From Amphiscolops sp. MND2022 (Eukaryota), in NCBI GenBank assembly GCA_964187785.1, contig OZ076420.1, forward strand, positions 26,722,001-26,786,000: a stretch of 64,000 nt of DNA. Reading direction: 5' to 3'. Positions 1 through 64,000 of the stretch are shown piece after piece; positions within the stretch are counted from its first letter, which is position 1, and the number at the start of each line of letters is the position of its first letter. Below the pieces are notes generated by a model. The model saw nothing but the letters and a program-made list of their open reading frames with translations. It was not told where the DNA came from and ran no database searches. The translations under genes and the position numbers were made by a program.

Positions 1-12679: not shown

Positions 12680-14190
12680 TGTCGTAGGCTGCCGCCTGTG
12701 ACGGCAATTGCCACCAGATCCTATTGGAAGGGGATAATACAAATCCCCCTCCCGGAGTTTTACCAACTTAGACCTATTGGACGTCTAGTCCGATCAGCCA
12801 CAACAAACATTAATGTTACTATAATGAAATACGTTATAATTAGTACGAAATCTGTGCCTATTAAACTGGAAAATTGCTGTAGTACTATTACACAATGTAA
12901 ATTTGCAGCAAATTAATAGAAAAACAATGAGTACGTATACACAATACGGAAGGAAACAAGTTCAAATTAACTCATCCTTTAATCAAATGTACACTCATCG
13001 CTAGACCTATTGACCAATCAAATTGCAGTAATTTGCTGTAGCTCCGCGGACTGAACGTCTGCCGCGGTGGAAATTATACGTAACACGGCCAGCACAGTAT
13101 TAGAATGAGGCCGTGTGGACCTACTAGTAAGGTCCACTACAGTTAATTATGGTGATGACATGTGTTTCCACATTTAATTAACATGAAAAGTTGTGAATTA
13201 GTATTAGTTATGAACATGAAATGTTGCTACATATTATTTTGTCGGCTTAACCGACTGATACCTTTTGATGTAATGACGTCACTATTACACATTTCCAAAT
13301 GAGTGCTATTTTTAGTATTTACGTCTATAATTAGTAACGTGACACGCAGAATTTTGTCCGTCATCCCTCTCAAACTATAAATAGGAGGGATGGACGGTTC
13401 ATGGGATCTTTTTGAAATATCTCGATTACAAACCAGCTGCTACTGTTAATTCTGTTTGATAAGATCCCATTTTTCCAAATACCACTTGACGTTGTGTTCA
13501 CTTATACCGTAATTTTCACAATTCACTGTTGAAATACTAACATTCTTTCTATGCCTTCGAATAGGAAGCAAAAGGCCTAAGAGAGGCGCACTGCAATTGG
13601 ACATCATGTCTGATGTTGAAAACGTAGATATTATGTTGGGAAGTTAGTCTAGAGATGGAGAAAGGAATGACCATAGTGAAAGTGAATTGAACTTGGACTC
13701 AGGGTCCGTCAGACATCAGCAAAGTTCTAACTTAATTGGAGAGGACTTTAGGTCATTACTTAATACAAATATTAGAGAGAATAGTGAAATGACTATTAAG
13801 ACAACTAGAATGATTAGTGAAGAGATCTCCAACCAGATGTCTGGAAAACTCAATGAGATTAAATCAAGCTTGAATTCTCAGATTCAGGATGCTATTACGA
13901 CAGCAATAACTGAGGAAGTACTCCCTTCCATCCAAAACACGTTAGATACTCAGAGGAGGACTAATTCCACCGTGGTGGAACGAGAGTCCAACGGGCTACA
14001 CGAAAGCCCAAAGGCGGCTAATTACACCGCGGTGGACCGAAGGTCCAGTGGGCTACAAAGGAATCCCGAAGTTGAAAATACCCAAAAATCATGGGACAAT
14101 CACCCCAAAACGTGTTATACACAGGAAACTGCGGACAAATGTCCCGCCAGAGTTCTGTAGACTCTAATAGTAGCGAATAAAATCGCGACA
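12680..14190 (+). mobile_element. Solo LTR (1511 bp) of the long-LTR Gypsy family
   Basis: TGTCG...CGACA termini; perfect 5-bp TSD CTGAG (12675-12679 and 14191-14195); the 5' end is homologous to LTR D. Confidence 0.9.
13551..14190 (+). pseudogene. Decayed LTR-encoded gag N-terminus (MPSNRKQKA...)
   Basis: Same basic start and coiled-coil region as the ORF at 61620-62228; contains internal stops; runs to the LTR end. Confidence 0.7.
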
Positions 14191-14376
14191 CTGAGTTTAT
14201 TCAGCATCGTCAAAGATTGTTTGCTTTGTGAATATTGAAGTGTTCAAGGGCCAGGTTTCACCTTTCAACGATGGAATCCTGACAAAAGTGGTGAATGTCA
14301 CATAATCATTTGAAACGAAGGATTTATCATAGAAAATCGCCTGGTTTTTAAAATTTCTGGTCCATGTTTTCCAGTA

Positions 14377-14548
14377 TTAATTTGGCAAAATTCTGTATAG
14401 GAAGAAGTTGTAGAGCATTGACAGCACAAGAATACATGAGATGACCACAATCAAGATGGCTCCGAATATTCTTGAAGTTCCCGCTTTGGCTTTCAGCTCT
14501 TGAGTTTCCTTTTTGCCTTTAGGAAGCAGTGGAAGGAACAAAATAAAA
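14377..14548 (-). CDS. BT1/FBT transporter, exon 8 (terminal)
   Basis: FILFLPLLPKGKKETQELKAKAGTSRIFGAIL...PN*; LLP.xK.ETQEL is typical of FBT C-termini. Confidence 0.85.
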
Positions 14549-15560
14549 CTTCAAGCGAATCAGGGATGTTAAAATTATAGAAATTGACGCAATTTTGGAC
14601 TCGCTAAATTATTCCAAAACTGTTTTGATGATTTGGACCATAGACGATGGTCAAGACTTTTGATTGTTTTCCGCGCGAAATGACACCTGCAAGTGCATTT
14701 TGACAGTTTCAAATGAGTGCTCCTAGAAAAAGCAGGACCAGTCATATTTGAATATTAAATGATGAACTCAACGTCTTCAATGTTCGAATACTTCAACTAC
14801 CAATTTTTTTTTTCAAAAAAATGAGATGGTTTCGATAATTTTGCTTCTGGTAGAATTTTTGGGGGGAGACAAATCAAAGCCAGATGCTCTAAGGTTCCAA
14901 AAAGCTAAAAACATCAAATCTCAAATTTTTCTAAAATCAAGTGACAAGATAGTCCCAAATGGAAAACTGTCTCCAAGTTTGAATAGATTTACAGGGGTGT
15001 TTTTGTTTTGATATCAAACAAAGGATAGAAAACTTAAAACAGCTTTTTTTACTGTGGGCATTTTCTGAAATTTATCGTGCAATCTCAAAAGGAGCTGGTC
15101 ATAAAAAATGTTTGCAGCAAACTTTGTACCTTTTACTCAGATGTCTAACGCTTGACTTTAACATTTTTTTGGAAACGAGCTCCTCGAACATTTACACCGC
15201 AAAACGATCACATAAAGCGAATTCTTCCTTTTCACTTCATAAAATATTGTTTCGACGGAATTACAGCTGTTTTAGGCTGCTCATTTTTCAAGAAAGTATT
15301 TTCAAAAAATCGTTAGAGGTGAAAGGAAAAAAACGGTGTCAAGGGTACAAAAGTGATCCAGGGGAAGTTTCCATTCTGACCAGTACTTGTCGAGATTTTG
15401 CCTAATTAAGTTCAATTTTTGTTAGCTATATCGAGTGTTTTCACCTTCGTCGAACACTAGTGTATCCAACGCATCGAGGTATTCTAACTACCATTTCCAG
15501 AGCATGGTAGATTCGGAAAACTCCTAAAATAATAATTTTCTGATAAGTTAATTAGCATCC

Positions 15561-15741
15561 CTGGTGTTGCATGTAAAGATGATGATGTACTGAAGTGCAA
15601 CCATCATGCGGTCAGAGTGACTGTCTCTGTCGAAGCGGTGGTGGTCACTCACGTCGAAGGGGTATGCCAACAAGTTGGCTAAAATGGGACCCAGCGACGA
15701 GCTCGCATTCACTGATGTAGTCAGCACTGAATATGACAGAC
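15561..15741 (-). CDS. BT1/FBT transporter, exon 7
   Basis: GLSYSVLTTSVNASSSLGP; CTCAG acceptor; the donor is apparently non-canonical GG. Confidence 0.82.
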
Positions 15742-16074
15742 CTGAGACAAAATGCAATCAAGTACTTTCTACATTCAATATAAAATTTGATATAAGAGTG
15801 ATGGATATTCAAGTTGTCGCCTATTGGAAGTGCAGTTTTGCGGTATAATAGAAACTTCGATCAAAAACTGACTGTTTGCCTAACTGAACATTCATTTTGT
15901 CAAACGACATTTTTTTCCGAAAAAAGCGGAAGTAAAATATAATGCTCAAGAAAGAGGCACGTGGTTGTTATTTGCTGCCCACATATAATGAGGGAGGGAA
16001 TTCATAATCTGTGTTGCGTTTTTTTCCAAATTTTGCCAAATCTCCAATTTATTACTTAATTTGATAAATTCTAG

Positions 16075-16200
16075 TCACCATGACGCAGTTGGTATTGCGG
16101 CTGCCTGACAGACACGAGGTTCGAACCCATGATGAGGCGTTACATTTTCAGCGGAAAACAAACCCGGAGGTGCTTACCGGGTGTCTTGTTTAACATAATC
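16075..16200 (+). mobile_element. tRNA-derived SINE-like sequence
   Basis: A-box-like TGACGCAGTTGG (16081) and B-box GGTTCGAACCC (16118); no complete cloverleaf or CCA; 3' boundary uncertain. Confidence 0.5.
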
Positions 16201-16215
16201 TTAAGGAGGTGAAAT

Positions 16216-16747
16216 CCCTTGTTGAAACTATTTGAACTTTATGCATGTACTTTAATGTTGCCAGCAACTTTCATCATGATTTTCTAAAGCTCTTACGGAA
16301 ACGTTCATGCGAAAATCTTTCCCTGTTGTATTTAACTTTTACCAAGCTGCTTCAAAGATTCATGGTTTGCAGGTTTCTGAAGTTTTGCAGGTTTCATTAA
16401 GCAGCAGCTATAATTTTGCAAGCAAATAAACTGTTATCAGTTTTACCGCTAATATATTGCAAAATAATTTCAGGCGCGTAGTAAACTGCAAATTTGCGTC
16501 ATGTTTAACGTGCTATTTGAGAAGCGATGATCACATCAGATGAGTAGTTAAGAAAACAAAGAGTGAATAGAAAGTGATCATATTGAAAATATTGTATAAT
16601 TTATTTTCAAATTTAATTGCAGTACTGGAAAACGAAGTGTAATTGTGCATGATTTACCACCCAAAGTTCTCTGAATTTTCCAGGTTAAAAAAATACCCTG
16701 CATTCAGGCCTGCAGCATGTAAAAAGTTCCTGCAGTTTCAACTAGGG
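16216..16747. mobile_element. Possible MITE
   Basis: 14-bp terminal inverted repeat CCCT(T/A)GTTGAAACT with 13/14 matching; TSD not clear. Confidence 0.3.
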
Positions 16748-16991
16748 ATGTGAACCCTATCAAAAAGTTTTGCGACATCAATTGAACTTTATCATAACTT
16801 GTTGCATTTGTTTCCTGTCGAAAGTGTTGGGTTTTGACTACTGTTTTTAACTATATTACAGAAAACGTTCTCCCCTTATGTCGAAAACTAAGTTACGATC
16901 GGGCCTAAAAGAGCCGGAATTTTCAGGCGTGATTCAAATCAGAAAAAAAACGTTTGAGTGTTTGAAATTATCATTTGAAAAAAATTCGAAC

Positions 16992-17445
16992 CTTCATTGT
17001 CGGACTCTGATATCTCTATGAATAGCAACAAGACACATATGTAGGATACGCCTTGAAAAAACTGAATTCCCATGCCATCTATCACGTAGATGTACTGGTT
17101 TCTGATGACGTCAAAGATCACGATGTAGGTAACAGTGGCATTTGCCAAAACCCGAACTAGGGAAGTGATGGCGAATGTTGCAACCCAGCTATAGTCAATG
17201 AGGTATGTGGCGAACACAGTGGAACCTACAGAGAACATGACACCCCCAAGAACACCGACAAGCACGTTATTGGTCAAATTGTCTACCCCCACCCATTTTC
17301 GTTGAATCATGGAATCAGCTGGGGAAGAAACAGCGGTAAGAATTGCCACCGAAATTTGGAACACCAAAATCTGTTGAATGGCTTTAGATTTGAAGAGAGT
17401 CCAGGTTTTGGAAGCAACGTGTAGGACAGTATTCCGCTCCTTGAC
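16992..17445 (-). CDS. BT1/FBT transporter, exon 6
   Basis: Several TM helices, RNQY motif, ends IEISESDNEG; phase 0 in, phase 1 out. Confidence 0.88.
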
Positions 17446-17859
17446 CTTGAACAGAAATAAGAATGTGATCATGGAAGTTTGTGAAGGTTGTCACGTCTGA
17501 AGACAAAAATTCTCTGAGTTGATAAGAACTAAGTGGGCGTTTTTAAAAATTCAATAGCAAGTTCTACCATGTTCAACTAAGGCTCAGAAATTTTTCATCC
17601 TTCTGCGTGTAAGAGAAAAGCCAACGCAAACGTGTCAATGTCAATTGTAAAAAACTGAACGACGACAATCGATGACAAGTTTTGATTTGATATAGAAGTT
17701 AGACAAAGCCAACATGTGACCAAGAGCATAATTTAGCGCTGTCTTGGTCTGAAACGGAACTGGGAATCTTAAACAGCTCAAAATAAACCGTCGTCTATGC
17801 ACGGAAAAAAAATTTATAATAATTTTCTTTTTTTTCCAAATTAAAGTGAATAGGTGAAC

Positions 17860-18188
17860 CTTTTCTTCCGTTGTCATGAACATCACAGTCGGCACTGCGA
17901 GACAACTGACTAAGGCTGTTAACAGAAAAATGTGTGTGAGATCTATCCCATTGCACCAGGGGCCACTGTAGTCGTACCAGTTGAGACCAAACCCCTTGAC
18001 CAGAGATCCAACCACCATCCCAATTTGGCGAGTTACATATATCATGGTCTGGGCGGCACCCCTTTTCTTCATCGACTCCCTGCGTGCATACTGGACCATG
18101 AGCCCATCCATTGCAACAACACTGAGAACCAAGAAGAGGTTGAGGAGAAAGAGGAGCGTCATGTACTTGTAGGACTCTTTTTTGTAGT
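17860..18188 (-). CDS. BT1/FBT transporter, exon 5
   Basis: VVAMDGLMVQYARRESMKKRGAAQTMIY is the MFS/BT1 D-G..R-E..RG..Q motif; phases fit. Confidence 0.9.
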
Positions 18189-18374
18189 CTAAAAAATGAA
18201 TTTTTGCCTCTTTTGAATAAAAGATGAAATAATTGAGTCCACTTGCAGGTATTTGGAAGTTGGAGTGTGAATATTGCAACAATATCGATAGATCAATATA
18301 ATCAGATCTGGCCGATATATTCGATTCAACCTGGAAAATTCCATGATATTGCTATGTGAACAGCTCGTACTCAC

Positions 18375-18451
18375 ATTCTTCCGTGTTTTCCTTGATGATT
18401 CCTTTGACGTCGCAGTTGCCCTTCTCAATTTCAACTGGGTCGTGGTAGAAT
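18375..18451 (-). CDS. BT1/FBT transporter, exon 4
   Basis: TTCCAG acceptor (phase 2) and GTGAGT donor (phase 1), consistent with both neighbours. Confidence 0.8.
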
Positions 18452-18719
18452 CTGGAAAAACACGGTGATGCAGAAACTAGAGGTCAGCCAGTCCATACAA
18501 AAACAGATTAAAAAATACAATAGATCATAAAAAGTCATACATGGTGATATTTGAGATCAGCGAATACGAAAAACGAAACAAAATGAAACATAAATTGACA
18601 ATAGTATTGCCATTGGGAATAATTATTCTTGTATTTTAGTCTTTGTATGGAACAAATAAATTTCATAAACTTTTTTTTAATGAACACATGTCTTCCATAC
18701 ATAGAATGAAGTTATTTAT

Positions 18720-18880
18720 TGTAGAGGACATAGACAATCTACATAATTAGTCTACTTTTGTTGCTATACCAAATTACTACGATGCTCTTTTATTAAATAC
18801 CTGCCCACTTAGTGCAGATGATATTCGATCATAAAGAATTGGCATTAAGCTAGAATACAGTTGAGTTTGAATGGAAATAT
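18720..18880 (+). repeat. 5' LTR of element E (3' end, PBS and gag start deleted)
   Basis: About 93% identical to 37943-38100, then jumps directly into gag coding sequence. Confidence 0.8.
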
Positions 18881-19010
18881 CAAATGAAAGTATGGACAAA
18901 TTGCTATCACGGAGATGACAAAAACGGTCAGAGAAAGAGAACCGAGCTCATTACCGCTCCGCAAACTTTATACACTCTTTCGACTACACTTCACCCCAGA
19001 AAAGAATGTA

Positions 19011-19273
19011 AGTAGTGTAGGAAATGGGATTTGACGCCAGCGCGAAGGGCGCAAGCTGGCTCACTTCGCTCGATCATCTCGCTTCGCTCGATTCTCTCAC
19101 TTCATTCACCCCCTTGCTTAGCCATTCGCTTCGCTCATGGCTACCTCGCGCTAACGTCAAATCCCATTTCCTACACTACTTCCTCACCCTCCTTACACCC
19201 TTCAAGCTAATATCAAATCCCCCTTTCTATACTACTAGGCATTACTCAAAACTCAAGGACACTCACTATCACA
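19011..19273 (+). repeat. Left TIR of the Polinton
   Basis: Reverse complement of 32664-32926 with 4 mismatches seen. Confidence 0.95.
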
Positions 19274-19325
19274 CTAACATTAAAATACAAAAAATTATCT
19301 AAACTAACTACATTAAAATTTTACA

Positions 19326-22300
19326 TTACATCCAAGGAATGTTTACTATGTTGTTTATATAAAGTCTTTTCTCATCGAAGGCAGATAAACAATTCTTTGT
19401 TACCTTTTGAAGAAACATATCATGATTCATAGATTTGATTATATAGTTTTCACATTCTTTTTTATAATCACCCCCAAACAAACAATTATAATATTCTTCA
19501 AACTTTATATTCTTACTCTGAGATTTTGAGATACCTTTTAGTTTGTTAGAACTTTCACCACCACATTTATATGCATAAGCTTTACTTCTCAAACAGATGA
19601 ACTCATCAATACAAATACTTCCAGGCGTTTCAATTTTAAATTTACCAACTACTTTCTTATTTTTTTCACTAAACAATTCATGCTCTCTGTTTAAATTGCT
19701 GAAATCAAATAAATCTCTGAGATTCTGCAAGTCGTTAACGATATCCTGAGTTTTAATACTTAATACCATGCTATCGCAGTCGGTATAGTGAAGTTGAATA
19801 TTCTCTTCTCCAAAATATGGTTGAAATTTATCATAGTAGGTCTCATACATCAACAGCTTACTCAACTCCAACACACTAAATCCAAGATATATTGGCTTAT
19901 CCATCAGAACCTCATTCATCTTAAACGTGAAACTATCATATTTCTCATAACACTTATGGATCCCATTAAACGTCAATTTAGACTGCCACTTGACCATCTT
20001 CTCTTCTTCATCCTTTTTTATAAACTCAATCTTACTCCTATTTCGCACATTCTCCATCGTCTTCCCATAGAACGCATTATTCAATAGTTTATAGAAATCT
20101 TTCTCGAAATCGTTTTTTGTCTTATTCCTTTTCTGAGTATTGAAATTGATATACTTCTCTAACCACTTACTATGCTTAAAAGAAATCACTTCATAAACTT
20201 TTTCAACAATCATCCCATGCCTCACATAGAACTTCAACATTCGATAATGAACCAGATACTTTTTCTTATCCATCCAATCACAAATTAACTTTTTACATTT
20301 GGTATGACTATCCACCTTCATTTTCTTCATATAGTCAGTAAACTTATCATGAGATGAAAATTTATTTTCTGGGCAGAATGGGAAGTTCTTAGTCTTCTCT
20401 CTTATCCCCTCAGGATATTTCAAATCTACTTCAACAAAATATCCAACCTCACTATCATCTGAAGTATTTAATATATCTTCTAACTTAACATCACCATCAA
20501 ATTTTATATCACCATATGGCAAATACTGACTCATCGCCCACCCATATAGATTATTAGCATCAATATATAAAATCTTTTTGTTTTCATCTGATTTAACATA
20601 TCTTTCTCCCATGACAGATGAAATCCCACCTCTAATATTATTCTCTAACAGTAAGATCATATCTTTACCTTGAAGTGTTTGCAGATTGATTCCAGTATAT
20701 TTCAATCCACATTCCCAAGTATATCAGGAAGACTAACACAATATAACGGATTGATTTTAAATTCGTTTAATGATACCTTTATGAACTTCTCAAACACATC
20801 TGCGAACAAAACAACATCAGTTTTCAAATACAACTCAGTCAACTCCTTTCCAGTTTTATTCTTAAAGGTTTCAATGATCTCATTTGTTCTCTGAATCTCA
20901 CTATCTTGAGGATATCCATTTTTCAATTTACTGAAATAATCATCTTTTACAAGATCCTTAACTGACAACTCATAATCATCAAGAGATTTAAAATATTCAT
21001 AAGGATAAGCCAACTTCTTATTCAGGAGTTCCCAATTACTAGGAAACTCTCTCCTCAGAATTGTCAGCTCATCAACTGTTTTAACCAACCCATCTAAACT
21101 ACTTGATAAAAATCTATATGATTCTATAAATCTAATACAACCATATGAAATTGATATATATTCTTCATTTGTCTTAGGTATAACATGAAGGGGAACATTA
21201 TCTGATTTTTTATCAATCAATGTTTTAAAGAACAAGTGACAATCATAGTTACTGAAGTTGTGAAACATGAATGGTATGAAATTACTCTGTTTCTGTTTCA
21301 CATTTATATTACACTTTTAATGTGCAGCCCCTCGATACCTACCAGTCAGATGACAATGATCTCTGACAGCTTTCCCATCTAAAGGAAGTTCACAGAACCA
21401 ACAATGAGTACTATTCTTGAAATCTTCCTCATCTTCTTGAGTCATCACAATCTCTTTCTGAGTATTCTTAAAATAGAAATTCATTTTGTTCTCAATCTTT
21501 ATAACTTCATTGACAAACCATTCAACATTATTCTCACCAAAGGTTGAGTGATATCCAGACTGTAGAACATCATTCATCTCAGATACTATGTAAAATCCAT
21601 TACACATTGGATTTTGTCTGAAAATGTTTGTGGTTTTATTACCTATGTTAGAATATTCTCTTTTATTATTACATTCGAAATCACCATAGATCCTGAAATA
21701 AAGTGGGATCTTATGAAAGTGCTTCTTCCACATTAAATGACTATCCTTGCTAACTCTGATGGCTGTGATATCTTGTTGCTTACATCTTTCAACATGTTTC
21801 ACCAAAACGTTTTCATTTGTAAAACAAGTTAGACATCGACGACAAACAAATTTAGCGTTCTTACTTCCTAAGAATACATGAAGTTTTTTAATGAGGGCAT
21901 AGTGATTTTTATATATCACCAAATCAATCACTGTTTCTGAATTGTTCTCACTAACCTCAATAGGAATCAATTTATGTTTCCACTTTATCCCTTCTTGATA
22001 GAACTGCAACTCAAATATATTAATAGTTAGATTATTCATCCTTTCAAATTTAGTGACATCTGAAGTCTTGAAGGGGAATTCCAATCCATCTGTTTTCAAT
22101 TCTCCAAAATATTCTCGATAGTTTGAAACCCTATTAGGGTGAGAATTCTCACAAGGATGAAGGTGAGCTGATATACTCCATAGAAAACAGTACTTATCAT
22201 CATTTTCAATGTTTAAAATAGCAGCGCTTCTAAGAGGTATTTTAACATAACTGCTACCGTTCAGTTCAACAGTTTTATAAAAGTATCTTATCATCAATGT

Positions 22301-22900
22301 AATTTTACAGAATCTCCAACCACTATCTTTCATCTCCAGATTTTCAATCAATGCACTTGTTTTTCCTTCTAGATCATATTTTTCAATATCACTCCAAGTT
22401 AAACTCTGATTGACCTCCAAACTAACATACTGTTCTAACTCTTCTTGAGTCTCCTTATTGAAAATAACTGAGAAGACAACTTGATATTTGAATTTGTATT
22501 GCTCAATTAACCTAGCATATATTGTTGACATTTCTTTGAAGATATTATTCAGATCGAGCAATTCAATAGGGAGTTCATATATAGGTTTGATAGTTATCTT
22601 ACTATTTAAGTGTTTGGGGTGGTGTTGATCAAGATTAACATCATATTGAGGTTCATATCTTTTAGAGAAGTAGTATGGATTTATCATATGTTTTGCCAAC
22701 TCTTTTTCTGAGAGATTGACTTTAGCTCTCGCTAATTGTTTTAGTGTTGGGACCGATCGCGCCCTTCGTTGTATAGGGTCTCCCGGTACAACGCCAATAT
22801 TGTGTAAATGAATTTTAGATTTCTCATGTCTCGAGAAGGATGATTTGTGAATGTGGTTACCGCACGCTTCACAATATTTCATATGATGTGTTGTGTCCAT
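19326..22900 (-). pseudogene. polB: Protein-primed family B DNA polymerase, with an in-frame TAA at 21317-21319 and a 1-nt deletion near 20725
   Basis: Exonuclease motifs YGDFEC and FHNFSNYD; polymerase motifs YIDANNLYGWAM, KLLNNAFYGKT and YTDCDS; three ORF-track pieces join as AAH*KCNINVKQ and SLP[G]YTWECGLKY. Confidence 0.95.
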
Positions 22901-22915
22901 TTACTATATAAAGTT

Positions 22916-23077
22916 TTATTCAATTGTTTTTTCTATTTTTATAGTAATCTCTATATTCCTCCGCTTCTTTTTCGGGGGAACATAGTCTTCATCTTCGCTC
23001 TCTGAGGTTTCATATTCCGATTCATCTTCAGAGAGCTCGCTTTCAGAATAGATTGTTTCACCTTCACTATCACTCAT
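22916..23077 (-). CDS. 53-aa acidic micro-protein with a PKKKRR NLS
   Basis: MSDSEGETIYSESELSEDESEYETSESEDEDYVPPKKKRRNIEITIKIEKTIE*; TATAAATG start; fills the gap between neighbouring genes. Confidence 0.6.
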   Translation of the reverse strand: MSDSEGETIYSESELSEDESEYETSESEDEDYVPPKKKRRNIEITIKIEKTIE

Positions 23078-23585
23078 TTATAAACAAGAAAACTTCTTTC
23101 GTCACATTTAATTTATCCCCCTTCATATATCTTAAAGCAGTTGCTATCAAGTCGTAATAAGTTATATTTTCATAATACCTAGCTGAGATCAACCACTTCA
23201 TCATCCTAAGTGCATAATCCCCAGATTTGTGAATTCCCTCAGATGCAGCGAAGGCATTTGTTTCAAAATCATCAGGCATATCATCAAACTTCTTTAAGAT
23301 CTCCTCTATAATATTTAATCTCTTCTGTTTAAGGTATGTTAGGACAGCTGCGAGAACGTCTATATCGTTAGTTTGTACTAGTGAGTTAATTTCAATACAT
23401 ATAGCTATTATTTTCGGGGTTGCATATGTTAACCTCCCTTTAAAGTTGATATTTTTTTTTCTTTGAACTTTTGTTAATTGGTTTTTTGGTTTTATAACAT
23501 TAAATTCACACACCAAACATGTGAATTCATACTCATATTCTATTAGAGCATTTCTATTACATCTCATACACATACTAGGATCCAT
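23070..23585 (-). CDS. Hypothetical protein with an N-terminal CxxC...CxxC zinc ribbon (171 aa)
   Basis: CMRCN...CLVCE; TAAATG start. Confidence 0.7.
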   Translation of the reverse strand: MDPSMCMRCNRNALIEYEYEFTCLVCEFNVIKPKNQLTKVQRKKNINFKGRLTYATPKIIAICIEINSLVQTNDIDVLAAVLTYLKQKRLNIIEEILKKFDDMPDDFETNAFAASEGIHKSGDYALRMMKWLISARYYENITYYDLIATALRYMKGDKLNVTKEVFLFINE

Positions 23586-23819
23586 TTATTTACTTTTTTT
23601 AATTCAATAATTTGAAGAGATCCATCATCTAATTCAATAATAGTTTTATTTTTTTATCTACTTTAACACCATACATGGCTTCATATTTTGTGTTCAATGA
23701 TTTTGGGGGAGATGTTTCTCTCAAAATTTTATCATCATTGATAATATACTTTGAATTATTAACCTCAGTATAAAATTTGTTATTTATATACTTAATTTAT
23801 TATATATTATTTACTTGAA

Positions 23820-24671
23820 TTAAATTTTCAGTTTTTTAATTACAGTTCCATTTTCTTCTAACGTTAATCTACTCTTCTTCAATAAAGCTTCGTTATAGCG
23901 TTCAGGTAAAAAATCAATATGATAGCTTGGTATGTTATCATAAATAACTTCAGTAATTTTGTAAAGTTTATAACTCCAATTTGTTGAATCACCCTTAGAG
24001 AAAATACTTCTTTTGTCTGCTGTTCTGACAAATTCTCCTACTTTGTATTTTGGTTTTCGTTTGTTTCTTTTGTCCACTAGATTATTATATATTTCCTCTT
24101 CATTTTTTCTTTTTGAAGCATCTATTGGGGTCATTTTTGTTGAATGATGAATGGTGTTATTATATTTCTTTATAACTAATGAAAGTTCGTCTAACCAATT
24201 AGCATTACCTTTCTCAAAAACAGGTTTTTTCAATAAGTTTCTAATTGTTCTATTAAACCTTTCTGCAAAAACTGCTCCTTTATTAGTATAACGACTATAT
24301 CTTTTAATATCATTAGGTTTTAGAAAATCATTAAAGGTTTTATTAACGAATTCTTTCCCATCATCTGTTTCTATTAAATTCGGTTTTCTCTTTGATTCGT
24401 TTATAAGGTTTGAAACTTCATCAGTTATCGTTTGAGCGAATTTATTTTTTAATGGCACTACCCATCCAAATTTACTAAAGTTGTCTATAACTACTAAGAT
24501 GTATCGATAACCTTTGTTGTTTTTAACTCCATAATCAATCATGTCTAGTAGATCCATACTCCAAGTATCATCAATGTGTTTCACAATGGTTTTGTTTGTT
24601 GAATAATTTTTCTTTGGAGGTCTGAAATAGATCTCAGTTATGAAGGTGTCAATCAGAGACTGTTTCACCAT
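23820..24671 (-). CDS. int: Retroviral-like (rve) DDE integrase, intact
   Basis: WSMDLLDM, IETDDGKEF, AERFNRT. Confidence 0.95.
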   Translation of the reverse strand: MVKQSLIDTFITEIYFRPPKKNYSTNKTIVKHIDDTWSMDLLDMIDYGVKNNKGYRYILVVIDNFSKFGWVVPLKNKFAQTITDEVSNLINESKRKPNLIETDDGKEFVNKTFNDFLKPNDIKRYSRYTNKGAVFAERFNRTIRNLLKKPVFEKGNANWLDELSLVIKKYNNTIHHSTKMTPIDASKRKNEEEIYNNLVDKRNKRKPKYKVGEFVRTADKRSIFSKGDSTNWSYKLYKITEVIYDNIPSYHIDFLPERYNEALLKKSRLTLEENGTVIKKLKI

Positions 24672-25380
24672 TTAACTTTAGAAATTCATCAGCTTTGGTG
24701 AATTGTAATTGAGAATCTAGTTCATTATATTTAGTGCCTTTTCTAAGGTTGTCTTCTTTTAAAAGAGGTTGAGTGTTACGCCAATTAAAAGCTTCTAAGA
24801 GTTCATCTTCTTTCGAAACATCAAATGATGAAATTGGTTTGATATGATCTATCTGGATATTACTCCAATTCATTTCAGGGTTCATTTGAAATTCGATCCA
24901 TTTTTTGTAACTTTCGATATCAATTCCTAAGATTTCTCTAGATGATTTTGATTTGGAGTTACCTTTAAGAGCACAGCGAAATCTATCTCTAGTGTTTTTG
25001 ATTATTCTGAAGTTTACATCAGTTTTTAAACGCTCTTTTTCATAAATTCATTTCTTCTCATTTATTTTCTCCCTATTTTGTTGTTGGTATTCTTTCGTTC
25101 TTTCTATACTTTTCTCCCTATTTTGTTGGTAATACTGTTTTCTGTTGTCTATAATTTTCTCCCTATTTTGTTGTTAATACTGTTTTCTGTTGTCTTTTAT
25201 TTTCTCAATGTTGTTACTGTTCCATTCTTTTTGTTTGGCATTTTTACAACTTATACAAACGGTTACATATCTATTGTTGTCTTTTCTGAAGTAGAAGTTT
25301 GAGATTACTTTAACAACTCCACACTTAGTACATTTTTTAACTAGATTATAATCAAGTAGGTCTTTAATCGAATTACTCAT
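24649..25380 (-). pseudogene. Zn-finger plus HNH endonuclease, copy 1, with internal stops and 45-bp tandem repeats at ~25060-25210
   Basis: KKCTKC...CISC N-terminus, repeats of the EKIIDNRKQYYQQNR type, IQIDHIKPISSF...NTQPLLKEDNLRKG. Confidence 0.85.
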
Positions 25381-25399
25381 TTACTTGAAATGATTTCAT

Positions 25400-25839
25400 T
25401 TATCTTCGAGGATGTAAAAATAGACCTTGACCTGACGTAAGTGTTCCAATTTTAACAGCTCCCCCTTTCGTAACAAATCGACCTGCTTGCATTGCAGAAG
25501 ATACTATAGCCTGAGGATTGCGTGATGTGACTGCCGATCCAACCTGAGATGCTAGTTGAAATGCTTTTACAGGATCGTTTAAAAATTTCTTCCCAACATC
25601 CTACCTAATGGCTTCAAACCCTTGTTCCACACATTTTTAAAAAATTTTTTAATACCTTGCCCCTCAAGATCAAGTTGTTCTTGTGTATAAGGTAAACTTT
25701 TCTTTCCATTACATGATCGACAATATCCTTTAAGAAATAGGGACCCACCTTGTGTGATATGGCCATAAGGTCTAACAGTTCTATCATGCCTCCCACAGTT
25801 ACATTTTGAATTACTTAAAAACTTAGTACCACGTGTCAT
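25400..25839 (-). pseudogene. Zinc-ribbon plus amphipathic, core-protein-like ORF; frameshift in a T-run near 25583
   Basis: CNCG...CRSC, then GQGIKKFFKNVWNKGLK, ending SGQGLFLHPRR*. Confidence 0.6.
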
Positions 25840-25994
25840 TTAAATGAGAGAATGTGACTTTTATTTCTTCCACATATTTCACAGATACCTTTAATGATTA
25901 TAACGATTTTTCCAGTTTTAGGATTGATTTTCAAAGATATCGTTAAATTTTTTGTTTCACTATAGTGTCTCCCACCAACACAGAAACTTTTCAT
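25836..25994 (-). CDS. 52-aa zinc-ribbon protein (DUF5679-like)
   Basis: MKSFCVGGRH...KGICEICGRNKSHILSFK*; ATGA overlap with the next ORF. Confidence 0.6.
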   Translation of the reverse strand: MKSFCVGGRHYSETKNLTISLKINPKTGKIVIIIKGICEICGRNKSHILSFK

Positions 25995-26086
25995 TTATTA
26001 CTAACAAAAACTTTCTTCATAGGTAGGAGGAGCTGAAGGTTCGAAATTAGTTTGTTTTGGTTTGAAGATAAATTTAATCTTTATCT

Positions 26087-26695
26087 TCACATCATTTTTG
26101 CTAAAAAAGCATTCAACGTTCGTATCTGTTCTGCAGATATATTCTCTGACAGATCTAACCTACCAAAAATATCCTCGACTGTAAATTTAGTGTTCTCCAT
26201 AATTTCTTTTCTCTTAGTTATATAATGGTTATAGATACTTTTCAGTTCTTCACTTTCCTTTTCATCAATCTTTTTATCTACCAGAGACTTCTTGAGAGTT
26301 TTTTCATATAAAAGTTTAATCATCTTGATATGATCCCTTAATTTCTGATAACGTGATTTCAATATCGAGAAATATTCATTCGTAAAGAGAACAGCCACCG
26401 ATATCACAAAACTAGATACCCCCGCAATTGGAACTCCAATCTGAGTTCCAACACCAGTTGCCGTTAAAGTACTCCCAACAACTACTCCACTCGCTCCCGC
26501 TAGAATCTCTAGTATGGAAATGTAGATCTTCTTTTTATTTACAGATTTATATTTCTTTTTATAGTAGTCGTTATCAATTTCAAGACTTTTGAGAATATTT
26601 TCATAATCATGTTTTTCAGTTTTGTATTTCAAGTCTTCAATTTCATCACCTTTAGTTTTTACTTTCAATAGAGAGGGGTATGCAGGTTCTGTCAT
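26087..26695 (-). CDS. Conserved Polinton-type coiled-coil protein with a central hydrophobic hairpin (202 aa)
   Basis: ISILEILAGASGVVVGSTLTATGVGTQIGVPIAGVSSFVISVAVLF flanked by K/E-rich helices. Confidence 0.8.
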   Translation of the reverse strand: MTEPAYPSLLKVKTKGDEIEDLKYKTEKHDYENILKSLEIDNDYYKKKYKSVNKKKIYISILEILAGASGVVVGSTLTATGVGTQIGVPIAGVSSFVISVAVLFTNEYFSILKSRYQKLRDHIKMIKLLYEKTLKKSLVDKKIDEKESEELKSIYNHYITKRKEIMENTKFTVEDIFGRLDLSENISAEQIRTLNAFLAKMM

Positions 26696-26901
26696 TTATT
26701 ATCTAAAAATTCAATAGCCTTATATTCTTTTAATGACCTCTGTCTGTGAACTTTCTGTAGAGCGATATCTTTGATTATTTTTATTTCATTTTCTGTAAAT
26801 CCAACCTGGTTCAATATACCTTCATCTGTTAAACTCAGGATCAAAATTAATGTTCTCTCATATCGAACGTCTTCAAATAATGTTAAAAAATATTTTTCCA
26901 T
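26692..26901 (-). CDS. Small hypothetical protein (69 aa)
   Basis: Abuts its neighbours; a frameshifted paralogue lies at ~26900-27090. Confidence 0.5.
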   Translation of the reverse strand: MEKYFLTLFEDVRYERTLILILSLTDEGILNQVGFTENEIKIIKDIALQKVHRQRSLKEYKAIEFLDNK

Positions 26902-27131
26902 TATTTATTATAGAATAATTCAAGGATTGATTCCTCCTCATTTTTCTGTTCTTCATAAAATTCATCATTTGTTTTGGTTAATGACTCCAATATTCTATCT
27001 TGTAATGATTTTATTTGACTTCTTCCTAACCCACATTCTTCAACTAGATTGGGATTTGATAAAAGACTAGTGAGTAAAATAATTTTTTAAACATCTTTAA
27101 TTGAAAATATCTGTTTCTCCAACCAATTCAT

Positions 27132-28505
27132 TTACTTAGGAGAATGATAGGATATGGTAATGTTAGAGAAAGCCATGTCTGATTCATAACCTAAAATTTC
27201 ATCAAAATAGAATCTTATCCCTTTATTGTCTTCTGAAATCGTTTCTTCCAATAATTCCCACCCATCACTTTGTTCTTTAGCAGGAAAGATGATTTTATCT
27301 TTCCATTGATCATCTAAAGTTTGATATTGTAATCTAAATCGACACATATTAATACCATTTCTGTGATACCAAAATTTAACCTTTGTAATGTTTTCATGTT
27401 TAGTATATGTAATATGAGCATATTTATCAACACCATTATTTGGAGTAGATGCTTCAATATAAGCATAGTAGTCACCAATTGGGGGTAGAGTTTCAGGTCC
27501 CGTTCCATTTGAACCAGTAATAGAATCAGAGGCTTTGAAAAAACCAGCTAAAGAACTCATTCCATCAGCAACTTCTAGATCACAGTCTACCCAGAGATCA
27601 GTGCTGGTGTTATTTGTGAATTCCAATATCATTTGAAGTACATCATATTCAAATTTATCAACATATTGTTTTGTAACAAATGGGAAAGACAATTCTCCAT
27701 TTGTTGTATTAAGGATTAATGAAACGATATTAGATGTCTCTGATAATATACCATCCTGTTTTAATCCACTATCAACATACCTTTTATTTACTGCATCACT
27801 ATCATTTATGGGGTCACCCACATTTGTACTTATATGGTTATTAAAATCATTATCCCTATCTGTTCTAGCTAGATTGTTATTCAAAGGGATATATAAAATT
27901 GTTTTAGGGATAGTCAAATTACTTTCTAATGTAATATAGTCAGAATGATCTAATTTTTCATCTTGATGTAATCGTAATAGAGAAAACTCATCAATACTTG
28001 TTGTTATAAACTCACTGATAACAGATTTAGGTACTATGTTATCAATTTCGTAGTCATCAAATTGTTTAGTAGGATCTGTGTTTAAAGAAATAGATTTATT
28101 AAAGATGATATCTTTATTGTTCCTAACTATAGAACTTTCATCTATCAAAGTATCAGTATATCGTTTAGTTGTTAGTTCTAAATCATATTGTGGATCTCTA
28201 TTCACATAGACGCTTTCACAACCTGTAATTGTGTTTCCATTGAAATTATTATTTTTATTTGTTCTCACAATTGTTGTATTGTCAAATTGACTATTGGGGA
28301 CTAAGTCAACTGTTGCTATATAGTATTTTGTAGCAGGATCTTGAAGAAGTGTTGGATTTGGAAGGTTTAATATTTTAAATTGATTTTTCATGTCAATATC
28401 TTCCTCAAGGTTTGACTCGATGTAGTTTGCTCGGATGTAAGTCTTGGTTACACCTGAAGTACTAGTTGAGGTGCTAGAAATTGCTCTACCGAATTTATCT
28501 GTCAT
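27132..28505 (-). CDS. Fibre-like protein with DPATKxYV-type repeats and a C-terminal MAM-like domain (457 aa)
   Basis: QDPATKYY, ELTTKRYTD, DAVNKRYVD, FVTKQYVD; then DCDLE...YYAYIEAS...KFWYH...DMAFSNITI. Confidence 0.8.
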   Translation of the reverse strand: MTDKFGRAISSTSTSTSGVTKTYIRANYIESNLEEDIDMKNQFKILNLPNPTLLQDPATKYYIATVDLVPNSQFDNTTIVRTNKNNNFNGNTITGCESVYVNRDPQYDLELTTKRYTDTLIDESSIVRNNKDIIFNKSISLNTDPTKQFDDYEIDNIVPKSVISEFITTSIDEFSLLRLHQDEKLDHSDYITLESNLTIPKTILYIPLNNNLARTDRDNDFNNHISTNVGDPINDSDAVNKRYVDSGLKQDGILSETSNIVSLILNTTNGELSFPFVTKQYVDKFEYDVLQMILEFTNNTSTDLWVDCDLEVADGMSSLAGFFKASDSITGSNGTGPETLPPIGDYYAYIEASTPNNGVDKYAHITYTKHENITKVKFWYHRNGINMCRFRLQYQTLDDQWKDKIIFPAKEQSDGWELLEETISEDNKGIRFYFDEILGYESDMAFSNITISYHSPK

Positions 28506-29079
28506 TTAATATCTTCATAATTGTTCTATAAAAACTGTTGTCTTGCATTAGGTAGAGGAAGAAGAGGCAGTAGCTGGCACAGTTAGAGTCATTTATGTTT
28601 TGGATGGAGGATAAACTCATTTCTCTGAATAAACTTATTCCAAACAAGTTGTTTGGTTGGATAGCATCACCATCAGCGTATAACGTATCATCTGCATTTT
28701 TAACTGTTTGAGTTTCAATTTCTAGGTATGAATCCCTTAGATCAGCAAAGACATCTTCTCGTGGTATTAGAATATTGAAGGGACTGTTTCCATTTACTGC
28801 TACTAGAGATGTTGGTCGATATGGTATATAATCTGATTTAAGTTTTGTTCTATCAATGACTTCAGGTCTATCAAGTTGGTAGTTGGATGATTGTGTTATC
28901 TCTTCAAATCCGTTCTCCATTAATGAATTAGAAATTGGTGATTTATTTTTATAAATTCGAACAAACCCCGAGCCAGTTAATCTTCTTAGTTTTTCATAAT
29001 TTTCTTTGGTTAATTTACTTTCATTTTTTATCTTACGCACAAAGTGTGTGTGTGGTTTGGAAGTTGGATTGAGTGTCAT
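28495..29079 (-). pseudogene. Deletion fusion of the major capsid protein N-terminus (aa 1-158) with the cysteine-protease C-terminus (aa 159-194)
   Basis: DVFADLRDSYLEI...NNLFGISLF is the double-jelly-roll MCP N-terminal motif; it is joined to IQNINDSNCASYCLFFL, the adenain-like Q..C motif. Confidence 0.8.
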
Positions 29080-29085
29080 TTATAA

Positions 29086-29841
29086 TCAAGAATTCTTCTT
29101 CATATGAAGTGTGAAAGCGATTGTTTCACCATGATTATCGATGAGATTGCCTTCATCATCCTCCATCCAGAACTCTATAGAATCAAGTTTTTGTTTATAT
29201 ATATGTTTATAGAGAATGAGGTTGGGTTCTCGAACAATTTTAGCTCCGGGGGGTTCATTCAGAACAATGGAGAGTGAAATGTTTGATGGAAAGCCATTTC
29301 GCAGAGAACTAATAATACTATCACAACAAAGGTGAAGTCGGTGGATATCGATTATGTTGACCTTATTCTTGGAGTAGTTGTATGGTTCAGATAGTATAAC
29401 TGAATCAAATCCTAAAAGGTCTCCTAAAGTGTTAGGTTGTGTAAAGTCAACTTTGTGACCATCACTAAGACGTATAAGAGAATGAAGGGTAGCTGTGTTA
29501 GCTTCAAGTATTATTGGACTTTCGGTAAAGTCAACTTCAAGAGAAAGTTGTCTCGCAATTTCATCATTTATTTGTTCTATTTCATAAGCACCAGGAGGTA
29601 AAAGGATTTCTTTCCAATACAGTAATCCATCAAAGTATATGATTTTATTGTTTTTAGATGTTACATTAAAGATAGAGTTATATGTGTTGAAAGATGAGAC
29701 ACCTATTACGTAATTACCATCTGTTAAGTCGATACTATCTTGAAGGTTCATCTTAAAGTGATTTGTTTTATATTTAACTTCTAAAGGTATTTGAGGTAGG
29801 GGGCGAGTATTTTTCTCAATATCAGTCAATATCTTCTCCAT
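29086..29841 (-). CDS. Minor capsid (penton) protein (251 aa)
   Basis: YNSIFNV, LPPGAYEIEQIN, TLGDLLGF, NEPPGAKI, IDNHGETI. Confidence 0.88.
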   Translation of the reverse strand: MEKILTDIEKNTRPLPQIPLEVKYKTNHFKMNLQDSIDLTDGNYVIGVSSFNTYNSIFNVTSKNNKIIYFDGLLYWKEILLPPGAYEIEQINDEIARQLSLEVDFTESPIILEANTATLHSLIRLSDGHKVDFTQPNTLGDLLGFDSVILSEPYNYSKNKVNIIDIHRLHLCCDSIISSLRNGFPSNISLSIVLNEPPGAKIVREPNLILYKHIYKQKLDSIEFWMEDDEGNLIDNHGETIAFTLHMKKNS

Positions 29842-30698
29842 TTATTCAATAAAAATCTTCATTGCATTTTCATATTCAGTTTCTGTAATCTCTTTCATTC
29901 TTAAAAGTTCGTGTAATATTGCTGAGGCTTCTCGAAATGCGTTTGTATTACCTGCTAGTGATTCACCCACAAGCACTTCAAATCGTTCGACTAAAGTATT
30001 TGGATCCGAAGATAGAAAAATGAAATTGATTCCATCTCCATCAATTTCTTGGATGTTAGATTGTTTAAAAGATTTAAGAGCTTGATGGAGGTTAGATCTT
30101 CTATCTCTCTCTAAACCACCTGCGTAATTGATAAAGTTTATAAGAGCATTCATTTCTTCAGTAGTAAATTCGGAAAAATCCACATTATTACCTTTAAGGA
30201 ATAGTTTAAGGAAATCGGGTGATATTTTAAATTCCATTTCATTAAAATTTATTTTATTGTCGTAAACTTCGAATGGTTTATTGTTGACTTTATAATTGTT
30301 GAATTTTTTTTTTGAAAATTTCATCTGTGGGTGAGTGTTAGTCTGAATTAAAAGGGAGGAGATCATATCAGAAATTTCAGCCTCAATTGGTTTTGTTGTA
30401 GCATTTTCTTCTTCGTCAGTTGCCTCTATAGCTTCTAATATAGGAGATTTTATTGAAGGAGTAGTGGCTTCTTCTAACATTTTTGTTTGGGTTTCGATGG
30501 CTCGAGTGTGATCCTCTTGACTTTTTATCTGTTTTTTTGAAGATTCATAATTGGAGCATATTGTTCTGCTAGATCATAATTCAAGGTTGCTTTTTGAATC
30601 TTTTTGTTCAATCTTTGTTTTTTAATGTCTCTTTTTTGGTTGATGAGATTTTTTAATTTGTTGAGATCTTCTATATTTTTGGGGGTATAAAAAGTCAT
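29842..30698 (-). pseudogene. Conserved Polinton protein (SDPNxLVERxxxLxxExxAGN domain); frameshift in an A7 run near 30535
   Basis: IFLSSDPNTLVERFEVLVGESLAGNTNAFRE; the upstream coiled-coil part starts at ATG 30698. Confidence 0.8.
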
Positions 30699-31237
30699 TA
30701 TTTATAGTACTTAAAATACTCATATTCATTTTGAACCATTAGGTCATGCTCGTGATAATTTGCTCCTTTCTTCCTGTTATCATGTTTAAAAAGAGGTTGG
30801 ATGTTGGAGAAGTGAGACGCTTCTTTAAGTTGAGTGGGGTCAGTTAGATCGAATGATGATAGAGGTTGAATATGGTCAAAGTCGATGTTCTTCCAAGTCA
30901 TCCCAGGGCTCATCAGAAATTCAATGTAGTCTTTGAATTCTTCGAATGAAAATCCCAATAATTCTAGAGTTGAGGGATTTTTTCGAGTTACTTGTTTAAG
31001 CAGAGCTTTACATAATCTCGGTCGCAAATTACATGCTAATCTGTATAAATTGTCGTTTGCTCTTTTTTCTCGGTGATATTGATTATGTTTCTCACGATTA
31101 TTTTTTCTCCATTGAGATGCTTTTAAAGAATCACATCTTTTACAATATGGATAAAGTTTATCTTTTGAGTCTGATTTCTTGTTAAACTCAGTAATTGGTT
31201 TTTCATCTTTACAGATAAAGCACTTTTTTAAATCCAT
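30698..31237 (-). CDS. Zn-finger plus HNH endonuclease, copy 2, intact (179 aa)
   Basis: KKCFIC...CKRC, IDFDHIQPLSSF...NIQPLFKHDNRKKG. Confidence 0.88.
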   Translation of the reverse strand: MDLKKCFICKDEKPITEFNKKSDSKDKLYPYCKRCDSLKASQWRKNNREKHNQYHREKRANDNLYRLACNLRPRLCKALLKQVTRKNPSTLELLGFSFEEFKDYIEFLMSPGMTWKNIDFDHIQPLSSFDLTDPTQLKEASHFSNIQPLFKHDNRKKGANYHEHDLMVQNEYEYFKYYK

Positions 31238-31258
31238 ATTTAATATAAAATCTTTATT

Positions 31259-32008
31259 TCAATTAAAAGGATCACTTGAAGGAATAAAAATGGTATCTAG
31301 ATTTTTCCGGTACTTTCCATCATTTTTCTTCTTCGTTAAATCTATCGTGATAAAGTTATAATCTTCTTCCCATACTGTGTTGATAAAATATTTATATTCT
31401 TTGATTAGCATATCTGTTGAGCTTAGCTGGCGGTGTAAAGATTCAACATTCGCAAAATTGTTCGTTATGAAGTGATGGATGATTGAAGAGTTCTCTCGTA
31501 TCGTATCTTTAGGAAGTTCATAGAAGCCATGAGTGATGACAAAGAGAGAAAGATTATTATGGCGTCCCCTTTTGAATAACATCTGTACTTTTTCATCATT
31601 TAACTGGTGCCTGCTCAAATCATCGAGTATGATTACGTTGTGAATGTTTGAATCGTAATCTTGTGGGTTCTTTAATTCGTTAATATCTTCATAACTTTCA
31701 CATTCTATGTGTGATGATTTGAAGTCTTCATCATTAATAATTTCTTCTATTGTTCTGTCTATTTCATCAAGAGGTATTCCTTCTCTGAGAATATTTTGAA
31801 TGATGTTTAAAGGAAGGAAGTTGGTGAGACATTATATAATAGTTCTGTAAACTGGTTGGTGAATTGTTGGCGAATAGATGAATATCTTATCAAAGTCGTT
31901 AATGATGTTAAATAGTATTTTGAATAGAAGAGTTGATTTTCCACTTGCTGATTTACCTGAGATAATACAATGCACAGGGGGTTCGGGGTAAAGATATTTT
32001 TCCATCAT
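31259..32008 (-). pseudogene. A32/FtsK-like DNA packaging ATPase; frameshift near 31835
   Basis: Walker A ISGKSASGKST, Walker B VIILDD, RGRH motif. Confidence 0.92.
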
Positions 32009-32015
32009 TTATATT

Positions 32016-32396
32016 TCAGAAATTTGTTGTGTTGGCCGTCTCATTGGATGTTTCTGTGGTTGTGAAGGTTTGGGGGTTTGGAATTGATATTTTAGATGAT
32101 TCAGTTTGTGTTTCTGTTATCGATGTTTGGTTGAGAGTTTCTGATATTGTAGATGATTCAGTTTGTGTTTCTGTTGTTGATGTTTGGTTGAGAGTTTCTG
32201 ATATTGTAGATGATTCAGTAGGTGTTTCTGTTATTTTAGATGTTTGGTTGGATGTTTCAGTTTCAGTTTCATTTAATGTTTTAGTTAGAAATTTAAAGAT
32301 TAGTGGTGAGAATATTGTTAACATCAAGATATTAAATATCAGAATTGTTAGGCTTATTTGTGTTAAAAAGGTGGCGTTCATTTCAAACTTTTTCAT
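32016..32396 (-). CDS. Membrane-anchored S/T-rich mucin-like protein with 51-bp tandem repeats
   Basis: N-terminal hydrophobic helix; repeats of TESSTISETLNQTS; several NxT/S sequons. Confidence 0.65.
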   Translation of the reverse strand: MKKFEMNATFLTQISLTILIFNILMLTIFSPLIFKFLTKTLNETETETSNQTSKITETPTESSTISETLNQTSTTETQTESSTISETLNQTSITETQTESSKISIPNPQTFTTTETSNETANTTNF

Positions 32397-32405
32397 TTAT
32401 ATAAA

Positions 32406-32603
32406 TTAAATTGTTTGAAACGAATTGTTCTTCAAGTTTTTCCTCCATCTCATCTCCCTTCGATTTTGTAAATATTTTTCAGGATTATCTAACCTCCATT
32501 GGTTGACTCTCATAATTTCACATGGTTTACATTTAAAACAATTTTTATAGAAGTCTGTAATTGGTTTGTTAAGTTTACAGCTTGTGTAAGATTTAGTTTC
32601 CAT
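32406..32603 (-). pseudogene. Truncated third copy of the HNH N-terminal zinc finger
   Basis: SCKLNKPITDFY...CKPC...WRLDNPEK resembles the N-termini of ORFs 31237 and 25380. Confidence 0.6.
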
Positions 32604-32663
32604 ATTTAAAAGGAAATATTTTATTGAATTAAATGTTGGGATTTGACGTTAGCGTGAGAATGT

Positions 32664-32926
32664 TGTGATAGTGAGTGTCCTTGAGTTTGGAGTAATGCCT
32701 AGTAGTATAGAAAGGGGGATTTGAGATTAGCTTGAAGGGTGTAAGGAGGGTGAGGAAGTAGTGTAGGAAATGGGATTTGACGTTAGCGCGAGGTAGCAAT
32801 GAGCGAAGCGAATGGCTAAGCAAGGGGGTGAATAAAGTGAGAGAATCGAGCGAAGCGAGATGATCGAGCGAAGTGAGCCAGCTTGCGCCCTTCGCGCTGG
32901 CGTCAAATCCCATTTCCTACACTACT
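32664..32926 (-). repeat. Right TIR of the Polinton
   Basis: Reverse complement of 19011-19273. Confidence 0.95.
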
Positions 32927-34940
32927 AATGTACACCATAGTAGAGCCGATTTCTTCGATTTGAAACGGGAAGACGGTGAAACCACAGCAGACGTGTGGAA
33001 ACGGATACTAGAAGTAGAAAAAATTGCAAATTCGAAACAACCACCGCAGTGGAACTCCTAGAATCCAAATTGCTGTCATTTATCGGTAAATCAAACGGTG
33101 ATTACGACCTGAAGAAGAAGATTAGAAAAAGCGACATGTCGGTAGAAGCTATAACCGCCGCAGTTCACAAATACATGTAAGAAAAATTGAATGAATCACC
33201 AGAGACGGAGGAAGAAAAGAAAATACGATACCTAAATAAACAAAAGACAAACTTCACAGAAGAACAACCGGAAAAACCGGCAAAACTCAAGAAACTTGAC
33301 TGTAACCGTTGCGGAGCACCGAACTGGTCACGACAACATGAATGTTCAGCAAGCGGAAAGAAATGTGCGAAATGCGGTAAAATTGGCCACTTCGCTAAAT
33401 GTTGCCGCACAATTAGAAAAGAAAACCATTTAATGGAAGGTGAAACAAGCAGCGCGGGTGAAAATGACTGGACACCGAACACAATCCATTCAGTGAAACA
33501 AAAATACACTCAGCACGGTCAATGAACAGCAATGTACCGGAATTATTCAGAATCACCTCATTGGTTAACAATCGACCAATCAAGATCATTATAGGCAGCG
33601 GTTCACCGGTTACATTGATACCGAAGTCACAATTCAAGACAACAACACCCTTACGCCCATTGGAAACGGAATACAGGGACGTAAATGACAACAGGATACA
33701 ATTTGAAGGAAAACAAACGCAACAGTAGGATTCAACGGTACCCGAAAGGAATAAGAAAGCTTTGTAACAACCAAGAAAACAAAACCCTTACTAGGTTTGG
33801 ACTGGATGACAAAAATTGGAATAACGCTGGAGACTAGTAAAACCGTCCCACAAGTACATCAACTAAAGAAAGGCCCGGACGTAACGACATTACAGACGAA
33901 TTGCAGAAAACTATTCAACGAAAACCACACAATACACGGGCTAGATGTGAAAACACAATTAAAAGAAGCCACAAAATCAACACAGCAGAAAGGAAGACCC
34001 ATACCGATACAATTGCAACAACCGGTGGAAAAAATAGAGAAATTATCGAAATAAGGTCATATCGAAAAAGCCAAAAACATCGACGAAAATGGTTTTGTAA
34101 GCCCGGCAGTCATCACGGCAAAGAAAGATAAACCGGTGAAAATCGCATTACACTCAAGAAAGCTTAACGAAATAACCGTGAACCGAAAAACGCAAGTGCC
34201 AAATATGGAGGAACTTATTTCAAGAATCTCGAGAAAGATAGCAGACTGCCCGGCAGACGAAGTTTGGATTTCAAAACTTGATCTGGACTATGCATACGGT
34301 CAGCTACTACTTTCAAGAGAAGCCAGAGACCTGTGCATATTCGCCGTAACCGGGGGGAATTTTACCGGTTACTACCGTTTCCTTGAAGGGTTTTACGGGT
34401 TAGCGGACATACCGACAATTGTCAAGGAAAAGATTGTCCAGACACCGGAAAACAAACACCCAGCATGGTTAGATGATATCATTGTAGTGACGAAAGGTTC
34501 CAAAGAAGAACACTTGAAAGAACTGATTGATGTCCTAACCAAGATAGAAAAAGGCTGGATATAGATTGAGCGAAACCAAATCCAAATTTTTCAAAACAGA
34601 AATTGAATGGATTGGTCACAGAATTGACCAGGCCGTAATCGGACCATTGCAAGACAAACTACTGTCGATAAAAAATTAAAACAACCGAACAACGAGAAAG
34701 AGCTCAAATCTTTTCTGGCCGCTATCCAATATCTGTCAAAACACATTGACAACCTTCCGCCCGAACAGACAGCTACTGAAGAAAAACAATGAATGGATTT
34801 GGACGGAGGAACGCACGTTGGCGTTTGAAATTTTAAAACAAAAAAAACACGGAAATACCGTGTCTGGCACACTATAATTTTAATTATCCAAAAGTGATAC
34901 TAACCGATGCGAGCACAAAAGGCATGGGGGCGACCCTATG

Positions 34941-35140
34941 NNNNNNNNNNNNNNNNNNNNNNNNNNNNNNNNNNNNNNNNNNNNNNNNNNNNNNNNNNNN
35001 NNNNNNNNNNNNNNNNNNNNNNNNNNNNNNNNNNNNNNNNNNNNNNNNNNNNNNNNNNNNNNNNNNNNNNNNNNNNNNNNNNNNNNNNNNNNNNNNNNNN
35101 NNNNNNNNNNNNNNNNNNNNNNNNNNNNNNNNNNNNNNNN
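34941..35140. other. Assembly gap (200 N)
   Basis: Run of N within the RNase H region of element E. Confidence 1.
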
Positions 35141-36852
35141 ACTTTTGACGGATCGCATTAGAGCCATTGATCAAACGGAACCGCTCTAACAAAGCCTTCA
35201 GCGCACGCTTAACACGATGGTTAGACCGGTTAGCGCATTTCACGATTAACGTAAACCATATAGCCGGTGAACACTTGGCACTTACGGACTACCTAAGCAA
35301 AAATCCAGTATCGCCACCACAAACGGATGACGTATATGACGAAGAATTTGTAATCAACTATATTCTACCGCACTAGAGCTTCATCTTCAAACACGGTTGC
35401 CTTAGCAACCATATTCACCAATTAGAATGCGGAACGGAGAAAAGCGAACGCAAAACATATAATAAACCGCGGACAATGACGCGCATCAACAAATTGCCAT
35501 TGATTGTCTTTACTGCGACACACACATACGCTCAAATTCAAAAAAGTTGAACAACGCCAAGCGCACCATAATCACATGGACGCAAGAAAGATCGACAATA
35601 TCGAAGCGTTAGATACATTGTCTGAACTCAATCAATCGATGGAGAGAGATAGTTAAACCCGGAACTTACCTCATGACCGGGGGAAGATGGAAACGTTACC
35701 ATGAATAAAAATTCTATCGCGATGAAAGAAAAGTTATAGAAGAGAGATTACAAAAGCTGACAATAAATCGGGACCAAAGAGACCTCTGATAAAGAATCGG
35801 GCCGCAACACAGGGGAGGCTTCCAACCCCCAACCGGTCACACTGAACAATGGACGGTGGATCCACTTTGAGAGGTTAACCGGCCAACCCCAGTCCAACCG
35901 GACCAAGTTGACAGACCTGGTCCATCATCAGCGGAAATCACATCAACGAGTCGAAACCACAACATGCTGATTCCCATGGAAGAAGGCGAAATCGACTCAG
36001 AAACTGACCAAGACCCATCGGCCTTGGAAGTACCAGCAAAAAATTGGGCACCATACGTATGAGTGATAAGTGTCCAATACGTGAAGATGGGACATGCACC
36101 ACGAATTGCAGCCGAGGAACAAAACGACAGGAATCTGGAGCAGGCAGTGCGCGAGACGAAGAAAAATTTCTCTATCGATCTACAGCTGCTGATGACAGAA
36201 ACCACAAACGATCCCAAATTTCATCGGACCAATCACAGAAGACCACTGTCGATTTTATATATTACTGTCCATTGACCAGTACAGCAACCGACCGGCAGCC
36301 AGCTTCTGTAAACACACCGACGGAGAAACGGCGGTAAAATTCCTCGACCAATGTATCCAATTAAACGGTACCGAAGACAATTAGTACGGACAAGCCAACC
36401 GCGTTCACGGGACGTTTTTTTCTTGGCGACTTCCGCAAAAAACGCTACATCGATTGATTTACGGGACACCGTATATTCATAAACCCACAGGTCTGGTAGA
36501 ACGAGAAATCAGAACACTGAAAGAATATCTTTTAACGAACATTGAGGCTGGTGAAGGGTTCGGAAAAGCCCCAGACCTGTCCTTAGACGTAATGAGAAAA
36601 ACAGAGCATTCGAAACTAAAAAAATCTGCATTCGAACAGTCGAAAACCAAACATGGAAGTGACTAACCTGCTAAGTTTGGACAACCTAAAAATTTTGACA
36701 AAAAAATTTCAGCGAAACCTGATACCCTACAGGTATACTCATTCAGTGGAGCTGTCGGTGTATCTGACCAGCTCCCGATGAAGACAAAGAAAAACGATAA
36801 AGGAGTTAGTAATTATCCATTCCATTTCTTAGAAAAAAAACACCAGCCTGGT

Positions 36853-37087
36853 GTTTACTAATACATTTCCTATGTATTATTCTACCATTTGGCGTGGTTA
36901 CGGTGTGTTTTGTTCCCGATATTGCTATATTCGGTTTATCGGTATAAGCACTTTCGAATTTAATTTTCTGAGAAAATTAAATTCGAAAGTGCTTATACCG
37001 ATAAACCGAATATAGCAATATCGGGAACAAAACACACCGTAACCACGCCAAATGGTAGAATAATACATAGGAAATGTATTAGTAAAC
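36853..37087. repeat. Perfect 235-bp palindrome (117-bp arms, 1-nt centre at 36970)
   Basis: GTTTACTAATAC...AATTTTCT-G-AGAAAATT...GTATTAGTAAAC. Confidence 0.95.
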
Positions 37088-37942
37088 CTATTACTGTTTT
37101 TGACCAGGACTGCAACAACAACAGAGGAACCGGACCAAGAAGACCAGACGGCTGATTTACAAAATCACCATTGAAACAGAAGGAGGTGTACATAGTCGAA
37201 TCGGACAACGACCCCGAGGCACCACCGCCAGAGAGAAGCAACCCAATAGCACTGGACCAATCAGACAACGCCACGGTGAAAAAGAGCACGTTTGGCCGAG
37301 GCAGACCACTGAAGCTTATAAGAGACCGACAGAATTCTAGTCCCTACCAAACCTCACCGGGAGAAACAAACAACACCGGCCCACTTTCCAAAACTACCGC
37401 CAACATGACAGACACGGAGGTCGACCGTGCTACTGAGGACGCTAGACAAGCAAACGAAGAACTTTTTATCAGAGACGATTACAATAAGGTGTTTAAAAAT
37501 CTTACTTCATTCCCTAACACGGGGGGAGAGAACAACTTTGAAAACTCTGAACTAGATTTGATTAGCAACCTGAGCTCTAGTACTGAATTAGAAGCAGATA
37601 TTGAACACGAAGAAGAAAAAACAGTACGAAGATCAAAAAGGCTAACAAAATCAATCCAATTTTTTGATATAATAACCCAATATGTCATGATTACAGGAAA
37701 CACCGTAGAAAGGCTGAACTCGGAAGCAACTCTGAGTCAAACCGATATGGAGACGGGCAGCCCCAACTAATCCATACAACGGACAACAACTCGACATCCT
37801 GGACAAACATTCACCGTGACAACCACAAAAGCGAGGACCCGTTATCCGTCCACAAATCAATGGACCATTGGAGGAACCACCGCCATACAGAGACTAGACA
37901 GAACCCCATTGGCGGATTAACAGCCAGTAGTGAGAGTGGGAA

Positions 37943-38134
37943 TGTAGAGGACATAGACAACCTACATAATTAGTCTACTTTTGTTGCTATAACAATTTAC
38001 TATGATGCTCTTTTATTAAATACCTGCCCACTTAGTGCAGATGATTTTCGATCATAAAGAATTGGCATTAAGCAAGGATACAGTTGAGTTTGAATGGAAG
38101 TATCTCTTTTCAACCAATGAGCTAGAATACAACA
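37943..38134 (+). repeat. 3' LTR of element E (192 bp)
   Basis: TG...AATACAACA termini, preceded by the PPT. Confidence 0.8.
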
Positions 38135-38652
38135 TTCATGTATATACTTTTTCATAAATAAAACAGCACGAAATAGGCTAATGCTAATGGTAGTATCGCC
38201 TCCTCATCCAAAATACGATTTAACTCAAATCACACAAAATAATAATGGCATTCGGTTTTCCTTTGTTAGAGCAATATCCATTTTTCTGGTAGATTTGAGC
38301 TTCATTCGAGATCAATTGTAAATAAATTAGCATCAGATGCCAAAAAATCGTAACGGTATTGTTCCCAGGTTTTTGATGGAACATGTAAGAAAAACATGCG
38401 AGTCATAGCAAGACCATGAAAGTTTTGTTTATGGCTACTAATTTCCATGTACGGAAACTCTGTATTAACTACATGACATTGTATACTAGACGGTCAACCC
38501 GGAAACTATTATCAATCGAAACATTGATTCACTTTCCAAAGCTTCTGAAAATGAACTTTGAACCTGTTGAACATGACATTAACGCGATATTATACCATGT
38601 TTTTGCGGAGTAAAATTGAATGAATAAAATTATAGGAACAAATCCAACTAAC

Positions 38653-38836
38653 CTTGAGTCTGGAAGTGGGATTGAAAATAAAAAGAAAGCCGTGATTGCA
38701 CAACCGACCCAACCAACTACCATGTAGGGTTTCCTTCTGTATCCCATGATGGGAAGGCAGTCGTTGATGGCCCCATAGACGAACTTCAGACTCCAAGGCA
38801 GAGCCACTGCTGACCCGGCCACGTTGTAGAAATTAC
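38653..38836 (-). CDS. BT1/FBT transporter, exon 3
   Basis: ALPWSLKFVYGAINDCLPIMGYRRKPYMVVGW is the BT1 signature; AG acceptor, GT donor. Confidence 0.92.
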
Positions 38837-39799
38837 CTGAGGAAGAACTCCTTTCTTTTGAAAACATAGGTGCATCTTTGGAGCAAAGAATCTGAATTCT
38901 TTTGAGCCAGAGATGTAAACATAGAGGAGAATGTAAACATAGGAAACAAAAAGTTTCGTCAAAAAATATAGTTGGTCTGTTTCTGGATCAAACTGGGAGA
39001 ATGAAAATCTTGCCAAGACTATTAGAATCTTAGAAAACATGGAGAACTTGACAAAAGAAATTATTCATTGAATATCCCAGTCTCACATTCGAAGAGTTAT
39101 CAAGAGAGCTATCAATAAAATAATGACTCCGCCCGCAACTGCAGAATACAGTGATAAGCTTCATCACAGAAGTGACGTTGCCATACACGATGGACCTCAT
39201 AAAATCACTGACTGTGATGCTCCCTGCCTGCAAATCAAACAGGCAATGCAACGATGTCTTGAACCATCTTGAAGAAAAAAATGTCGCTAAAACTTCAGCT
39301 AAAATCTCAATTGACCAGCCAAGGCAAGAAATACGAACTTATTGGCTCCTTGATTTGATGGCTCCTGATAAAGAGTATCATGGTAATTTTGATGCCAATC
39401 CGATGAATACAACCAGCTGAAAAATAGGAGTACTTTTATCAGGTTCTTAATTGGGCTGATGCTCAATGAATACCTTTTCATACTGAGGAGAAAACAACTT
39501 ACTGTACAATCACTTTTGAAGCTATTGCAAGTGTGCCTCAAGAACAAACTCTAGAAAAAACAGTCGTTTCTTGCCAAATCTCTCACGAACTACTTTATGA
39601 GCTTTTCGAAATGAATTTTTATACAGGGAGATGGAATTTATCTACCTACGTTGATGAAAAAAAAAATCAATTATTTTGGCTGATAGAAAAGTTCTTTATC
39701 TCACGGACATTTTTTAGGTATTCAGTGGTAATTTGACCTTTTTCACGTGATTCAGCAAAGGTTACACGCGTGAAATGGAGAATCAGAAGGGGTTCTTTC

Positions 39800-39946
39800 C
39801 TGTTTGGCCTAAATACGAGGTGAAGAAATCGTAATTGAGACTGATAGAGAATGTATAAGCAATTCCCACAAAGAAGTATTGCAGGAATAATCCAAAATGC
39901 TGCCAATGGAAGTAGTTGATATCTTCCGCAACTTCTCCATCCAATG
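39800..39946 (-). CDS. BT1/FBT transporter, exon 2 (LDGEVAEDINYFHWQHFGLFLQYFFVG...YLGQTG)
   Basis: TTCAG acceptor; first TM helix of the FBT family; the donor is non-canonical GA. Confidence 0.8.
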
Positions 39947-41194
39947 CTGAAGCAAATAAGTTACTGAGACCCTTTAAATTGAAGTAATGAAAAAACTTTA
40001 ATATGTGATTGTTTTCTAAGTCACGTTATTAAAATTGTTGAAGCTCTTCAATTTTTTTTTAAAAAATGTGTTTTTGTTTCGACAAACTTCGACTAGCTGA
40101 AAAATTGATTTTGAATAGGTCTCCCGTTAGGACTTTTTCTCACGAATTAATGAGAATTTTTGAAAATCGGACACACTTATGCAATTGAAAGCTAGAGTTG
40201 TCAATATTCCTTGACTAAAAAAGTGCCATCGAGGCAAGCGAAAAAACGTTTGTTTGCAAGAGAATATGATAGCACTATGTAGTTTCACTATCAATAAATT
40301 CCATACTTCTGTCATACCTCTCCAAACAGTATAATTTCATTTCAGAAACATTTTGCCCATAGGCTGGGTTGTCTAGTTCAAGTCATACTTACTTAATAGT
40401 GGAGTAACGTTTGTCAAGCGGTTCATCCAATCAACATGACCTCTACCGAGTTTCGGTCAGAGACAACATCCGCTAGTTGTTTGTAAACACAACAAACTGA
40501 AGATAGAAACCTGTTATATCATTTTGAGTTCTTTTTGTATAGATTTTAGATACAAAGATACAATCCTAATTTAGTACGCAATTCTCCGTTTTCACAAGAA
40601 TACAACATGGTAAAACGGTGCAGTCAGCCAATGATTGAACAAACTAAAACGAACTTCCTAAAATTAGTAGTGGCAGGAAGAAACTGCTTCGTACCTAAAA
40701 GTGAAGGCTTCGGGTGAGAATCCGGTATATACACCGAGAGAAGGGCTGGAGAGGCTCCGAAAGATCACAGAACGAGACATTGATCCTTTACGTCCCTGAT
40801 TCCGGTTGGACCAAAAAGAACAACAGATACGAAAAGATTTGAGGAGTGGGATCCGAAGCATTCTACCAAATAACTTGAGCGGACCACCAAACAGAACTCG
40901 ACAGTATCGAAAACAAAGACCTGATCTCGTTATTCAACGTATTTTATCTCCCGAAACAGCCGAAAGGAAACAGAACACACACCATACCTGAGGAGACTTC
41001 TTCTGCACCAAACAGACCGAAAACGATACATCAGAAGAAATCCTGAGATGATTATTCGAGATTGAGGAAGACTGTAGCTTCAATACAATTCCCGCTGCAG
41101 AAGTGTTATTATCAAAGCATATGACCGCAATCATCGAGACCAAACGAGACAAAGTGATAAATGAAACGACTTTGGACTTGAAGAAGACTATCAA

Positions 41195-41712
41195 ATCAAT
41201 TGAACAAAATATTTACAAAAAGAGGAACAAACAAGACGAGAACGTCTAAAGTCGGCGCTACATCTAAAGCTCAAAAAGCGCAAAACATTTTTTTGGAAGG
41301 AAACTTGAAAGTTTTGAAATTCTTTTCTTTCGGAAAATTTTGCATAGTGCCAAAAAATGTGAAAGGGGGACCCTTTGGGATCTATCAACGGGTTGCAAAA
41401 TACGAAAAAAACTCGAGGGGAAGACCCTTCTGAGACATTTAAAAAAATTTCGAAAAGTTTCGCACAGTGCCGAAACAAATCGAAAGGGGGATTCTTCTAG
41501 TTCCGTCCGGTTTTGTAGATTACCTTGAAAAACTAAAAATGAACGAGGGAACCTTTGGACTAAGTTTGCTTTGGCCGAACTTGACCTTAGATGGTTTCAG
41601 GATTGTTTCAAAAAGTGGACCGATCAGTGTGAGGATTTTAGTCTTCAGAAAATAATGGTCACTGCTTTAGTCGGGCATTTTTCTTTAAAAAGATATAGCG
41701 CCGACTAAAAAC
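41195..41712 (-). repeat. Dispersed AAAGGGTCCCCC-module repeat, copy 3, inserted in element B
   Basis: Reverse-oriented GAAAGGGGGACCCTTTG modules and TCTAAAGTCGGCGCTACATCTAAAGCTC end; boundaries approximate. Confidence 0.6.
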
Positions 41713-44278
41713 ACGACACCGCAAGCAATAATCACAATAAAGGAGAAACAAGCTACATAGGAAGAACATGCAAAAAAGAAAAGTACGGATAATGAAAAAT
41801 TCGACAAAAGATTGAAAAACAGACTCACTGAAGCCAAACAGATAACGCACCAAATTAGCGCCCCGTATATGAATGCCGCACAACAGAATATCGGAACTAA
41901 ATGCGCAAAGAAAGGTCCTTACGCGAAAGCGTGCAAACAAAGAATGCACAACAAACGAACCGTAAGAAAGCTCACTGAATAAGAATCAAATGAGCCCAAT
42001 GAATCAAAGGTGGACTCAGACGAAAGTATTACCAAATATTGAAACCAGCCGAATTTCAGAAATAATCAACCAATAAAGAGATGTAACCAAAAAGTTCCGG
42101 TAGAAGACAAGACATTGATTGTCAAAACAAAAAACAAAAGACGGAAATACTGACAATCAAAAAAATTGGGTATAACACTACTACCAGGAAAGGACTGGAC
42201 GAGAATGTTGAAACTATCAATTGGAAGAATACAGTTAGTCGAGATCAGTCAATCAGTTAAAACGGAAGAAAAGTATAAGGAAAAGTTCCTTTTATTCGAG
42301 AACAACCGGACAATTCAAGACACCGAAAAAACATACAGCTAAACCCGGGCAATTATCCTGTCAGACAGAAGCTACACCAATACCACTACATCTACAAGAA
42401 GATGTGATAGACAAGATGGGAGAAACTTGTAAGAGCCGGGCACTTGGAGAAAACAAACACTTCGGACGAAGATTGTTTTATATCACCGGTAGAAAAACAA
42501 AAGTCTTCACGAAAACCCCATATGCCGAAAGTTTATTGAAAAGTTTTTAAACCAAGTTTTGGCGAAGATCACGCGAGACAGAAGGGTACAACTATTTGTT
42601 CCAAAAATTGATTTAGATTACGCAAACTGACAAATGGCAATATCTGAAGAAACAAGTCGACACTGGGTTTGGTGAATCAAGTGATATGACTGGATTACGA
42701 AATTGATGGAAACCGAGTTAAACAATCTCGAGAAACAGTAGACGTTAGGCAAATTTTCTACCAAAGCAATCAGAACAGACGGATCAACTCAGAAAACTAC
42801 TGAAAACGAGCGAACCATGGAAGTGAGGAAAAAAATTAGGACTTTCTTCAAAATAAACACAAGGCCTTGGCAGAAACAAGTTAGTGGAAATATAAAACAT
42901 ATCGCTATTGGCAGTAAGTATCTAAACATGATCCAAGCAAAACTCGATCGGTGAACTTGGATTAGTGACTGTAGTTTTGGTTTTAAAAAGAATCCATATT
43001 AGTTGTTACGAAAAGTAAGTACGTTTAAATTTGGATCACCAAGCACTAGCTGCTAATTAAATGAAAGTAAAATGATCAATAAAGGGCAAGATTATTTAAT
43101 TGGGTAGATCGTACAGCACATTTTGACATAGCAGTTCAATTTATTGTCGATATCAACTTGAAGTTTACCCAATTTTTCAGCAAAAATCCGGTAGAGAGCA
43201 ACATCGGAAGAAAAATACGACGAAGAATTTGTATTTACCATTTTACCCGAACACGCATACTGGACTACTGGATTATTCATCAACCAATCAAAAAAAGAAA
43301 TCGGAAACTGGAACAGCTATGAAGACATCCGGGGAAACAAATCAGAAAGGAACATGCCACTAATAAACGAATAAAATATTTCACGTGAACGAATATCACG
43401 TGAACAAGTAACAAACGAACAAAAGACTTACATCCTCGAAGTCTGATATTAACACCGTTAAGTCAGGTCAATCGATTGAGCAAATCCAAGATCAGAAACG
43501 AAATGTGTAGACTTTTACCATTCCATTGGGGAGCAATATGAGAAACTATGGACGTTTTCCGCCAAGAACTTTGTTAAAATCAACTTTGTTTGAAAAGAAT
43601 CATTACTCAAATTCTCTAGAAGGTAATGTTCCAATCATTTTTTCAGACGGAAAAAAGAACCGAAAAGCGATAGTAGCGCCCATCTTAGGAGAAATTACAC
43701 CGATGAACCGTCACTGCCTACGGTGTCTTGACGGCAAGTATGGAAAACGGAACGAGATTCTAAAAAACATTCGCAACGGGATTTCAGAAAATGCGCAAAA
43801 TGAAACAACAGAGAATTATTCGGAAGAAGACGATGATGATGATGACGAAGACAATGCGATGTCGGAAGATATCGGAAAAAACTACGATACTTCGGAGAAG
43901 GACGGAAGATGTATTCCAATATGCGCTGATCCACAGGAAGACGTAATTCAGATTCATACAGACGAGGAAACACTGCAGGTTGAGAACTCTACAATAACTA
44001 CATTGCGTTCTAGACGAACTCTTCACAAATCGTGTAGATACGGTGGTGTACCGTATATAAAAAATTTTTGTTTATAACAAATGAAACTGAGTTGTCACAG
44101 GTCCTATCTGGAACAGAACCAAAAGAACCCCACAACCGGTGTCGGTTTACAAACCGCAAACTTTACGCCGGAGACATGACACCACAGGACCGGGATTTTC
44201 GCAGATGTTAAATGCTGGGGAGAAAGGAGAAAATGTCATTCGGTTCATCCGATCATTATGATTTCTCCCGAGATTTGA

Positions 44279-44671
44279 TCAGAGACAACACCTGTTACGA
44301 CTATTTACCGGTGTTGTTTTAGAGTTAGTCGCAGTGTGAATTTTGACGGGGGTAGACGTCCTTGCTACGGAGACATTCTCTGGTTCCGAGTCCGAGTCTT
44401 GAGCATTCATGTAGACAGTCTGTTTTTTGTTTAAAGGCGCTATCAGTTTTAACATTTCCTTCTGGTTTTCCGCAAGTAGTTTGGTGAGATCAGACATAAT
44501 CTCTTTTCTTAATGATGTTTTTATCTCAGCCAAGTTTTCTGGTTCTATCCTAGGGATCTTGCTAGAACTAGCTACAAGAGTTTCAGGCGGAAAGTTTTCG
44601 GTTATGGAGGTTTCAAAATCACCGGAGACTAGTTCTGCTACAGCCTTCCTTTTCTGTTTTCTAGTTGTCAT
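44279..44671 (-). CDS. 3'-LTR copy of the gag N-terminus reading out into flanking DNA (130 aa)
   Basis: Matches gag aa 1-126 except R-K-Q vs R-S-Q and N vs S, then RCCL* from the flank. Confidence 0.6.
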   Translation of the reverse strand: MTTRKQKRKAVAELVSGDFETSITENFPPETLVASSSKIPRIEPENLAEIKTSLRKEIMSDLTKLLAENQKEMLKLIAPLNKKQTVYMNAQDSDSEPENVSVARTSTPVKIHTATNSKTTPVNSRNRCCL

Positions 44672-46428
44672 TTTGCTTCAGAGGGAGAGAGAGAGTATCT
44701 TTGGAAAGGTTAAATTCTTCAAAGATTCGTTTTCGTTATAATAACGGAACTGAACTGATTGTTATAAGTCAAGTTGGGAAAACTAACTGATTTACATGTA
44801 TGTATTACATATTTATACCTTCCCAGCATCATTTGTTCCTCACCTAAAAATTCCTAGGTATCACAAAAATCGGGTTTGTTCAACAAAAAGCGCTAATGAT
44901 TCATATTATTTCAGTCCCGCGTCATAAAATCAGGCATCAAAGTTCCTAGTTACGTCAGCATTCCGTAAAATTTGTTGAATTCATTTTTGTTCAGGCGGTT
45001 CATTTCCTGTTTGTGCTTCAAAATTGCGGTGAAATAGAAGTCTAGTTTTCATTTTCATCGACGCAAGCACGCCGGCGTGATCAATTAGTCAGATTCCTAA
45101 CTTAGAAATTGAAATTCGAAGTAAAAGAATGACACTCAAAAAATATCAACGGAACTGTGACGGAATGTGAATATTTTATGGCCAAAGATACTTGAAAACC
45201 AAAATGAGGAACAAGGTGACGCTGAGAAGTCTTTAGGAAGCGAATAGCTTGTGTAAATGCAAATTGTTACGAACTTTACATGTATTGGGAACTCAAAACA
45301 GAACATTTGATTTTAGCATCAAGTAAATGTCACGGAAACAGTCCGTTTATCAAGACTTGTTTAGCGACTAACACACTGAGTATTCAGGCTTACTGGTTTA
45401 AGAAAGCGTATAAAAATACATCATAGCACTCGGAAACAGATTGAACAAAGGTAGAAAAAGACTAGGAGAGGTTATTGGGATGATTATCACTGCATCATAT
45501 CAAAATTGGTACAAATTTCAAAACAACACGAACATTACGTTCATTTCATAATCCTATCTTACAGTACAACTATTCTTTACGTAAACTTAATCTTAGGATT
45601 CCCTAAGGTGTATGAATTCAGAAAAGTTCTTACAAAAGATTCATTCATTACGAAGTTTCCTAGTTGCAATTTCTTAAGTTGCTCCGTAAGTGCTCCGTAC
45701 GTATTAAGATTGCTTATAGCTGAGCAGCAGTAGCAAGCGGATTGGAAACGGAGAGCGCAGGCGAATTCATTCTCTTCTCTTAACTAGCAAGAGTTGCTAG
45801 GGGCAACCAAGCTTAATTTTATTGGTACCGGCTCGGATAATTCTGCCAACAAGCGACGCTATTGGTCCGTAAATATAGTAACGCCCGTCACCAGCTTAGT
45901 TGAGTGACGCTGTCATAACGTTGTAAACATTTACTTAAGATCACTTGACTGCGGTATTAAGTAGATATTTAGCAACTACTTTAATATTGGAATACATTTC
46001 CACTCTATTTTTGTATGTTTTTCCATTTTAGATCTCATGGGCTCCGTTGGGATCTCGGAGTTAAATGTTGTTTCTGTGTTTTCATTTTAGTGTGGAGCGC
46101 CAAAATGATCCCGTTTGCAAAACTATTTAGTATTTAGATTGGAATGGAAAACTCAGAAGATAAAACCGGAAATAAAACGGCGTTGCGTGTGAAAACATTA
46201 GGCCGGAAGTTTTAGCTAGTTTAAAATCATTTCTGAAAATCTTCCGTAACGTTTACGTTGAATTCCGTATTTAGAGAATTATTCGCGCTTATTTAATTGT
46301 ACTGTAAGTAGAATTTTGATTTGATTAGTTTAATAAAGTTTAAAAGTATTTACTGTGCCCTTGTCCTCTGCCGAATCCCGGTATTCCATAGCAGCAAGTA
46401 AAATTACGACCGGGAGCGGGTCGTGACA
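44293..46428 (-). repeat. 3' LTR of element C
   Basis: Direct repeat of 58295-60498, lacking a 68-bp segment. Confidence 0.96.
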
Positions 46429-47284
46429 GGGCCCCTCTTGATGAGAGTGACAAGTGTAGAGCGTGGCACTGCGGGATTTCTTTCCTTATTGTCACGGGGG
46501 GACGACCATTGTACCTTCTTGATTGGAGGGGGCCGCGACCTCTTCCCGCCTTCATGTCTCTAATTTTCCTCTCTTCTTCGTCTATTTCGCTGGCTTCCTT
46601 CTCCAATCGTTCCACTTCCTCCGGACAGCATTCGGGGGGTCTAATTATGATATTAGGACGCAGATTTTCTTTTGCGTGTAGCCCGCGTCCACGGCCTAAG
46701 GATGCGAGGTAATTTCTGTCCTCCAAATCTAGGCTGTACAGAGCTTCCAATTCCGCTAGAGGAGGCTCATTCAGGTCATTTAATTTTTCCGAGTTCGGCA
46801 TTCTTTCATTCCCCATAACAGGGATATTTTCCGTTCTTTTTAGAGCAGGGGTACGCTTTATTGGGGAGGGTAAGCGCTGCGGTGAGTCTGGCTCTTCATA
46901 ATAGTCCGTGTCAGAGTCGGCTGGCGGCAGATCGAACGTGACTTTTCCGGTTCTCCTTTTCTTTTTGGGTGTCGGTGCCGTTTCGGGCGACTCTGAGGTG
47001 GAAACCATTTCTGCATCACTTCCGCGATAAACTTCGATGGAAGAATCGCTCAAGTATCCTACCATATTGAGAGGCAGCGTTTTTGTCGGTGTACTAGTCT
47101 TATTGGCTTCTTCATCTGACGAGATGTCGATAACTAGTGAATAGTTATTCATTTTAGTAGGAGAGAATACTGAGTACTGTTTCGGAAAGGTTGCAGGTAA
47201 TTTGTTAGTGATGATTTCTTGTAACGCTTCAGAAAATTGAGAAAATTTTAAGCTGGTCAAGCTTCTGCTGAGGTTGGACGACAA
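46340..47284 (-). CDS. Accessory ORF-X of element C (314 aa, disordered; SIM, NLS and GRG motifs), spanning the PPT and U3
   Basis: LVIDISSDEE, PKKKRR, GRGRG twice; last ~30 codons lie inside the LTR. Confidence 0.75.
   Translation of the reverse strand: MSSNLSRSLTSLKFSQFSEALQEIITNKLPATFPKQYSVFSPTKMNNYSLVIDISSDEEANKTSTPTKTLPLNMVGYLSDSSIEVYRGSDAEMVSTSESPETAPTPKKKRRTGKVTFDLPPADSDTDYYEEPDSPQRLPSPIKRTPALKRTENIPVMGNERMPNSEKLNDLNEPPLAELEALYSLDLEDRNYLASLGRGRGLHAKENLRPNIIIRPPECCPEEVERLEKEASEIDEEERKIRDMKAGRGRGPLQSRRYNGRPPVTIRKEIPQCHALHLSLSSRGALSRPAPGRNFTCCYGIPGFGRGQGHSKYF
46429..46440 (-). promoter_or_regulatory. Polypurine tract of element C (CAAGAGGGGCCC)
   Basis: Immediately precedes the TGT of the 3' LTR in element orientation. 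Confidence 0.65.
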
Positions 47285-47768
47285 GTGAACGTTTTAAATT
47301 ATTTCCTTTCGGAAATTTCATCGAATTTATATTGGTCGATTTTTCGTTTTCGTTCCGGTTCGTCACGAGTTAAAGGAAACGAGTTCTTTCTTGCTGCGTT
47401 ATGATTGGTCGAAATACTTGAGGGAAACTTCTAATTTTAGTTTCCGTCCTCTTTTCGGTTAATGGCGTAATGACGTCACAGAATTACATCTGTATTCCGT
47501 GATCTTTTAATAAGTTCCCAAGTTCTTCTTGACATTTCTTGGTGGATTTTTATCCACTGTAAGGTCTTTGGAAACGTTTTGTTCCGTCTATGCCATAATA
47601 GGCTTTTATTGGAGTTGAAGATAGGGTGATTTTCATTTATGTAGGAATGATGTTATTAATTTCCTCCCAATTAGTTGCGTTTACGTAACGTAATATCTTC
47701 TTCTTTGTGATTTTCCTTCTTTTTCCTTTTTTAGATTGCTGTGGGCATCTTTGCTGTCGTTTCTTTCT

Positions 47769-50700
47769 ATGGATGACGAAACTGCTCCGCTCCAAGGCAC
47801 CGTCACCGGATTTGTCAGTGGCAATGAAACCAATTTTTGTTATACTGACGATGACGTGATCTTTTCGGAGGTGGAGGCAGTGGTTACTTCTTCAGGTTGG
47901 TAAAATCTTTCTGACTTTCATGGGTAATTGGACTGTTGTTTTGGTGATCAGCCTTTTCAGTCTTACCCGAATACCTGACGCGTCAAACAAGATCTTGATT
48001 TTCAGTAACTCAACCTGGCGCTTCAACTGCGGTTGTTTCCGTAGCCACTGCGGGAGTTCTTTCGACAGAGGCTACTGTTCTGCCATCAGTTTCTACTATC
48101 TTGTCTTCTAAGCCTTCTAGTGCTGTTAACGAAATGTTAACAACTGTATTGACTAGCGCTGAGCCCGACGATTCATTTCCAGTGGACTCTTCTCCTGTCA
48201 TTGTTGGTCCGAGTACGCGTGTTGTTGCTGCAAGTAGCGATAGTGAGTCTCAAGAAGGTGAGACAGATCCCCCCGCCAATAGAAAAACCCGTTGGTAGAT
48301 TCGTTTTTGATGGTGTATTTCTGGTATGTGGGCGGGGTGTACGAAATTTTTTTTGTTGTTATAGGTTTGAGGGATGCTTAGACGTATGGGCCTTCCAACA
48401 TTTGTGTGACGCCATCGAAACGGGCAAAGAAAGTTGTTATCGCTCCGCCATCGCCTCCTCCCTTGGTGCATGCTTCTACTGTTTGGCAGAGTTAGTTCTA
48501 ATATTGTTTTTATCTTCCGTTTCATTCTTTGAATTGGAGAGAGTGTTAGTTGCCCATTGGTTTGGTTTGTTTGGGGATGTCCTATTGTTTGGTACGCGTT
48601 TTCATTGGGTGTTGATGTTGTGTAGGTCACGATGATGATCAGTTGTATGGTGTCGGCGGTGTGACGTTGAGTCCCCAGGATGTGATGCGATTGGGTCAGC
48701 AACTTGTGGAAGAGGTGACGGAGAGTGCTACGCTGGTTATTCAAAACGGTTAGCATTTGCGTTTTCCCTGTAATTCGGGTATTACTTTGTTATTTGGTGA
48801 GGGTTTTCGTTCATTTTCAGTGTGGTGTGTATATTGTTTATCCCCTTCGTGTGTTGTTCGTAGAGTTGCAAGAGTTCAGTGGGAAGGTAGAAAAACGTCT
48901 GGCCAAGCGGACAGTGAAGACATACGGGAATCGCAACACGTTGCATCGTCGTATGTTGAGTCGACATCCTGCTTTTCCTGATTTCGTAACTGGCTCCACG
49001 ACCGGTGAGGGAACTCACTTCCACTGTCGGGTATGCAAGCGTGATGTGGCCATGAAAGCTCAGGGCTCTGGAAAGTTTAGCAGACATTTCCGTTCTGATG
49101 CTCACTGGTTTAAGGACGTTACTTATCGCGTCCATATGGATCTTCAGGTGCTCAACAGGTTGATGGAGCCGATGGAACTGTCAGCAAGTCAACTGGCAGA
49201 CTATAAGTCTCGACCATTTTGTGATCTGAGCGGGGAGTATCCGTTCCCTGAAGATCTATTGCCCAAGCATTCAAAAGCGGAGTCAAACGTGCCCTACATG
49301 ACCTTGGTTTCTTGTTTTTGCGAATTCTTGCGGAATGGTGGTGATTTTGATTACCTTCGTCGTCTGTGGGGCCACTTCCGAGCAACCTTGGGCGACCGAG
49401 AACCTTGCTTTCCTTTACGATGGAGCCGTTCTGAGACCGTGGTGAGTTGGTTTGGTTATTGGTATTGTTTATTTCCGTCATGTATCCGGGTGAGAGAAAA
49501 ACAGAAAGGGATGGGGGGATGTCTTTTGTAGTTGTTTTGAAAGTAGGGTCTCGTTTGTGTTTTAGTCATTCCTTTGTCGGGGGCTGGCTCCGCGAGTTCT
49601 TCGTCTGATGTTGAGTGACGTCAAATCTTTTAAAGAGTACGGGATGCAGTTTGAGAAGTCTGGGAACATAGAAAGTTGCTATATTCTTTGTTGGGATGCG
49701 CTGAATTTAAAGAAGATTTGTGTGGGAGATCAGTCCTTGGATCAAAAAATGCCCGAACCCGAGTTGCTCCCGTTGGCACGTGTAGCGAGCTGTCTAGAGG
49801 GACAGCAATTACCGGTGTCAGTTCTTGGCGCTAGCCCTTCCCTCATTCGCATGTTAGACGCGAACAGGACGGATGATCGGCGGTTTCTGTCATGGCAGTC
49901 GTTTGATGAGGAGGTGTTTCTCCATTGTTTCCGTCAGTCTCATCAGGACATTTTTGGAATGATTGAAGTGACGACTGCATTGGAGTATGTGATCCATCGA
50001 TTGAAAGGGGCTTTGTATGAGGATTGGACAGAAGACAGGCCTCTTCTTCGATCGTGCATACGGGAAGGCTCCGTTGCATTCTGCAATCTTCGAGAGGTCC
50101 TAGGCGATTTAATCGAACTGTGGCCTTCCATACGTCCTTACATTCGCTACACTGGACATCCTCATTTTAAGAGTGTTGCTGATAGGGTGAGTACCGTCGT
50201 ATTATTTGTACATTTCGGTCTTGTGTCGTTCCTTTGTTCTCTCTTGTGCTCTGCTGTGGTATATATGATCTTGGAATGATGGTATAATTTATCCATTTTA
50301 GCTGCGCGGCACGGACTTCGAGTTAATCTCCGATAGTCTCATTGTCTATCGTTTCGGCTTCCTTCGACTGCTTTTAGACTCCTGTAAGTATGGTGAGCTT
50401 TCGTTATAGTTGTTCTCTTTCGACTGTTTCTGATTGTGGTAGTGTATTGGCTGATGTTTCTTGTCGTTGTGGATATGCTATTGTATCTGGTTTCTATTGG
50501 CTGCTTCGTTTTGATCAAGGATTCTGCTTCTTTTCAATAGTTCATGTGTTTAGATTACTTCAATTTTGAGAGATTGCGTCAGTGCCGGAGAGATTACGGG
50601 TTTCATGGTTACGGTGAGGTCTGCAACTTCGTTTACTGTCTGCTGATGCGAACCCGCAAGCTGTCTGATTTGCCAGGTATCCATGAGTGGGAAAGTTATA

Positions 50701-51818
50701 TGGATATTTCGAAACTTTCTTATTTCAACGCTATTTCCATGGAGGAGTTCCTGATGGACAGTGATTTTGGTCGCGAGCTGGTCACTGTCAAGACGAGTGA
50801 GATGCGGGAATTCCGCGTTAAATGTCGTGAGTGTATCGATCGGCTTGTGTCTTTGATCCTGACTAGTACAGCTGTGACTTCTGGCGTTTCGCGAGGTTTT
50901 TATGCTTTCTGTCCGGAGATTATGTTGGGCGGCGACGATCACCACATTTTCGAGTTGTTTGGCTCTCTTTGTGATTTGTTCAGATCCTGCCACGTGATGT
51001 CTTCGGACGGCTTGAATGCTGCTGTTAATGAGTTCAAGAGCTATGTGATAGAGAAACGCAGGCATTACGAGGATGCGACATGTGCTGCGAGTGAGATTCC
51101 TGACGTGGTTCAGTTTCTGTTGCGGGATTTTGCCTTCCAGTCTCGGAGTCATGTATTTCGACTGTTTAAAATATGTTGTCTGGTGGTTGGAGTGCCAAAA
51201 AGTAACCTTCCTGCAGTTATTATCGATTTGGGTGGTAGCGCGCTGAGTCCGGCAGTGGTTCAGGATTGTGTATTGTTAGTGCAGTCTCACATCATCAGTC
51301 CGAGTTTCAATCCTCGATTGTTCTTTTCAGCTTCGTTGCTTGTTGCAGTCCGAGAAGCTATTGCAGAGTCAGGCATTTTCTTCAGAGTTGCCGATTTTGA
51401 TGTATGGAAAGATTTTTGCTCCGGCGATATGGAGTCTTTTGCTGGGCATTATCGATCTTTGTATAAGAAGTATTTAATGGGACGACAGAAAGAGTACGAC
51501 ACTTTCTATGTGGAAAGCAACAAGACGAATCGGCGTTCTCGCGAGAGTCAGTGTTCAAGTTCAACTGAGGCCGGAAGTGCTACAAATTCTGTTGTCGGTT
51601 CCAAGAAAGCATCGTCCAAGATTGCTTCGTCAAAGTCTGTGAAGGCAGGTGCGTCTACTGCTCGTTCATCAGCAAAGGTTGTGAGTAGGGAAGATGGAGC
51701 TGTTGCGAAAAAGAGTGGTGGTGGCAGTGCGTCTAGAAAGTCAAAGAAGGATAAGAGCAGTGATTCTGATGATCCTGATGTAGTCCACAAGTTGAAAAAG
51801 ACATCTTCTAAGCATTAA
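47769..51818 (+). CDS. Spliced antisense gene in element C: BED-like zinc finger plus degenerate hAT-transposase-like protein (~980 aa). Exons 47769-47895, 48006-48257, 48864-49441, 49566-50186, 50302-50392 (or -50383), 50554-51818
   Basis: All five GT-AG introns are phase-compatible; FHCRVC..RHFRSDAH finger; the HCFRQ and VPKSNL motifs resemble hAT. Confidence 0.72.
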
Positions 51819-52009
51819 TGGATAATTGATGATGATTTGATTTCCTGATGAATTATATCTTTTGATGTACCTGTTATTTGTATTCTTTGTTTTATGGTCT
51901 GGTTGATTTCTACGAGTCCCACCATTCGTTCATTATAGTTACGTAGTTTTGGTAGATTGTAAAAATTGACGTAGTCATTCCGGTTCGGTTTGATATGCTG
52001 ATTTTTTGT

Positions 52010-55000
52010 CTAGTCCTGAGTTGATCGTAGTTCTCCCGTAGTGACTGAGTCGAGCATTCGGAAGTCAGGATTTACGTTAGGTCGTGGATTAGGTCCTAAA
52101 TTGTATCGGCCTACTTTCCTAGGATTATATCCAATGACTATAGGCGGTAGTTCGGGTGTTTTGGGAGGGCTTTCTATAGGTGGCGGTGTAAAAATATAGG
52201 GGTTGTCGCTGACGTCCAAGTTAAATGACGTTATGTTGTCGGAGGATGTTTTCCCTTCTGCAGAGTTTTCATTTGTGGCTGTTTGAGCCACGTCATTTTC
52301 CGTTATATCTTCGTTTGTGGTTGTTTTAACCACGTCATTTTCCGCTGTAATTCCAGTTGTGACTGTTTTAATCACATCATTTCCCGTTGTAATTTCGTTG
52401 TTTTCTGTTGTGTCTGTGATTTTTGCGACTGTGGTTTCTTCGGTGGCGTTTTCCGTATTGTTTCCGAACAAAACTTCTCCGAATTCGGTTTCCCAAGCTT
52501 GCGCGTACCAATCATTGTGGGTTGTTTTAACCTCTGGATCTGGAAGGTAATCTTCCCTTCTGACTGTTACGTCAGGTACTCGCTGATTGGGCGCATATAG
52601 CCTTAGGCGAATTCTATGGAGGGTTTGTGTATACCTAGTTCCTGTGCGACGTACGACGTAGTTATTGTTCGAGAGTACTTTGACTACTATGTAGGGTCCA
52701 GTCCAAATGCAATCTTTAAAGGCAAATTTCATTGACTGGTTGTCTGCCTTCGGGTTGAGGACGTAGCAGTAGTCGTTGACTTTGAGCGGTGTAGCCGTTG
52801 CTTTCTTGTCATAGTACTGTTTGTATTTGAGGTAAGACTGCATTAGGTTCTCTTTGGCAGCTTGGTGTATCTCGGCTATTTGTTTCTGTAGTTGGTCCGT
52901 TAGTTCTTCATTGCTATCTTTTTCTCATTTAGGTTTTAATCCAAGTTTTATGTCCAAAATGTTGTACGGGATGCGTCCGTGAAACACTGTTGTAGGTTCA
53001 CAACCTAGGCTTTCATGGTAGCTTGTATTGTAATTCATGACTGCAATCTGGACGTATTTGTGCCACATGGAACGTCGTTCTCCCGTTGATATCTTTAAAG
53101 AGGTTTTTAAAGAAGCATGAGTCCTTTCTAAGATGCCAATTGTTTGGGCGTGTTTCGTCGATGCGTGGCTTATCCTTATATCCAATGTTTGTGCTATTTG
53201 GTTGACTACTTCTGACCTGAATTGTGATCCTTTATCCGTTAGAATGACGGTCGGTAGATAGCAGTGTCGTGTCATGACATCTATTATGCATCGTGCGACT
53301 GTTTTTGCTGTCATATCTTGAGTCGGGTAAGCGAAAAGGTAACGCGAAAAAACATCCATCGTCGTTATGATGTGTTGGTATCCATTTGAGGAAGGTAGAT
53401 TTGGTAGAATGTCTACTTCTAGGCAGTCTTCTGGTCCCATTGTGAATTCAGTGTTGCTTGGCATTTTGGGACGTATCTGTCTTGTGTCTATTCTTTTATT
53501 GGCGATGCAATCCTGACAACTGGTTACCCAAGCTCTGATTTTTCGTGCAAGACCCGGGAAGTAGTATTTCGCTCTGCATTCTTGTATCATTTTGGTGAAT
53601 CCTGGGTGTTTATTTGTTTTCCCATGTAGAGTGGACAGGAGTTCTGGGACTAGGTGTTTTGGAATTATAATTTGGTTATGTGTGACTGTTCCGTCTTCTC
53701 CATAATACTTTCGCATCAGAACTCCATCTTTCATTATGATTCTTCCTTCGTGGCGTAGTAGGTTTCGTCCTCGTGGTTCAGTTTTGAGAAGGTGCTTGTC
53801 ATATTCTTCGTGTGAGATCCGTTGTTTCAGTGCTTTGAGGAGGGGATCTGCATCTTGTTCGTTTCTGATCCGTGCATTTTCCTTAATTGCACCAAAAGAG
53901 TAGACTGTGGAGTTGAGTGGTATCTTGATGACTTCGGTTACCTTTGTTGATAGTTCTCTTTCATGTTCATCTAGGGCACGTCGTTTGCTGAGTTCCTTTC
54001 GGGCAAAAATTTCTTGCTCAGATTCATCTTCTTCATCTGGTAGGAAGAAAAGTTGTTCCTCGTCAGCTACATCTGATGATTGTAGGTTAACTTCAATTGG
54101 GGACGTTAGGATGTCGTTCCGTAGTTTAAGTTGTACCTTTTCTTTCGGTGTAAGTTCAAGTCTTGAGAGAAAATCTGCTGCTGTGTTTTGGGAGCCTGCT
54201 ACGTGCATGATCCGGAACTTGAACTGAAGTACGTAGTCGCAGGCATTCCACAGTGCTGGTGGTGTTGTTTTCGTCTGAAAGAATCTGGTTACTGAGCGGT
54301 TGTCCGTTAAGACCAGAGTCGGAATTGTTGTCTCCCATAGTATATGGCTGTATTCAAGGAAGGCGTGGTAGATTGCCAAGAATTCCTTGCAGTAGATGGA
54401 CATTTTCAGTTGTGCAGGTGAAAAAACTCGTGATCCGAACGCTGCTGGTGCGAAGGTTTTCCGTTTGGAGAGTATTTTGCGTTCGTCGTTCTCCTCGATC
54501 ATGAGGGCGTAGCCTGATGCACGAAAGCTTGCATCCGTCATTAGAACGTACTGTTTTCCTGCTATGGGCTGTCGGAGTGCAAGTCCACAAGCTTCCGCTA
54601 AACTGGCGTTAATTTCCTTAAAGTTACCGACAAGTTCTTCTGAAATTCTGATTTTGGAGTCTGCTTTGAGAAGTTCGTACATGCCAATGAGTTTTTCTGA
54701 CAAGCGCGGTATGTAGTTGCGGTAGTAGTTAACAAAGCCAATGTATTTTTGAACTTGTTTTTTGGATTTGGGGAAGCGGACTTTGGAGAGGAAATTTTTG
54801 ACTTTTTGATCTTGCGGGGCTACGCCGTCGGGGGTGATGGTTCGGCCAAGGAATTCGATTTCGGTTACTCCAAAATGGCATTTTTCGATGGTTAGTTTTA
54901 ATCCTGCTTTTCTAATGCATTTGAAGACTGCTCTGATGTTCTGTATGAGCTGTTCCGTTGTGTTTGCGGCAATGCCAATGTCATCTACGTATTGTGCACA

Positions 55001-55702
55001 TTGGTCGGCTTTGATAACTGATTCCAGATACTCTCGCTTGAAGCTCGAAAAAGCTGATAGGGCTCTGCTTAGTCCTTGTGCCAGGCGACGGTAGGCGAAC
55101 GTCCTACTAGCAAAATTAAAAGCAAGTAACTCTACTGACCTTTGATCAGCCATTTGAAGGCAGTGATACGCCTGGGAGCAGTCAAGCTTGCAGAATAGTT
55201 TTTTCCCTGCTAGGTGTTGTGCCGCATCTGAGAGGGTGCTGACAGGGTGGTTGTTGTTGATGTAGTCATCTGCTATAAGTGCGTTGATTTTGCGCAGATC
55301 CACCAGTAGCCTCAGTTTGCCGTTGGGTTTCCGTTGTGCAAATATGGGACTGGCATACTTGGAGAAGGGGAGTGTCGTGATGATTCCGTATCGATGCATG
55401 AGGGCCAGTTCCACAGTCAGGTCTTCTTTGAGGTTGATTGGGACGGGTAGGCTCTGTGTGTAGACTGGTTTGTCATCTTGTGGTGTTAGGCTGACTTTGA
55501 ATTGTGTGTTCATCCCTATGTCTAGCCGGTGTCGAGCGAAGATGTCGTTGAATTCGACAATGGTGTCCTCGAGGTTTTCACGGTCATTGTTCGCAATCTG
55601 TGAATCTGTCCATTTGAACATGGATAGAAATTTGTTTCGAGACTCTTCGTTTTCGGTTGGGTCAAGTTTTTCTAGCTCGGCAAGGTCTCGCAATTCTTTC
55701 AA
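52010..55702 (-). pseudogene. pol: RT-RNaseH-integrase of element C; in-frame TGA (Trp codon) at 52925-52927
   Basis: KLDCSQAY, QYVDDI, LMTDAS, H-x5-H..C-x2-C zinc finger, VDILP..TDKG..LER; the C-terminal part 52010-52843 is in the same frame. Confidence 0.95.
52267..52396 (-). repeat. ~39-bp coding minisatellite in the integrase tail
   Basis: ITTGNDVIKTVTT / ITAENDVVKTTTN / DITENDVAQTATN. Confidence 0.75.
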
Positions 55703-55713
55703 GATTCGCTTTT

Positions 55714-57266
55714 TTATGGGATCGGAAACCAGAATTTCTCTTCATTGTCGTCGGGCCGCTCTACTTGCATTAGTGCATTGATGTACGTGACCGCATCGTC
55801 ATGGTTAGTGAGGAGGTTTAGGGCGGCTATGTCAACTGGGCGGATCATCTTCGTTTCTTCGGGTTTCAGGATTTGCAGTTCTGCCATTTTGGTATTGGTG
55901 GCTATTGTGTATGGGAAGTCTGTAGTGTTGGCGATTTTTATTGGTATCTTTTTGTCTCTGGCTGTTGTAATCGCTGGAGCTACTATTACCTTCGCGCATT
56001 CGTCGAATTGTGGTAGGGGTTGTATAGTGCCCGTTATTGAGTGTTCGATACTCACAGGGATTGTTGCGTAGATGATTCGGGTAGAGTGCGCTGGGATTGT
56101 ATGCTTGGCTTCGGTCTTTATCGTGATGGGTTTGGGATTGCATTTTTGTCTTTCGTCTGTGAGCGCCATCGTGATTTGGATCTTGGGAAAGTCAATGGTT
56201 CCCTGTGCCGTGTCAAGGATCGCGGCATGCTTACGTAGGAACGCTAATCCAATTATAGGGAATGACGTTTGATTCACGATGATGAATGTTTCTTCAAAAG
56301 TGTAATCCCCTATTTTGAAACGTAGGGTGTACGTGGCAAGTGGTTGTTCTAATTCGGCGTTGGCATACTGCACTTTGAAAGGGGGTGGGGGTGCCTTATT
56401 GATGATGCACTGACTGGCGTGCTGTCGGAGTTTTTCAGCGTCCCTTTCGCTAATAGCGTTAATGTACGCACCTGAGTCGACTAAGGCGTCGATTTTGACC
56501 GTGTTGAATTCGACTGGTAGGAAAAGCATTCGTTTTTTCTTCTTGAGCGCGATGGAAGACATTAACGGGATGTAGTCGTCGTCTTTGTCATGTTGGATGA
56601 ATTCCTTGATGGTGTCTAGATCTTCAGGCAATTTTGAGGGACATTCCGTGATTTCTACGTCGTCATTCATTAATGTTGTGACGGGCGCGGTTTTTGGAGG
56701 GGTCACTGAAGGATGAGCATTTTCTCGTTTTTGTTTTTCTTGATGCGCCCATATGGTTTTGTCCTCGACGCAGATGATGTTCTCAGCGTCTATTGGTGTG
56801 GACGTGATGGTGACGGGTACTGTTGGGGATGGTGTTGTTCTTTTGAGAATTGGCGATGGTGGTGATGGTAGGTCCATGATTTCTGTGGATTGAGCCTGGG
56901 GGTTTGAGACTTGTATTTTGAAGGAGAGTTTGTTAGTATCATGAATGGTTGGTTCATCCCAGGGATCGCATCTGTAGTCTCTATCATAGATGTAGATACG
57001 TTCAGTTTTTGATTCTGGTAAGGGTCGCTTGAGTGTTGCGTAGTTATCTGGTGACTCTGTTATCCATTGAGGTAGTGGTGTTGGGTCGTTTGGATGTCTG
57101 GCATTGTGTCGGAGTATCATGCCTACGTTCCATCGGCGTTGCCAGTCCTGAGTTGGTTCTTCATTACACTCTGTGAAAAAATCTTCTTCGTACCTATTTG
57201 GGGGGTCTTCGATGGTGTACGCCCTCGCGTCTACTTTTTCCCCGAAGCGAAGGCGCGGCGACTTCA
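55714..57266 (-). pseudogene. pro: Protease-containing 5' part of pol (element C), entered by -1 frameshift; broken from RT by a ~34-nt deletion near 55720
   Basis: DALVDSGAYIN, FPIIGLAFL; the -1 frame is open from 57266 to the ORF at 57120. Confidence 0.9.
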
Positions 57267-58673
57267 GTTTTTTGCTTGGGACGACGTCGTAGGTACGGGT
57301 TGTTCGTCAATCTTGTTTGTTGGGATAGTGAACTCACGTTTGCGTTTCCTGGGGTCATTTGCCGCATTGGCTCCGTCCCAGCAATTTTCGGTTTTGTGCA
57401 TTTTTCCACAAGTATCGCATTTGGGTTTAGCTGTATCTGTTGGTTTGGTGTCTGTGGTACTTGTTTTTGTGGCGTAGTACCTGTCTTTGCGGAGGCGACG
57501 GCATTGTGCCTTGTAATGTCCGTATTTCCCACAGTGGAAACAGTAACCTCTCTGCTGTTGTTCTTTCTTATCATCCGCCACTGCTGCGTCTACAGTGTTG
57601 AGGGGGACTAGGGTGGTTTCATCAGGCGCTCCTAGTCCGTTGAGTCGCATTTCGCGTTCAAGGTGTAAAACAATGTCATTATAGGGCTTATCTTCTAGGT
57701 AAGCTTTGTTAAGGATCTTTTTTACGTGATCCGGCATTTTAGCGTTAATGGCTTTGTCGATGAACTTCTGGGCTTCTGAGCCAAACGCTTTTTTTGCGGT
57801 TTTTTGTAACGCGTCAAGAAATTCGTGTAGTTTTTGTTTAGTGGGGTCGAAGTGTAGCGCATCCCACTCGCATCTCGCTTTAGCGGATGATTGGAAATCG
57901 CCAAAGCGACGTTTGAATGCCGTTATGACTTCTTCTAGGTTGTCTTTTTTAGTGTCGTCTAGGTTGCAATACGCTTGTAGTGCGTTTCCTCGTAGGAGTG
58001 AATGGAAGTAGTTGATTTTTTGTATCTCGGTTAAGTGAGGGTACATTTTGATATTATTTCGGAATAGGTCCTCAAAAAGTTCAAACTTTTCGGACTTACC
58101 ATCGAAGACTGGAAGCGAAGCGGTGAGTGCTTTCGGCATCGGAAGGAGATTGGTAGCTGGAAATGTTTGCGGTTGTGGCGCGAACAGGATCTTAGATGTT
58201 GAAGGACGGTCTTTTGTCTGTTCGTTGGGTGCGCGTTGTTGTTTCGGTCTTTTCGCGGGTTGGTTGGTAGAGTCATTGAGGACTCCTGTCACCATGTTAC
58301 GACTATTTACCGGTGTTGTTTTAGAGCTGGTCGCAGTGTGAATTTTGACGGGGGTAGACGTCCTTGCTACGGAGACATTCTCTGGTTCAGAGTCCGAGTC
58401 TTGAGCATTCATGTAGACAGTCTGTTTTTTGTTTAAAGGCGCTATCAGTTTTAACATTTCCTTCTGGTTTTCCGCAAGTAGTTTGGTGAGATCAGACATA
58501 ATCTCTTTTCTTAATGATGTTTTTATCTCAGCCAAGTTTTCTGGTTCTATCCTAGGGATCTTGCTAGAACTAGCTACAAGAGTTTCAGGCGGAAAGTTTT
58601 CGGTTATGGAGGTTTCAAAATCACCGGAGACTAGTTCTGCTACAGCCTTCCTTTTCTGACTTCTAGTTGTCAT
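57264..58673 (-). CDS. gag: Gag of element C (469 aa)
   Basis: LPVFDGKSEKF; CFHCGKYGHYKAQC and CDTCGKMHKTENC knuckles. Confidence 0.95.
   Translation of the reverse strand: MTTRSQKRKAVAELVSGDFETSITENFPPETLVASSSKIPRIEPENLAEIKTSLRKEIMSDLTKLLAENQKEMLKLIAPLNKKQTVYMNAQDSDSEPENVSVARTSTPVKIHTATSSKTTPVNSRNMVTGVLNDSTNQPAKRPKQQRAPNEQTKDRPSTSKILFAPQPQTFPATNLLPMPKALTASLPVFDGKSEKFELFEDLFRNNIKMYPHLTEIQKINYFHSLLRGNALQAYCNLDDTKKDNLEEVITAFKRRFGDFQSSAKARCEWDALHFDPTKQKLHEFLDALQKTAKKAFGSEAQKFIDKAINAKMPDHVKKILNKAYLEDKPYNDIVLHLEREMRLNGLGAPDETTLVPLNTVDAAVADDKKEQQQRGYCFHCGKYGHYKAQCRRLRKDRYYATKTSTTDTKPTDTAKPKCDTCGKMHKTENCWDGANAANDPRKRKREFTIPTNKIDEQPVPTTSSQAKN
57267..57273 (-). promoter_or_regulatory. -1 frameshift heptamer A-AAA-AAC (element C)
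   Basis: GCA AAA AAC TGA; downstream stem CGCCTTCGC/GCGAGGGCG. Confidence 0.78.
58280..58294 (-). promoter_or_regulatory. PBS TGGTGACAGGAGTCC (tRNA-Leu-like), inside gag
   Basis: Abuts the LTR end; encodes MVTGV. Confidence 0.82.
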
Positions 58674-60498
58674 TTTGCTTCAGAGGGAGAGAGAGAGTAT
58701 CTTTGGAAAGGTTAAATTCTTCAAAGATTCGTTTTCGTTATAATAACGGAACTGAACTGATTGTTATAAGTCAAGTTGGGAAAACTAACTGATTTACATG
58801 TATGTATTACATATTTATACCTTCCCAGCATCATTTGTTCCTCACCTAAAAATTCCTAGGTATCACAAAAATCGGGTTTGTTCAACAAAAAGCGCTAATG
58901 ATTCATATTATTTCAGTCCCGCGTCATAAAGTCAGGCATCAAAATTCCTAGTTACGTCAGCATTCCGTAAAATTTGTTGAAGTCATTTTTGTTCGGGCGG
59001 TTCATTTCCTGTTTGTGCTTCAAAATTGCGGTAAAATAGAAGTCTAGTTTTCATTTTCATCGACGCAAGCACGCCGGCGTGATCAATTAGTCAGATTCCT
59101 AACTTAGAAATTGAAATTCGAAGTAAAAGAATGACACTCAAAAAATATCAACGGAACTGTGACGGAATGTGAATATTTTATGGCCAAAGATACTTGAAAA
59201 CCAAAATGAGGAACAAGGTGATGCTGAGAAGTCTTTAGGAAACGAATAGCTTGTGTAAATGCAAATTGTTACGAACTTTACATGTATTGGGAACTCAAAA
59301 CAGAACATTTGATTTTAGCATCAAGTAAATGTCACGGAAACAGTCCGTTTATCAAGACTTGTTTAGCGACTAACACACTGAGTATTCAGGCTTAATGGTT
59401 TAATAAAGCGTATAAAAATACATCATAGCACTCAGAAACAGATTGAACAAAGGTAGAAAAAGACTAGGAGAGGTTATTGGGATGATTATCACTGCATCAT
59501 ATCAAAATTGGTACAAATTTCAAAACAACACGAACATTACGTTCATTTCATAATCCTATCTTACAGTACAACTATTCTTTACGTAAACTTAATCTTAGGA
59601 TTCCCTAAGGTGTATGAATTCAGAAAAGTTCTTACAAAAGATTCATTCATTACGAAGTTTCCTAGTTGCAATTTCTTAAGTTGCTCCGTAAATGCTCCGT
59701 ACGTGTTGTGGTTGCTTATGGTAGGGCGGTGGAATACAATTTTACAATCCGCCCCGTAAGTGCTCCGTACGTATTAAGATTGCTTATAGCTGAGCAGCAG
59801 TAGCAAGCGGATTGGAAACGGAGAGCGTAGGCGAATTCATTCTCTTCTCTTAACTAGCAAGAGTTGCTAGGGGCAACCAAGCTTAATTTTATTGGTACCG
59901 GCTCGGATAATTCTGCCAACAAGCGACGCTATTGGTCCGTAAATATAGTAACGCCCGTCACCAGCTTAGTTGAGTGACGCTGTCATAACGTTGTAAACAT
60001 TTACTTAAGATCACTTGACTGCGGTATTAAGTAGATATTTAGCAACTACTTTAATATTGGAATACATTTCCACTCTATTTTTGTATGTTTTTCCATTTTA
60101 GATCTCATGGGCTCCGTTGGGATCTCGGAGTTAAATGTTGTTTCTGTGTTTTCATTTTAGTGTGGAGCGCCAAAATGATCCCGTTTGCAAAACTATTTAG
60201 TATTTAGATTGGAATGGAAAACTCAGAAGATAAAACCGGAAATAAAACGGCGTTGCGTGTGAAAACATTAGGCCGGAAGTTTTAGCTAGTTTAAAATCAT
60301 TTCTGAAAATCTTCCGTAACGTTTACGTTGAATTCCGTATTTAGAGAATTATTCGCGCTTATTTAATTGTACTGTAAGTAGAATTTTGATTTGATTAGTT
60401 TAATAAAGTTTAAAAGTATTTACTGTGCCCTTGTCCTCTGCCGAATCCCGGTATTCCATAGCAGCAAGTAAAATTACGACCGGGAGCGGGTCGTGACA
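58295..60498 (-). repeat. 5' LTR of element C
   Basis: Followed by the PBS; contains the gag start codon at 58673. Confidence 0.96.
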
Positions 60499-60671
60499 AC
60501 ACCCGCTAGTTGTTTGTAAGCATAACAAACTGAAGAAATAAAACTTTTATACAATTTGAGTTTTTGTTGTAATGATTTTAGATACAAACTTACAATACTA
60601 TTTCAATGATTTTTAGTCAGTTCTTCGTTTTTACAACAATACAGCAACATTCACTATTTTAGTATACTCAC

Positions 60672-60798
60672 CAACATCGTTTTGCTTCGTACCATTAACC
60701 ACATTATCATCTGAATCGTTGTCGTCATCTCTGGCAACCAAAAGCGAAGTCTCTTTCAACTTGATCTTTTCACGACCATGTTTCTCCGCTGAATTCAT
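60672..60798 (-). CDS. BT1/folate-biopterin transporter, exon 1 (MNSAEKHGREK...QNDV)
   Basis: ATG at 60798; GTGAGT donor in phase 1 matching exon 2; removing Gypsy B leaves an intron of about 0.5 kb. Confidence 0.7.
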
Positions 60799-61619
60799 TC
60801 TGTGATTTCCTAAACGGTAGGTTACTTCAATGGATTAGAAATATTGAAACTTCTAGTCCAAAGATACTCAAGCATCTTTTCTTGGTTTAATAGAGTATCA
60901 AATAATTTTTAAAAAAACATGGATCTAAATTTGGGTGTTCAAAAGAACGTTTTTCAGAAGTACACGTACTTCGTTTCCTAGTCGACTAACTTCGCCAAAT
61001 TCTACTGCAGTTGCTATGGACATTGATATTTCAAGCAGCGATAACTTGCAAGATTCTTCCAATGTTTTGCAAGATTACCCGTTTCTGTATCGTCAACCAG
61101 CTTGGTCACGACAAATAAAAATTCCGAAATCAAAAATTCCATCAACACCTGATACGTACGGATGATTGTAAAGCCTAGTCTAGGCGTCCTAAATTTTTTC
61201 CCAATCTCGAGTGTGCCCCGGTTCGCTCAATCTTACATCTAGAAAAAATTTTCCCGCAACCATGGAAGTATATGTTAGGTCAAACTAGGGCAAACTGAGA
61301 AATTTTCCTACTTTTCAGTCCTGTCAAGACCGGATCGTCTCAAGTGATTTTCATCTTTGTCGAGTTTGACAACCCGGCGTCTCAAAGCAGATCTAGTCCG
61401 GCATCTAGGCATCTTCTGGCAAACTTCCTTTCTAAAATCACTTCCCCGAATCGTCTGGATCAAGTATCCAACACGTCCAAACATCAATTTATTCCCGATT
61501 TGTTTTCGGAGTTATACCGAAAGTAGCTCATGCTAATCAATAGTTAAGGCGACTCAAACGCAAACGGCCCTCCCAGTCCTTGAGGACTCAAATGAAACGA
61601 CATACACGATTTCGACATA

Positions 61620-62228
61620 CTAGACGCACCTAGCATCTGAATTCCGCTGAATGTCATCTATCAACTCTAACCCACTGGTGTAAGAACCATGGCCCATGGT
61701 ATCTCTTAAGTCACCTACAGATCTTGAATCTTTCTTTGCAATTTTTATTTTAGGCCCGGGTGCGCTTTCCCTGTTCTCCTGACTATTTCGGGACGAACTG
61801 GCCTCAATGTCCCTGTGTCCCATAGAGGACATCGAGTTCGCAATATTCTGGATTTCTGGAATAACTCTTTCAGCTATAGCTGTTGTTATAGCCCTATTTA
61901 TTTGGCTATGCATTATTGACACCATAGATTCCATTTCTTGAGACAATCTAAGATTAAACTCACTTGAAAAGGCCTCAAAAGATTGCCTGACTTCATTTTG
62001 CCTCAAAGGTTCATTTTCATGTAAGTAATCTCTAAACTCATTTTCATGGTACACGTTTGTATCATCGTCCCCGTGGGCCGACGACTGATCTATCGCTTCG
62101 GCTAGTTCTCTTTCAATGGGATTATTATTTTCATTTCCCAACATCACGTCTAGGTTATCGTAGTCGGACAGCATGTCCATTTCTCTAGATCTCCTAGCTT
62201 TGGCCTTTTGACGTCTAGTAGAAGGCAT
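61620..62228 (-). CDS. LTR-encoded gag N-terminus of element D reading out into the flank (202 aa)
   Basis: MPSTRRQKAK start; crosses the LTR end at 61679 and gains ~19 flank-derived codons. Confidence 0.65.
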   Translation of the reverse strand: MPSTRRQKAKARRSREMDMLSDYDNLDVMLGNENNNPIERELAEAIDQSSAHGDDDTNVYHENEFRDYLHENEPLRQNEVRQSFEAFSSEFNLRLSQEMESMVSIMHSQINRAITTAIAERVIPEIQNIANSMSSMGHRDIEASSSRNSQENRESAPGPKIKIAKKDSRSVGDLRDTMGHGSYTSGLELIDDIQRNSDARCV

Positions 62229-64000
62229 AAGAGATTATTGCAAGAGGCAAGAATTTAAATTAATATCTCGGGCTTGCAAAGTGAAAATGAACGGGTAGTT
62301 TTAATAAACAATTCGCAACAGTAACGCAACAGTAACGTATCAAAGTATCATTAGGATAATTCTGTCCCCGGGACCACCAGTCCCGGTTATATATATTTGA
62401 ATCTACATGACACTCAATAAAATGATGATCAACTTCTAAAAATAGCCATAAGGGCTTTCTAAATATAGCCAAACGCTATAAATAGTAACTAGCATCATCA
62501 TGACGTTATACACATCAAAGGGCCTTCCGACCGCTAGAGTAGGCGGGAAGCCTGTGAGTCCATAAAGACAAGCAACAATATAAAATAGAACACTGTACAT
62601 GTTTTTCAACGCAACGCTTATTGCATGAATTATATGAATTGCACCCACAATACATATCTAATATCGTTCATGAGTCCCTTAGGGGCTAATAGTACATTTC
62701 ATAAATAATCAAAACACTAGTGATCATGTAGTCAGTACCAATAATTATACAGCGCTTTTAATTCAAAAGTGGACTCAGTGTCCAATGTACTAGAGCGGAC
62801 TACCGCTTTGTTGACTGGCGGCATATAGCCATCCAGTCCTTTAATCTATCGATATAGTATAGCAGCAAATAAAGATAAATAATACTGCACTGTGATTGGC
62901 TGACGAGTTAATCGGACTCGCGGACCAAGGCGACAGGCGAGGAAACATTTGAACGCGTTTCCTTTACCTGTACGCCTTGGTGTCCAATTAACTCACATAC
63001 ATATTATTAGCGCCTGTACTATAATTTTACTTGTGATTACTTAGTATAAATCGTATAAAATAAAATATAAGATTTTACATGACTTTTAAGGCAACAAATA
63101 TAGTTTTGCTTGTAAGACTTAATTCAGTGGGAGGGTGTTGGGCTGCGCTTTCTTGTAGTTGTGACTAATTGAATAGAGATTTCCATCACAGGCGGACGCC
63201 TGGGACACTCCCCCTGGAATGAGCATAAAACATCCCACCTTCATTCCTTCTAGGAAGGCTAGCCTTCTTGCGTTGAATTGAAGGGCCGATTCTCCTTGGA
63301 TGGTTGTTTTATGAAGGTAGTCGATGACTGCCTCGTCTTGAATCTGTTCGACTGATTTTCCGCAGACGAGGCAGTCTGTACATCCTGAGATGTAGGGGTT
63401 ATCTGCGCCACTTGGTCCCCTGAAGTGTATTCCGTTGGCATGTTCTTGTTTGCTACTAGTAGTGGCTTCCGCTGCTATTCTCCAGTCGCCTGACGGATAT
63501 TTGTCGACGGCTGGGGGAGACATAGGCGTGTCGACCATAGGGATTAGCTGGCTACACAAATTGATTGGGTGGTCATTCCTTAGTCGCGGGTCTCTCGCAA
63601 TCGGCCCTCTGCCCATTCCCAAGTCAAAATAGCCAGCATCGAACATAGGCCCAGGGACGTACGCTAGTCTGGGAGTCGCTGCGCGTGTCACTTCCTGCTT
63701 ATTGGCAGAGGAAGGGATGGAAATTGCTTCTGATGTCGATGGAAGCTCCATCTGTCTCTCCACACATTGAGCCAGGAGGGCCATCTCATCGTCGTCAGAC
63801 AGGCTTTCTAGGTCGTCAACAGATGCGCTGCTGACACATTCCATGTCGTCGTCCGATGATATGTATATTATTCCGTCTCCGGGCGCTGCTCCCTGAAAGT
63901 CCTCGGGGTAATATTGAGGAGACTCACAGTCGAAGTGACTTGACAAGAATTTATCCATGATCAGTTTTTTAGCTATCTTGGACAATTGACTGAAAGGTTT
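61679..64000 (-). mobile_element. 3' end of long-LTR Gypsy element D (3' LTR 61679-63207, PPT 63208-63217); continues beyond the right edge
   Basis: PPT CAGGGGGAG followed by TGTCCCAGGCGTCCGCCTGTGATGG, homologous to the solo-LTR start TGTCGTAGGCTGCCGCCTGTGACGG; ends TCTTACA; 1529 bp vs 1511 bp. Confidence 0.8.
63119..63985 (-). CDS. Accessory ORF-X of element D (288 aa), spanning the PPT and U3
   Basis: IIYISSDDD, GMGRGP, CTDCLVCG; same position as ORF-X in element C. Confidence 0.72.
   Translation of the reverse strand: MSKIAKKLIMDKFLSSHFDCESPQYYPEDFQGAAPGDGIIYISSDDDMECVSSASVDDLESLSDDDEMALLAQCVERQMELPSTSEAISIPSSANKQEVTRAATPRLAYVPGPMFDAGYFDLGMGRGPIARDPRLRNDHPINLCSQLIPMVDTPMSPPAVDKYPSGDWRIAAEATTSSKQEHANGIHFRGPSGADNPYISGCTDCLVCGKSVEQIQDEAVIDYLHKTTIQGESALQFNARRLAFLEGMKVGCFMLIPGGVSQASACDGNLYSISHNYKKAQPNTLPLN

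What the first reader, a model, noticed from the sequence alone, without database searches (positions are those of the whole stretch)
15550..15570. Host intron 7 appears to use a GG 5' splice site
Seen: exon 7 reads ...QYIIIFTCNT-AG|GGATGC with a stop four codons later. The last exon has an in-frame TGA just before its acceptor, so it needs phase 2, giving AG+T = Ser. A canonical phase-2 alternative exists (CTT CA|GTACAT) but removes 10 hydrophobic residues from a TM helix. A second non-GT donor in an otherwise lesion-free 556-codon gene makes independent inactivating mutations less likely.
Basis: partly seen in the sequence, partly recalled or inferred. Interest (0 to 1): 0.7.

Follow-up and report, generated by a model that had tools for sequence, protein, structure and literature searches.

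The report
Conserved GG-start intron in acoel transporter gene
The last intron of a membrane-transporter gene in what is almost certainly the acoel worm Symsagittifera roscoffensis really begins with GG instead of the near-universal GT. The site is old and under selection, and it is one example of a genome-wide class of young non-GT introns that standard gene predictors will miss.

Summary
Exon 7 (minus strand) ends ...ACC AG|GGATGC at 15561/15560, an in-frame stop follows four codons later, and the last exon can only start at 14548, after an in-frame TGA.

GG is not an assembly error. Read contigs from four runs of one sample carry it. So do the tandem paralogue 86 kb away and an independent assembly of that paralogue.

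The two paralogues differ at dS 0.18 with dN/dS 0.26 and have no lesions. Both keep the GG donor and the GA donor of intron 2. The paralogue lacks the upstream GT alternative.

Three homologues without an intron here align without a gap across the GG-AG junction. The upstream GT donor would delete 10 residues.

The trait is not local. Paralogues on another chromosome and an actin-like gene carry further GG, GA and GC donors: 7 of 29 independent introns. All follow exonic AG and have A at +3, as published for the copepod Eurytemora affinis. U1 snRNA has a canonical 5' end.

The donor pairs with an 8-nt segment 12 nt before the acceptor.

The published S. roscoffensis spliced leader occurs about 2,100 times in this genome.

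No RNA data could be reached, so splicing is inferred. Earlier notes of this scan report the same class elsewhere in this genome.

The parts
15561..15741 (-). Exon 7 of the BT1-like transporter gene (GLSYSVLTT...ALQYIIIFTCNT + AG); enters in phase 1, leaves in phase 2
   Evidence: Preceded by acceptor TCTCAG|G. 93% identical at the protein level in paralogue A.
15559..15560 (-). GG at intron positions +1 and +2 (donor CAG|GGATGC)
   Evidence: Identical in read contigs, in paralogue A and in the independent assembly L048.
14549..15560 (-). Intron 7, 1012 nt, GG-AG. Absent from paralogue B, from the related species' gene (L024) and from P0082.
15556..15563 (-). 5' arm CAGGGATG of a helix that closes the intron (3 exonic + 5 intronic bases, covering the donor)
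   Evidence: duplex -15.1 kcal/mol against a null of -8.0 +/- 2.2. None of 223 internal windows reaches it, and 0.35% of shuffles do.
14561..14568 (-). 3' arm CATCCCTG, ending 12 nt before the acceptor and directly after a branch-site-like TTTTAAC (14574-14568)
   Evidence: The 21 nt TCTATAATTTTAACATCCCTG are identical in paralogue A, while the 12 nt after them carry 2 indels and 2 substitutions.
14549..14550 (-). Acceptor AG of intron 7, directly preceded by an in-frame TGA (14551-14553)
   Evidence: AG and TGA are conserved in paralogue A.
14377..14548 (-). Exon 8 (last exon): T + FILFLPLLPKGKKETQELKAKAGTSRIFGAILIVV...YRILPN, stop TAA at 14379-14377
   Evidence: Conserved in paralogues A (93%), B and C, and in distant BT1 proteins.
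15589..15590 (-). Upstream GT (CTTCA|GTACAT), the canonical phase-2 alternative. It would delete QYIIIFTCNT.
   Evidence: It is AT in paralogue A and in L048 (a synonymous CAG>CAA change). It matches the U1-complementary consensus at 4 of 9 positions.
39798..39799 (-). GA donor of intron 2 (AAACAG|GAAAGAAC; exon 2 = 39946-39800, exon 3 = 38836-38653)
   Evidence: Conserved in paralogue A and L048. The related species' gene has no intron here and aligns without a gap.
16992..17445 (-). Exon 6 (GT-AG introns on both sides)
17860..18188 (-). Exon 5
18375..18451 (-). Exon 4 (RFYHDPVEIEKGNCDVKGIIKENTEE), donor T|GTGAGT
   Evidence: The same exon is present in paralogue A, and it has the same length as exon 4 of L024.

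Best explanation
Intron 7 is a genuine, functional GG-AG intron. Its mRNA joins 15561 to 14548. It completes the last conserved transmembrane helix of a BT1-family (folate/biopterin-transporter-like) protein; exon 8 also adds one further hydrophobic stretch. The genome is that of the acoel Symsagittifera roscoffensis or a very close relative.

The intron is not a fresh lesion. It arose at a position that is uninterrupted in other family members. It predates a tandem duplication, and both copies have kept it under purifying selection.

It belongs to a genome-wide class of lineage-specific introns that start with G followed by A, G or C. All follow an exonic AG and have A at +3.

The most likely route is the ordinary U2-type spliceosome. 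U1 snRNA here has the canonical 5' end. The donor still matches the U1-complementary consensus at 6 of 9 positions (CAG|G.A.G.), so only the +2 position is relaxed.

An 8-bp helix pairs the donor with a segment 12 nt upstream of the acceptor, next to a branch-site-like TTTTAAC. It may bring the two splice sites together, or it may be a relic of inverted repeats of an inserted element.

Shown: the sequence, its conservation, the selection, the colinearity with homologues that lack the intron, and the recurrence in other genes. Inferred: that the junction is used in RNA, that the major spliceosome removes the intron, and that the helix plays any role.
For: - The sequence and the unique frame-keeping GG-AG solution.
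- GG is in the read contigs, in paralogue A and in the independent assembly L048.
- Window gene against paralogue A: dS 0.183, dN 0.047, dN/dS 0.26 over 485 codons. Fisher p = 4e-11 for synonymous against non-synonymous changes. No stops.
- The ten codons between the two candidate donors differ only by one synonymous change, and that change removes the GT in A.
- The junction aligns without a gap to paralogue B (no intron here), to the related species' contig L024, to P0082 and to the distant BT1 proteins P0020 and P0009.
- Other non-GT donors: paralogue C has GC, GA and GG; paralogue B has GC twice; an actin-like gene has GG and GC. That is 7 of 29 independent introns. All 9 non-GT donors follow AG and have A at +3.
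- The one intron position shared by all family members is GT-AG everywhere.
- U1 snRNA starts ATACTTACCTG in most copies read, in both sequence types.
- Helix: -15.1 kcal/mol against a null of -8.0 +/- 2.2. Complementarity between donor and intron 3' end is longer in non-GT than in GT introns (mean longest run 7.0 against 4.1 nt, p = 5e-4).
- Organism: the 32-nt spliced leader published for S. roscoffensis (PMC9911081) has 2,107 matches and none in the reversed control.
Against: - No RNA evidence. The one run search returned only DNA runs of one sample. No transcript-derived protein spanning the junction is in the protein collections.
- A helix that covers the donor could hinder U1 binding rather than help it.
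- The helix arms are identical in all three copies, so there is no covariation.
- Absence of the minor spliceosome is not established: no U12 match, but only 43 of about 88,000 candidates were scored.
- The intron tally comes from two gene families and is not a random sample.
Confidence: 0.8

Rival explanations
1. The upstream canonical donor (CTTCA|GTACAT, 15591/15590) is the one used. It gives a protein 10 residues shorter in the last conserved helix.
For: It is the only GT in phase 2 and it joins in frame to the same acceptor.
Against: - Paralogue A and L048 have AT there, through a synonymous change.
- The ten codons it would remove are conserved as coding sequence. They align residue for residue with three homologues that lack the intron.
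- It has no exonic AG and matches the U1-complementary consensus at only 4 of 9 positions.
Confidence: 0.05
2. The T>G change at +2 disabled the intron. The gene, and its duplicate, are decaying or make a protein that ends ...FTCNTRDAN* without exon 8.
For: In most eukaryotes a +2 G abolishes splicing. No expression data were obtained.
Against: - dN/dS is 0.26 overall and 0.26 for exons 7+8 alone since the duplication, with no lesion in either copy.
- Exon 8 is conserved in four paralogues and in distant homologues.
- The same kind of donor recurs in other intact genes.
Confidence: 0.05
3. The intron is removed by another route. Either the minor (U12-type) spliceosome removes it, or a structure-guided, non-U1 route like that of the euglenid nonconventional introns does, with the terminal helix defining the cut sites.
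For: - GG-AG termini are listed among rare U12-type introns (PMC2831892, as listed).
- A significant helix joins the two intron ends.
- Euglenid nonconventional introns are defined by such a structure (PMC3935182, PMC6221363, abstracts).
Against: - The donor GGATGCTA departs from the U12 consensus RTATCCTT (recalled from memory) at +2, +5 and +8.
- The branch-like TTTTAAC lies 19-26 nt from the acceptor.
- No U12 snRNA was found (inconclusive).
- Unlike euglenid introns, every non-GT intron here keeps G at +1, AG at the 3' end, exonic AG and A at +3. That is a spliceosomal signature.
Confidence: 0.07
4. GG is an assembly or sequencing error for GT.
For: A single-base error would turn a good donor CAG|GTATGC into the observed sequence.
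Against: Contigs built from four read sets carry GG. So do paralogue A and an independent metagenome-style assembly.
Confidence: 0.01

Closest known systems
Genome-wide GA and GG donors in the copepod Eurytemora affinis (Robertson 2017, PMC5714493)
   Same: - The intron starts with G followed by A or G and ends in AG.
- AG is obligate at the end of the upstream exon, and A is nearly always at +3.
- The introns sit at lineage-specific, apparently recent positions.
- About 10-12% of introns are affected.
- Automated gene models fail at these sites.
All of these features are seen here.
   Different: - The host is an acoel, not an arthropod: no Chitin_bind_4 cuticle genes and the S. roscoffensis spliced leader is present.
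- GC donors are as common as GA/GG in my sample.
[quoted passage not shown]
- The copepod sites were verified with RNA-seq; these were not.
Non-canonical introns of the larvacean Fritillaria borealis (Henriet 2019 as cited in PMC11282704; PMC13326754)
   Same: A U2-type spliceosome with a strictly conserved U1 5' end removes non-GT introns. The canonical GT-AG introns are the ones at old, conserved positions.
   Different: - Fritillaria introns are mostly AG-AC or AG-AT, and fewer than 10% obey GT-AG.
- Here G at +1 and AG at the 3' end are always kept, and most introns are still GT-AG.
- I did not examine U2AF duplication or snRNA modification here.
Transposon-derived introns (introners, MITE-like elements) with terminal inverted repeats and target-site duplications (review PMC11282704)
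   Same: - The intron is present or absent among close homologues.
- Its ends are complementary.
- Several young introns in the paralogues and in the actin-like gene have clear 11-14 nt inverted ends.
   Different: - For intron 7 itself no target-site duplication is visible.
- The 5' arm includes three exonic bases.
- The ends of the intron occur only twice in the genome, in this gene and its duplicate.
Euglenid nonconventional introns (PMC3935182, PMC6221363)
   Same: An RNA helix brings the two exon-intron junctions together (abstracts; helix).
   Different: Euglenid introns have variable borders and no complementarity to U1. These keep G...AG, the exonic AG and 6-7 of the 9 consensus positions that pair with U1.

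Membership tests
G-only (GA/GG/GC) U2-type donors, as in E. affinis | The intron begins with G plus a non-T base and ends in AG, and the junction restores the reading frame | tested here: met
   Unique GG-AG solution 15561/14548, with no gap against the reference protein.
G-only (GA/GG/GC) U2-type donors, as in E. affinis | Obligate AG at the end of the upstream exon and A at +3 | tested here: met
   Seen in 9 of 9 non-GT donors. Among GT donors, 17 of 22 follow AG.
G-only (GA/GG/GC) U2-type donors, as in E. affinis | Found in unrelated genes at a frequency of several percent | tested here: met
   7 of 29 independent introns are non-GT (3 of them GA or GG), in BT1 paralogues B and C and in the actin family. 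The sample is small and not random.
G-only (GA/GG/GC) U2-type donors, as in E. affinis | Spliced reads across the junction | not testable with these tools
   Only DNA runs were offered. No junction-spanning protein is in the collections.
Transposon-derived intron (introner / MITE) | Terminal inverted repeats at the intron ends | tested here: inconclusive
   There is an 8-bp complement, CAGGGATG/CATCCCTG, at -15.1 kcal/mol. However, the arms are offset: -3..+5 at the 5' end and 12 nt inside at the 3' end.
Transposon-derived intron (introner / MITE) | Target-site duplication flanking the element | tested here: not met
   No matching flanks by eye on the sequences.
Transposon-derived intron (introner / MITE) | Other copies of the element in the genome | tested here: not met
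   The first 120 and the last 122 nt of the intron each match only this gene and paralogue A.
U12-type (minor) intron | Donor RTATCCTT and a branch site TCCTTAAC 10-15 nt from the acceptor (consensus recalled from memory) | tested here: not met
   The donor is GGATGCTA. TTTTAAC lies 19-26 nt from the acceptor.
U12-type (minor) intron | U12 snRNA gene present in the genome | tested here: inconclusive
   No match to RF00007, but only 43 of about 88,000 candidates were scored.
BT1 family transporter (PF03092), host gene | Match to the Pfam BT1 profile | tested here: inconclusive
   Single exons do not reach the cut-off. The homologues P0020, P0009 and P0008 pass it. The related species' exon 2+3 frame is recorded as PF03092. 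The spliced protein was not submitted as a whole.

The most novel reading that the evidence does not exclude
In this acoel, young introns can dispense with the +2 U because an RNA helix pairs the donor region with a segment 6-13 nt upstream of the acceptor, next to the branch site. This would be structure-assisted splice-site pairing layered on an otherwise canonical U1/U2 spliceosome. Intron 7 of this gene would be an old, selectively maintained example.
Probability: 0.3. Interest if true: 0.75.

Novelty: new member of a known kind. Interest (0 to 1): 0.55.

Why it matters
Standard gene prediction and RNA-seq mapping reject GG, GA and often GC donors. If roughly a tenth to a quarter of introns in S. 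roscoffensis use them, many published gene models of this model acoel are truncated or split, as happened in the copepod.

I found no paper in the searchable library that describes non-GT donors or transposon-born introns in acoels.

This intron is a useful test case. It is old (dS 0.18 since the duplication), it is under selection, and it has a defined donor-to-acceptor helix. It also has natural controls: a paralogue without the intron, and another paralogue with a GG intron ten codons upstream.

It would let one ask how strict the +2 position really is for a spliceosome with a canonical U1.

Tried and rejected
- **RNA evidence.** The single run search used a 4.1-kb stretch that was mostly intron. 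It returned only four DNA runs of one sample. A search with exons only might have found RNA runs.
- **Apparent second haplotype.** I first read the other letters in the read table as a second haplotype, including a synonymous variant that destroys the upstream GT. They are the letters of paralogue A laid across at 90% likeness or more. I withdrew that reading.
- **Close database proteins.** P0001, P0002, P0004, P0005 and P0014 are single-exon frames called on unspliced DNA, so they say nothing about splicing.
- **Terminal helix.** With intron bases only, the helix of intron 7 was not significant (p about 0.27). It becomes significant when the three exonic bases are included.
- **Introner origin of intron 7.** I saw no target-site duplication, and the intron ends have no other copy in the genome.
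- **Resemblance to the maize Ac terminal repeat.** CAGGGATG resembles it as I recall it from memory. I did not test this and it is not used as evidence.
- **Copepod host.** Rejected: no Chitin_bind_4 match and the acoel spliced leader is present.
- **U12 snRNA.** No match, but inconclusive.
- **COX1 for species identification.** Abandoned, because TGA codons break the protein into pieces too short for the length-filtered search.
- **Unresolved junctions.** Two actin junctions (L060 near residue 54, L057 near residue 205) could not be resolved. Exon 1 of the host gene was not located.

Full report
**What is in the sequence.** The gene lies on the minus strand. Exon 7 (15741-15561) reads ...DRMMVALQYIIIFTCNT and ends with AG. 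The next bases are GGATGCTAATTAA, so the frame stops after four more codons. The only open frame that continues the protein starts at 14550. It is preceded by an in-frame TGA and an AG, so the last exon begins at 14548 and AG+T gives Ser. The upstream GT at 15590 is in the right phase but would remove ten codons. I scanned every donor/acceptor pair that keeps the frame, avoids stops, and stays within two residues of the length expected from a homologue without this intron. It returned one G?-AG solution, GG-AG at 15561/14548. It returned no GT-AG, GC-AG or AT-AC solution.

**The GG is not an error.** The run search returned four DNA runs of one sample and no RNA run. Their contigs match the window without a difference from 15046 or 15241 to 15572. 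Other letters listed nearby (15472, 15474, 15481, 15507, 15590) are exactly the letters of a tandem paralogue. They come from that copy and not from a second allele. I had first misread them.

**The host gene.** Exon by exon, the gene matches proteins that pass the Pfam BT1 cut-off (folate/biopterin-transporter family): P0020, P0009 and P0008. My model is:

| Exon | Coordinates |
|---|---|
| 2 | 39946-39800 |
| 3 | 38836-38653 |
| 4 | 18451-18375 |
| 5 | 18188-17860 |
| 6 | 17445-16992 |
| 7 | 15741-15561 |
| 8 | 14548-14380, then TAA |

Exon 1 was not found. Introns 3, 4, 5 and 6 are GT-AG. Intron 2 starts with GA (AAACAG|GAAAGA) and intron 7 with GG. By this numbering the Polinton and the other mobile elements between 38.6 and 18.5 kb lie in intron 3.

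**Conservation under selection.**
- The genome holds a tandem paralogue A, 86 kb away on the same strand.
- Paralogue A has the same ACCAG|GGATGCTAATTAAC and the same GA donor in intron 2.
- It also has the same acceptor AG with the same in-frame TGA before it.
- At the upstream site it reads CAA TAC, not CAG TAC, so the canonical alternative is absent there.
- Over 485 aligned codons the two copies differ at dS 0.183 and dN 0.047 (dN/dS 0.26). Exons 7+8 alone also give 0.26. Neither copy has a stop or a frameshift. The excess of synonymous change is significant (Fisher p = 4e-11).
- An independent assembly of paralogue A (L048, from an ENA metagenome-type assembly) shows the same three features.
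- A neutral lesion shared by two decaying copies would not leave this pattern.

**Colinearity with homologues that lack the intron.**
- Paralogue B on another chromosome has one uninterrupted frame through this point...ALQYAIIFVCNLGTLLFLPLLPRGKKETQ.
- A related species' contig (L024; about 87% protein identity to paralogue C) has exons 2+3, 5+6 and 7+8 fused. Its three remaining introns are all GT-AG.
- A third homologue from another metagenome, P0082, is also uninterrupted here.
- All three align to the GG-AG product without a gap: eleven residues separate the conserved CN from the end of LPLLP in each.
- The distant P0020 and P0009 keep the same 37-residue spacing from the DxHS motif to KKET.
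- The GA-spliced product of intron 2 is colinear in the same way.

**The trait is not local.** I used the spliced L024 protein as the yardstick for the BT1 paralogues.
- Paralogue C has introns GT, GC, GA, GT and GG. The GG one, ATACAG|GGATGT, lies ten codons upstream of ours.
- Paralogue B has GC, GT, GT, GT and probably GC.
- The one intron position shared by every family member and by L024 is GT-AG everywhere.

As an unrelated control I used the actin family, with an intron-less copy as reference.
- Seventeen resolved introns at the classical positions are GT-AG.
- A divergent actin-like gene on C8 has one GG-AG and one GC-AG intron.

Leaving out this gene and its duplicate, 7 of 29 introns are non-GT and 3 of 29 are GA or GG. 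All nine non-GT donors follow an exonic AG and have A at +3. This is the signature Robertson reported for Eurytemora affinis, where about 12% of introns have GA or GG donors, appear recent, and broke the automated gene models (PMC5714493).

**How it probably works.**
- The genome has 21 U1 snRNA genes above the Rfam cut-off. Most of the copies read, in both sequence types, start with the canonical ATACTTACCTG.
- The donor CAG|GGATGC matches the U1-complementary consensus at 6 of 9 positions. The GA donor matches at 7, the gene's own GT donors at 4 to 7, and the upstream alternative at 4.
- The simplest reading is therefore a normal major spliceosome that tolerates a mismatch at +2 when the exonic CAG and +3A are present.
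- No U12 snRNA was found, but that search scored few candidates. The donor also does not fit the minor-intron consensus.

**An intron-closing helix.**
- CAGGGATG (15563-15556) is the exact complement of CATCCCTG (14568-14561). That segment ends 12 nt before the acceptor and directly follows a branch-site-like TTTTAAC.
- The duplex is -15.1 kcal/mol against -8.0 +/- 2.2 for 223 other windows of the same intron. None of those windows reaches it, and 0.35% of shuffles do.
- In my sample, the longest complementary run between the donor and the last 40 nt is longer in non-GT introns than in GT introns: mean 7.0 against 4.1 nt, n = 8 and 22, p = 5e-4.
- All three GG introns carry AGGGAT at the donor and ATCCCT 9-12 nt before the acceptor.
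- In paralogue A the 21 nt that hold the branch-like motif and the 3' arm are unchanged, while the next 12 nt carry two indels and two substitutions.

Whether the helix helps splicing or is a relic of inverted repeats cannot be decided here. The arms never vary, so there is no covariation. For intron 7 I saw no target-site duplication, and the ends of the intron occur nowhere else in the genome. Some younger introns, such as the GA intron of paralogue C and the GC intron of the actin-like gene, do have 11-14 nt inverted ends typical of miniature transposons. That route of intron gain is well documented in other lineages (PMC11282704).

**Organism.**
- The 32-nt spliced leader published for Symsagittifera roscoffensis (PMC9911081) has 2,107 matches with at most two mismatches. 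The 100 places listed are all exact, and the reversed control has none.
- Assembly size (1.07 Gb) and the GC content of the window agree with that paper's 1.1 Gb and 36.7%.
- No arthropod cuticle-protein domain was found.
- The library holds no paper on non-canonical splice sites or introners in acoels.

**Relation to earlier notes of this scan.** Notes on other parts of this genome report GG donors in a dynein gene, five consecutive non-GT donors in another gene, helices that close such introns, and transposon-born introns. I used them as leads only. Here I tested the recurrence, the helix association and the acoel identity myself. I did not test the dynein case or the reported GT/GG allele pair.

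**Verdict.** This is an old, conserved, selectively maintained GG-AG intron. It is one member of a lineage-wide class that resembles the published copepod case and is, as far as the library shows, undescribed for acoels. The missing piece is RNA.

Noticed in passing
window 18375-18451 and 18452-38652: Exon 4 lies at 18451-18375. By exon count, the Polinton (about 19.3-32.6 kb) and the other mobile elements up to 38.6 kb therefore sit in intron 3. That intron is about 20 kb here and about 1.2 kb in the tandem paralogue.
   Followed up: partly
G000:C5:72771160-72797473 (paralogue C) versus L024:8940-11590: Paralogue C has introns at four positions (near residues 192, 313, 362 and 448 of the reference) that are absent from its roughly 87%-identical counterpart in a related species. 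Three of them have non-GT donors, and all four have significant end-to-end complementarity. This points to fast intron turnover between close relatives.
   Followed up: partly
L062 = G000:C8:48474101-48478300: An actin-like gene has a 371-nt GG-AG intron (AAAAG|GGATTT ... AATCCCTAACTGACAG|). It also has a 734-nt GC-AG intron whose ends are 13/14 inverted repeats (GGCAAGGATTGTCA / TGACAATTCTTGCC).
   Followed up: partly
L043, L044, L045 (G000:C13:49602042, C12:24071965, C7:41249350): Three U1 snRNA gene copies above the Rfam cut-off have altered 5' ends (ATATTTAAACCTG, ATTCTTACCTG, ATACTTACTTG) beside the canonical ATACTTACCTG. There are two divergent U1 sequence types: C8-type and a cluster on C12. 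Whether the variants are expressed is unknown.
   Followed up: no
window 15944-16765 (intron 6): Read-contig word depth rises from about 90 to as much as 5e5 in the four runs. This part of intron 6 therefore holds a very high-copy repeat.
   Followed up: no
G000:C5:72668529-72710173 and 72771160-72797473 versus window: The BT1-like paralogues on C5 use GC-rich codons (for example CTGCTGTTCCTGCCGCTGCTGCC). The two C12 copies are AT-rich at the same residues. The family's nearest full-length relatives in the databases are only 26-35% identical, and the feature-based neighbours are mostly from plants, diatoms and oomycetes. The origin of this family in an animal that hosts algae was not examined.
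   Followed up: no
whole genome: The 32-nt S. roscoffensis spliced-leader sequence occurs about 2,100 times, spread over all large pieces. That is a very large number of SL RNA genes or their relics.
   Followed up: no

What the first reader, a model, noticed from the sequence alone, without database searches (positions are those of the whole stretch)
39790..39810. Host intron 2 appears to use a non-canonical GA 5' splice site
Seen: the exon reads ...YLGQT-G|GAAAGA with an in-frame TGA five codons later and no GT in between. The next exon (CCTCAG|GT AAT) needs exactly phase 1. The only upstream phase-1 GT found (ATC A|GTCTCA) would delete 14 residues. From recalled FBT homologues, the QY-to-PW spacing fits the GA junction. 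Knowledge: GA-AG introns are rare and reported in dinoflagellates, Oikopleura and a copepod. Five of the seven donors in this gene follow exonic AG. Inference: a relaxed 5' splice-site rule in this organism.
Basis: partly seen in the sequence, partly recalled or inferred. Interest (0 to 1): 0.75.

Follow-up and report, generated by a model that had tools for sequence, protein, structure and literature searches.

The report
GA-start intron in transporter gene
One intron of an intact membrane-transporter gene in this animal-like genome starts with GA instead of the near-universal GT, and its two ends can pair; protein comparison and DNA reads support this, but no RNA data were available to show that it is spliced.

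Summary
On the minus strand, an exon of a BT1/folate-biopterin-transporter gene ends ...CAAACAG at 39800. It is followed by GAAAGA, with an in-frame TGA at 39785-39783 and no GT in between. The next exon starts at 38836 after TTCTTCCTCAG.

Removing exactly these 963 bases leaves 34 residues between two conserved anchors, as in 117 of 119 homologues. The best GT/GC alternatives leave 31, 37 or 20.

DNA contigs from four runs of one sample read GA at full depth, so an assembly error or a GT allele in that animal is unlikely.

A second non-GT donor (CAG|GGATGC, 15561/15560) lies in the same gene. Both non-GT introns have terminal inverted repeats that pair in whole-intron folds. Three GT introns of the gene showed no significant terminal repeat, and the two that were folded did not pair at their ends.

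Best reading: a real GA-AG intron, probably derived from a transposon, in a genome that tolerates G-N donors after exonic AG. It resembles Eurytemora and Oikopleura.

No RNA runs or transcripts were found, so splicing is inferred, not shown. The scan had already noted the same phenomenon on other DNA of this genome.

The parts
39800..39962 (-). Exon '2' of the BT1/FBT gene (3' part; its true 5' end was not fixed), ending ...TATTTAGGCCAAACAG
   Evidence: hmmsearch with a profile of 129 homologues places this ORF at profile positions 53-95, directly next to exon 3 at 94-157. tblastn with five homologues runs across the junction without a gap.
39794..39799 (-). Non-canonical 5' splice site GAAAGA, preceded by exonic CAG. 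Seven of nine positions match CAG|GTAAGT; the mismatches are at +2 and +6.
   Evidence: Sequence. The DNA contig covering 39792-40800 shows no difference at these bases in any of four runs.
39783..39785 (-). In-frame TGA that ends the reading frame if the exon is read through
39787..39801 (-). Left arm of the terminal inverted repeat (AGGAAAGAACCCCTT); it spans the 5' splice junction
   Evidence: Local alignment to the reverse complement of the 3' end scores 18, p=0.01 by shuffling and 0.018 against 2977 pseudo-introns drawn from this window. Pairing probability is 0.7-1.0 for most of its pairs in the fold of the whole intron.
38840..38853 (-). Right arm of the terminal inverted repeat (AAGGAGTTCTTCCT); it doubles as the polypyrimidine tract
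   Evidence: A second genomic copy of exon 3 shares the sequence up to exactly 38853 and then differs (loose end).
38837..39799 (-). Intron '2', 963 bases, GA...AG. It is single-copy by word depth and has no other copy in the window.
38653..38836 (-). Exon '3' (GNFYNVAGSAVALPWSLKFVYGAINDC...), ending CAAG|GTTAGT
   Evidence: Pfam BT1 PF03092, E=3.4e-09. phmmer found 665 relatives.
39807..39808 (-). Rival GC donor (TTTAG|GCCAAA), phase 1, nine bases upstream of the GA site
   Evidence: profile score 125.9 against 135.8 for the GA junction. It leaves 31 residues instead of the invariant 34.
14549..15560 (-). Second non-GT intron of the same gene (CAG|GGATGC ... GAAG|T). Its inverted ends read CAGGGATGCTAA / TTAACATCCCTG (15563-15552 and 14572-14561).
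   Evidence: p=0.0035; 0.0007.
14380..18241 (-). Downstream exons: 18241-17860, 17445-16992, 15741-15561 and 14548-14383 (stop codon 14382-14380). The three donors in this stretch are two GT (AAG|GTTCAC, AAG|GTTCGA) and the GG donor above; exon 3's GT donor (AAG|GTTAGT) lies outside it.
   Evidence: The joined 1533-base reading frame is open and scores 428.7 bits, E=1.9e-132, against the homologue profile.

Best explanation
The 963 bases 39799-38837 (minus strand) are a real spliceosomal, U2-type intron with a GA-AG boundary in an intact BT1/folate-biopterin-transporter gene.

Shown: the DNA reads GA. The coding sequence is colinear with the family only if exactly this piece is removed. The site has full exonic CAG, G at +1, A at +3 and +4 and G at +5, and a good polypyrimidine tract with CAG at the 3' end.

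Inferred: U1 and U6 recognise the site through the seven matching positions, and the spliceosome of this lineage tolerates any base at +2 when AG precedes, as in Eurytemora and Oikopleura. The intron probably began as an insertion of a terminal-inverted-repeat element whose end starts CAGG. That would explain both the obligate exonic AG and the non-T at +2. In the pre-mRNA the two arms can pair and bring the two splice sites within a few bases of each other, which may help a weak donor to be used.
For: - Spacing: 117 of 119 homologues have exactly 34 residues between the conserved G of YFxVG and the P of LPW. The GA junction gives 34.
- Junction ranking: the 12 best of 12,306 stop-free junctions all remove 963 bases. 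The best canonical ones score 5.5-10 bits lower.
- Colinearity: five homologues align across the junction without a gap, and the profile positions of the two exons abut.
- DNA: GA is confirmed at full depth with no alternative contig.
- Gene integrity: the six-exon, 1533-base frame is open and scores E=1.9e-132.
- Second case: a GG donor in the same gene also follows CAG and has A at +3.
- Compensation: the non-GT donors match the consensus better elsewhere (7/9 and 6/9) than two of the GT donors do (4/9 and 5/9), read.
- End-pairing: terminal inverted repeats occur in both non-GT introns and in none of three GT introns. Whole-intron folds pair the ends with probability near 1 in the two non-GT introns only; two GT introns were folded.
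- Literature: the published GA-donor context is the same (PMC5714493, PMC7072748), and transposon-derived introns with inverted ends and odd boundaries are documented (PMC11282704).
Against: - No RNA evidence. The only four runs found are DNA-like and show no 39800/38836 joint. No same-species transcript or protein exists in the protein collections.
- The inverted repeat of this intron is only modestly significant: 0.01-0.02 by alignment score, and 0.03 (shuffles) to 0.066 (window pseudo-introns) by duplex energy.
- A helix over the 5' splice site could hinder U1 as easily as help it.
- Removing a transposon insertion plus one copy of its target duplication would also restore the frame exactly. 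Colinearity alone therefore cannot tell a spliced intron from an unspliced insertion.
- Exon 1 and the start codon were not found.
- Near-identical copies of exon 3 exist elsewhere in the genome, so this copy could be dispensable.
Confidence: 0.65

Rival explanations
1. An unspliced transposon insertion in a formerly continuous exon makes this copy a dead or dying paralogue. The exact restoration of the frame then simply reflects element plus target-site duplication (CAGG).
For: - CAGG is repeated directly at both borders, and the ends are inverted repeats.
- Exon 3 has 2-3 times the word depth, and a contig leaves the window's sequence at 38853, so at least one more copy exists.
- The gene is riddled with mobile elements: a 20-kb intron 3 holding a Polinton (note).
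- No start exon was found.
Against: - All six exons are open over 1533 bases and score E=1.9e-132.
- The repeat arms have already diverged (one mismatch and one gap in 15) and the element is single-copy, so the insertion looks old. A gene dead for that long should carry stops or frameshifts. This is an inference that assumes the arms were once identical.
- Both haplotypes of the sequenced animal carry the insertion, and no empty-site joint was seen.
- The other copy also has the right arm and acceptor in front of exon 3.
- CAG|G is the splice consensus at both ends anyway.
- In the GG intron the acceptor lies 12 bases outside the repeat, so there the frame is not restored by simple excision, yet it is still kept.
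Confidence: 0.17
2. The intron is removed at another, more conventional site. The main candidate is the GC donor nine bases upstream (TTTAG|GCCAAA, exon end 39809) with the same acceptor. It could also act as a tandem alternative to the GA site, as in the human FGFR genes, where a GA site depends on a nearby canonical site (cited in PMC7072748).
For: The site is in phase 1, follows exonic AG and keeps the frame. Other notes of this scan also report GC donors in this genome (unchecked).
Against: It leaves 31 residues where 117 of 119 homologues have 34, and its profile score is 10 bits lower. GCCAAA matches the consensus only at +1 and +4; GC donors normally need a near-perfect rest of the site (general knowledge).
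Confidence: 0.1
3. The GA is an assembly or consensus error, or one allele of a GT/GA polymorphism.
For: Another note of this scan reports a GT/GG allelic donor in this animal (s1-184706, unchecked). The four runs may come from the same sample as the assembly.
Against: The contig covering 39792-40800 shows no difference at 39798-39799 in any of four runs. Its depth equals the sum of the two arms of the neighbouring heterozygous bubble, and no alternative contig was seen at 39798-39799.
Confidence: 0.03

Closest known systems
GA and GG 5' donors of the copepod Eurytemora affinis, and GA-AG introns of Oikopleura dioica (Robertson 2017, PMC5714493; Frey & Pucker 2020, PMC7072748)
   Same: G at +1 with A or G at +2, AG at the end of the upstream exon whatever the phase, A at +3, and an ordinary AG acceptor. 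GA and GG occur side by side in one gene.
   Different: Those cases are backed by spliced RNA reads and genome-wide counts (about 10-12% of introns in the genes sampled in E. affinis). Here there is no RNA, and only two of the five donors identified in one gene are non-GT. Terminal inverted repeats are not reported as a feature there. By earlier notes of this scan, which I did not verify, the organism is an acoel worm. I found no paper describing such donors in that group.
Transposon-derived introns: introners, and MITE-derived non-canonical introns of Fritillaria borealis (review PMC11282704; PMC13326754)
   Same: Inverted repeats at the intron ends, a short direct repeat at the borders, non-GT boundaries, and ends that can pair in the RNA.
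   Different: No repeated family was demonstrated: the element is single-copy by word depth and has no second copy in the window. The 3' end is a normal AG, unlike Fritillaria's AG-AC or AG-AT. At 963 bases it is larger than most introners.
GA 5' splice site of human FGFR1-3 (Brackenridge 2003, as cited in PMC5714493 and PMC7072748)
   Same: A GA donor used by the major spliceosome, with another candidate donor a few bases upstream.
   Different: There it is an alternative site that depends on a GT six bases upstream. Here the upstream candidate is a weak GC nine bases away, and the GA site is the one that fits the protein family.

Membership tests
U2-type GA-AG introns of the Eurytemora/Oikopleura kind | Genomic DNA has G at +1 and A at +2 | tested here: met
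   Window sequence. DNA contigs of four runs agree at full depth.
U2-type GA-AG introns of the Eurytemora/Oikopleura kind | Exonic AG directly upstream and A at +3 | tested here: met
   CAG|GAAAGA. Criteria taken from PMC5714493 and PMC7072748.
U2-type GA-AG introns of the Eurytemora/Oikopleura kind | Ordinary 3' end: polypyrimidine tract followed by AG | tested here: met
   GTTCTTCCTCAG|G.
U2-type GA-AG introns of the Eurytemora/Oikopleura kind | The junction is present in mRNA | not testable with these tools
   Only DNA-like runs were served. No transcript-derived protein was found.
U2-type GA-AG introns of the Eurytemora/Oikopleura kind | Such donors are frequent across the genome | tested here: inconclusive
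   Two of the five donors identified in this gene are non-GT. The window has no other host gene. Other cases are known only from unchecked notes of this scan.
Transposon-derived introns (introner or MITE type) | Terminal inverted repeats at the intron ends | tested here: met
   14 of 15 positions with one gap, p=0.01 and 0.018. The ends pair in the whole-intron fold. The support is modest for this intron and strong for the GG intron.
Transposon-derived introns (introner or MITE type) | Target-site duplication flanking the element | tested here: inconclusive
   CAGG stands at both borders, but this is also the splice-site consensus.
Transposon-derived introns (introner or MITE type) | Many similar copies elsewhere in the genome | tested here: not met
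   No second copy in the window. The intron's interior word depth equals that of the unique flanks. A whole-genome search was not possible.
U12-type (minor) introns | 5' site RTATCCTT | tested here: not met
   The intron starts GAAAGAAC.
BT1 / folate-biopterin transporter family (host gene) | Match to Pfam PF03092 above its cut-off, and full-length colinearity with family members | tested here: met
   Exon 3 scores 36.4 bits against a cut-off of 22. The joined model scores 428.7 bits against a profile of 129 homologues.

The most novel reading that the evidence does not exclude
In this lineage, inverted-repeat elements whose ends begin CAGG insert into exons and are spliced out from the start. 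The paired ends present the two cut sites together, so the second intron base no longer matters. This would be a structure-assisted way of defining introns in a bilaterian animal, and it would create new introns and the GA/GG/GC donors in one step.
Probability: 0.2. Interest if true: 0.8.

Novelty: new member of a known kind. Interest (0 to 1): 0.55.

Why it matters
If RNA confirms it, this genome joins the very few animals (one copepod and some larvacean tunicates) whose major spliceosome accepts G-A and G-G donors. It would do so in a lineage for which I found no such report.

On the practical side, gene finders that insist on GT/GC will truncate or split genes such as this one.

Non-GT donors coincide here with paired intron ends, while GT introns of the same gene lack them. 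This gives a natural contrast for asking two things: whether such introns arise from transposons, and whether end-pairing relaxes 5' splice-site recognition.

Tried and rejected
- RNA evidence: the look-up of sequencing runs (kind rna) returned only four runs of one sample. They behave as whole-genome DNA, with 0.69-0.88 Gb of contigs and even depth over intron and flanks. Read laying showed no spliced joint.
- Same-species transcripts: an exhaustive phmmer search with exon 3 found nothing above 66% identity. A search seeded with P0010 and a profile search seeded with the window's own exon peptides returned only algal and oomycete relatives, about 27-38% identical over the aligned parts.
- Mariner remnant: my first impression that the intron holds a decayed mariner transposase on the plus strand got no Pfam support, so I dropped it. 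A phage-collection DNA search with the intron found nothing and was not a useful test.
- snRNA and leader genes: Rfam found no snRNA or other RNA gene in the window. The published Symsagittifera spliced-leader sequence is absent from the window. Neither U1/U6 variants nor the organism's identity could therefore be checked.
- Donor census: other long ORFs in the window are mobile-element genes or have no family, so no census beyond this gene was possible.
- Exon 1: the homologue profile does not reach it, because the N-terminus is not conserved.
- Second copy: the sequence into which the second exon-3 copy runs is not in the window.
- U12-type intron: rejected on the 5' site sequence.

Full report
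**What is there**

The finding lies on the minus strand, in a gene of the BT1/folate-biopterin-transporter family. The exon at 38836-38653 matches Pfam PF03092 (36.4 bits, cut-off 22) and finds 665 relatives in an exhaustive phmmer search.

From tblastn with those relatives and inspection of the borders, I built this model:

| Exon | Coordinates (minus strand) | Donor |
|---|---|---|
| 2 | ?-39800 | CAG\|GAAAGA |
| 3 | 38836-38653 | AAG\|GTTAGT |
| 4 | 18241-17860 | AAG\|GTTCAC |
| 5 | 17445-16992 | AAG\|GTTCGA |
| 6 | 15741-15561 | CAG\|GGATGC |
| 7 | 14548-14383 | last exon (stop codon 14382-14380) |

All five donors follow exonic AG. The joined 1533 bases are open and score 428.7 bits (E=1.9e-132) against a profile of 129 homologues. 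Per-exon profile hits form an unbroken series: 53-95, 94-157, 183-293, 290-442, 441-499 and 505-552. Exon 1 and the start codon were not found, because the N-terminus of the family is not conserved. Intron 3 is 20 kb long and holds mobile elements.

**Checking the observation**

The sequence is as described...TAT TTA GGC CAA ACA G|GA AAG AAC CCC TTC TGA. The last exon base is 39800, the intron starts G39799 A39798, the stop is at 39785-39783, and there is no GT in between. The acceptor TTCTTCCTCAG| precedes 38836 in phase 1.

Two points need correcting.
If other acceptors are allowed, 41 GT/GC-AG pairs keep the frame open.
- CAGG stands at both borders. Five cut positions therefore give the same mRNA, and GA...AG is the only one with G at +1 and AG at the end.

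**Is the GA junction the right one?**

I enumerated all 12,306 frame-preserving, stop-free junctions in the region and scored the resulting peptides against the homologue profile.
- The 12 best all remove exactly 963 bases, the length of the GA-AG intron.
- The GA junction scores 135.8 bits.
- The best canonical pairs score 130.3 (GC donor 39809 with acceptor 38854), 125.9 (GC donor 39809 with the same acceptor) and 125.2 bits.

A stronger test is spacing. In the alignment of homologues, 117 of the 119 that have both anchors carry exactly 34 residues between the conserved G of YFxVG and the P of LPW. The GA junction gives 34. The canonical alternatives give 31, 37 or 20. Five homologues also align across the junction without a gap in tblastn. 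The coding sequence therefore requires removal of exactly this piece.

**DNA check**

Laid on 38000-40800, they behave as genomic DNA, with even depth over intron and flanks and 0.69-0.88 Gb of contigs.
- The contig covering 39792-40800 shows no difference from the window at 39798-39799 in any of the four runs. Its depth equals the sum of the two arms of a heterozygous bubble that starts at 39791 (intron +9).
- GA is thus not a consensus error, and this animal is not GT/GA heterozygous.
- Both haplotypes carry the intron, and no empty-site joint appeared.
- The runs may come from the same sample as the assembly, so this is not independent of the individual.
- Exon 3 has 2-3 times the depth of its flanks. 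Position 38816 reads differently in the contigs, and one contig leaves the window's sequence at exactly 38853. At least one further, nearly identical copy of exon 3 therefore exists elsewhere, with the same last 17 intron bases and a different intron interior.

**Anatomy of the site**

CAG|GAAAGA matches the consensus CAG|GTAAGT at seven of nine positions: all of -3 to +1 and +3 to +5. The GG donor matches at six of nine. Two of the GT donors match at only four and five. This is the pattern published for GA/GG donors in Eurytemora affinis (AG obligate in the exon, A at +3; PMC5714493) and for GA-AG introns in E. affinis and Oikopleura dioica (PMC7072748). The 5' end does not fit a U12-type intron.

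**Paired ends**

Notes of this scan from other parts of the same genome prompted me to test the intron ends.

| Intron | Terminal-repeat score | p, shuffled ends | Share of 2977 window pseudo-introns scoring as high |
|---|---|---|---|
| GA (intron 2) | 18 | 0.01 | 0.018 |
| GG (intron 6) | 24 | 0.0035 | 0.0007 |
| Three GT introns | 12-14 | 0.17, 0.44, 0.64 | not computed |

- GA intron: the first bases (AGGAAAGAACCCCTT, 39801-39787) match the reverse complement of the last bases before CAG (AAGGAGTTCTTCCT, 38853-38840) at 14 of 15 positions with one gap.
- GG intron: the ends read CAGGGATGCTAA... and ...TTAACATCCCTG. From memory, this resembles the end of hAT elements such as maize Ac. CAGGGATG occurs only at these two places in the window.
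- Whole-intron folds: the ends of both non-GT introns pair with each other with probability near 1. The two GT introns that were folded show no pairing between their intron ends.
- By duplex energy alone the signal is weaker: 0.066 and 0.107 against the window's own background.
- The support is therefore moderate for this intron and strong for its GG sibling. With two against three introns, the contrast is suggestive, not proof.
- The right arm also forms the polypyrimidine tract. The second genomic copy diverges exactly at the inner edge of that arm.

**Interpretation**

Most likely (0.65) this is a real GA-AG intron of the major spliceosome. It probably descends from an inverted-repeat element whose end begins CAGG. 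The element's CAG supplies the obligate exonic AG, its fourth base supplies the G at +1, and its fifth base is whatever the element had there (A here, G in the other intron). That the spliceosome tolerates this, and that end-pairing helps, are inferences.

The main rival (0.17) is an unspliced insertion in a dispensable copy. Excising an element plus its target duplication would restore the frame just as well, and other copies of the gene exist. Several points count against it:
- the 1.5-kb frame is intact;
- the arms look old and the element is single-copy;
- the insertion is present on both haplotypes;
- the arm and acceptor are also present in the other copy;
- in the GG intron the acceptor lies 12 bases outside the repeat, so simple excision does not explain the preserved frame there.

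Use of the upstream GC donor (0.10) breaks the invariant spacing and has a poor site. An assembly error or a GT allele (0.03) is contradicted.

**Literature and novelty**

- GA and GG donors at high frequency are published for E. affinis and O. dioica.
- Transposon-derived introns with inverted ends and odd boundaries are published for Fritillaria, dinoflagellates, Micromonas and others (PMC11282704, PMC13326754).
- Earlier agents of this scan judged the genome to be an acoel worm's. I could not verify this.
- The Symsagittifera roscoffensis genome paper reports 36.7% G+C, half the genome as LTR elements, and spliced-leader trans-splicing, but says nothing about non-GT donors (PMC9911081).
- My searches for such donors in acoels or Xenacoelomorpha found nothing.
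- The scan had already noted the same phenomenon on other DNA of this genome (s1-151678, s1-184706, s1-193540, s1-193562, and s1-172921 in this gene).

I therefore file this intron as a new member of a known kind. The genome-wide pattern, once backed by RNA, would be the more interesting result.

**Limits**

- No RNA data, no snRNA genes and no census beyond one gene were available.
- Exon 1 was not found.
- The organism was not identified by me.
- The idea that the intron holds a mariner remnant was tested and dropped.

Noticed in passing
window 14549-15563 (minus strand): The other non-GT intron of the same gene (CAG|GGATGC) is bounded by inverted ends, CAGGGATGCTAA... and ...TTAACATCCCTG. 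From memory these look like hAT/Ac-type ends. The right end stops 12 bases before the acceptor. CAGGGATG occurs nowhere else in the window.
   Followed up: partly
window 38649-38853: Exon 3 has 2-3 times the word depth of its flanks in the DNA runs. The contigs read G where the window has C at 38816, a Gly/Arg difference on the coding strand. One contig leaves the window's sequence at exactly 38853. At least one further, nearly identical copy of this exon therefore exists elsewhere in the genome, with a different intron interior.
   Followed up: partly
window 14380-39962 (minus strand): A BT1/folate-biopterin-transporter gene sits in what other notes call an animal (acoel) genome. Its nearest relatives in two large protein collections are from pelagophyte and haptophyte algae and oomycetes, at about 27-38% identity over the aligned parts, and no close animal relative was seen. 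This could be an old horizontal acquisition or a rarely retained family. I did not examine it.
   Followed up: no
window 38045-38115: The DNA contigs show a form that skips 68-69 bases (38045/38046 to 38115) and very high word depth at 38000-38190. This looks like a repeated element with length variants inside intron 3.
   Followed up: no
window 39761-39821: A heterozygous bubble in the DNA contigs starts at 39791 (intron position +9). The second arm is only 54 bases long instead of the expected 61, which I could not explain.
   Followed up: no

Follow-up and report, generated by a model that had tools for sequence, protein, structure and literature searches.

A conserved accessory ORF entering the 3′ LTR of a Ty3/gypsy element from Amphiscolops sp. 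encodes a predicted disordered protein with SIM-like and PP1-docking-like motifs

The window analyzed here is a 64,000-nucleotide stretch of contig OZ076420.1 from Amphiscolops sp. MND2022. It contains a young 16.2 kb Ty3/gypsy element on the minus strand, referred to as element B, which shows the LTRs, target duplication, PBS, PPT and gag-pol order that define a Ty3/gypsy LTR retrotransposon. The 5′ LTR (58290..60498, minus strand, 2209 bp) contains the start of gag at 58673, and the 3′ LTR (44289..46428, minus strand, 2140 bp) carries a copy of the gag 5′ end. The two LTRs match at 45681-46428 and 59751-60498, differ by 16 substitutions, have TG..CA ends and are flanked by a 5-bp target duplication, with the PBS at 58289 directly after the 5′ LTR. 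The gag gene (57264..58673, minus strand) encodes a Retrotrans_gag domain with a CCHC knuckle, and pol (52010..57306, minus strand) has the domain order PR-RT-RNaseH-IN and is broken near 55.7 and 52.9 kb in the present copy. The best solved-structure match of the pol product is Ty3 Gag-Pol (E 3.5e-36), and Pol may resemble that of acoel elements. A search of Rfam gave no match anywhere in element B.

The sense strand of element B also contains an open frame, ORF-X, with a coding sequence at 46340..47152 that specifies 270 amino acids and a stop; this gene and all its parts given below are on the minus strand. The ATG is at 47152 and the stop ends at 46340. As the 3′ LTR begins at 46428, ORF-X crosses the PPT (46429..46439, minus strand, an 8-nt purine run and three C followed by the TG of the LTR) and its final 89 nt are U3 of that LTR, exactly as an earlier note on this DNA had described. 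The same note had given a sense ORF of 314 amino acids, and here the open frame stands but the length does not. The count of 314 starts from an upstream TTG (stop to stop the frame is 317 amino acids), and the 44 codons upstream of the ATG at 47152 show no conservation as protein. The start Met, on the other hand, is identical in 98% of the 40 divergent homologues that cover the position, and because the relatives begin at this Met we take ORF-X to be 270 rather than 314 amino acids long. Both the start Met and the end are kept across homologue lengths of 216-304 amino acids, and frame, start and end are maintained in dozens of subfamilies. All motifs quoted earlier are present in the translation.

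ORF-X belongs to a family of 57 homologous clusters with 33-96% identity, and a profile search returned 174 representatives, of which the 31 inspected are family members or pieces of them. About two thirds of the listed cluster members (75 of 114) are exactly as long as their representative, and many subfamilies with an intact ORF-X hold tens of near-identical copies. Pattern matches to DNA relatives numbered 11 in viral contigs and 318 in metagenome contigs, and none of either was confirmed.

As a proxy for the dN/dS comparison proposed in the earlier note we used a frame-shift comparison, in which out-of-frame pieces of relatives are set against one query; this is not a codon-model estimate. 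Differences at third positions outnumber those at first and second positions by 210:70, where the null is about 1:1 and neutral simulation gives 0.83-1.20. The excess is seen in 19 of 22 out-of-frame pieces, with three ties and none reversed. By region the ratio is 23:4 at the N-terminus and 65:17 in the U3-encoded amino acids 249-270, compared with 2:10 beyond the stop. This codon-position bias implies that ORF-X is under protein-level selection, also within U3, which agrees with the protein-level constraint reaching into U3 that had been suspected. Private substitutions within families are equally frequent in conserved and variable columns (0.0108 and 0.0114 per residue respectively). Between lineages the SIM-like block described below differs by 0.010 per column per pair against 0.164 overall, and a weak test of substitution quality gave BLOSUM values of -0.10 versus -0.35 (p 0.044).

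The class pattern of a SIM is a hydrophobic core followed by acidic or Ser residues. The best-conserved block of ORF-X, amino acids 6-15 (47108..47137), fits this pattern, with an acidic/Ser tail and a location in a predicted disordered region. Residues 7-13 are identical in 36 of the 40 divergent rows covering the block. Of the 39 tree rows 30 show a SIMa-class pattern, all but one of them at residue 7, and such a pattern arises in the first 16 residues of 0.14% of ORF-X shuffles (3.7% anywhere in the protein). The proposal of a SIM-like motif is therefore borne out by a near-invariant block. Behind it lie conserved blocks at amino acids 20-44 (47021..47095) with a CDK-type Thr-Pro site and a Ser/acidic patch; mean identity is 0.75 for residues 20-28 and 35-44 in divergent rows, and the CDK-type pattern occurs in 52 of 57 matches against 21.7 by shuffle, kinship being ignored.

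A basic cluster, the predicted NLS, follows a Thr-Pro site at amino acids 61-67 (46952..46972; the motif quoted earlier is residues 62-67). At least four K/R in six residues are found in 40 of 56 rows, and the cluster is absent from whole multi-copy subfamilies, so the NLS is optional and its standing as a core feature is not supported. Adjoining it at amino acids 70-73 (46934..46945) is a PP1-docking-like motif of the RVxF class, the pattern of which is K/R-V/I-x-F/W. ORF-X fits the pattern of a PP1 RVxF interactor, having the motif in a predicted disordered region and kept in evolution: it is present in 38 of 57 matches against 3.2 by shuffle (kinship again ignored), and among 42 rows the columns hold K/R in 33, V in 32 and F in 38. 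One supported clade has it in 21 of 24 rows, with two further cases outside. Of the 19 matches that lack it four are fragments not covering the site, and several multi-copy subfamilies are without it. Since these subfamilies lack both the RVxF-type motif and the basic cluster, PP1 recruitment cannot be a universal core of the family.

Further along are an acidic di-aromatic block with two invariant Glu (amino acids 84-91, 46880..46903) and a D-box-like stretch (amino acids 104-109, 46826..46843) that lacks the canonical Arg and has Asn109 in 35 of 43 rows. A canonical D-box, RxxLxxxxN, was rejected, as it occurs in 4 of 57 matches against 4.4 by shuffle, which is chance. The KEN-box-like motif (amino acids 161-163, 46664..46672) has only three letters, and a motif of this type is present in 36 of 57 matches against 4.5 by shuffle with kinship ignored, its place differing among five positions.

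The C-terminal half contains the sole confident predicted helix (amino acids 177-202, 46547..46624), which is absent in short subfamilies, and a series of RG motifs. The first RG pentapeptide (amino acids 153-157, 46682..46696) is missing in short subfamilies, and residues 152-156 are identical in 16 of 56 rows; the second (amino acids 203-207, 46532..46546) is identical in 32 of 55. The U3-encoded tail (46340..46428) begins with DNA-constrained codons, followed by a Cys pair at amino acids 253-254 and an RG variant at 261-265, and two Cys are present in 28 of 33 in-frame U3 tails. No tripeptide is more widespread in the family than one of RG type, present in 34 of 39 rows, and RG motifs average 3.0 per protein. 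They are single, spread over amino acids 153-265, and retained as a class but shifted in position between relatives. The expectation that SIM and RG motifs would both be conserved thus holds for the SIM, and for RG as a class though not in place. Tudor ligands of the PIWI type have a clustered N-terminal array of RG/RA repeats. ORF-X has its RG motifs scattered through the C-terminal half, has no such N-terminal array and loses the first RG in short subfamilies, which speaks against the PIWI-like Tudor decoy that had been envisaged.

A similar tail in a second element, element A, had been taken as a sign of constraint on the protein. The window holds only the 5′ LTR of element A (2485-5051), with no ORF-X body upstream of it within the window, and the U3 start (4948..5051, minus strand) encodes a tail like that of the ORF-X family. 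Conservation of the first seven U3 codons is at the level of DNA, since 86 of 100 residues stay unchanged when the reading frame is a different one, and in element A 19 of the 21 bases that open the LTR are identical as DNA. The argument from the two tails is for this reason only weakly valid: the shared start falls away, and the part beyond the first 21 bases gives weak support, with 4.7 bits against a profile of the family tail, a score that 16 of 1000 shuffles also attain.

Structure prediction for ORF-X gave a pLDDT of 56 and a pTM of 0.18 with one confident helix, so the protein is predicted to be mostly disordered with no globular domain, in line with the earlier description. No Pfam family matched in the 35 rows searched, Bel/Bet families included, and DUF7115 was rejected at E 0.07-0.1. 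The best hit of the ORF-X profile against the PDB was unrelated (E 0.81), and the ESM Atlas yielded no usable match. None of the 57 matches has a hydrophobic segment, none reaching a 19-residue hydropathy of 1.6 (query maximum 0.25), and an Env-like or sORF2-like reading was rejected as ORF-X has no signal peptide or transmembrane segment. A Nef homologue was rejected because none of 35 rows matches the Nef family, there is no PDB match and no folded core is predicted; Gly follows the family start Met in none of 35 aligned rows.

Head-to-head with ORF-X lies a candidate multi-exon gene on the opposite strand (47770..51818, plus strand; exon limits inferred), with a Cys/His finger-like exon at 48879-49441 and a last exon at 50542-51818 that has 32 homologous clusters. 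It is conserved and situated between pol and the 3′ LTR, the arrangement of the Retand type, and a Transposase_28/TRP28 domain was found neither in 19 aligned last-exon proteins nor in the window's separate ORFs. By eye the protein resembled a decayed hAT transposase, and this was not confirmed: Pfam gave no match, the model was of low confidence (pLDDT 47) and Foldseek returned nothing at E 0.001. The best Z in VIA was 5.3, the finger exon had no PDB match, and no family or fold was assigned. A TBC-domain lead for the last exon from the ESM Atlas (0.90, 143 shared features, low recognition) was not accepted. The RVxF-type motif, the KEN-/D-box-like motifs, the U3 Cys pair and the head-to-head antisense gene are new here; the earlier note mentioned neither the RVxF-type motif nor the degron-like motifs nor the divergent gene.

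The region 47227..47478 (minus strand) is a candidate internal promoter or leader. It contains a CRE-type palindrome (47471-47478), CCAAT boxes (47404-47410 and 47331-47337), a TATA-like sequence at 47331, a stretch near 47297 common to distant subfamilies, and an acceptor-like site ending at 47227, 75 nt upstream of ORF-X. Taken as promoter signals these are weak: the window has no excess of the CCAAT-type 7-mer (13 vs 9.95), and of 16 extensions of the shared stretch only 4 did as well as their shuffles or better. Splice-like signals in element B comprise acceptor-like sites before gag and ORF-X and GT-AG junctions.

Across the family the linkers of ORF-X drift while its short motifs persist, be they SIM-like, CDK-type, basic, RVxF-type, KEN-type or RG. 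The reading we lean towards, at a little less than an even chance, is that ORF-X is a conserved accessory gene for a predicted disordered adaptor, likely nuclear, that probably docks through its N-terminal SIM-like motif on chromatin proteins carrying SUMO, probably recruits PP1 as well in most subfamilies, and in this way keeps the element's own loci transcribed. Its mRNA would be subgenomic, made from an internal promoter shared with the antisense gene or by splicing to the acceptor-like site, and would end in the 3′ LTR. The SIM could bring the protein to SUMO-rich silencing foci, where the RG/Cys tail may anchor it to nascent RNA or chromatin of the element, perhaps together with the antisense finger protein. 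There it might compete with SIM readers and PP1 adaptors of the host, which promote heterochromatin and premature termination, and the CDK sites and KEN/D-box-like degrons would confine it to certain stages of the cell cycle. That ORF-X overlaps PPT and U3 is most simply put down to compaction, by analogy with nef and foamy bel2. Fly piRNA-guided silencing is reported to use SUMO-SIM contacts, and a SIM-flanked fragment to de-repress fly transposons dominantly (10.1101/2021.07.27.453956); PNUTS-PP1 termination is described as part of the fly SUMO/piRNA silencing pathway (10.64898/2026.08.12.744517), viral accessory proteins are described as recruiting PP1 via RVxF (PMC10807198), and the anti-silencing by transposable elements covered in one review is narrow rather than global (PMC6719617). 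A more elaborate version, which we regard as rather improbable, is a two-gene counter-silencing cassette with a shared bidirectional promoter, in which the finger protein of the intron-containing antisense gene finds the element and ORF-X hijacks SUMO and PP1 to prevent heterochromatin and early termination at that place.

The motif set would also fit roles in RNA export or integration. As a Rev/CERV-like export factor, ORF-X would bind unspliced genomic RNA with its RG/Cys tail and license that RNA to leave the nucleus, with proline-directed phosphorylation and PP1 acting as the switch. The splice-like signals of element B, the RG motifs and kept Cys pair of the tail, and the reported export role of CERV in the gypsy element Cer1 (PMC10309623) all favor this, but CERV has three predicted structured domains where ORF-X has none, and conservation peaks at the SIM-like N-terminus and not at the RNA-binding-like tail, so we consider it rather unlikely. 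The combination of CDK, KEN and RVxF motifs is typical of mitotic regulators. Their frequencies (52, 36 at five positions, and 38 of 57) could accordingly be read as marking a cell-cycle timer for stem or germ cells, or a tether by which mitotic or SUMO-rich chromatin is linked with the particle or the pre-integration complex, acting through CDK, PP1 and APC/C; with a canonical D-box at chance level and an ORF separate from the polyprotein, we hold this to be distinctly unlikely.

More doubtful still is the model first put forward for this DNA, in which ORF-X diffuses freely as a decoy and, by titrating SUMO readers and Tudor proteins, weakens piRNA silencing across the whole genome. It draws on the near-invariance of the SIM-like motif, the prevalence of the RG tripeptide and the reported dominant-negative action of a SIM-bearing fragment in fly cells (10.1101/2021.07.27.453956). 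Against this, ORF-X has a single SIM and RG motifs that vary in place, the RVxF-type and degron-like motifs are left unexplained, and it has been argued that anti-silencing of a broad kind defeats itself, the known cases being narrow (PMC6719617); the decoy is less likely than an adaptor relieving silencing locally. The sign of the effect cannot be read from motif data, and SIMs are reported to recruit SUMO-dependent repression more often than they block it (Sov; 10.1101/2021.07.27.453956), so ORF-X could instead restrain its own element by recruiting host silencing and limiting copy number. The many subfamilies with intact ORF-X and tens of near-identical copies, and the difficulty with which lineage selection would keep a pure repressor, make this very unlikely. 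That the frame has no protein function and merely accompanies cis-acting DNA or RNA signals near the PPT and LTR has in its favor the DNA-conserved first U3 codons; we judge it highly improbable given the three-fold third-position excess across ORF-X, absent beyond the stop, and the kept start and end in proteins of varying length.

ORF-X matters beyond this locus. In the usual view Gag and Pol suffice for a gypsy element, with Env added where the element is infectious, and here a whole lineage keeps a selected 3′ accessory gene across dozens of co-existing subfamilies. Retrovirus-like complexity, with an ORF over PPT and U3 and an antisense gene, appears to have arisen independently in a Ty3/gypsy clade. 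The basic cluster and PP1-type motif form a natural presence/absence series among subfamilies, and the motifs name candidate host machines (SUMO, PP1, CDK, APC/C) and residues to mutate. An anti-silencing role, if true, would bear on how some genomes come to live with a very heavy burden of LTR elements in spite of small-RNA defense, and the two-gene cassette, if true, would be an anti-silencing protein system encoded by a retrotransposon in an animal-type host, made up almost entirely of mimicked short motifs and partly LTR-encoded.

HIV/SIV nef is a sense ORF that crosses the PPT into U3 and encodes a non-enzymatic adaptor using short host-like motifs, with an N-terminal Met-Gly myristoylation signal. 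The comparison with nef made in the earlier note survives for the position only. ORF-X would likewise be an adaptor working through short motifs, but it has no sequence match, no Met-Gly start and no predicted folded core, its motifs are of nuclear rather than membrane-trafficking type, and its host element is Ty3/gypsy. The foamy virus genes bel1 and bel2 (Tas, Bet) are likewise accessory ORFs at the 3′ end, described as having an internal promoter and with the non-coding U3 starting downstream of bel2 (PMC6950176, PMC4261875), whereas ORF-X shows no homology to them, its promoter is only inferred, and element B lacks env and has its second accessory gene in antisense. Closer in host is CERV of the C. 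elegans Ty3/gypsy element Cer1, which reportedly depends on a Cys loop and on being phosphorylated, presumably by a proline-directed kinase (PMC10309623). It too is an extra nuclear, phospho-regulated protein of an animal gypsy element with a Cys motif, the ORF-X counterparts being predicted, but CERV is large with structured domains and ORF-X is short, disordered, placed over PPT/U3 and equipped with SIM- and RVxF-type motifs.

Plant Retand, Grande and RIRE2 elements share with element B a long region from pol to the 3′ LTR with conserved extra ORFs, which in the plant elements are reported to include antisense ORFs with their own promoter and a nuclear product (PMC7264820, PMC11963269). The antisense gene of element B differs in having no Transposase_28/TRP28 match, in being seemingly multi-exon and in standing head-to-head with a sense gene that enters U3. 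Accessory ORFs within an animal gypsy group are also described for Drosophila MDG1 elements, where sORF1 is subnuclear and sORF2 is a membrane protein (PMC11952523), but these are given as 70-110 amino acids long and upstream of gag, while ORF-X lies 3′ and has no hydrophobic segment. A 2019 review counts just three cases of anti-silencing encoded by transposable elements, all from plants (PMC6719617). VANC of VANDAL is an accessory protein, encoded by a transposable element, that lifts the silencing of the family to which it belongs (PMC6719617). VANC belongs to a plant DNA transposon, targets DNA methylation, has a demonstrated function and is unrelated to ORF-X in sequence, but its role is, by analogy, the same as the one proposed here for ORF-X.

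ORF-X, a minus-strand accessory ORF of a Ty3/gypsy LTR element (element B, 44289–60498, minus strand), encodes a real, selected protein family that is unmatched in the libraries searched. The reading frame extends without interruption from 47293 to a stop at 46340, and its earliest ATG, at 47152, gives 270 amino acids; the same Met begins 98% of 40 divergent rows in the alignment of relatives. An earlier note on this sequence had described a 314-aa ORF crossing the polypurine tract and ending 89 nt inside the LTR. The frame does span the purine run at 46432–46439 and stops 89 nt into the 3′ LTR (first base 46428), but the start shared with relatives shortens the protein to 270 residues. All motifs quoted in that note are found in the translation.

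The LTRs of element B (2140 and 2209 bp) are 16 substitutions and 69 gap columns apart, have TG..CA termini and are flanked by a 5-bp target duplication, with a PBS beginning with TGG after the 5′ LTR. At 40412–40607 a sequence resembling the unoccupied insertion site is its paralogue, so element B lies within an older repeat. The pol domain order (PR-RT-RNaseH-IN) and the best solved relative of pol, Ty3 Gag-Pol, identify the element as Ty3/gypsy, and pol of this copy is broken near 55.7 and 52.9 kb. Of 7999 candidates scored against the RT, 1311 are relatives at or below E 1e-40, with no named record among the 120 matches listed from ENA. The gag ORF starts within the LTR, where approximately 128 gag codons are found (44279–44677 and 58290–58679, minus strand), so that the 3′ LTR holds a second, truncated gag start. 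An acceptor-like pyrimidine-rich site immediately before the gag ATG suggests that part of the LTR serves as a spliced leader. Pfam also gives a weak dUTPase-like match (E 0.08) in the stretch separating protease from RT (55714–57306, minus strand), in a region that occurs in element A, a related gypsy element, too.

A word-indexed search (2232 candidates) identified ORF-X relatives in 57 clusters at 33–96% identity, none of which has a name or a Pfam family, and ORF-X itself gave no match in Pfam or the PDB. A 35-row profile matched 174 representatives among 1.84 billion proteins, of which 150 were listed; the 31 inspected, including the 21 weakest listed, were all family members, pieces or chimeras, therefore no outside homologue was seen among them. 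Conservation of the frame across copies, on which the earlier reading depended, was borne out: many recent subfamilies carry an intact frame of 216–301 aa, and in the eight clusters examined 75 of the 114 members listed have the same length as their representative. AlphaFold2 predicts disorder (pLDDT 56, pTM 0.18) with a single confident helix at aa 177–202, and a membrane-like segment was found in 0 of 57 relatives.

To estimate selection we used frameshifted relatives, in which a stretch of the gene is read in a different frame, and classed their differences from the window by the ORF-X codon position changed. Of 42 pieces, 30 passed the cut-off of E 1e-3, and dropping near-duplicates left 22. 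Third-position differences outnumber first/second-position differences by 210 to 70, compared with ratios of 0.83–1.20 in neutral simulations; these counts are a proxy and not dN/dS, as the rows share ancestry and each was set against the same single query. The two frames give the same answer (122:45 and 88:25) despite an alignment bias expected to push them in opposite ways, and the excess is seen in 19 individual pieces, with 3 ties and none opposite. The counts are 23:4 for aa 1–55, 74:33 for aa 56–223, 39:14 for aa 224–241 and 65:17 for aa 249–270, within U3, while past the stop they are 2:10. At the first U3 codons (aa 242–248) the DNA itself is fixed, with 86 of 100 residues the same even out of frame. 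In a second test, which retained 73 of 114 members (same length, less than 10% different), private substitutions within families were equal on conserved and variable columns (0.0108 and 0.0114), so uneven mutation does not account for the conservation pattern. Between ten lineage pairs the block resembling a SUMO-interacting motif (SIM) has 0.010 differences per column per pair, compared with 0.164 overall. The contrast in substitution quality was weak (p 0.044).

For column counts the 14 closest matches were set aside, leaving 43 divergent rows, and motifs were classed by their general patterns. On this alignment the SIM-like block (aa 7–13) forms the core of the protein, being identical in 36 of the 40 divergent rows covering it; such a pattern falls within the first 16 residues in 0.14% of shuffles. 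The next best kept is a CDK-type site with a Ser/acidic patch (aa 20–44), and an acidic di-aromatic block at aa 84–91 has two invariant Glu. A basic cluster (at least 4 K/R in 6; 40 of 56 rows) is directly followed by an RVxF-class, PP1-docking-like motif at aa 70–73, found in 38 of 57 matches against 3.2 by shuffle, which ignores common descent; K/R, V and F are kept and x is free. On the tree this motif is present in 21 of the 24 rows in one supported clade and in 2 rows elsewhere, requiring 6 changes, and is an optional module. KEN occurs at five places, in 36 of 57 matches (4.5 by shuffle, descent again ignored). The canonical D-box is at chance frequency, and in distant subfamilies a D-box-like stretch occurs that lacks the Arg. 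The most widespread tripeptide of the family is an RG one (34 of 39 rows, 3.0 copies each), with individual sites gained and lost; the conservation expected of SIM and RG thus holds for the SIM-like block and for RG content, but not for single RG sites. A Cys pair in the U3 tail is kept in 28 of 33 in-frame tails.

Element A is cut by the window edge (1–5051, minus strand), and the window contains its 5′ LTR (2.57 kb) alone, without an ORF-X body before it. The similar tail encoded there had been read as protein-level constraint. Its first residues are shared because 19 of the 21 first LTR bases match element B; the remainder scores 4.7 bits on the family profile, a value equalled in 16 of 1000 shuffles, the other frames scoring below zero, and there is modest support for an ORF-X gene in this lineage too. 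The same LTR has two CRE-type palindromes (4390 and 4487) near CCAAT and TATA-like boxes.

Between ORF-X and pol lies a candidate multi-exon plus-strand gene (approximately 47770–51818) of ORFs with GT-AG-like junctions, one exon being Cys/His finger-like. It is conserved across subfamilies (32 homologous clusters at 39–97% for the last exon), and family and fold searches assigned it neither. As its introns run antisense to the genomic RNA, they would outlast reverse transcription. In one database protein, P0203, a fragment of this finger protein is fused to the C-terminal end of ORF-X from another subfamily, which would imply that an inversion or rearrangement took place in the copy and that the two genes are linked. 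They stand head to head with 618 bp between them, a gap containing a CRE-type palindrome (the window has 6, against 0.89 expected), CCAAT boxes, which are not enriched, and a TATA-like box. Near 47297 is a stretch that recurs 114–126 nt upstream in the extensions of 4 of 16 relatives, and an acceptor-like site ending at 47227 is similar to that preceding gag. ORF-X mRNA could come from an internal promoter or from splicing.

Elsewhere, a Polinton/Maverick-like element (19011–32926; terminal inverted repeats 263 nt, 98%) carries rve integrase, Pox_A32 packaging ATPase, HNH and a MAM-domain ORF, as well as a DNA polymerase B-like ORF recognized by eye, with no Pfam match. This element and a degraded gypsy relic (33181–35288) are flanked by minus-strand fragments of a transporter gene of MFS/BT1 (folate-biopterin) type (16939–18351 and 38529–38987), probably one interrupted host gene. 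A perfect inverted repeat at 36853–37087 (117 nt, 1-nt spacer) is either a biological palindrome or an assembly artefact.

A disordered chain with short motifs kept and linkers drifting reads as an adaptor, whose predicted partners within the nucleus would be SUMO, PP1, CDK and possibly APC/C. In flies, piRNA-guided silencing employs SUMO-SIM contacts (10.1101/2021.07.27.453956) and is also served by PNUTS-PP1 termination (10.64898/2026.08.12.744517), viral accessory proteins often take PP1 via RVxF (PMC10807198), and the TE anti-silencing known so far is family-specific, broad blocks being argued to be self-defeating (PMC6719617). For these reasons we tentatively favour, at somewhat below even chances, a role in which ORF-X would locally relieve silencing at the loci of its own element. 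The frame, its family, the codon-position proxy and the motif patterns are what the sequences show, while the route of expression, the cellular location, all partners and the direction of the effect are deduced from them.

The earlier note instead proposed a SUMO/Tudor decoy, which we take to be global in its action and consider improbable. RNA export like that of CERV (PMC10309623) is unlikely, though the least so of the alternatives, and cell-cycle timing or integration tethering, to which the CDK-type and KEN patterns might be related, is only slightly less doubtful than the decoy. The opposite sign of effect, with ORF-X restraining its own element, seems very improbable, and the absence of any protein role is scarcely credible beside the codon-position counts.

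In the literature searched, mostly papers outside subscription and without the supplements, whose repeat libraries and tables may contain such elements, we found no report of this protein or of a SIM/RVxF-bearing gypsy ORF that overlaps the polypurine tract and U3; passages of PMC9911081 and PMC13269885 likewise say nothing about it. The likeness to nef drawn in the earlier note extends to position, which foamy bel2 also shares (PMC6950176, PMC4261875), but ORF-X fails tests of homology and anatomy for both. Additional 3′ ORFs, sense and antisense, are already known from plant gypsy elements (PMC7264820, PMC11963269) and accessory nuclear proteins from Cer1 and the MDG1 group (PMC11952523). 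ORF-X belongs to a known kind, the retroelement accessory gene, with a mechanism that is proposed here.

Follow-up and report, generated by a model that had tools for sequence, protein, structure and literature searches.

A 64,000-nt stretch of the genome of Amphiscolops sp. MND2022 (assembly GCA_964187785.1, contig OZ076420.1, positions 26,722,001–26,786,000 of the forward strand; hereafter the window, whose own numbering is used throughout) contains a Ty3/gypsy-type LTR retrotransposon with a spliced gene antisense to gag-pol. This antisense gene is real and is a property of the retrotransposon, and purifying selection acts on exactly its predicted frame. The reading that we favour, with some reserve, is that the element-borne gene descends from a hAT transposase, that its product probably does not cut DNA and that it may play an accessory role. 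The six-exon structure is a predicted model, whose splicing and function we infer from the sequence.

The retrotransposon and its antisense gene

The element (44293–60498, ~16 kb, with gag-pol on the minus strand) is an intact and recent insertion. Its LTRs are 98.5–99.7% identical and show TG..CA ends, and it is flanked by a perfect 5-bp TSD. These features, together with a PBS, a PPT and the pol order PR-RT-RH-IN (Table 1), are those of Ty3/gypsy (Metaviridae-type) elements. Mixed taxa are found among the Atlas neighbours of pol. The pol ORF upstream of RT is parted from the RT ORF by a single in-frame stop, and aspartic-protease matches were found at the equivalent position of sister copies, as was DUF1759 in their equivalent gag ORF. 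The antisense gene is placed between the integrase ORF and the PPT/3' LTR. The integrase C-terminal ORF converges with it, leaving ~190 nt between both stop codons, and on the other side a conserved sense ORF (ORF3) intervenes before the PPT. ORF3 has 34–57% amino acid identity to the ORF at the same position of the sister lineages L033–L036, and no Pfam family was assigned to it.

Table 1. Features of the retrotransposon and of the predicted antisense gene (window numbering).
Feature	Position	Strand	Remarks
TSD ACACC	44288–44292 (left), 60499–60503 (right)	.	both flanks read ACACC
3' LTR (sense orientation)	44293–46428	-	TG..CA ends; matches 58295–60498
PPT AAGAGGGG	46432–46439	-	read from sequence; 3 nt upstream of 3' LTR
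Sense ORF3, 314 aa	46340–47284	-	ORF list; crosses PPT into LTR; between antisense gene and 3' LTR
Exon 1	47769–47895	+	ATG at 47769; splice model; tblastn matches in L033 and L034
Exon 2	48006–48257	+	S/T/V-rich low-complexity N-terminal region; splice model
Exon 3	48864–49441	+	CX2CX16HX5H zinc finger (49019–49105); conserved block SNVP...LRRLW...WSxxET; splice model
Exon 4	49566–50186	+	predicted b-b-b...b-a-b-a (RNase-H-like), then helices matching Hermes 272–354
Exon 5	50302–50392	+	30 codons; splice model; HSP in L033 73% identical
Exon 6	50554–51818	+	stop at 51816–51818
Introns 1–5 (predicted, GT-AG)	47896–48005; 48258–48863; 49442–49565; 50187–50301; 50393–50553	+
Integrase C-terminal ORF	52010–52843	-	Integrase_p58_C, E 7.6e-5, under Pfam cut-off
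pol ORF	52925–55702	-	RVT_1, RT_RNaseH, RT_RNaseH_2, Integrase_H2C2, rve (Pfam)
pol ORF upstream of RT	55714–57120	-	protease region by position; ORF list
gag ORF	57264–58673	-	ORF list; start lies within 5' LTR
PBS candidate TGGTGACAGGAGTCCTCA	58277–58294	-	abuts 5' LTR; assigned by position and TGG start only
5' LTR	58295–60498	-	pairs with 3' LTR

The plus-strand frame 47769–51818 is open once the five introns are removed, and the splice model gives 2934 nt in six exons and a protein of 977 aa. This agrees with the first-pass annotation, which had proposed a protein of about 980 aa joined through five phase-compatible introns, and all the motifs quoted there were found. The five introns start with GT(G/T)(A/G)G, and a pyrimidine tract precedes the (C/T)AG that closes them. 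In the 977-aa protein the zinc finger occupies residues 179–207, and the motifs GMQFEKSG, VLGASPSL, HCFRQ and VPKSNLPAV are located at residues 345–352, 405–412, 439–443 and 770–778, respectively. Further small exons had also been suspected within 48258–48863, and none was seen; the density of shared substitutions in this intron (5.6%) is among the highest of the introns. The model of exon 6 has an all-alpha domain at aa 558–~770 and, at ~aa 770–850, a segment that is poorly modelled, besides a long helix and a basic tail, which from aa ~885 is disordered and S/K-rich. It is in the poorly modelled segment that one would look for a hAT dimerisation-like domain.

Ahead of the ATG of the antisense gene there is a putative TGACGTCA site (47471–47478), as well as a candidate 5'-UTR intron with GTAAGG at 47559 and an acceptor at 47735. 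The plus strand contains no AATAAA in 46338–59401 and so none downstream of the antisense-gene stop. The four public runs that contain the sequence, which belong to a single study, are genomic DNA contigs, in which the introns are covered and canonical junctions are absent.

Copies, introns and selection

At least 37 near-full copies of the element, 89–100% identical, were counted in the genome (among 1348 candidates), and the whole spliced frame is open in 11 of the 30 aligned copies. An antisense slot adjoining the integrase is common to the lineages L031–L036, L055 and L056, and the antisense gene was found in every related lineage examined, with protein identities as low as 25%. The protein family comprises 844 clusters in public data (50% identity, E<=1e-3), which are unnamed and have no Pfam matches. 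Residues 156–959 of the spliced protein are colinear with P0202, an 890-aa single ORF from another sample (E 2e-65), in an alignment that is unbroken across junctions 3–5. Twelve further single-ORF relatives also align, and these single-ORF relatives, of ~860 aa, occupy the same antisense slot of sister elements.

Introns 3 and 4 lie at the same codon positions in L033–L036, with GT..AG ends and lengths of 82–207 nt, in lineages that are 41–60% identical. Intron positions are kept across lineages and intron sequences and lengths are not. Introns are present in nearly all copies, and there are sister lineages that lack intron 5 or introns 3–5. The first-pass annotation had argued that the introns outlast retrotransposition only by virtue of lying antisense to the genomic RNA. 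In that RNA they would be hidden from the spliceosome. This logic is sound and fits the presence of introns in nearly all copies; however, some introns are missing from sister lineages and, therefore, they are not immutable. The intron-poor lineages are most simply explained by recombination with reverse-transcribed spliced antisense mRNA.

Selection was studied in the alignment of other genomic copies, a check that had been suggested together with the first-pass annotation. The dN/dS ratio is 0.19 in the predicted frame versus 0.29–1.63 in the other five frames, and 0.17–0.22 when only copies 89–93% identical are compared. By exon it ranges from 0.04 to 0.36, with 0.30 for exons 1–2, 0.09 for exon 3 and 0.04 for exon 5. 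Shared variants affect 2.4–3.3% of codon positions 1 and 2, 5.7% of position 3 and 5.0% of intron positions, and exons are enriched in indels whose length is divisible by three (Fisher p 9e-6).

Two rival explanations were considered here. That the cassette is a simple nested hAT insertion or a recently transduced host gene, carried as a passenger in a copy or subfamily, is very improbable even though nested insertions are common. Absence of the segment from other copies, together with bounding hAT terminal inverted repeats and an 8-bp TSD, had been named beforehand as the marks of a simple nested insertion. In 46429–52400 the only inverted repeats are short pairs at chance level, none of which brackets the cassette, and no 8-bp duplication surrounds it. 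The cassette is present in the 37 copies scored out of 37, it occupies the same slot in all the diverged lineages examined, down to 25–41% protein identity, and it is under purifying selection. The lack of flanking repeats, the presence in all copies and the selection effectively refute the nested insertion and make the gene a part of the retrotransposon, as had been claimed. The GC content of the cassette (0.45–0.48) is near that of the rest of the element, and composition is uninformative on this point. It is just as hard to believe that the sense genomic RNA, or else an antisense RNA without coding function, is what is constrained, rather than a protein. Intron divergence (K 0.10–0.15) is lower than exon dS (0.17–0.26), so there is some non-coding constraint in the region. 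However, the constraint described above is frame-specific: the sole other low value, 0.29, is that of a single frame of the minus strand, which would be expected to score low if it shared its third codon positions with the plus frame. In addition, both the enrichment of multiple-of-three indels in exons and a protein similarity that holds to 25% identity, where DNA no longer aligns, argue for selection on an encoded protein.

Relationship with hAT transposases

A hAT-superfamily transposase, Buster/ZBED5/FAM200-like in kind, is the likely ancestor of the protein that the antisense gene encodes. This descent is supported by predicted folds and by language-model comparisons, and by no sequence model. 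The exons were folded separately, and the structure searches (Foldseek, with PDB and AlphaFold DB (AFDB), and Atlas) used these exon models. In the predicted models, residues 121–207 of exon 4 superpose colinearly on Hermes 273–354 and residues 1–216 of exon 6 on Hermes 367–570 (PDB 8edg, 8sjd, 6dww, 4d1q). For one of these two exon models Hermes was rank 1 of 48,161, with the next match well behind. A large all-alpha insertion domain, proper of the hAT superfamily, is predicted, and the b-b-b...b-a-b-a order of an RNase-H-like core appears at pLDDT <50. Against AFDB the exon 4 model gave weak rows (E ~1e-2), several of them hAT-named. AFDB matches also included proteins named "HAT C-terminal dimerisation"; these were three Foldseek matches, which cover query residues up to ~270–304, where the model segment has a pLDDT of 44–58. 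Language-model neighbours of exon 3 were zf-BED, zf-C2H2_12 and FAM200-ZBED5_RNase-like, the zf-BED and zf-C2H2_12 cluster neighbours scoring 0.89 or less. The N-terminal finger of the first-pass annotation has the motif CX2CX16HX5H. This motif is conserved in both clades (A and B) and has no match among the zinc-finger models of Pfam. Under such a descent, which has fair support, the expected parts would be an N-terminal C2H2/BED-like finger, a core resembling RNase H, an all-alpha insertion domain and perhaps, within the poorly modelled segment, a degenerate C-terminus of hAT type.

Searches at the sequence level gave a different picture, and the earlier proposal of a hAT-like protein stands for fold and language-model evidence and not for sequence-level membership. 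Pfam searches at E<=10 of the three large ORFs, six sister-locus pieces and seven full-length relatives found nothing credible, the few rows seen being weak matches to unrelated families. The C-terminal dimerisation domain PF05699 had no Pfam match and an hhalign probability of 0.2% with few-sequence templates. Against the hAT ORFs of the same genome (L043–L054) hhalign probabilities were 1.1% or less, with templates of one to few sequences and low power. Profile HMMs of exon 6 and of full-length clade B gave only chance matches to PDB sequences, and Hermes was not among them. Some structural searches were also negative. With the exon 6 model Foldseek found nothing in PDB at E<=1, and the comparison of this model with PDB structures returned only long-helix matches, Hermes being absent from Foldseek's 340 candidates. 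Searching the Atlas by shape with the exon 4 model, which is of low confidence, retrieved unrelated clusters from bacteria and viruses, with TM no higher than 0.32.

As regards catalysis, the conserved D, D, E triad and C/DxxH motif of hAT transposases were not found. With residue equivalence established by motif position rather than by superposition, the DDE triad position of strand 1 is E/K/R/Q/L and that of strand 4 is G/N across both clades, and CxxH has been lost from clade B. The substitutions noted at first in a single sequence thus extend to the family, whose expected sites are not conserved acidic residues. Since neither the triad nor CxxH is conserved, the protein probably cannot cut DNA. 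Loss of catalytic residues is common among domesticated hAT proteins. Those of the Buster/Charlie type are the nearest language-model and structural neighbours of the antisense protein, and its predicted architecture is that of ZBED5, FAM200, GTF2IRD2, EPM2AIP1 and SCAND3 (PF27073, PF14291, PF18658, PF05699). However, these are single-copy host genes, whereas the antisense gene exists in many copies as part of a retrotransposon, and none of these Pfam models reaches E 10 with its product.

An alternative is a gene that is element-borne but not hAT-derived, belonging to a separate, undescribed zinc-finger family whose helical domain merely resembles the hAT insertion. We consider this unlikely, although it is the most serious of the rivals, because four partly independent lines point to one superfamily only: AFDB names, the Pfam content of the Atlas cluster, language-model neighbours (two queries) and the Hermes matches (two exons). 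In addition, the domain order of finger, b-b-b-a-b-a and helical insert is the hAT order. If the protein is hAT-derived, it could also restrain rather than assist, either as a repressor of the element's own copy number or as a KP-like repressor or competitor of resident hATs. P elements are repressed by truncated transposases, KP among them, and dominant-negative repressors are classically built as a dead transposase that keeps DNA binding and dimerisation. True hAT elements are numerous in the genome (150 scored matches to PF05699 among 2215 candidates), and the 3' end of the antisense gene converges on pol. Nevertheless, similarity to the resident hATs is below detection, which argues against hetero-dimerisation or recognition of their ends, and long retention in deeply diverged lineages fits a benefit to the element at least equally, so we judge restraint quite improbable. 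The present data do not tell activation from repression.

Possible role and comparison with other antisense genes

For the hAT-descended accessory gene that we favour, a mechanism may be proposed. An internal antisense promoter upstream of 47769 would give rise to a spliced mRNA, and the protein would reach the nucleus by means of its basic tail, dimerise and use its zinc finger and transposase-derived domains to bind DNA. There it might serve as an accessory factor encoded by the element, with a regulatory part in LTR transcription or silencing or as a tether for the integration complex. The first-pass annotation had likewise suggested a DNA-binding factor for anti-silencing or targeting. Such a role would be similar to that of retroviral HBZ/Tax-type regulators and to that proposed for the antisense TRP28 proteins of plant Retand. 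Taken as a whole, this antisense-encoded nuclear DNA-binding factor is a tentative idea, somewhat easier to doubt than to accept.

Among known systems, HBZ and the antisense ORFs of some plant elements come closest to this gene. HBZ of HTLV-1 is a spliced antisense gene with one intron, transcribed from the 3' LTR and encoding a bZIP nuclear regulator. The gene described here shares with HBZ and with HIV-1 ASP that it is a protein gene antisense in an LTR retroelement. It differs from HBZ in encoding a large multi-domain transposase-like protein from six exons, in an element without a recognisable env. Splicing and nuclear regulation by HBZ are cited in PMC11963269.

In plants, Retand (TRP28, PF04195), Grande of maize (gene23) and RIRE2 of rice carry an antisense aORF-3R between pol and the 3' LTR (PMC11963269; PMC7264820). 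Plant aORFs are lineage-conserved, their products are predicted to be DNA-binding or nuclear and a regulatory role has been proposed for them; their domains are TRP28 or SMC-like, and the review describes them as lacking similarity to other transposable elements (PMC11963269; PMC7264820). The word "intron" is absent from both papers, and the review only calls for a search for antisense and spliced transcripts (PMC7264820; PMC11963269). The Amphiscolops gene likewise runs opposite to gag-pol in the interval from pol to the 3' LTR, and most copies of its lineage have it. In contrast to aORF-3R, its host is not a plant, it has five introns with lineage-specific loss and its product resembles a disabled hAT transposase; TRP28 (Transposase_28, PF04195) had no Pfam match at E<=10.

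A broader scenario seems rather doubtful in its entirety, namely that an old and large non-plant (probably animal) gypsy clade permanently co-opted a disabled hAT as an intron-bearing antisense gene. Its product would bind the element's own DNA or its targets and steer integration or counter silencing, and introns would be gained or lost as the element itself reverse-transcribes the spliced antisense mRNA.

To our knowledge, antisense accessory genes of LTR retrotransposons have been found almost only in plants. In this case the accessory gene would have a traceable origin, a class I element harbouring the fold of a class II transposase, and one class of mobile elements seems to have adopted a protein of another. 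Its multi-intron structure is heritable only as antisense to the genomic RNA, and sister lineages vary in intron content. Being unannotated, the members of this family are probably overlooked or miscalled by annotation pipelines. The family offers a natural system for addressing the role of accessory proteins (in regulation, targeting or anti-silencing), the capture and retention of foreign genes and the loss of introns through reverse transcription.

Anatomy of the retrotransposon

The antisense gene lies within a young Ty3/gypsy-type LTR retrotransposon that is 16.2 kb long, has intact ends and has the minus strand as its sense strand. Read on that strand, the LTRs start with TG and end with CA, and four minus-strand ORFs correspond to gag, the protease position, RT/RNase H/integrase and the integrase C-terminal region. 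The gag ORF has its start about 380 nt inside the 5′ LTR, and translation therefore extends across the primer-binding site; the start of this ORF is repeated in the 3′ LTR (44279-44671). The LTR lengths (2136 and 2204 bp) are about 70 bp apart owing to an indel or short duplication at 45717-45681 versus 59719-59751. One in-frame stop (55714-55716, minus) separates the protease-region and RT ORFs, and the integrase C-terminal ORF is in a different frame from the RT ORF (52843-52927, minus). In some sister lineages pol is one continuous ORF of 1424-1700 aa, and the split is common to others. A fourth gene in the element seems to be ORF3, for which no Pfam family was found. Counterparts with 34–57% identity and a conserved RGALSRPAPGR end occupy the same slot in four related loci (L033-L036).

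Features of the retrotransposon and its antisense gene, in window positions
Feature	Position	Strand	Remark
Target duplication ACACC	44288-44292 and 60499-60503		perfect 5 bp, flanking the whole element
LTR direct repeats	44293-46428 and 58295-60498	minus (sense)	98.5-99.7% mutual identity
Primer-binding site candidate	directly 3′ of 5′ LTR	minus	TGG start
gag ORF	57264-58673	minus	starts inside 5′ LTR (58295 = LTR start)
Protease-position ORF	55714-57120	minus	placed by position
pol ORF	52925-55702	minus	RVT_1, RT_RNaseH, Integrase_H2C2, rve
Integrase C-terminal ORF	52010-52843	minus
Antisense gene	47769-51818	plus	six exons; 2934 nt, 977 aa after intron removal
Sense ORF3	46340-47284	minus	314 aa; between antisense gene and 3′ LTR; crosses polypurine tract into LTR
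Polypurine tract AAGAGGGG	just ahead of 3′ LTR	minus	read from sequence

A selected, intron-containing antisense gene

The five introns proposed in the first-pass annotation were borne out at the sequence level, as they start with GT(G/T)(A/G)G and end with a pyrimidine tract and (C/T)AG. After their removal the six plus-strand exons join in one open frame, and all the protein motifs that it had quoted were found in place. The gene is located between the integrase stop (52010) and ORF3, which precedes the polypurine tract. The public sequencing runs containing sequence of this gene (the cassette) were of genomic DNA only. A candidate CRE-like palindrome, TGACGTCA, was identified at 47471-47478 (+), some 290 nt ahead of the start ATG, and a possible 5′-UTR intron just ahead of the start codon (GTAAGG donor at 47559; pyrimidine tract and TAG acceptor at 47735, plus strand). 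AATAAA is absent from the plus strand of the whole internal region (46338-59401) and, therefore, the polyadenylation signal of the gene must be non-canonical or located elsewhere. Summed k-mer depth in DNA runs over 47781-48166 (exons 1 and 2 with intron 1) was 4–20 times as high as over the remaining cassette; apparently, far more repeats share this S/T/V-rich stretch than share the remainder of the element.

The antisense gene is real and under selection. The 1.07-Gb genome contains at least 37 near-full-length cassette copies with 89–100% identity (1348 first-look candidates). The whole spliced frame is open in 11 of 30 aligned copies, and splice dinucleotides are kept almost everywhere. 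Variants shared by at least two copies affected 3.3, 2.4 and 5.7% of first, second and third codon positions, respectively, and 5.0% of intron positions, and indels were multiples of three in 14/35 cases in exons versus 3/69 in introns (Fisher p 9e-6). Overall dN/dS, calculated against five copies from subfamilies 89–93% identical, was 0.17–0.22, with per-exon values of 0.04–0.36 (0.30 for the low-complexity exons 1-2). In a six-frame control the predicted frame gave 0.19 and the other frames 0.29–1.63; a second low value was confined to one minus-strand frame, as expected if third codon positions coincide.

The gene also belongs to the element. All eight related loci with enough flank (L031-L036, L055 and L056) carry a homologous gene on the strand opposite pol, its 3′ end facing the integrase 3′ end at about 150–330 nt, with plus-strand ORFs upstream and a sense ORF downstream. 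A nested hAT insertion, the alternative that the first-pass annotation had itself raised, is effectively ruled out by this same slot in eight loci and by the absence of inverted repeats bracketing the cassette in the window.

Comparison with relatives supported the splicing model. Public assemblies contain many exon-sized ORFs with similarity to exons 4 and 6, down to 37% identity, and this similarity ends exactly at the predicted exon edges (e.g., ...ADR|VS and ...FQ|S(F/L)LCRGLAPR). In L033-L036, four diverged lineages with 41–60% protein identity, similarity to exon 3 runs exactly to the window junction codons 319/320, where the exon 4 match starts in three of the four; GT(A/T)AGT...(C/T)AG borders occur at the exon 3/4 junction, with equivalent intron 4 borders in L033-L035 and intron lengths of 82–207 nt. 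Intron content was compared at L034 (9992-11284), L055 (10001-12586), L056 (10001-12658) and L042 (927-3599). Intron 5 is missing from the L034 lineage and introns 3-5 from the diverged relatives of clade B, in which a single ORF of about 860–890 aa makes up the main body. A profile search gave 844 family members at E<=1e-3 (50%-identity representatives), among them P0202, an uninterrupted ORF of 890 aa from a different ENA sample. Residues 156-959 of the window spliced protein are colinear with it (E 2e-65), unbroken at junctions 3, 4 and 5, and the clade B single-ORF relatives (730–890 aa) gave the same unbroken alignment. Therefore, the predicted intron removal yields a protein that is also encoded naturally without introns.

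Probable relationship to hAT transposases

The first-pass annotation described an antisense, hAT-like gene. Its place in the element was confirmed and a hAT-like fold was supported, at the structure and language-model level only; no sequence-level hAT match was obtained. Pfam searches at E<=10 gave nothing credible for the window pieces, sister-locus pieces or seven full-length relatives, profile searches against PDB sequences found no match, and hhalign comparison with hAT ORFs from this genome gave probabilities <=1% with very thin templates. The genome contains many bona fide hAT elements, whose C-termini are canonical (...PATSASSERSFS... type; L043-L054), and at least 150 scored matches, of 2215 candidates genome-wide, were over the PF05699 cut-off.

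At the level of fold, the lines of evidence are consistent. For exon 6, the model is all-alpha (pLDDT 63; residues 1-210 at 70–94) and matched AlphaFold DB clusters with E values from 2.4e-7 to 1e-3, three of them named HAT C-terminal dimerisation domain and none indicating another transposase superfamily. It also matched an ESM Atlas cluster with PF27073 (FAM200-ZBED5_RNase-like) and PF05699. The exon 4 and exon 6 models, folded separately, matched adjacent and colinear parts of Hermes, a hAT transposase of known structure, the gap corresponding to the 30-residue exon 5. Language-model neighbours of exon 3 and full-length P0202 (scores 0.79–0.92), which singly are leads only, included zf-BED, zf-C2H2_12, DBD_Tnp_Hermes, DUF4371, DUF659, FAM200-ZBED5_RNase-like, ZBED1_RNase-like and Dimer_Tnp_hAT clusters. 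The protein probably descends from a hAT-superfamily transposase.

The substitution of catalytic positions noticed earlier was supported, as no triad is conserved across clade A (window-type relatives) and clade B. In both clades the cysteines and histidines of the zinc finger do not vary. With residue equivalences that are positional guesses rather than taken from a full-length model, the expected first aspartate is E/K in clade A and R/Q/L and others in clade B, the second is G or N, and the CxxH histidine is lost in clade B; an acidic residue is kept near the expected glutamate (I-D-L in clade A, V-D/E-I-S in clade B). Nuclease activity is therefore predicted to be unlikely.

Known systems and possible function

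A retroviral example of a regulator that is antisense and spliced is HBZ. The architecture, with the antisense ORF placed between pol and the 3′ LTR, is shared with the plant aORF-3R class (Grande, RIRE2 and Retand), whose proteins (TRP28, SMC-like) are unrelated to the window protein. According to review, plant aORF-3R proteins lack similarity to other transposable elements, and introns in their genes are reported by neither paper (PMC7264820, PMC11963269). In a non-exhaustive literature search, no account was found of an LTR retrotransposon outside plants with an antisense gene that contains introns and derives from a transposase.

This element carries within it a multi-exon antisense gene that is under selection and has been kept across deep divergence. 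Its introns would be inherited because the sense genomic RNA carries them in reverse complement, so that they are not spliced there; the putative loss of intron 5 or introns 3-5 would probably reflect recombination with reverse-transcribed spliced antisense mRNA. As regards function, the product may, tentatively, be a nuclear DNA-binding accessory factor, given its zinc finger, its transposase-derived DNA-binding/dimerising architecture and its basic tail rich in S and K; it would regulate transcription or silencing of the element or guide its integration. The main rival explanation for its function is that the protein would act as a repressor.
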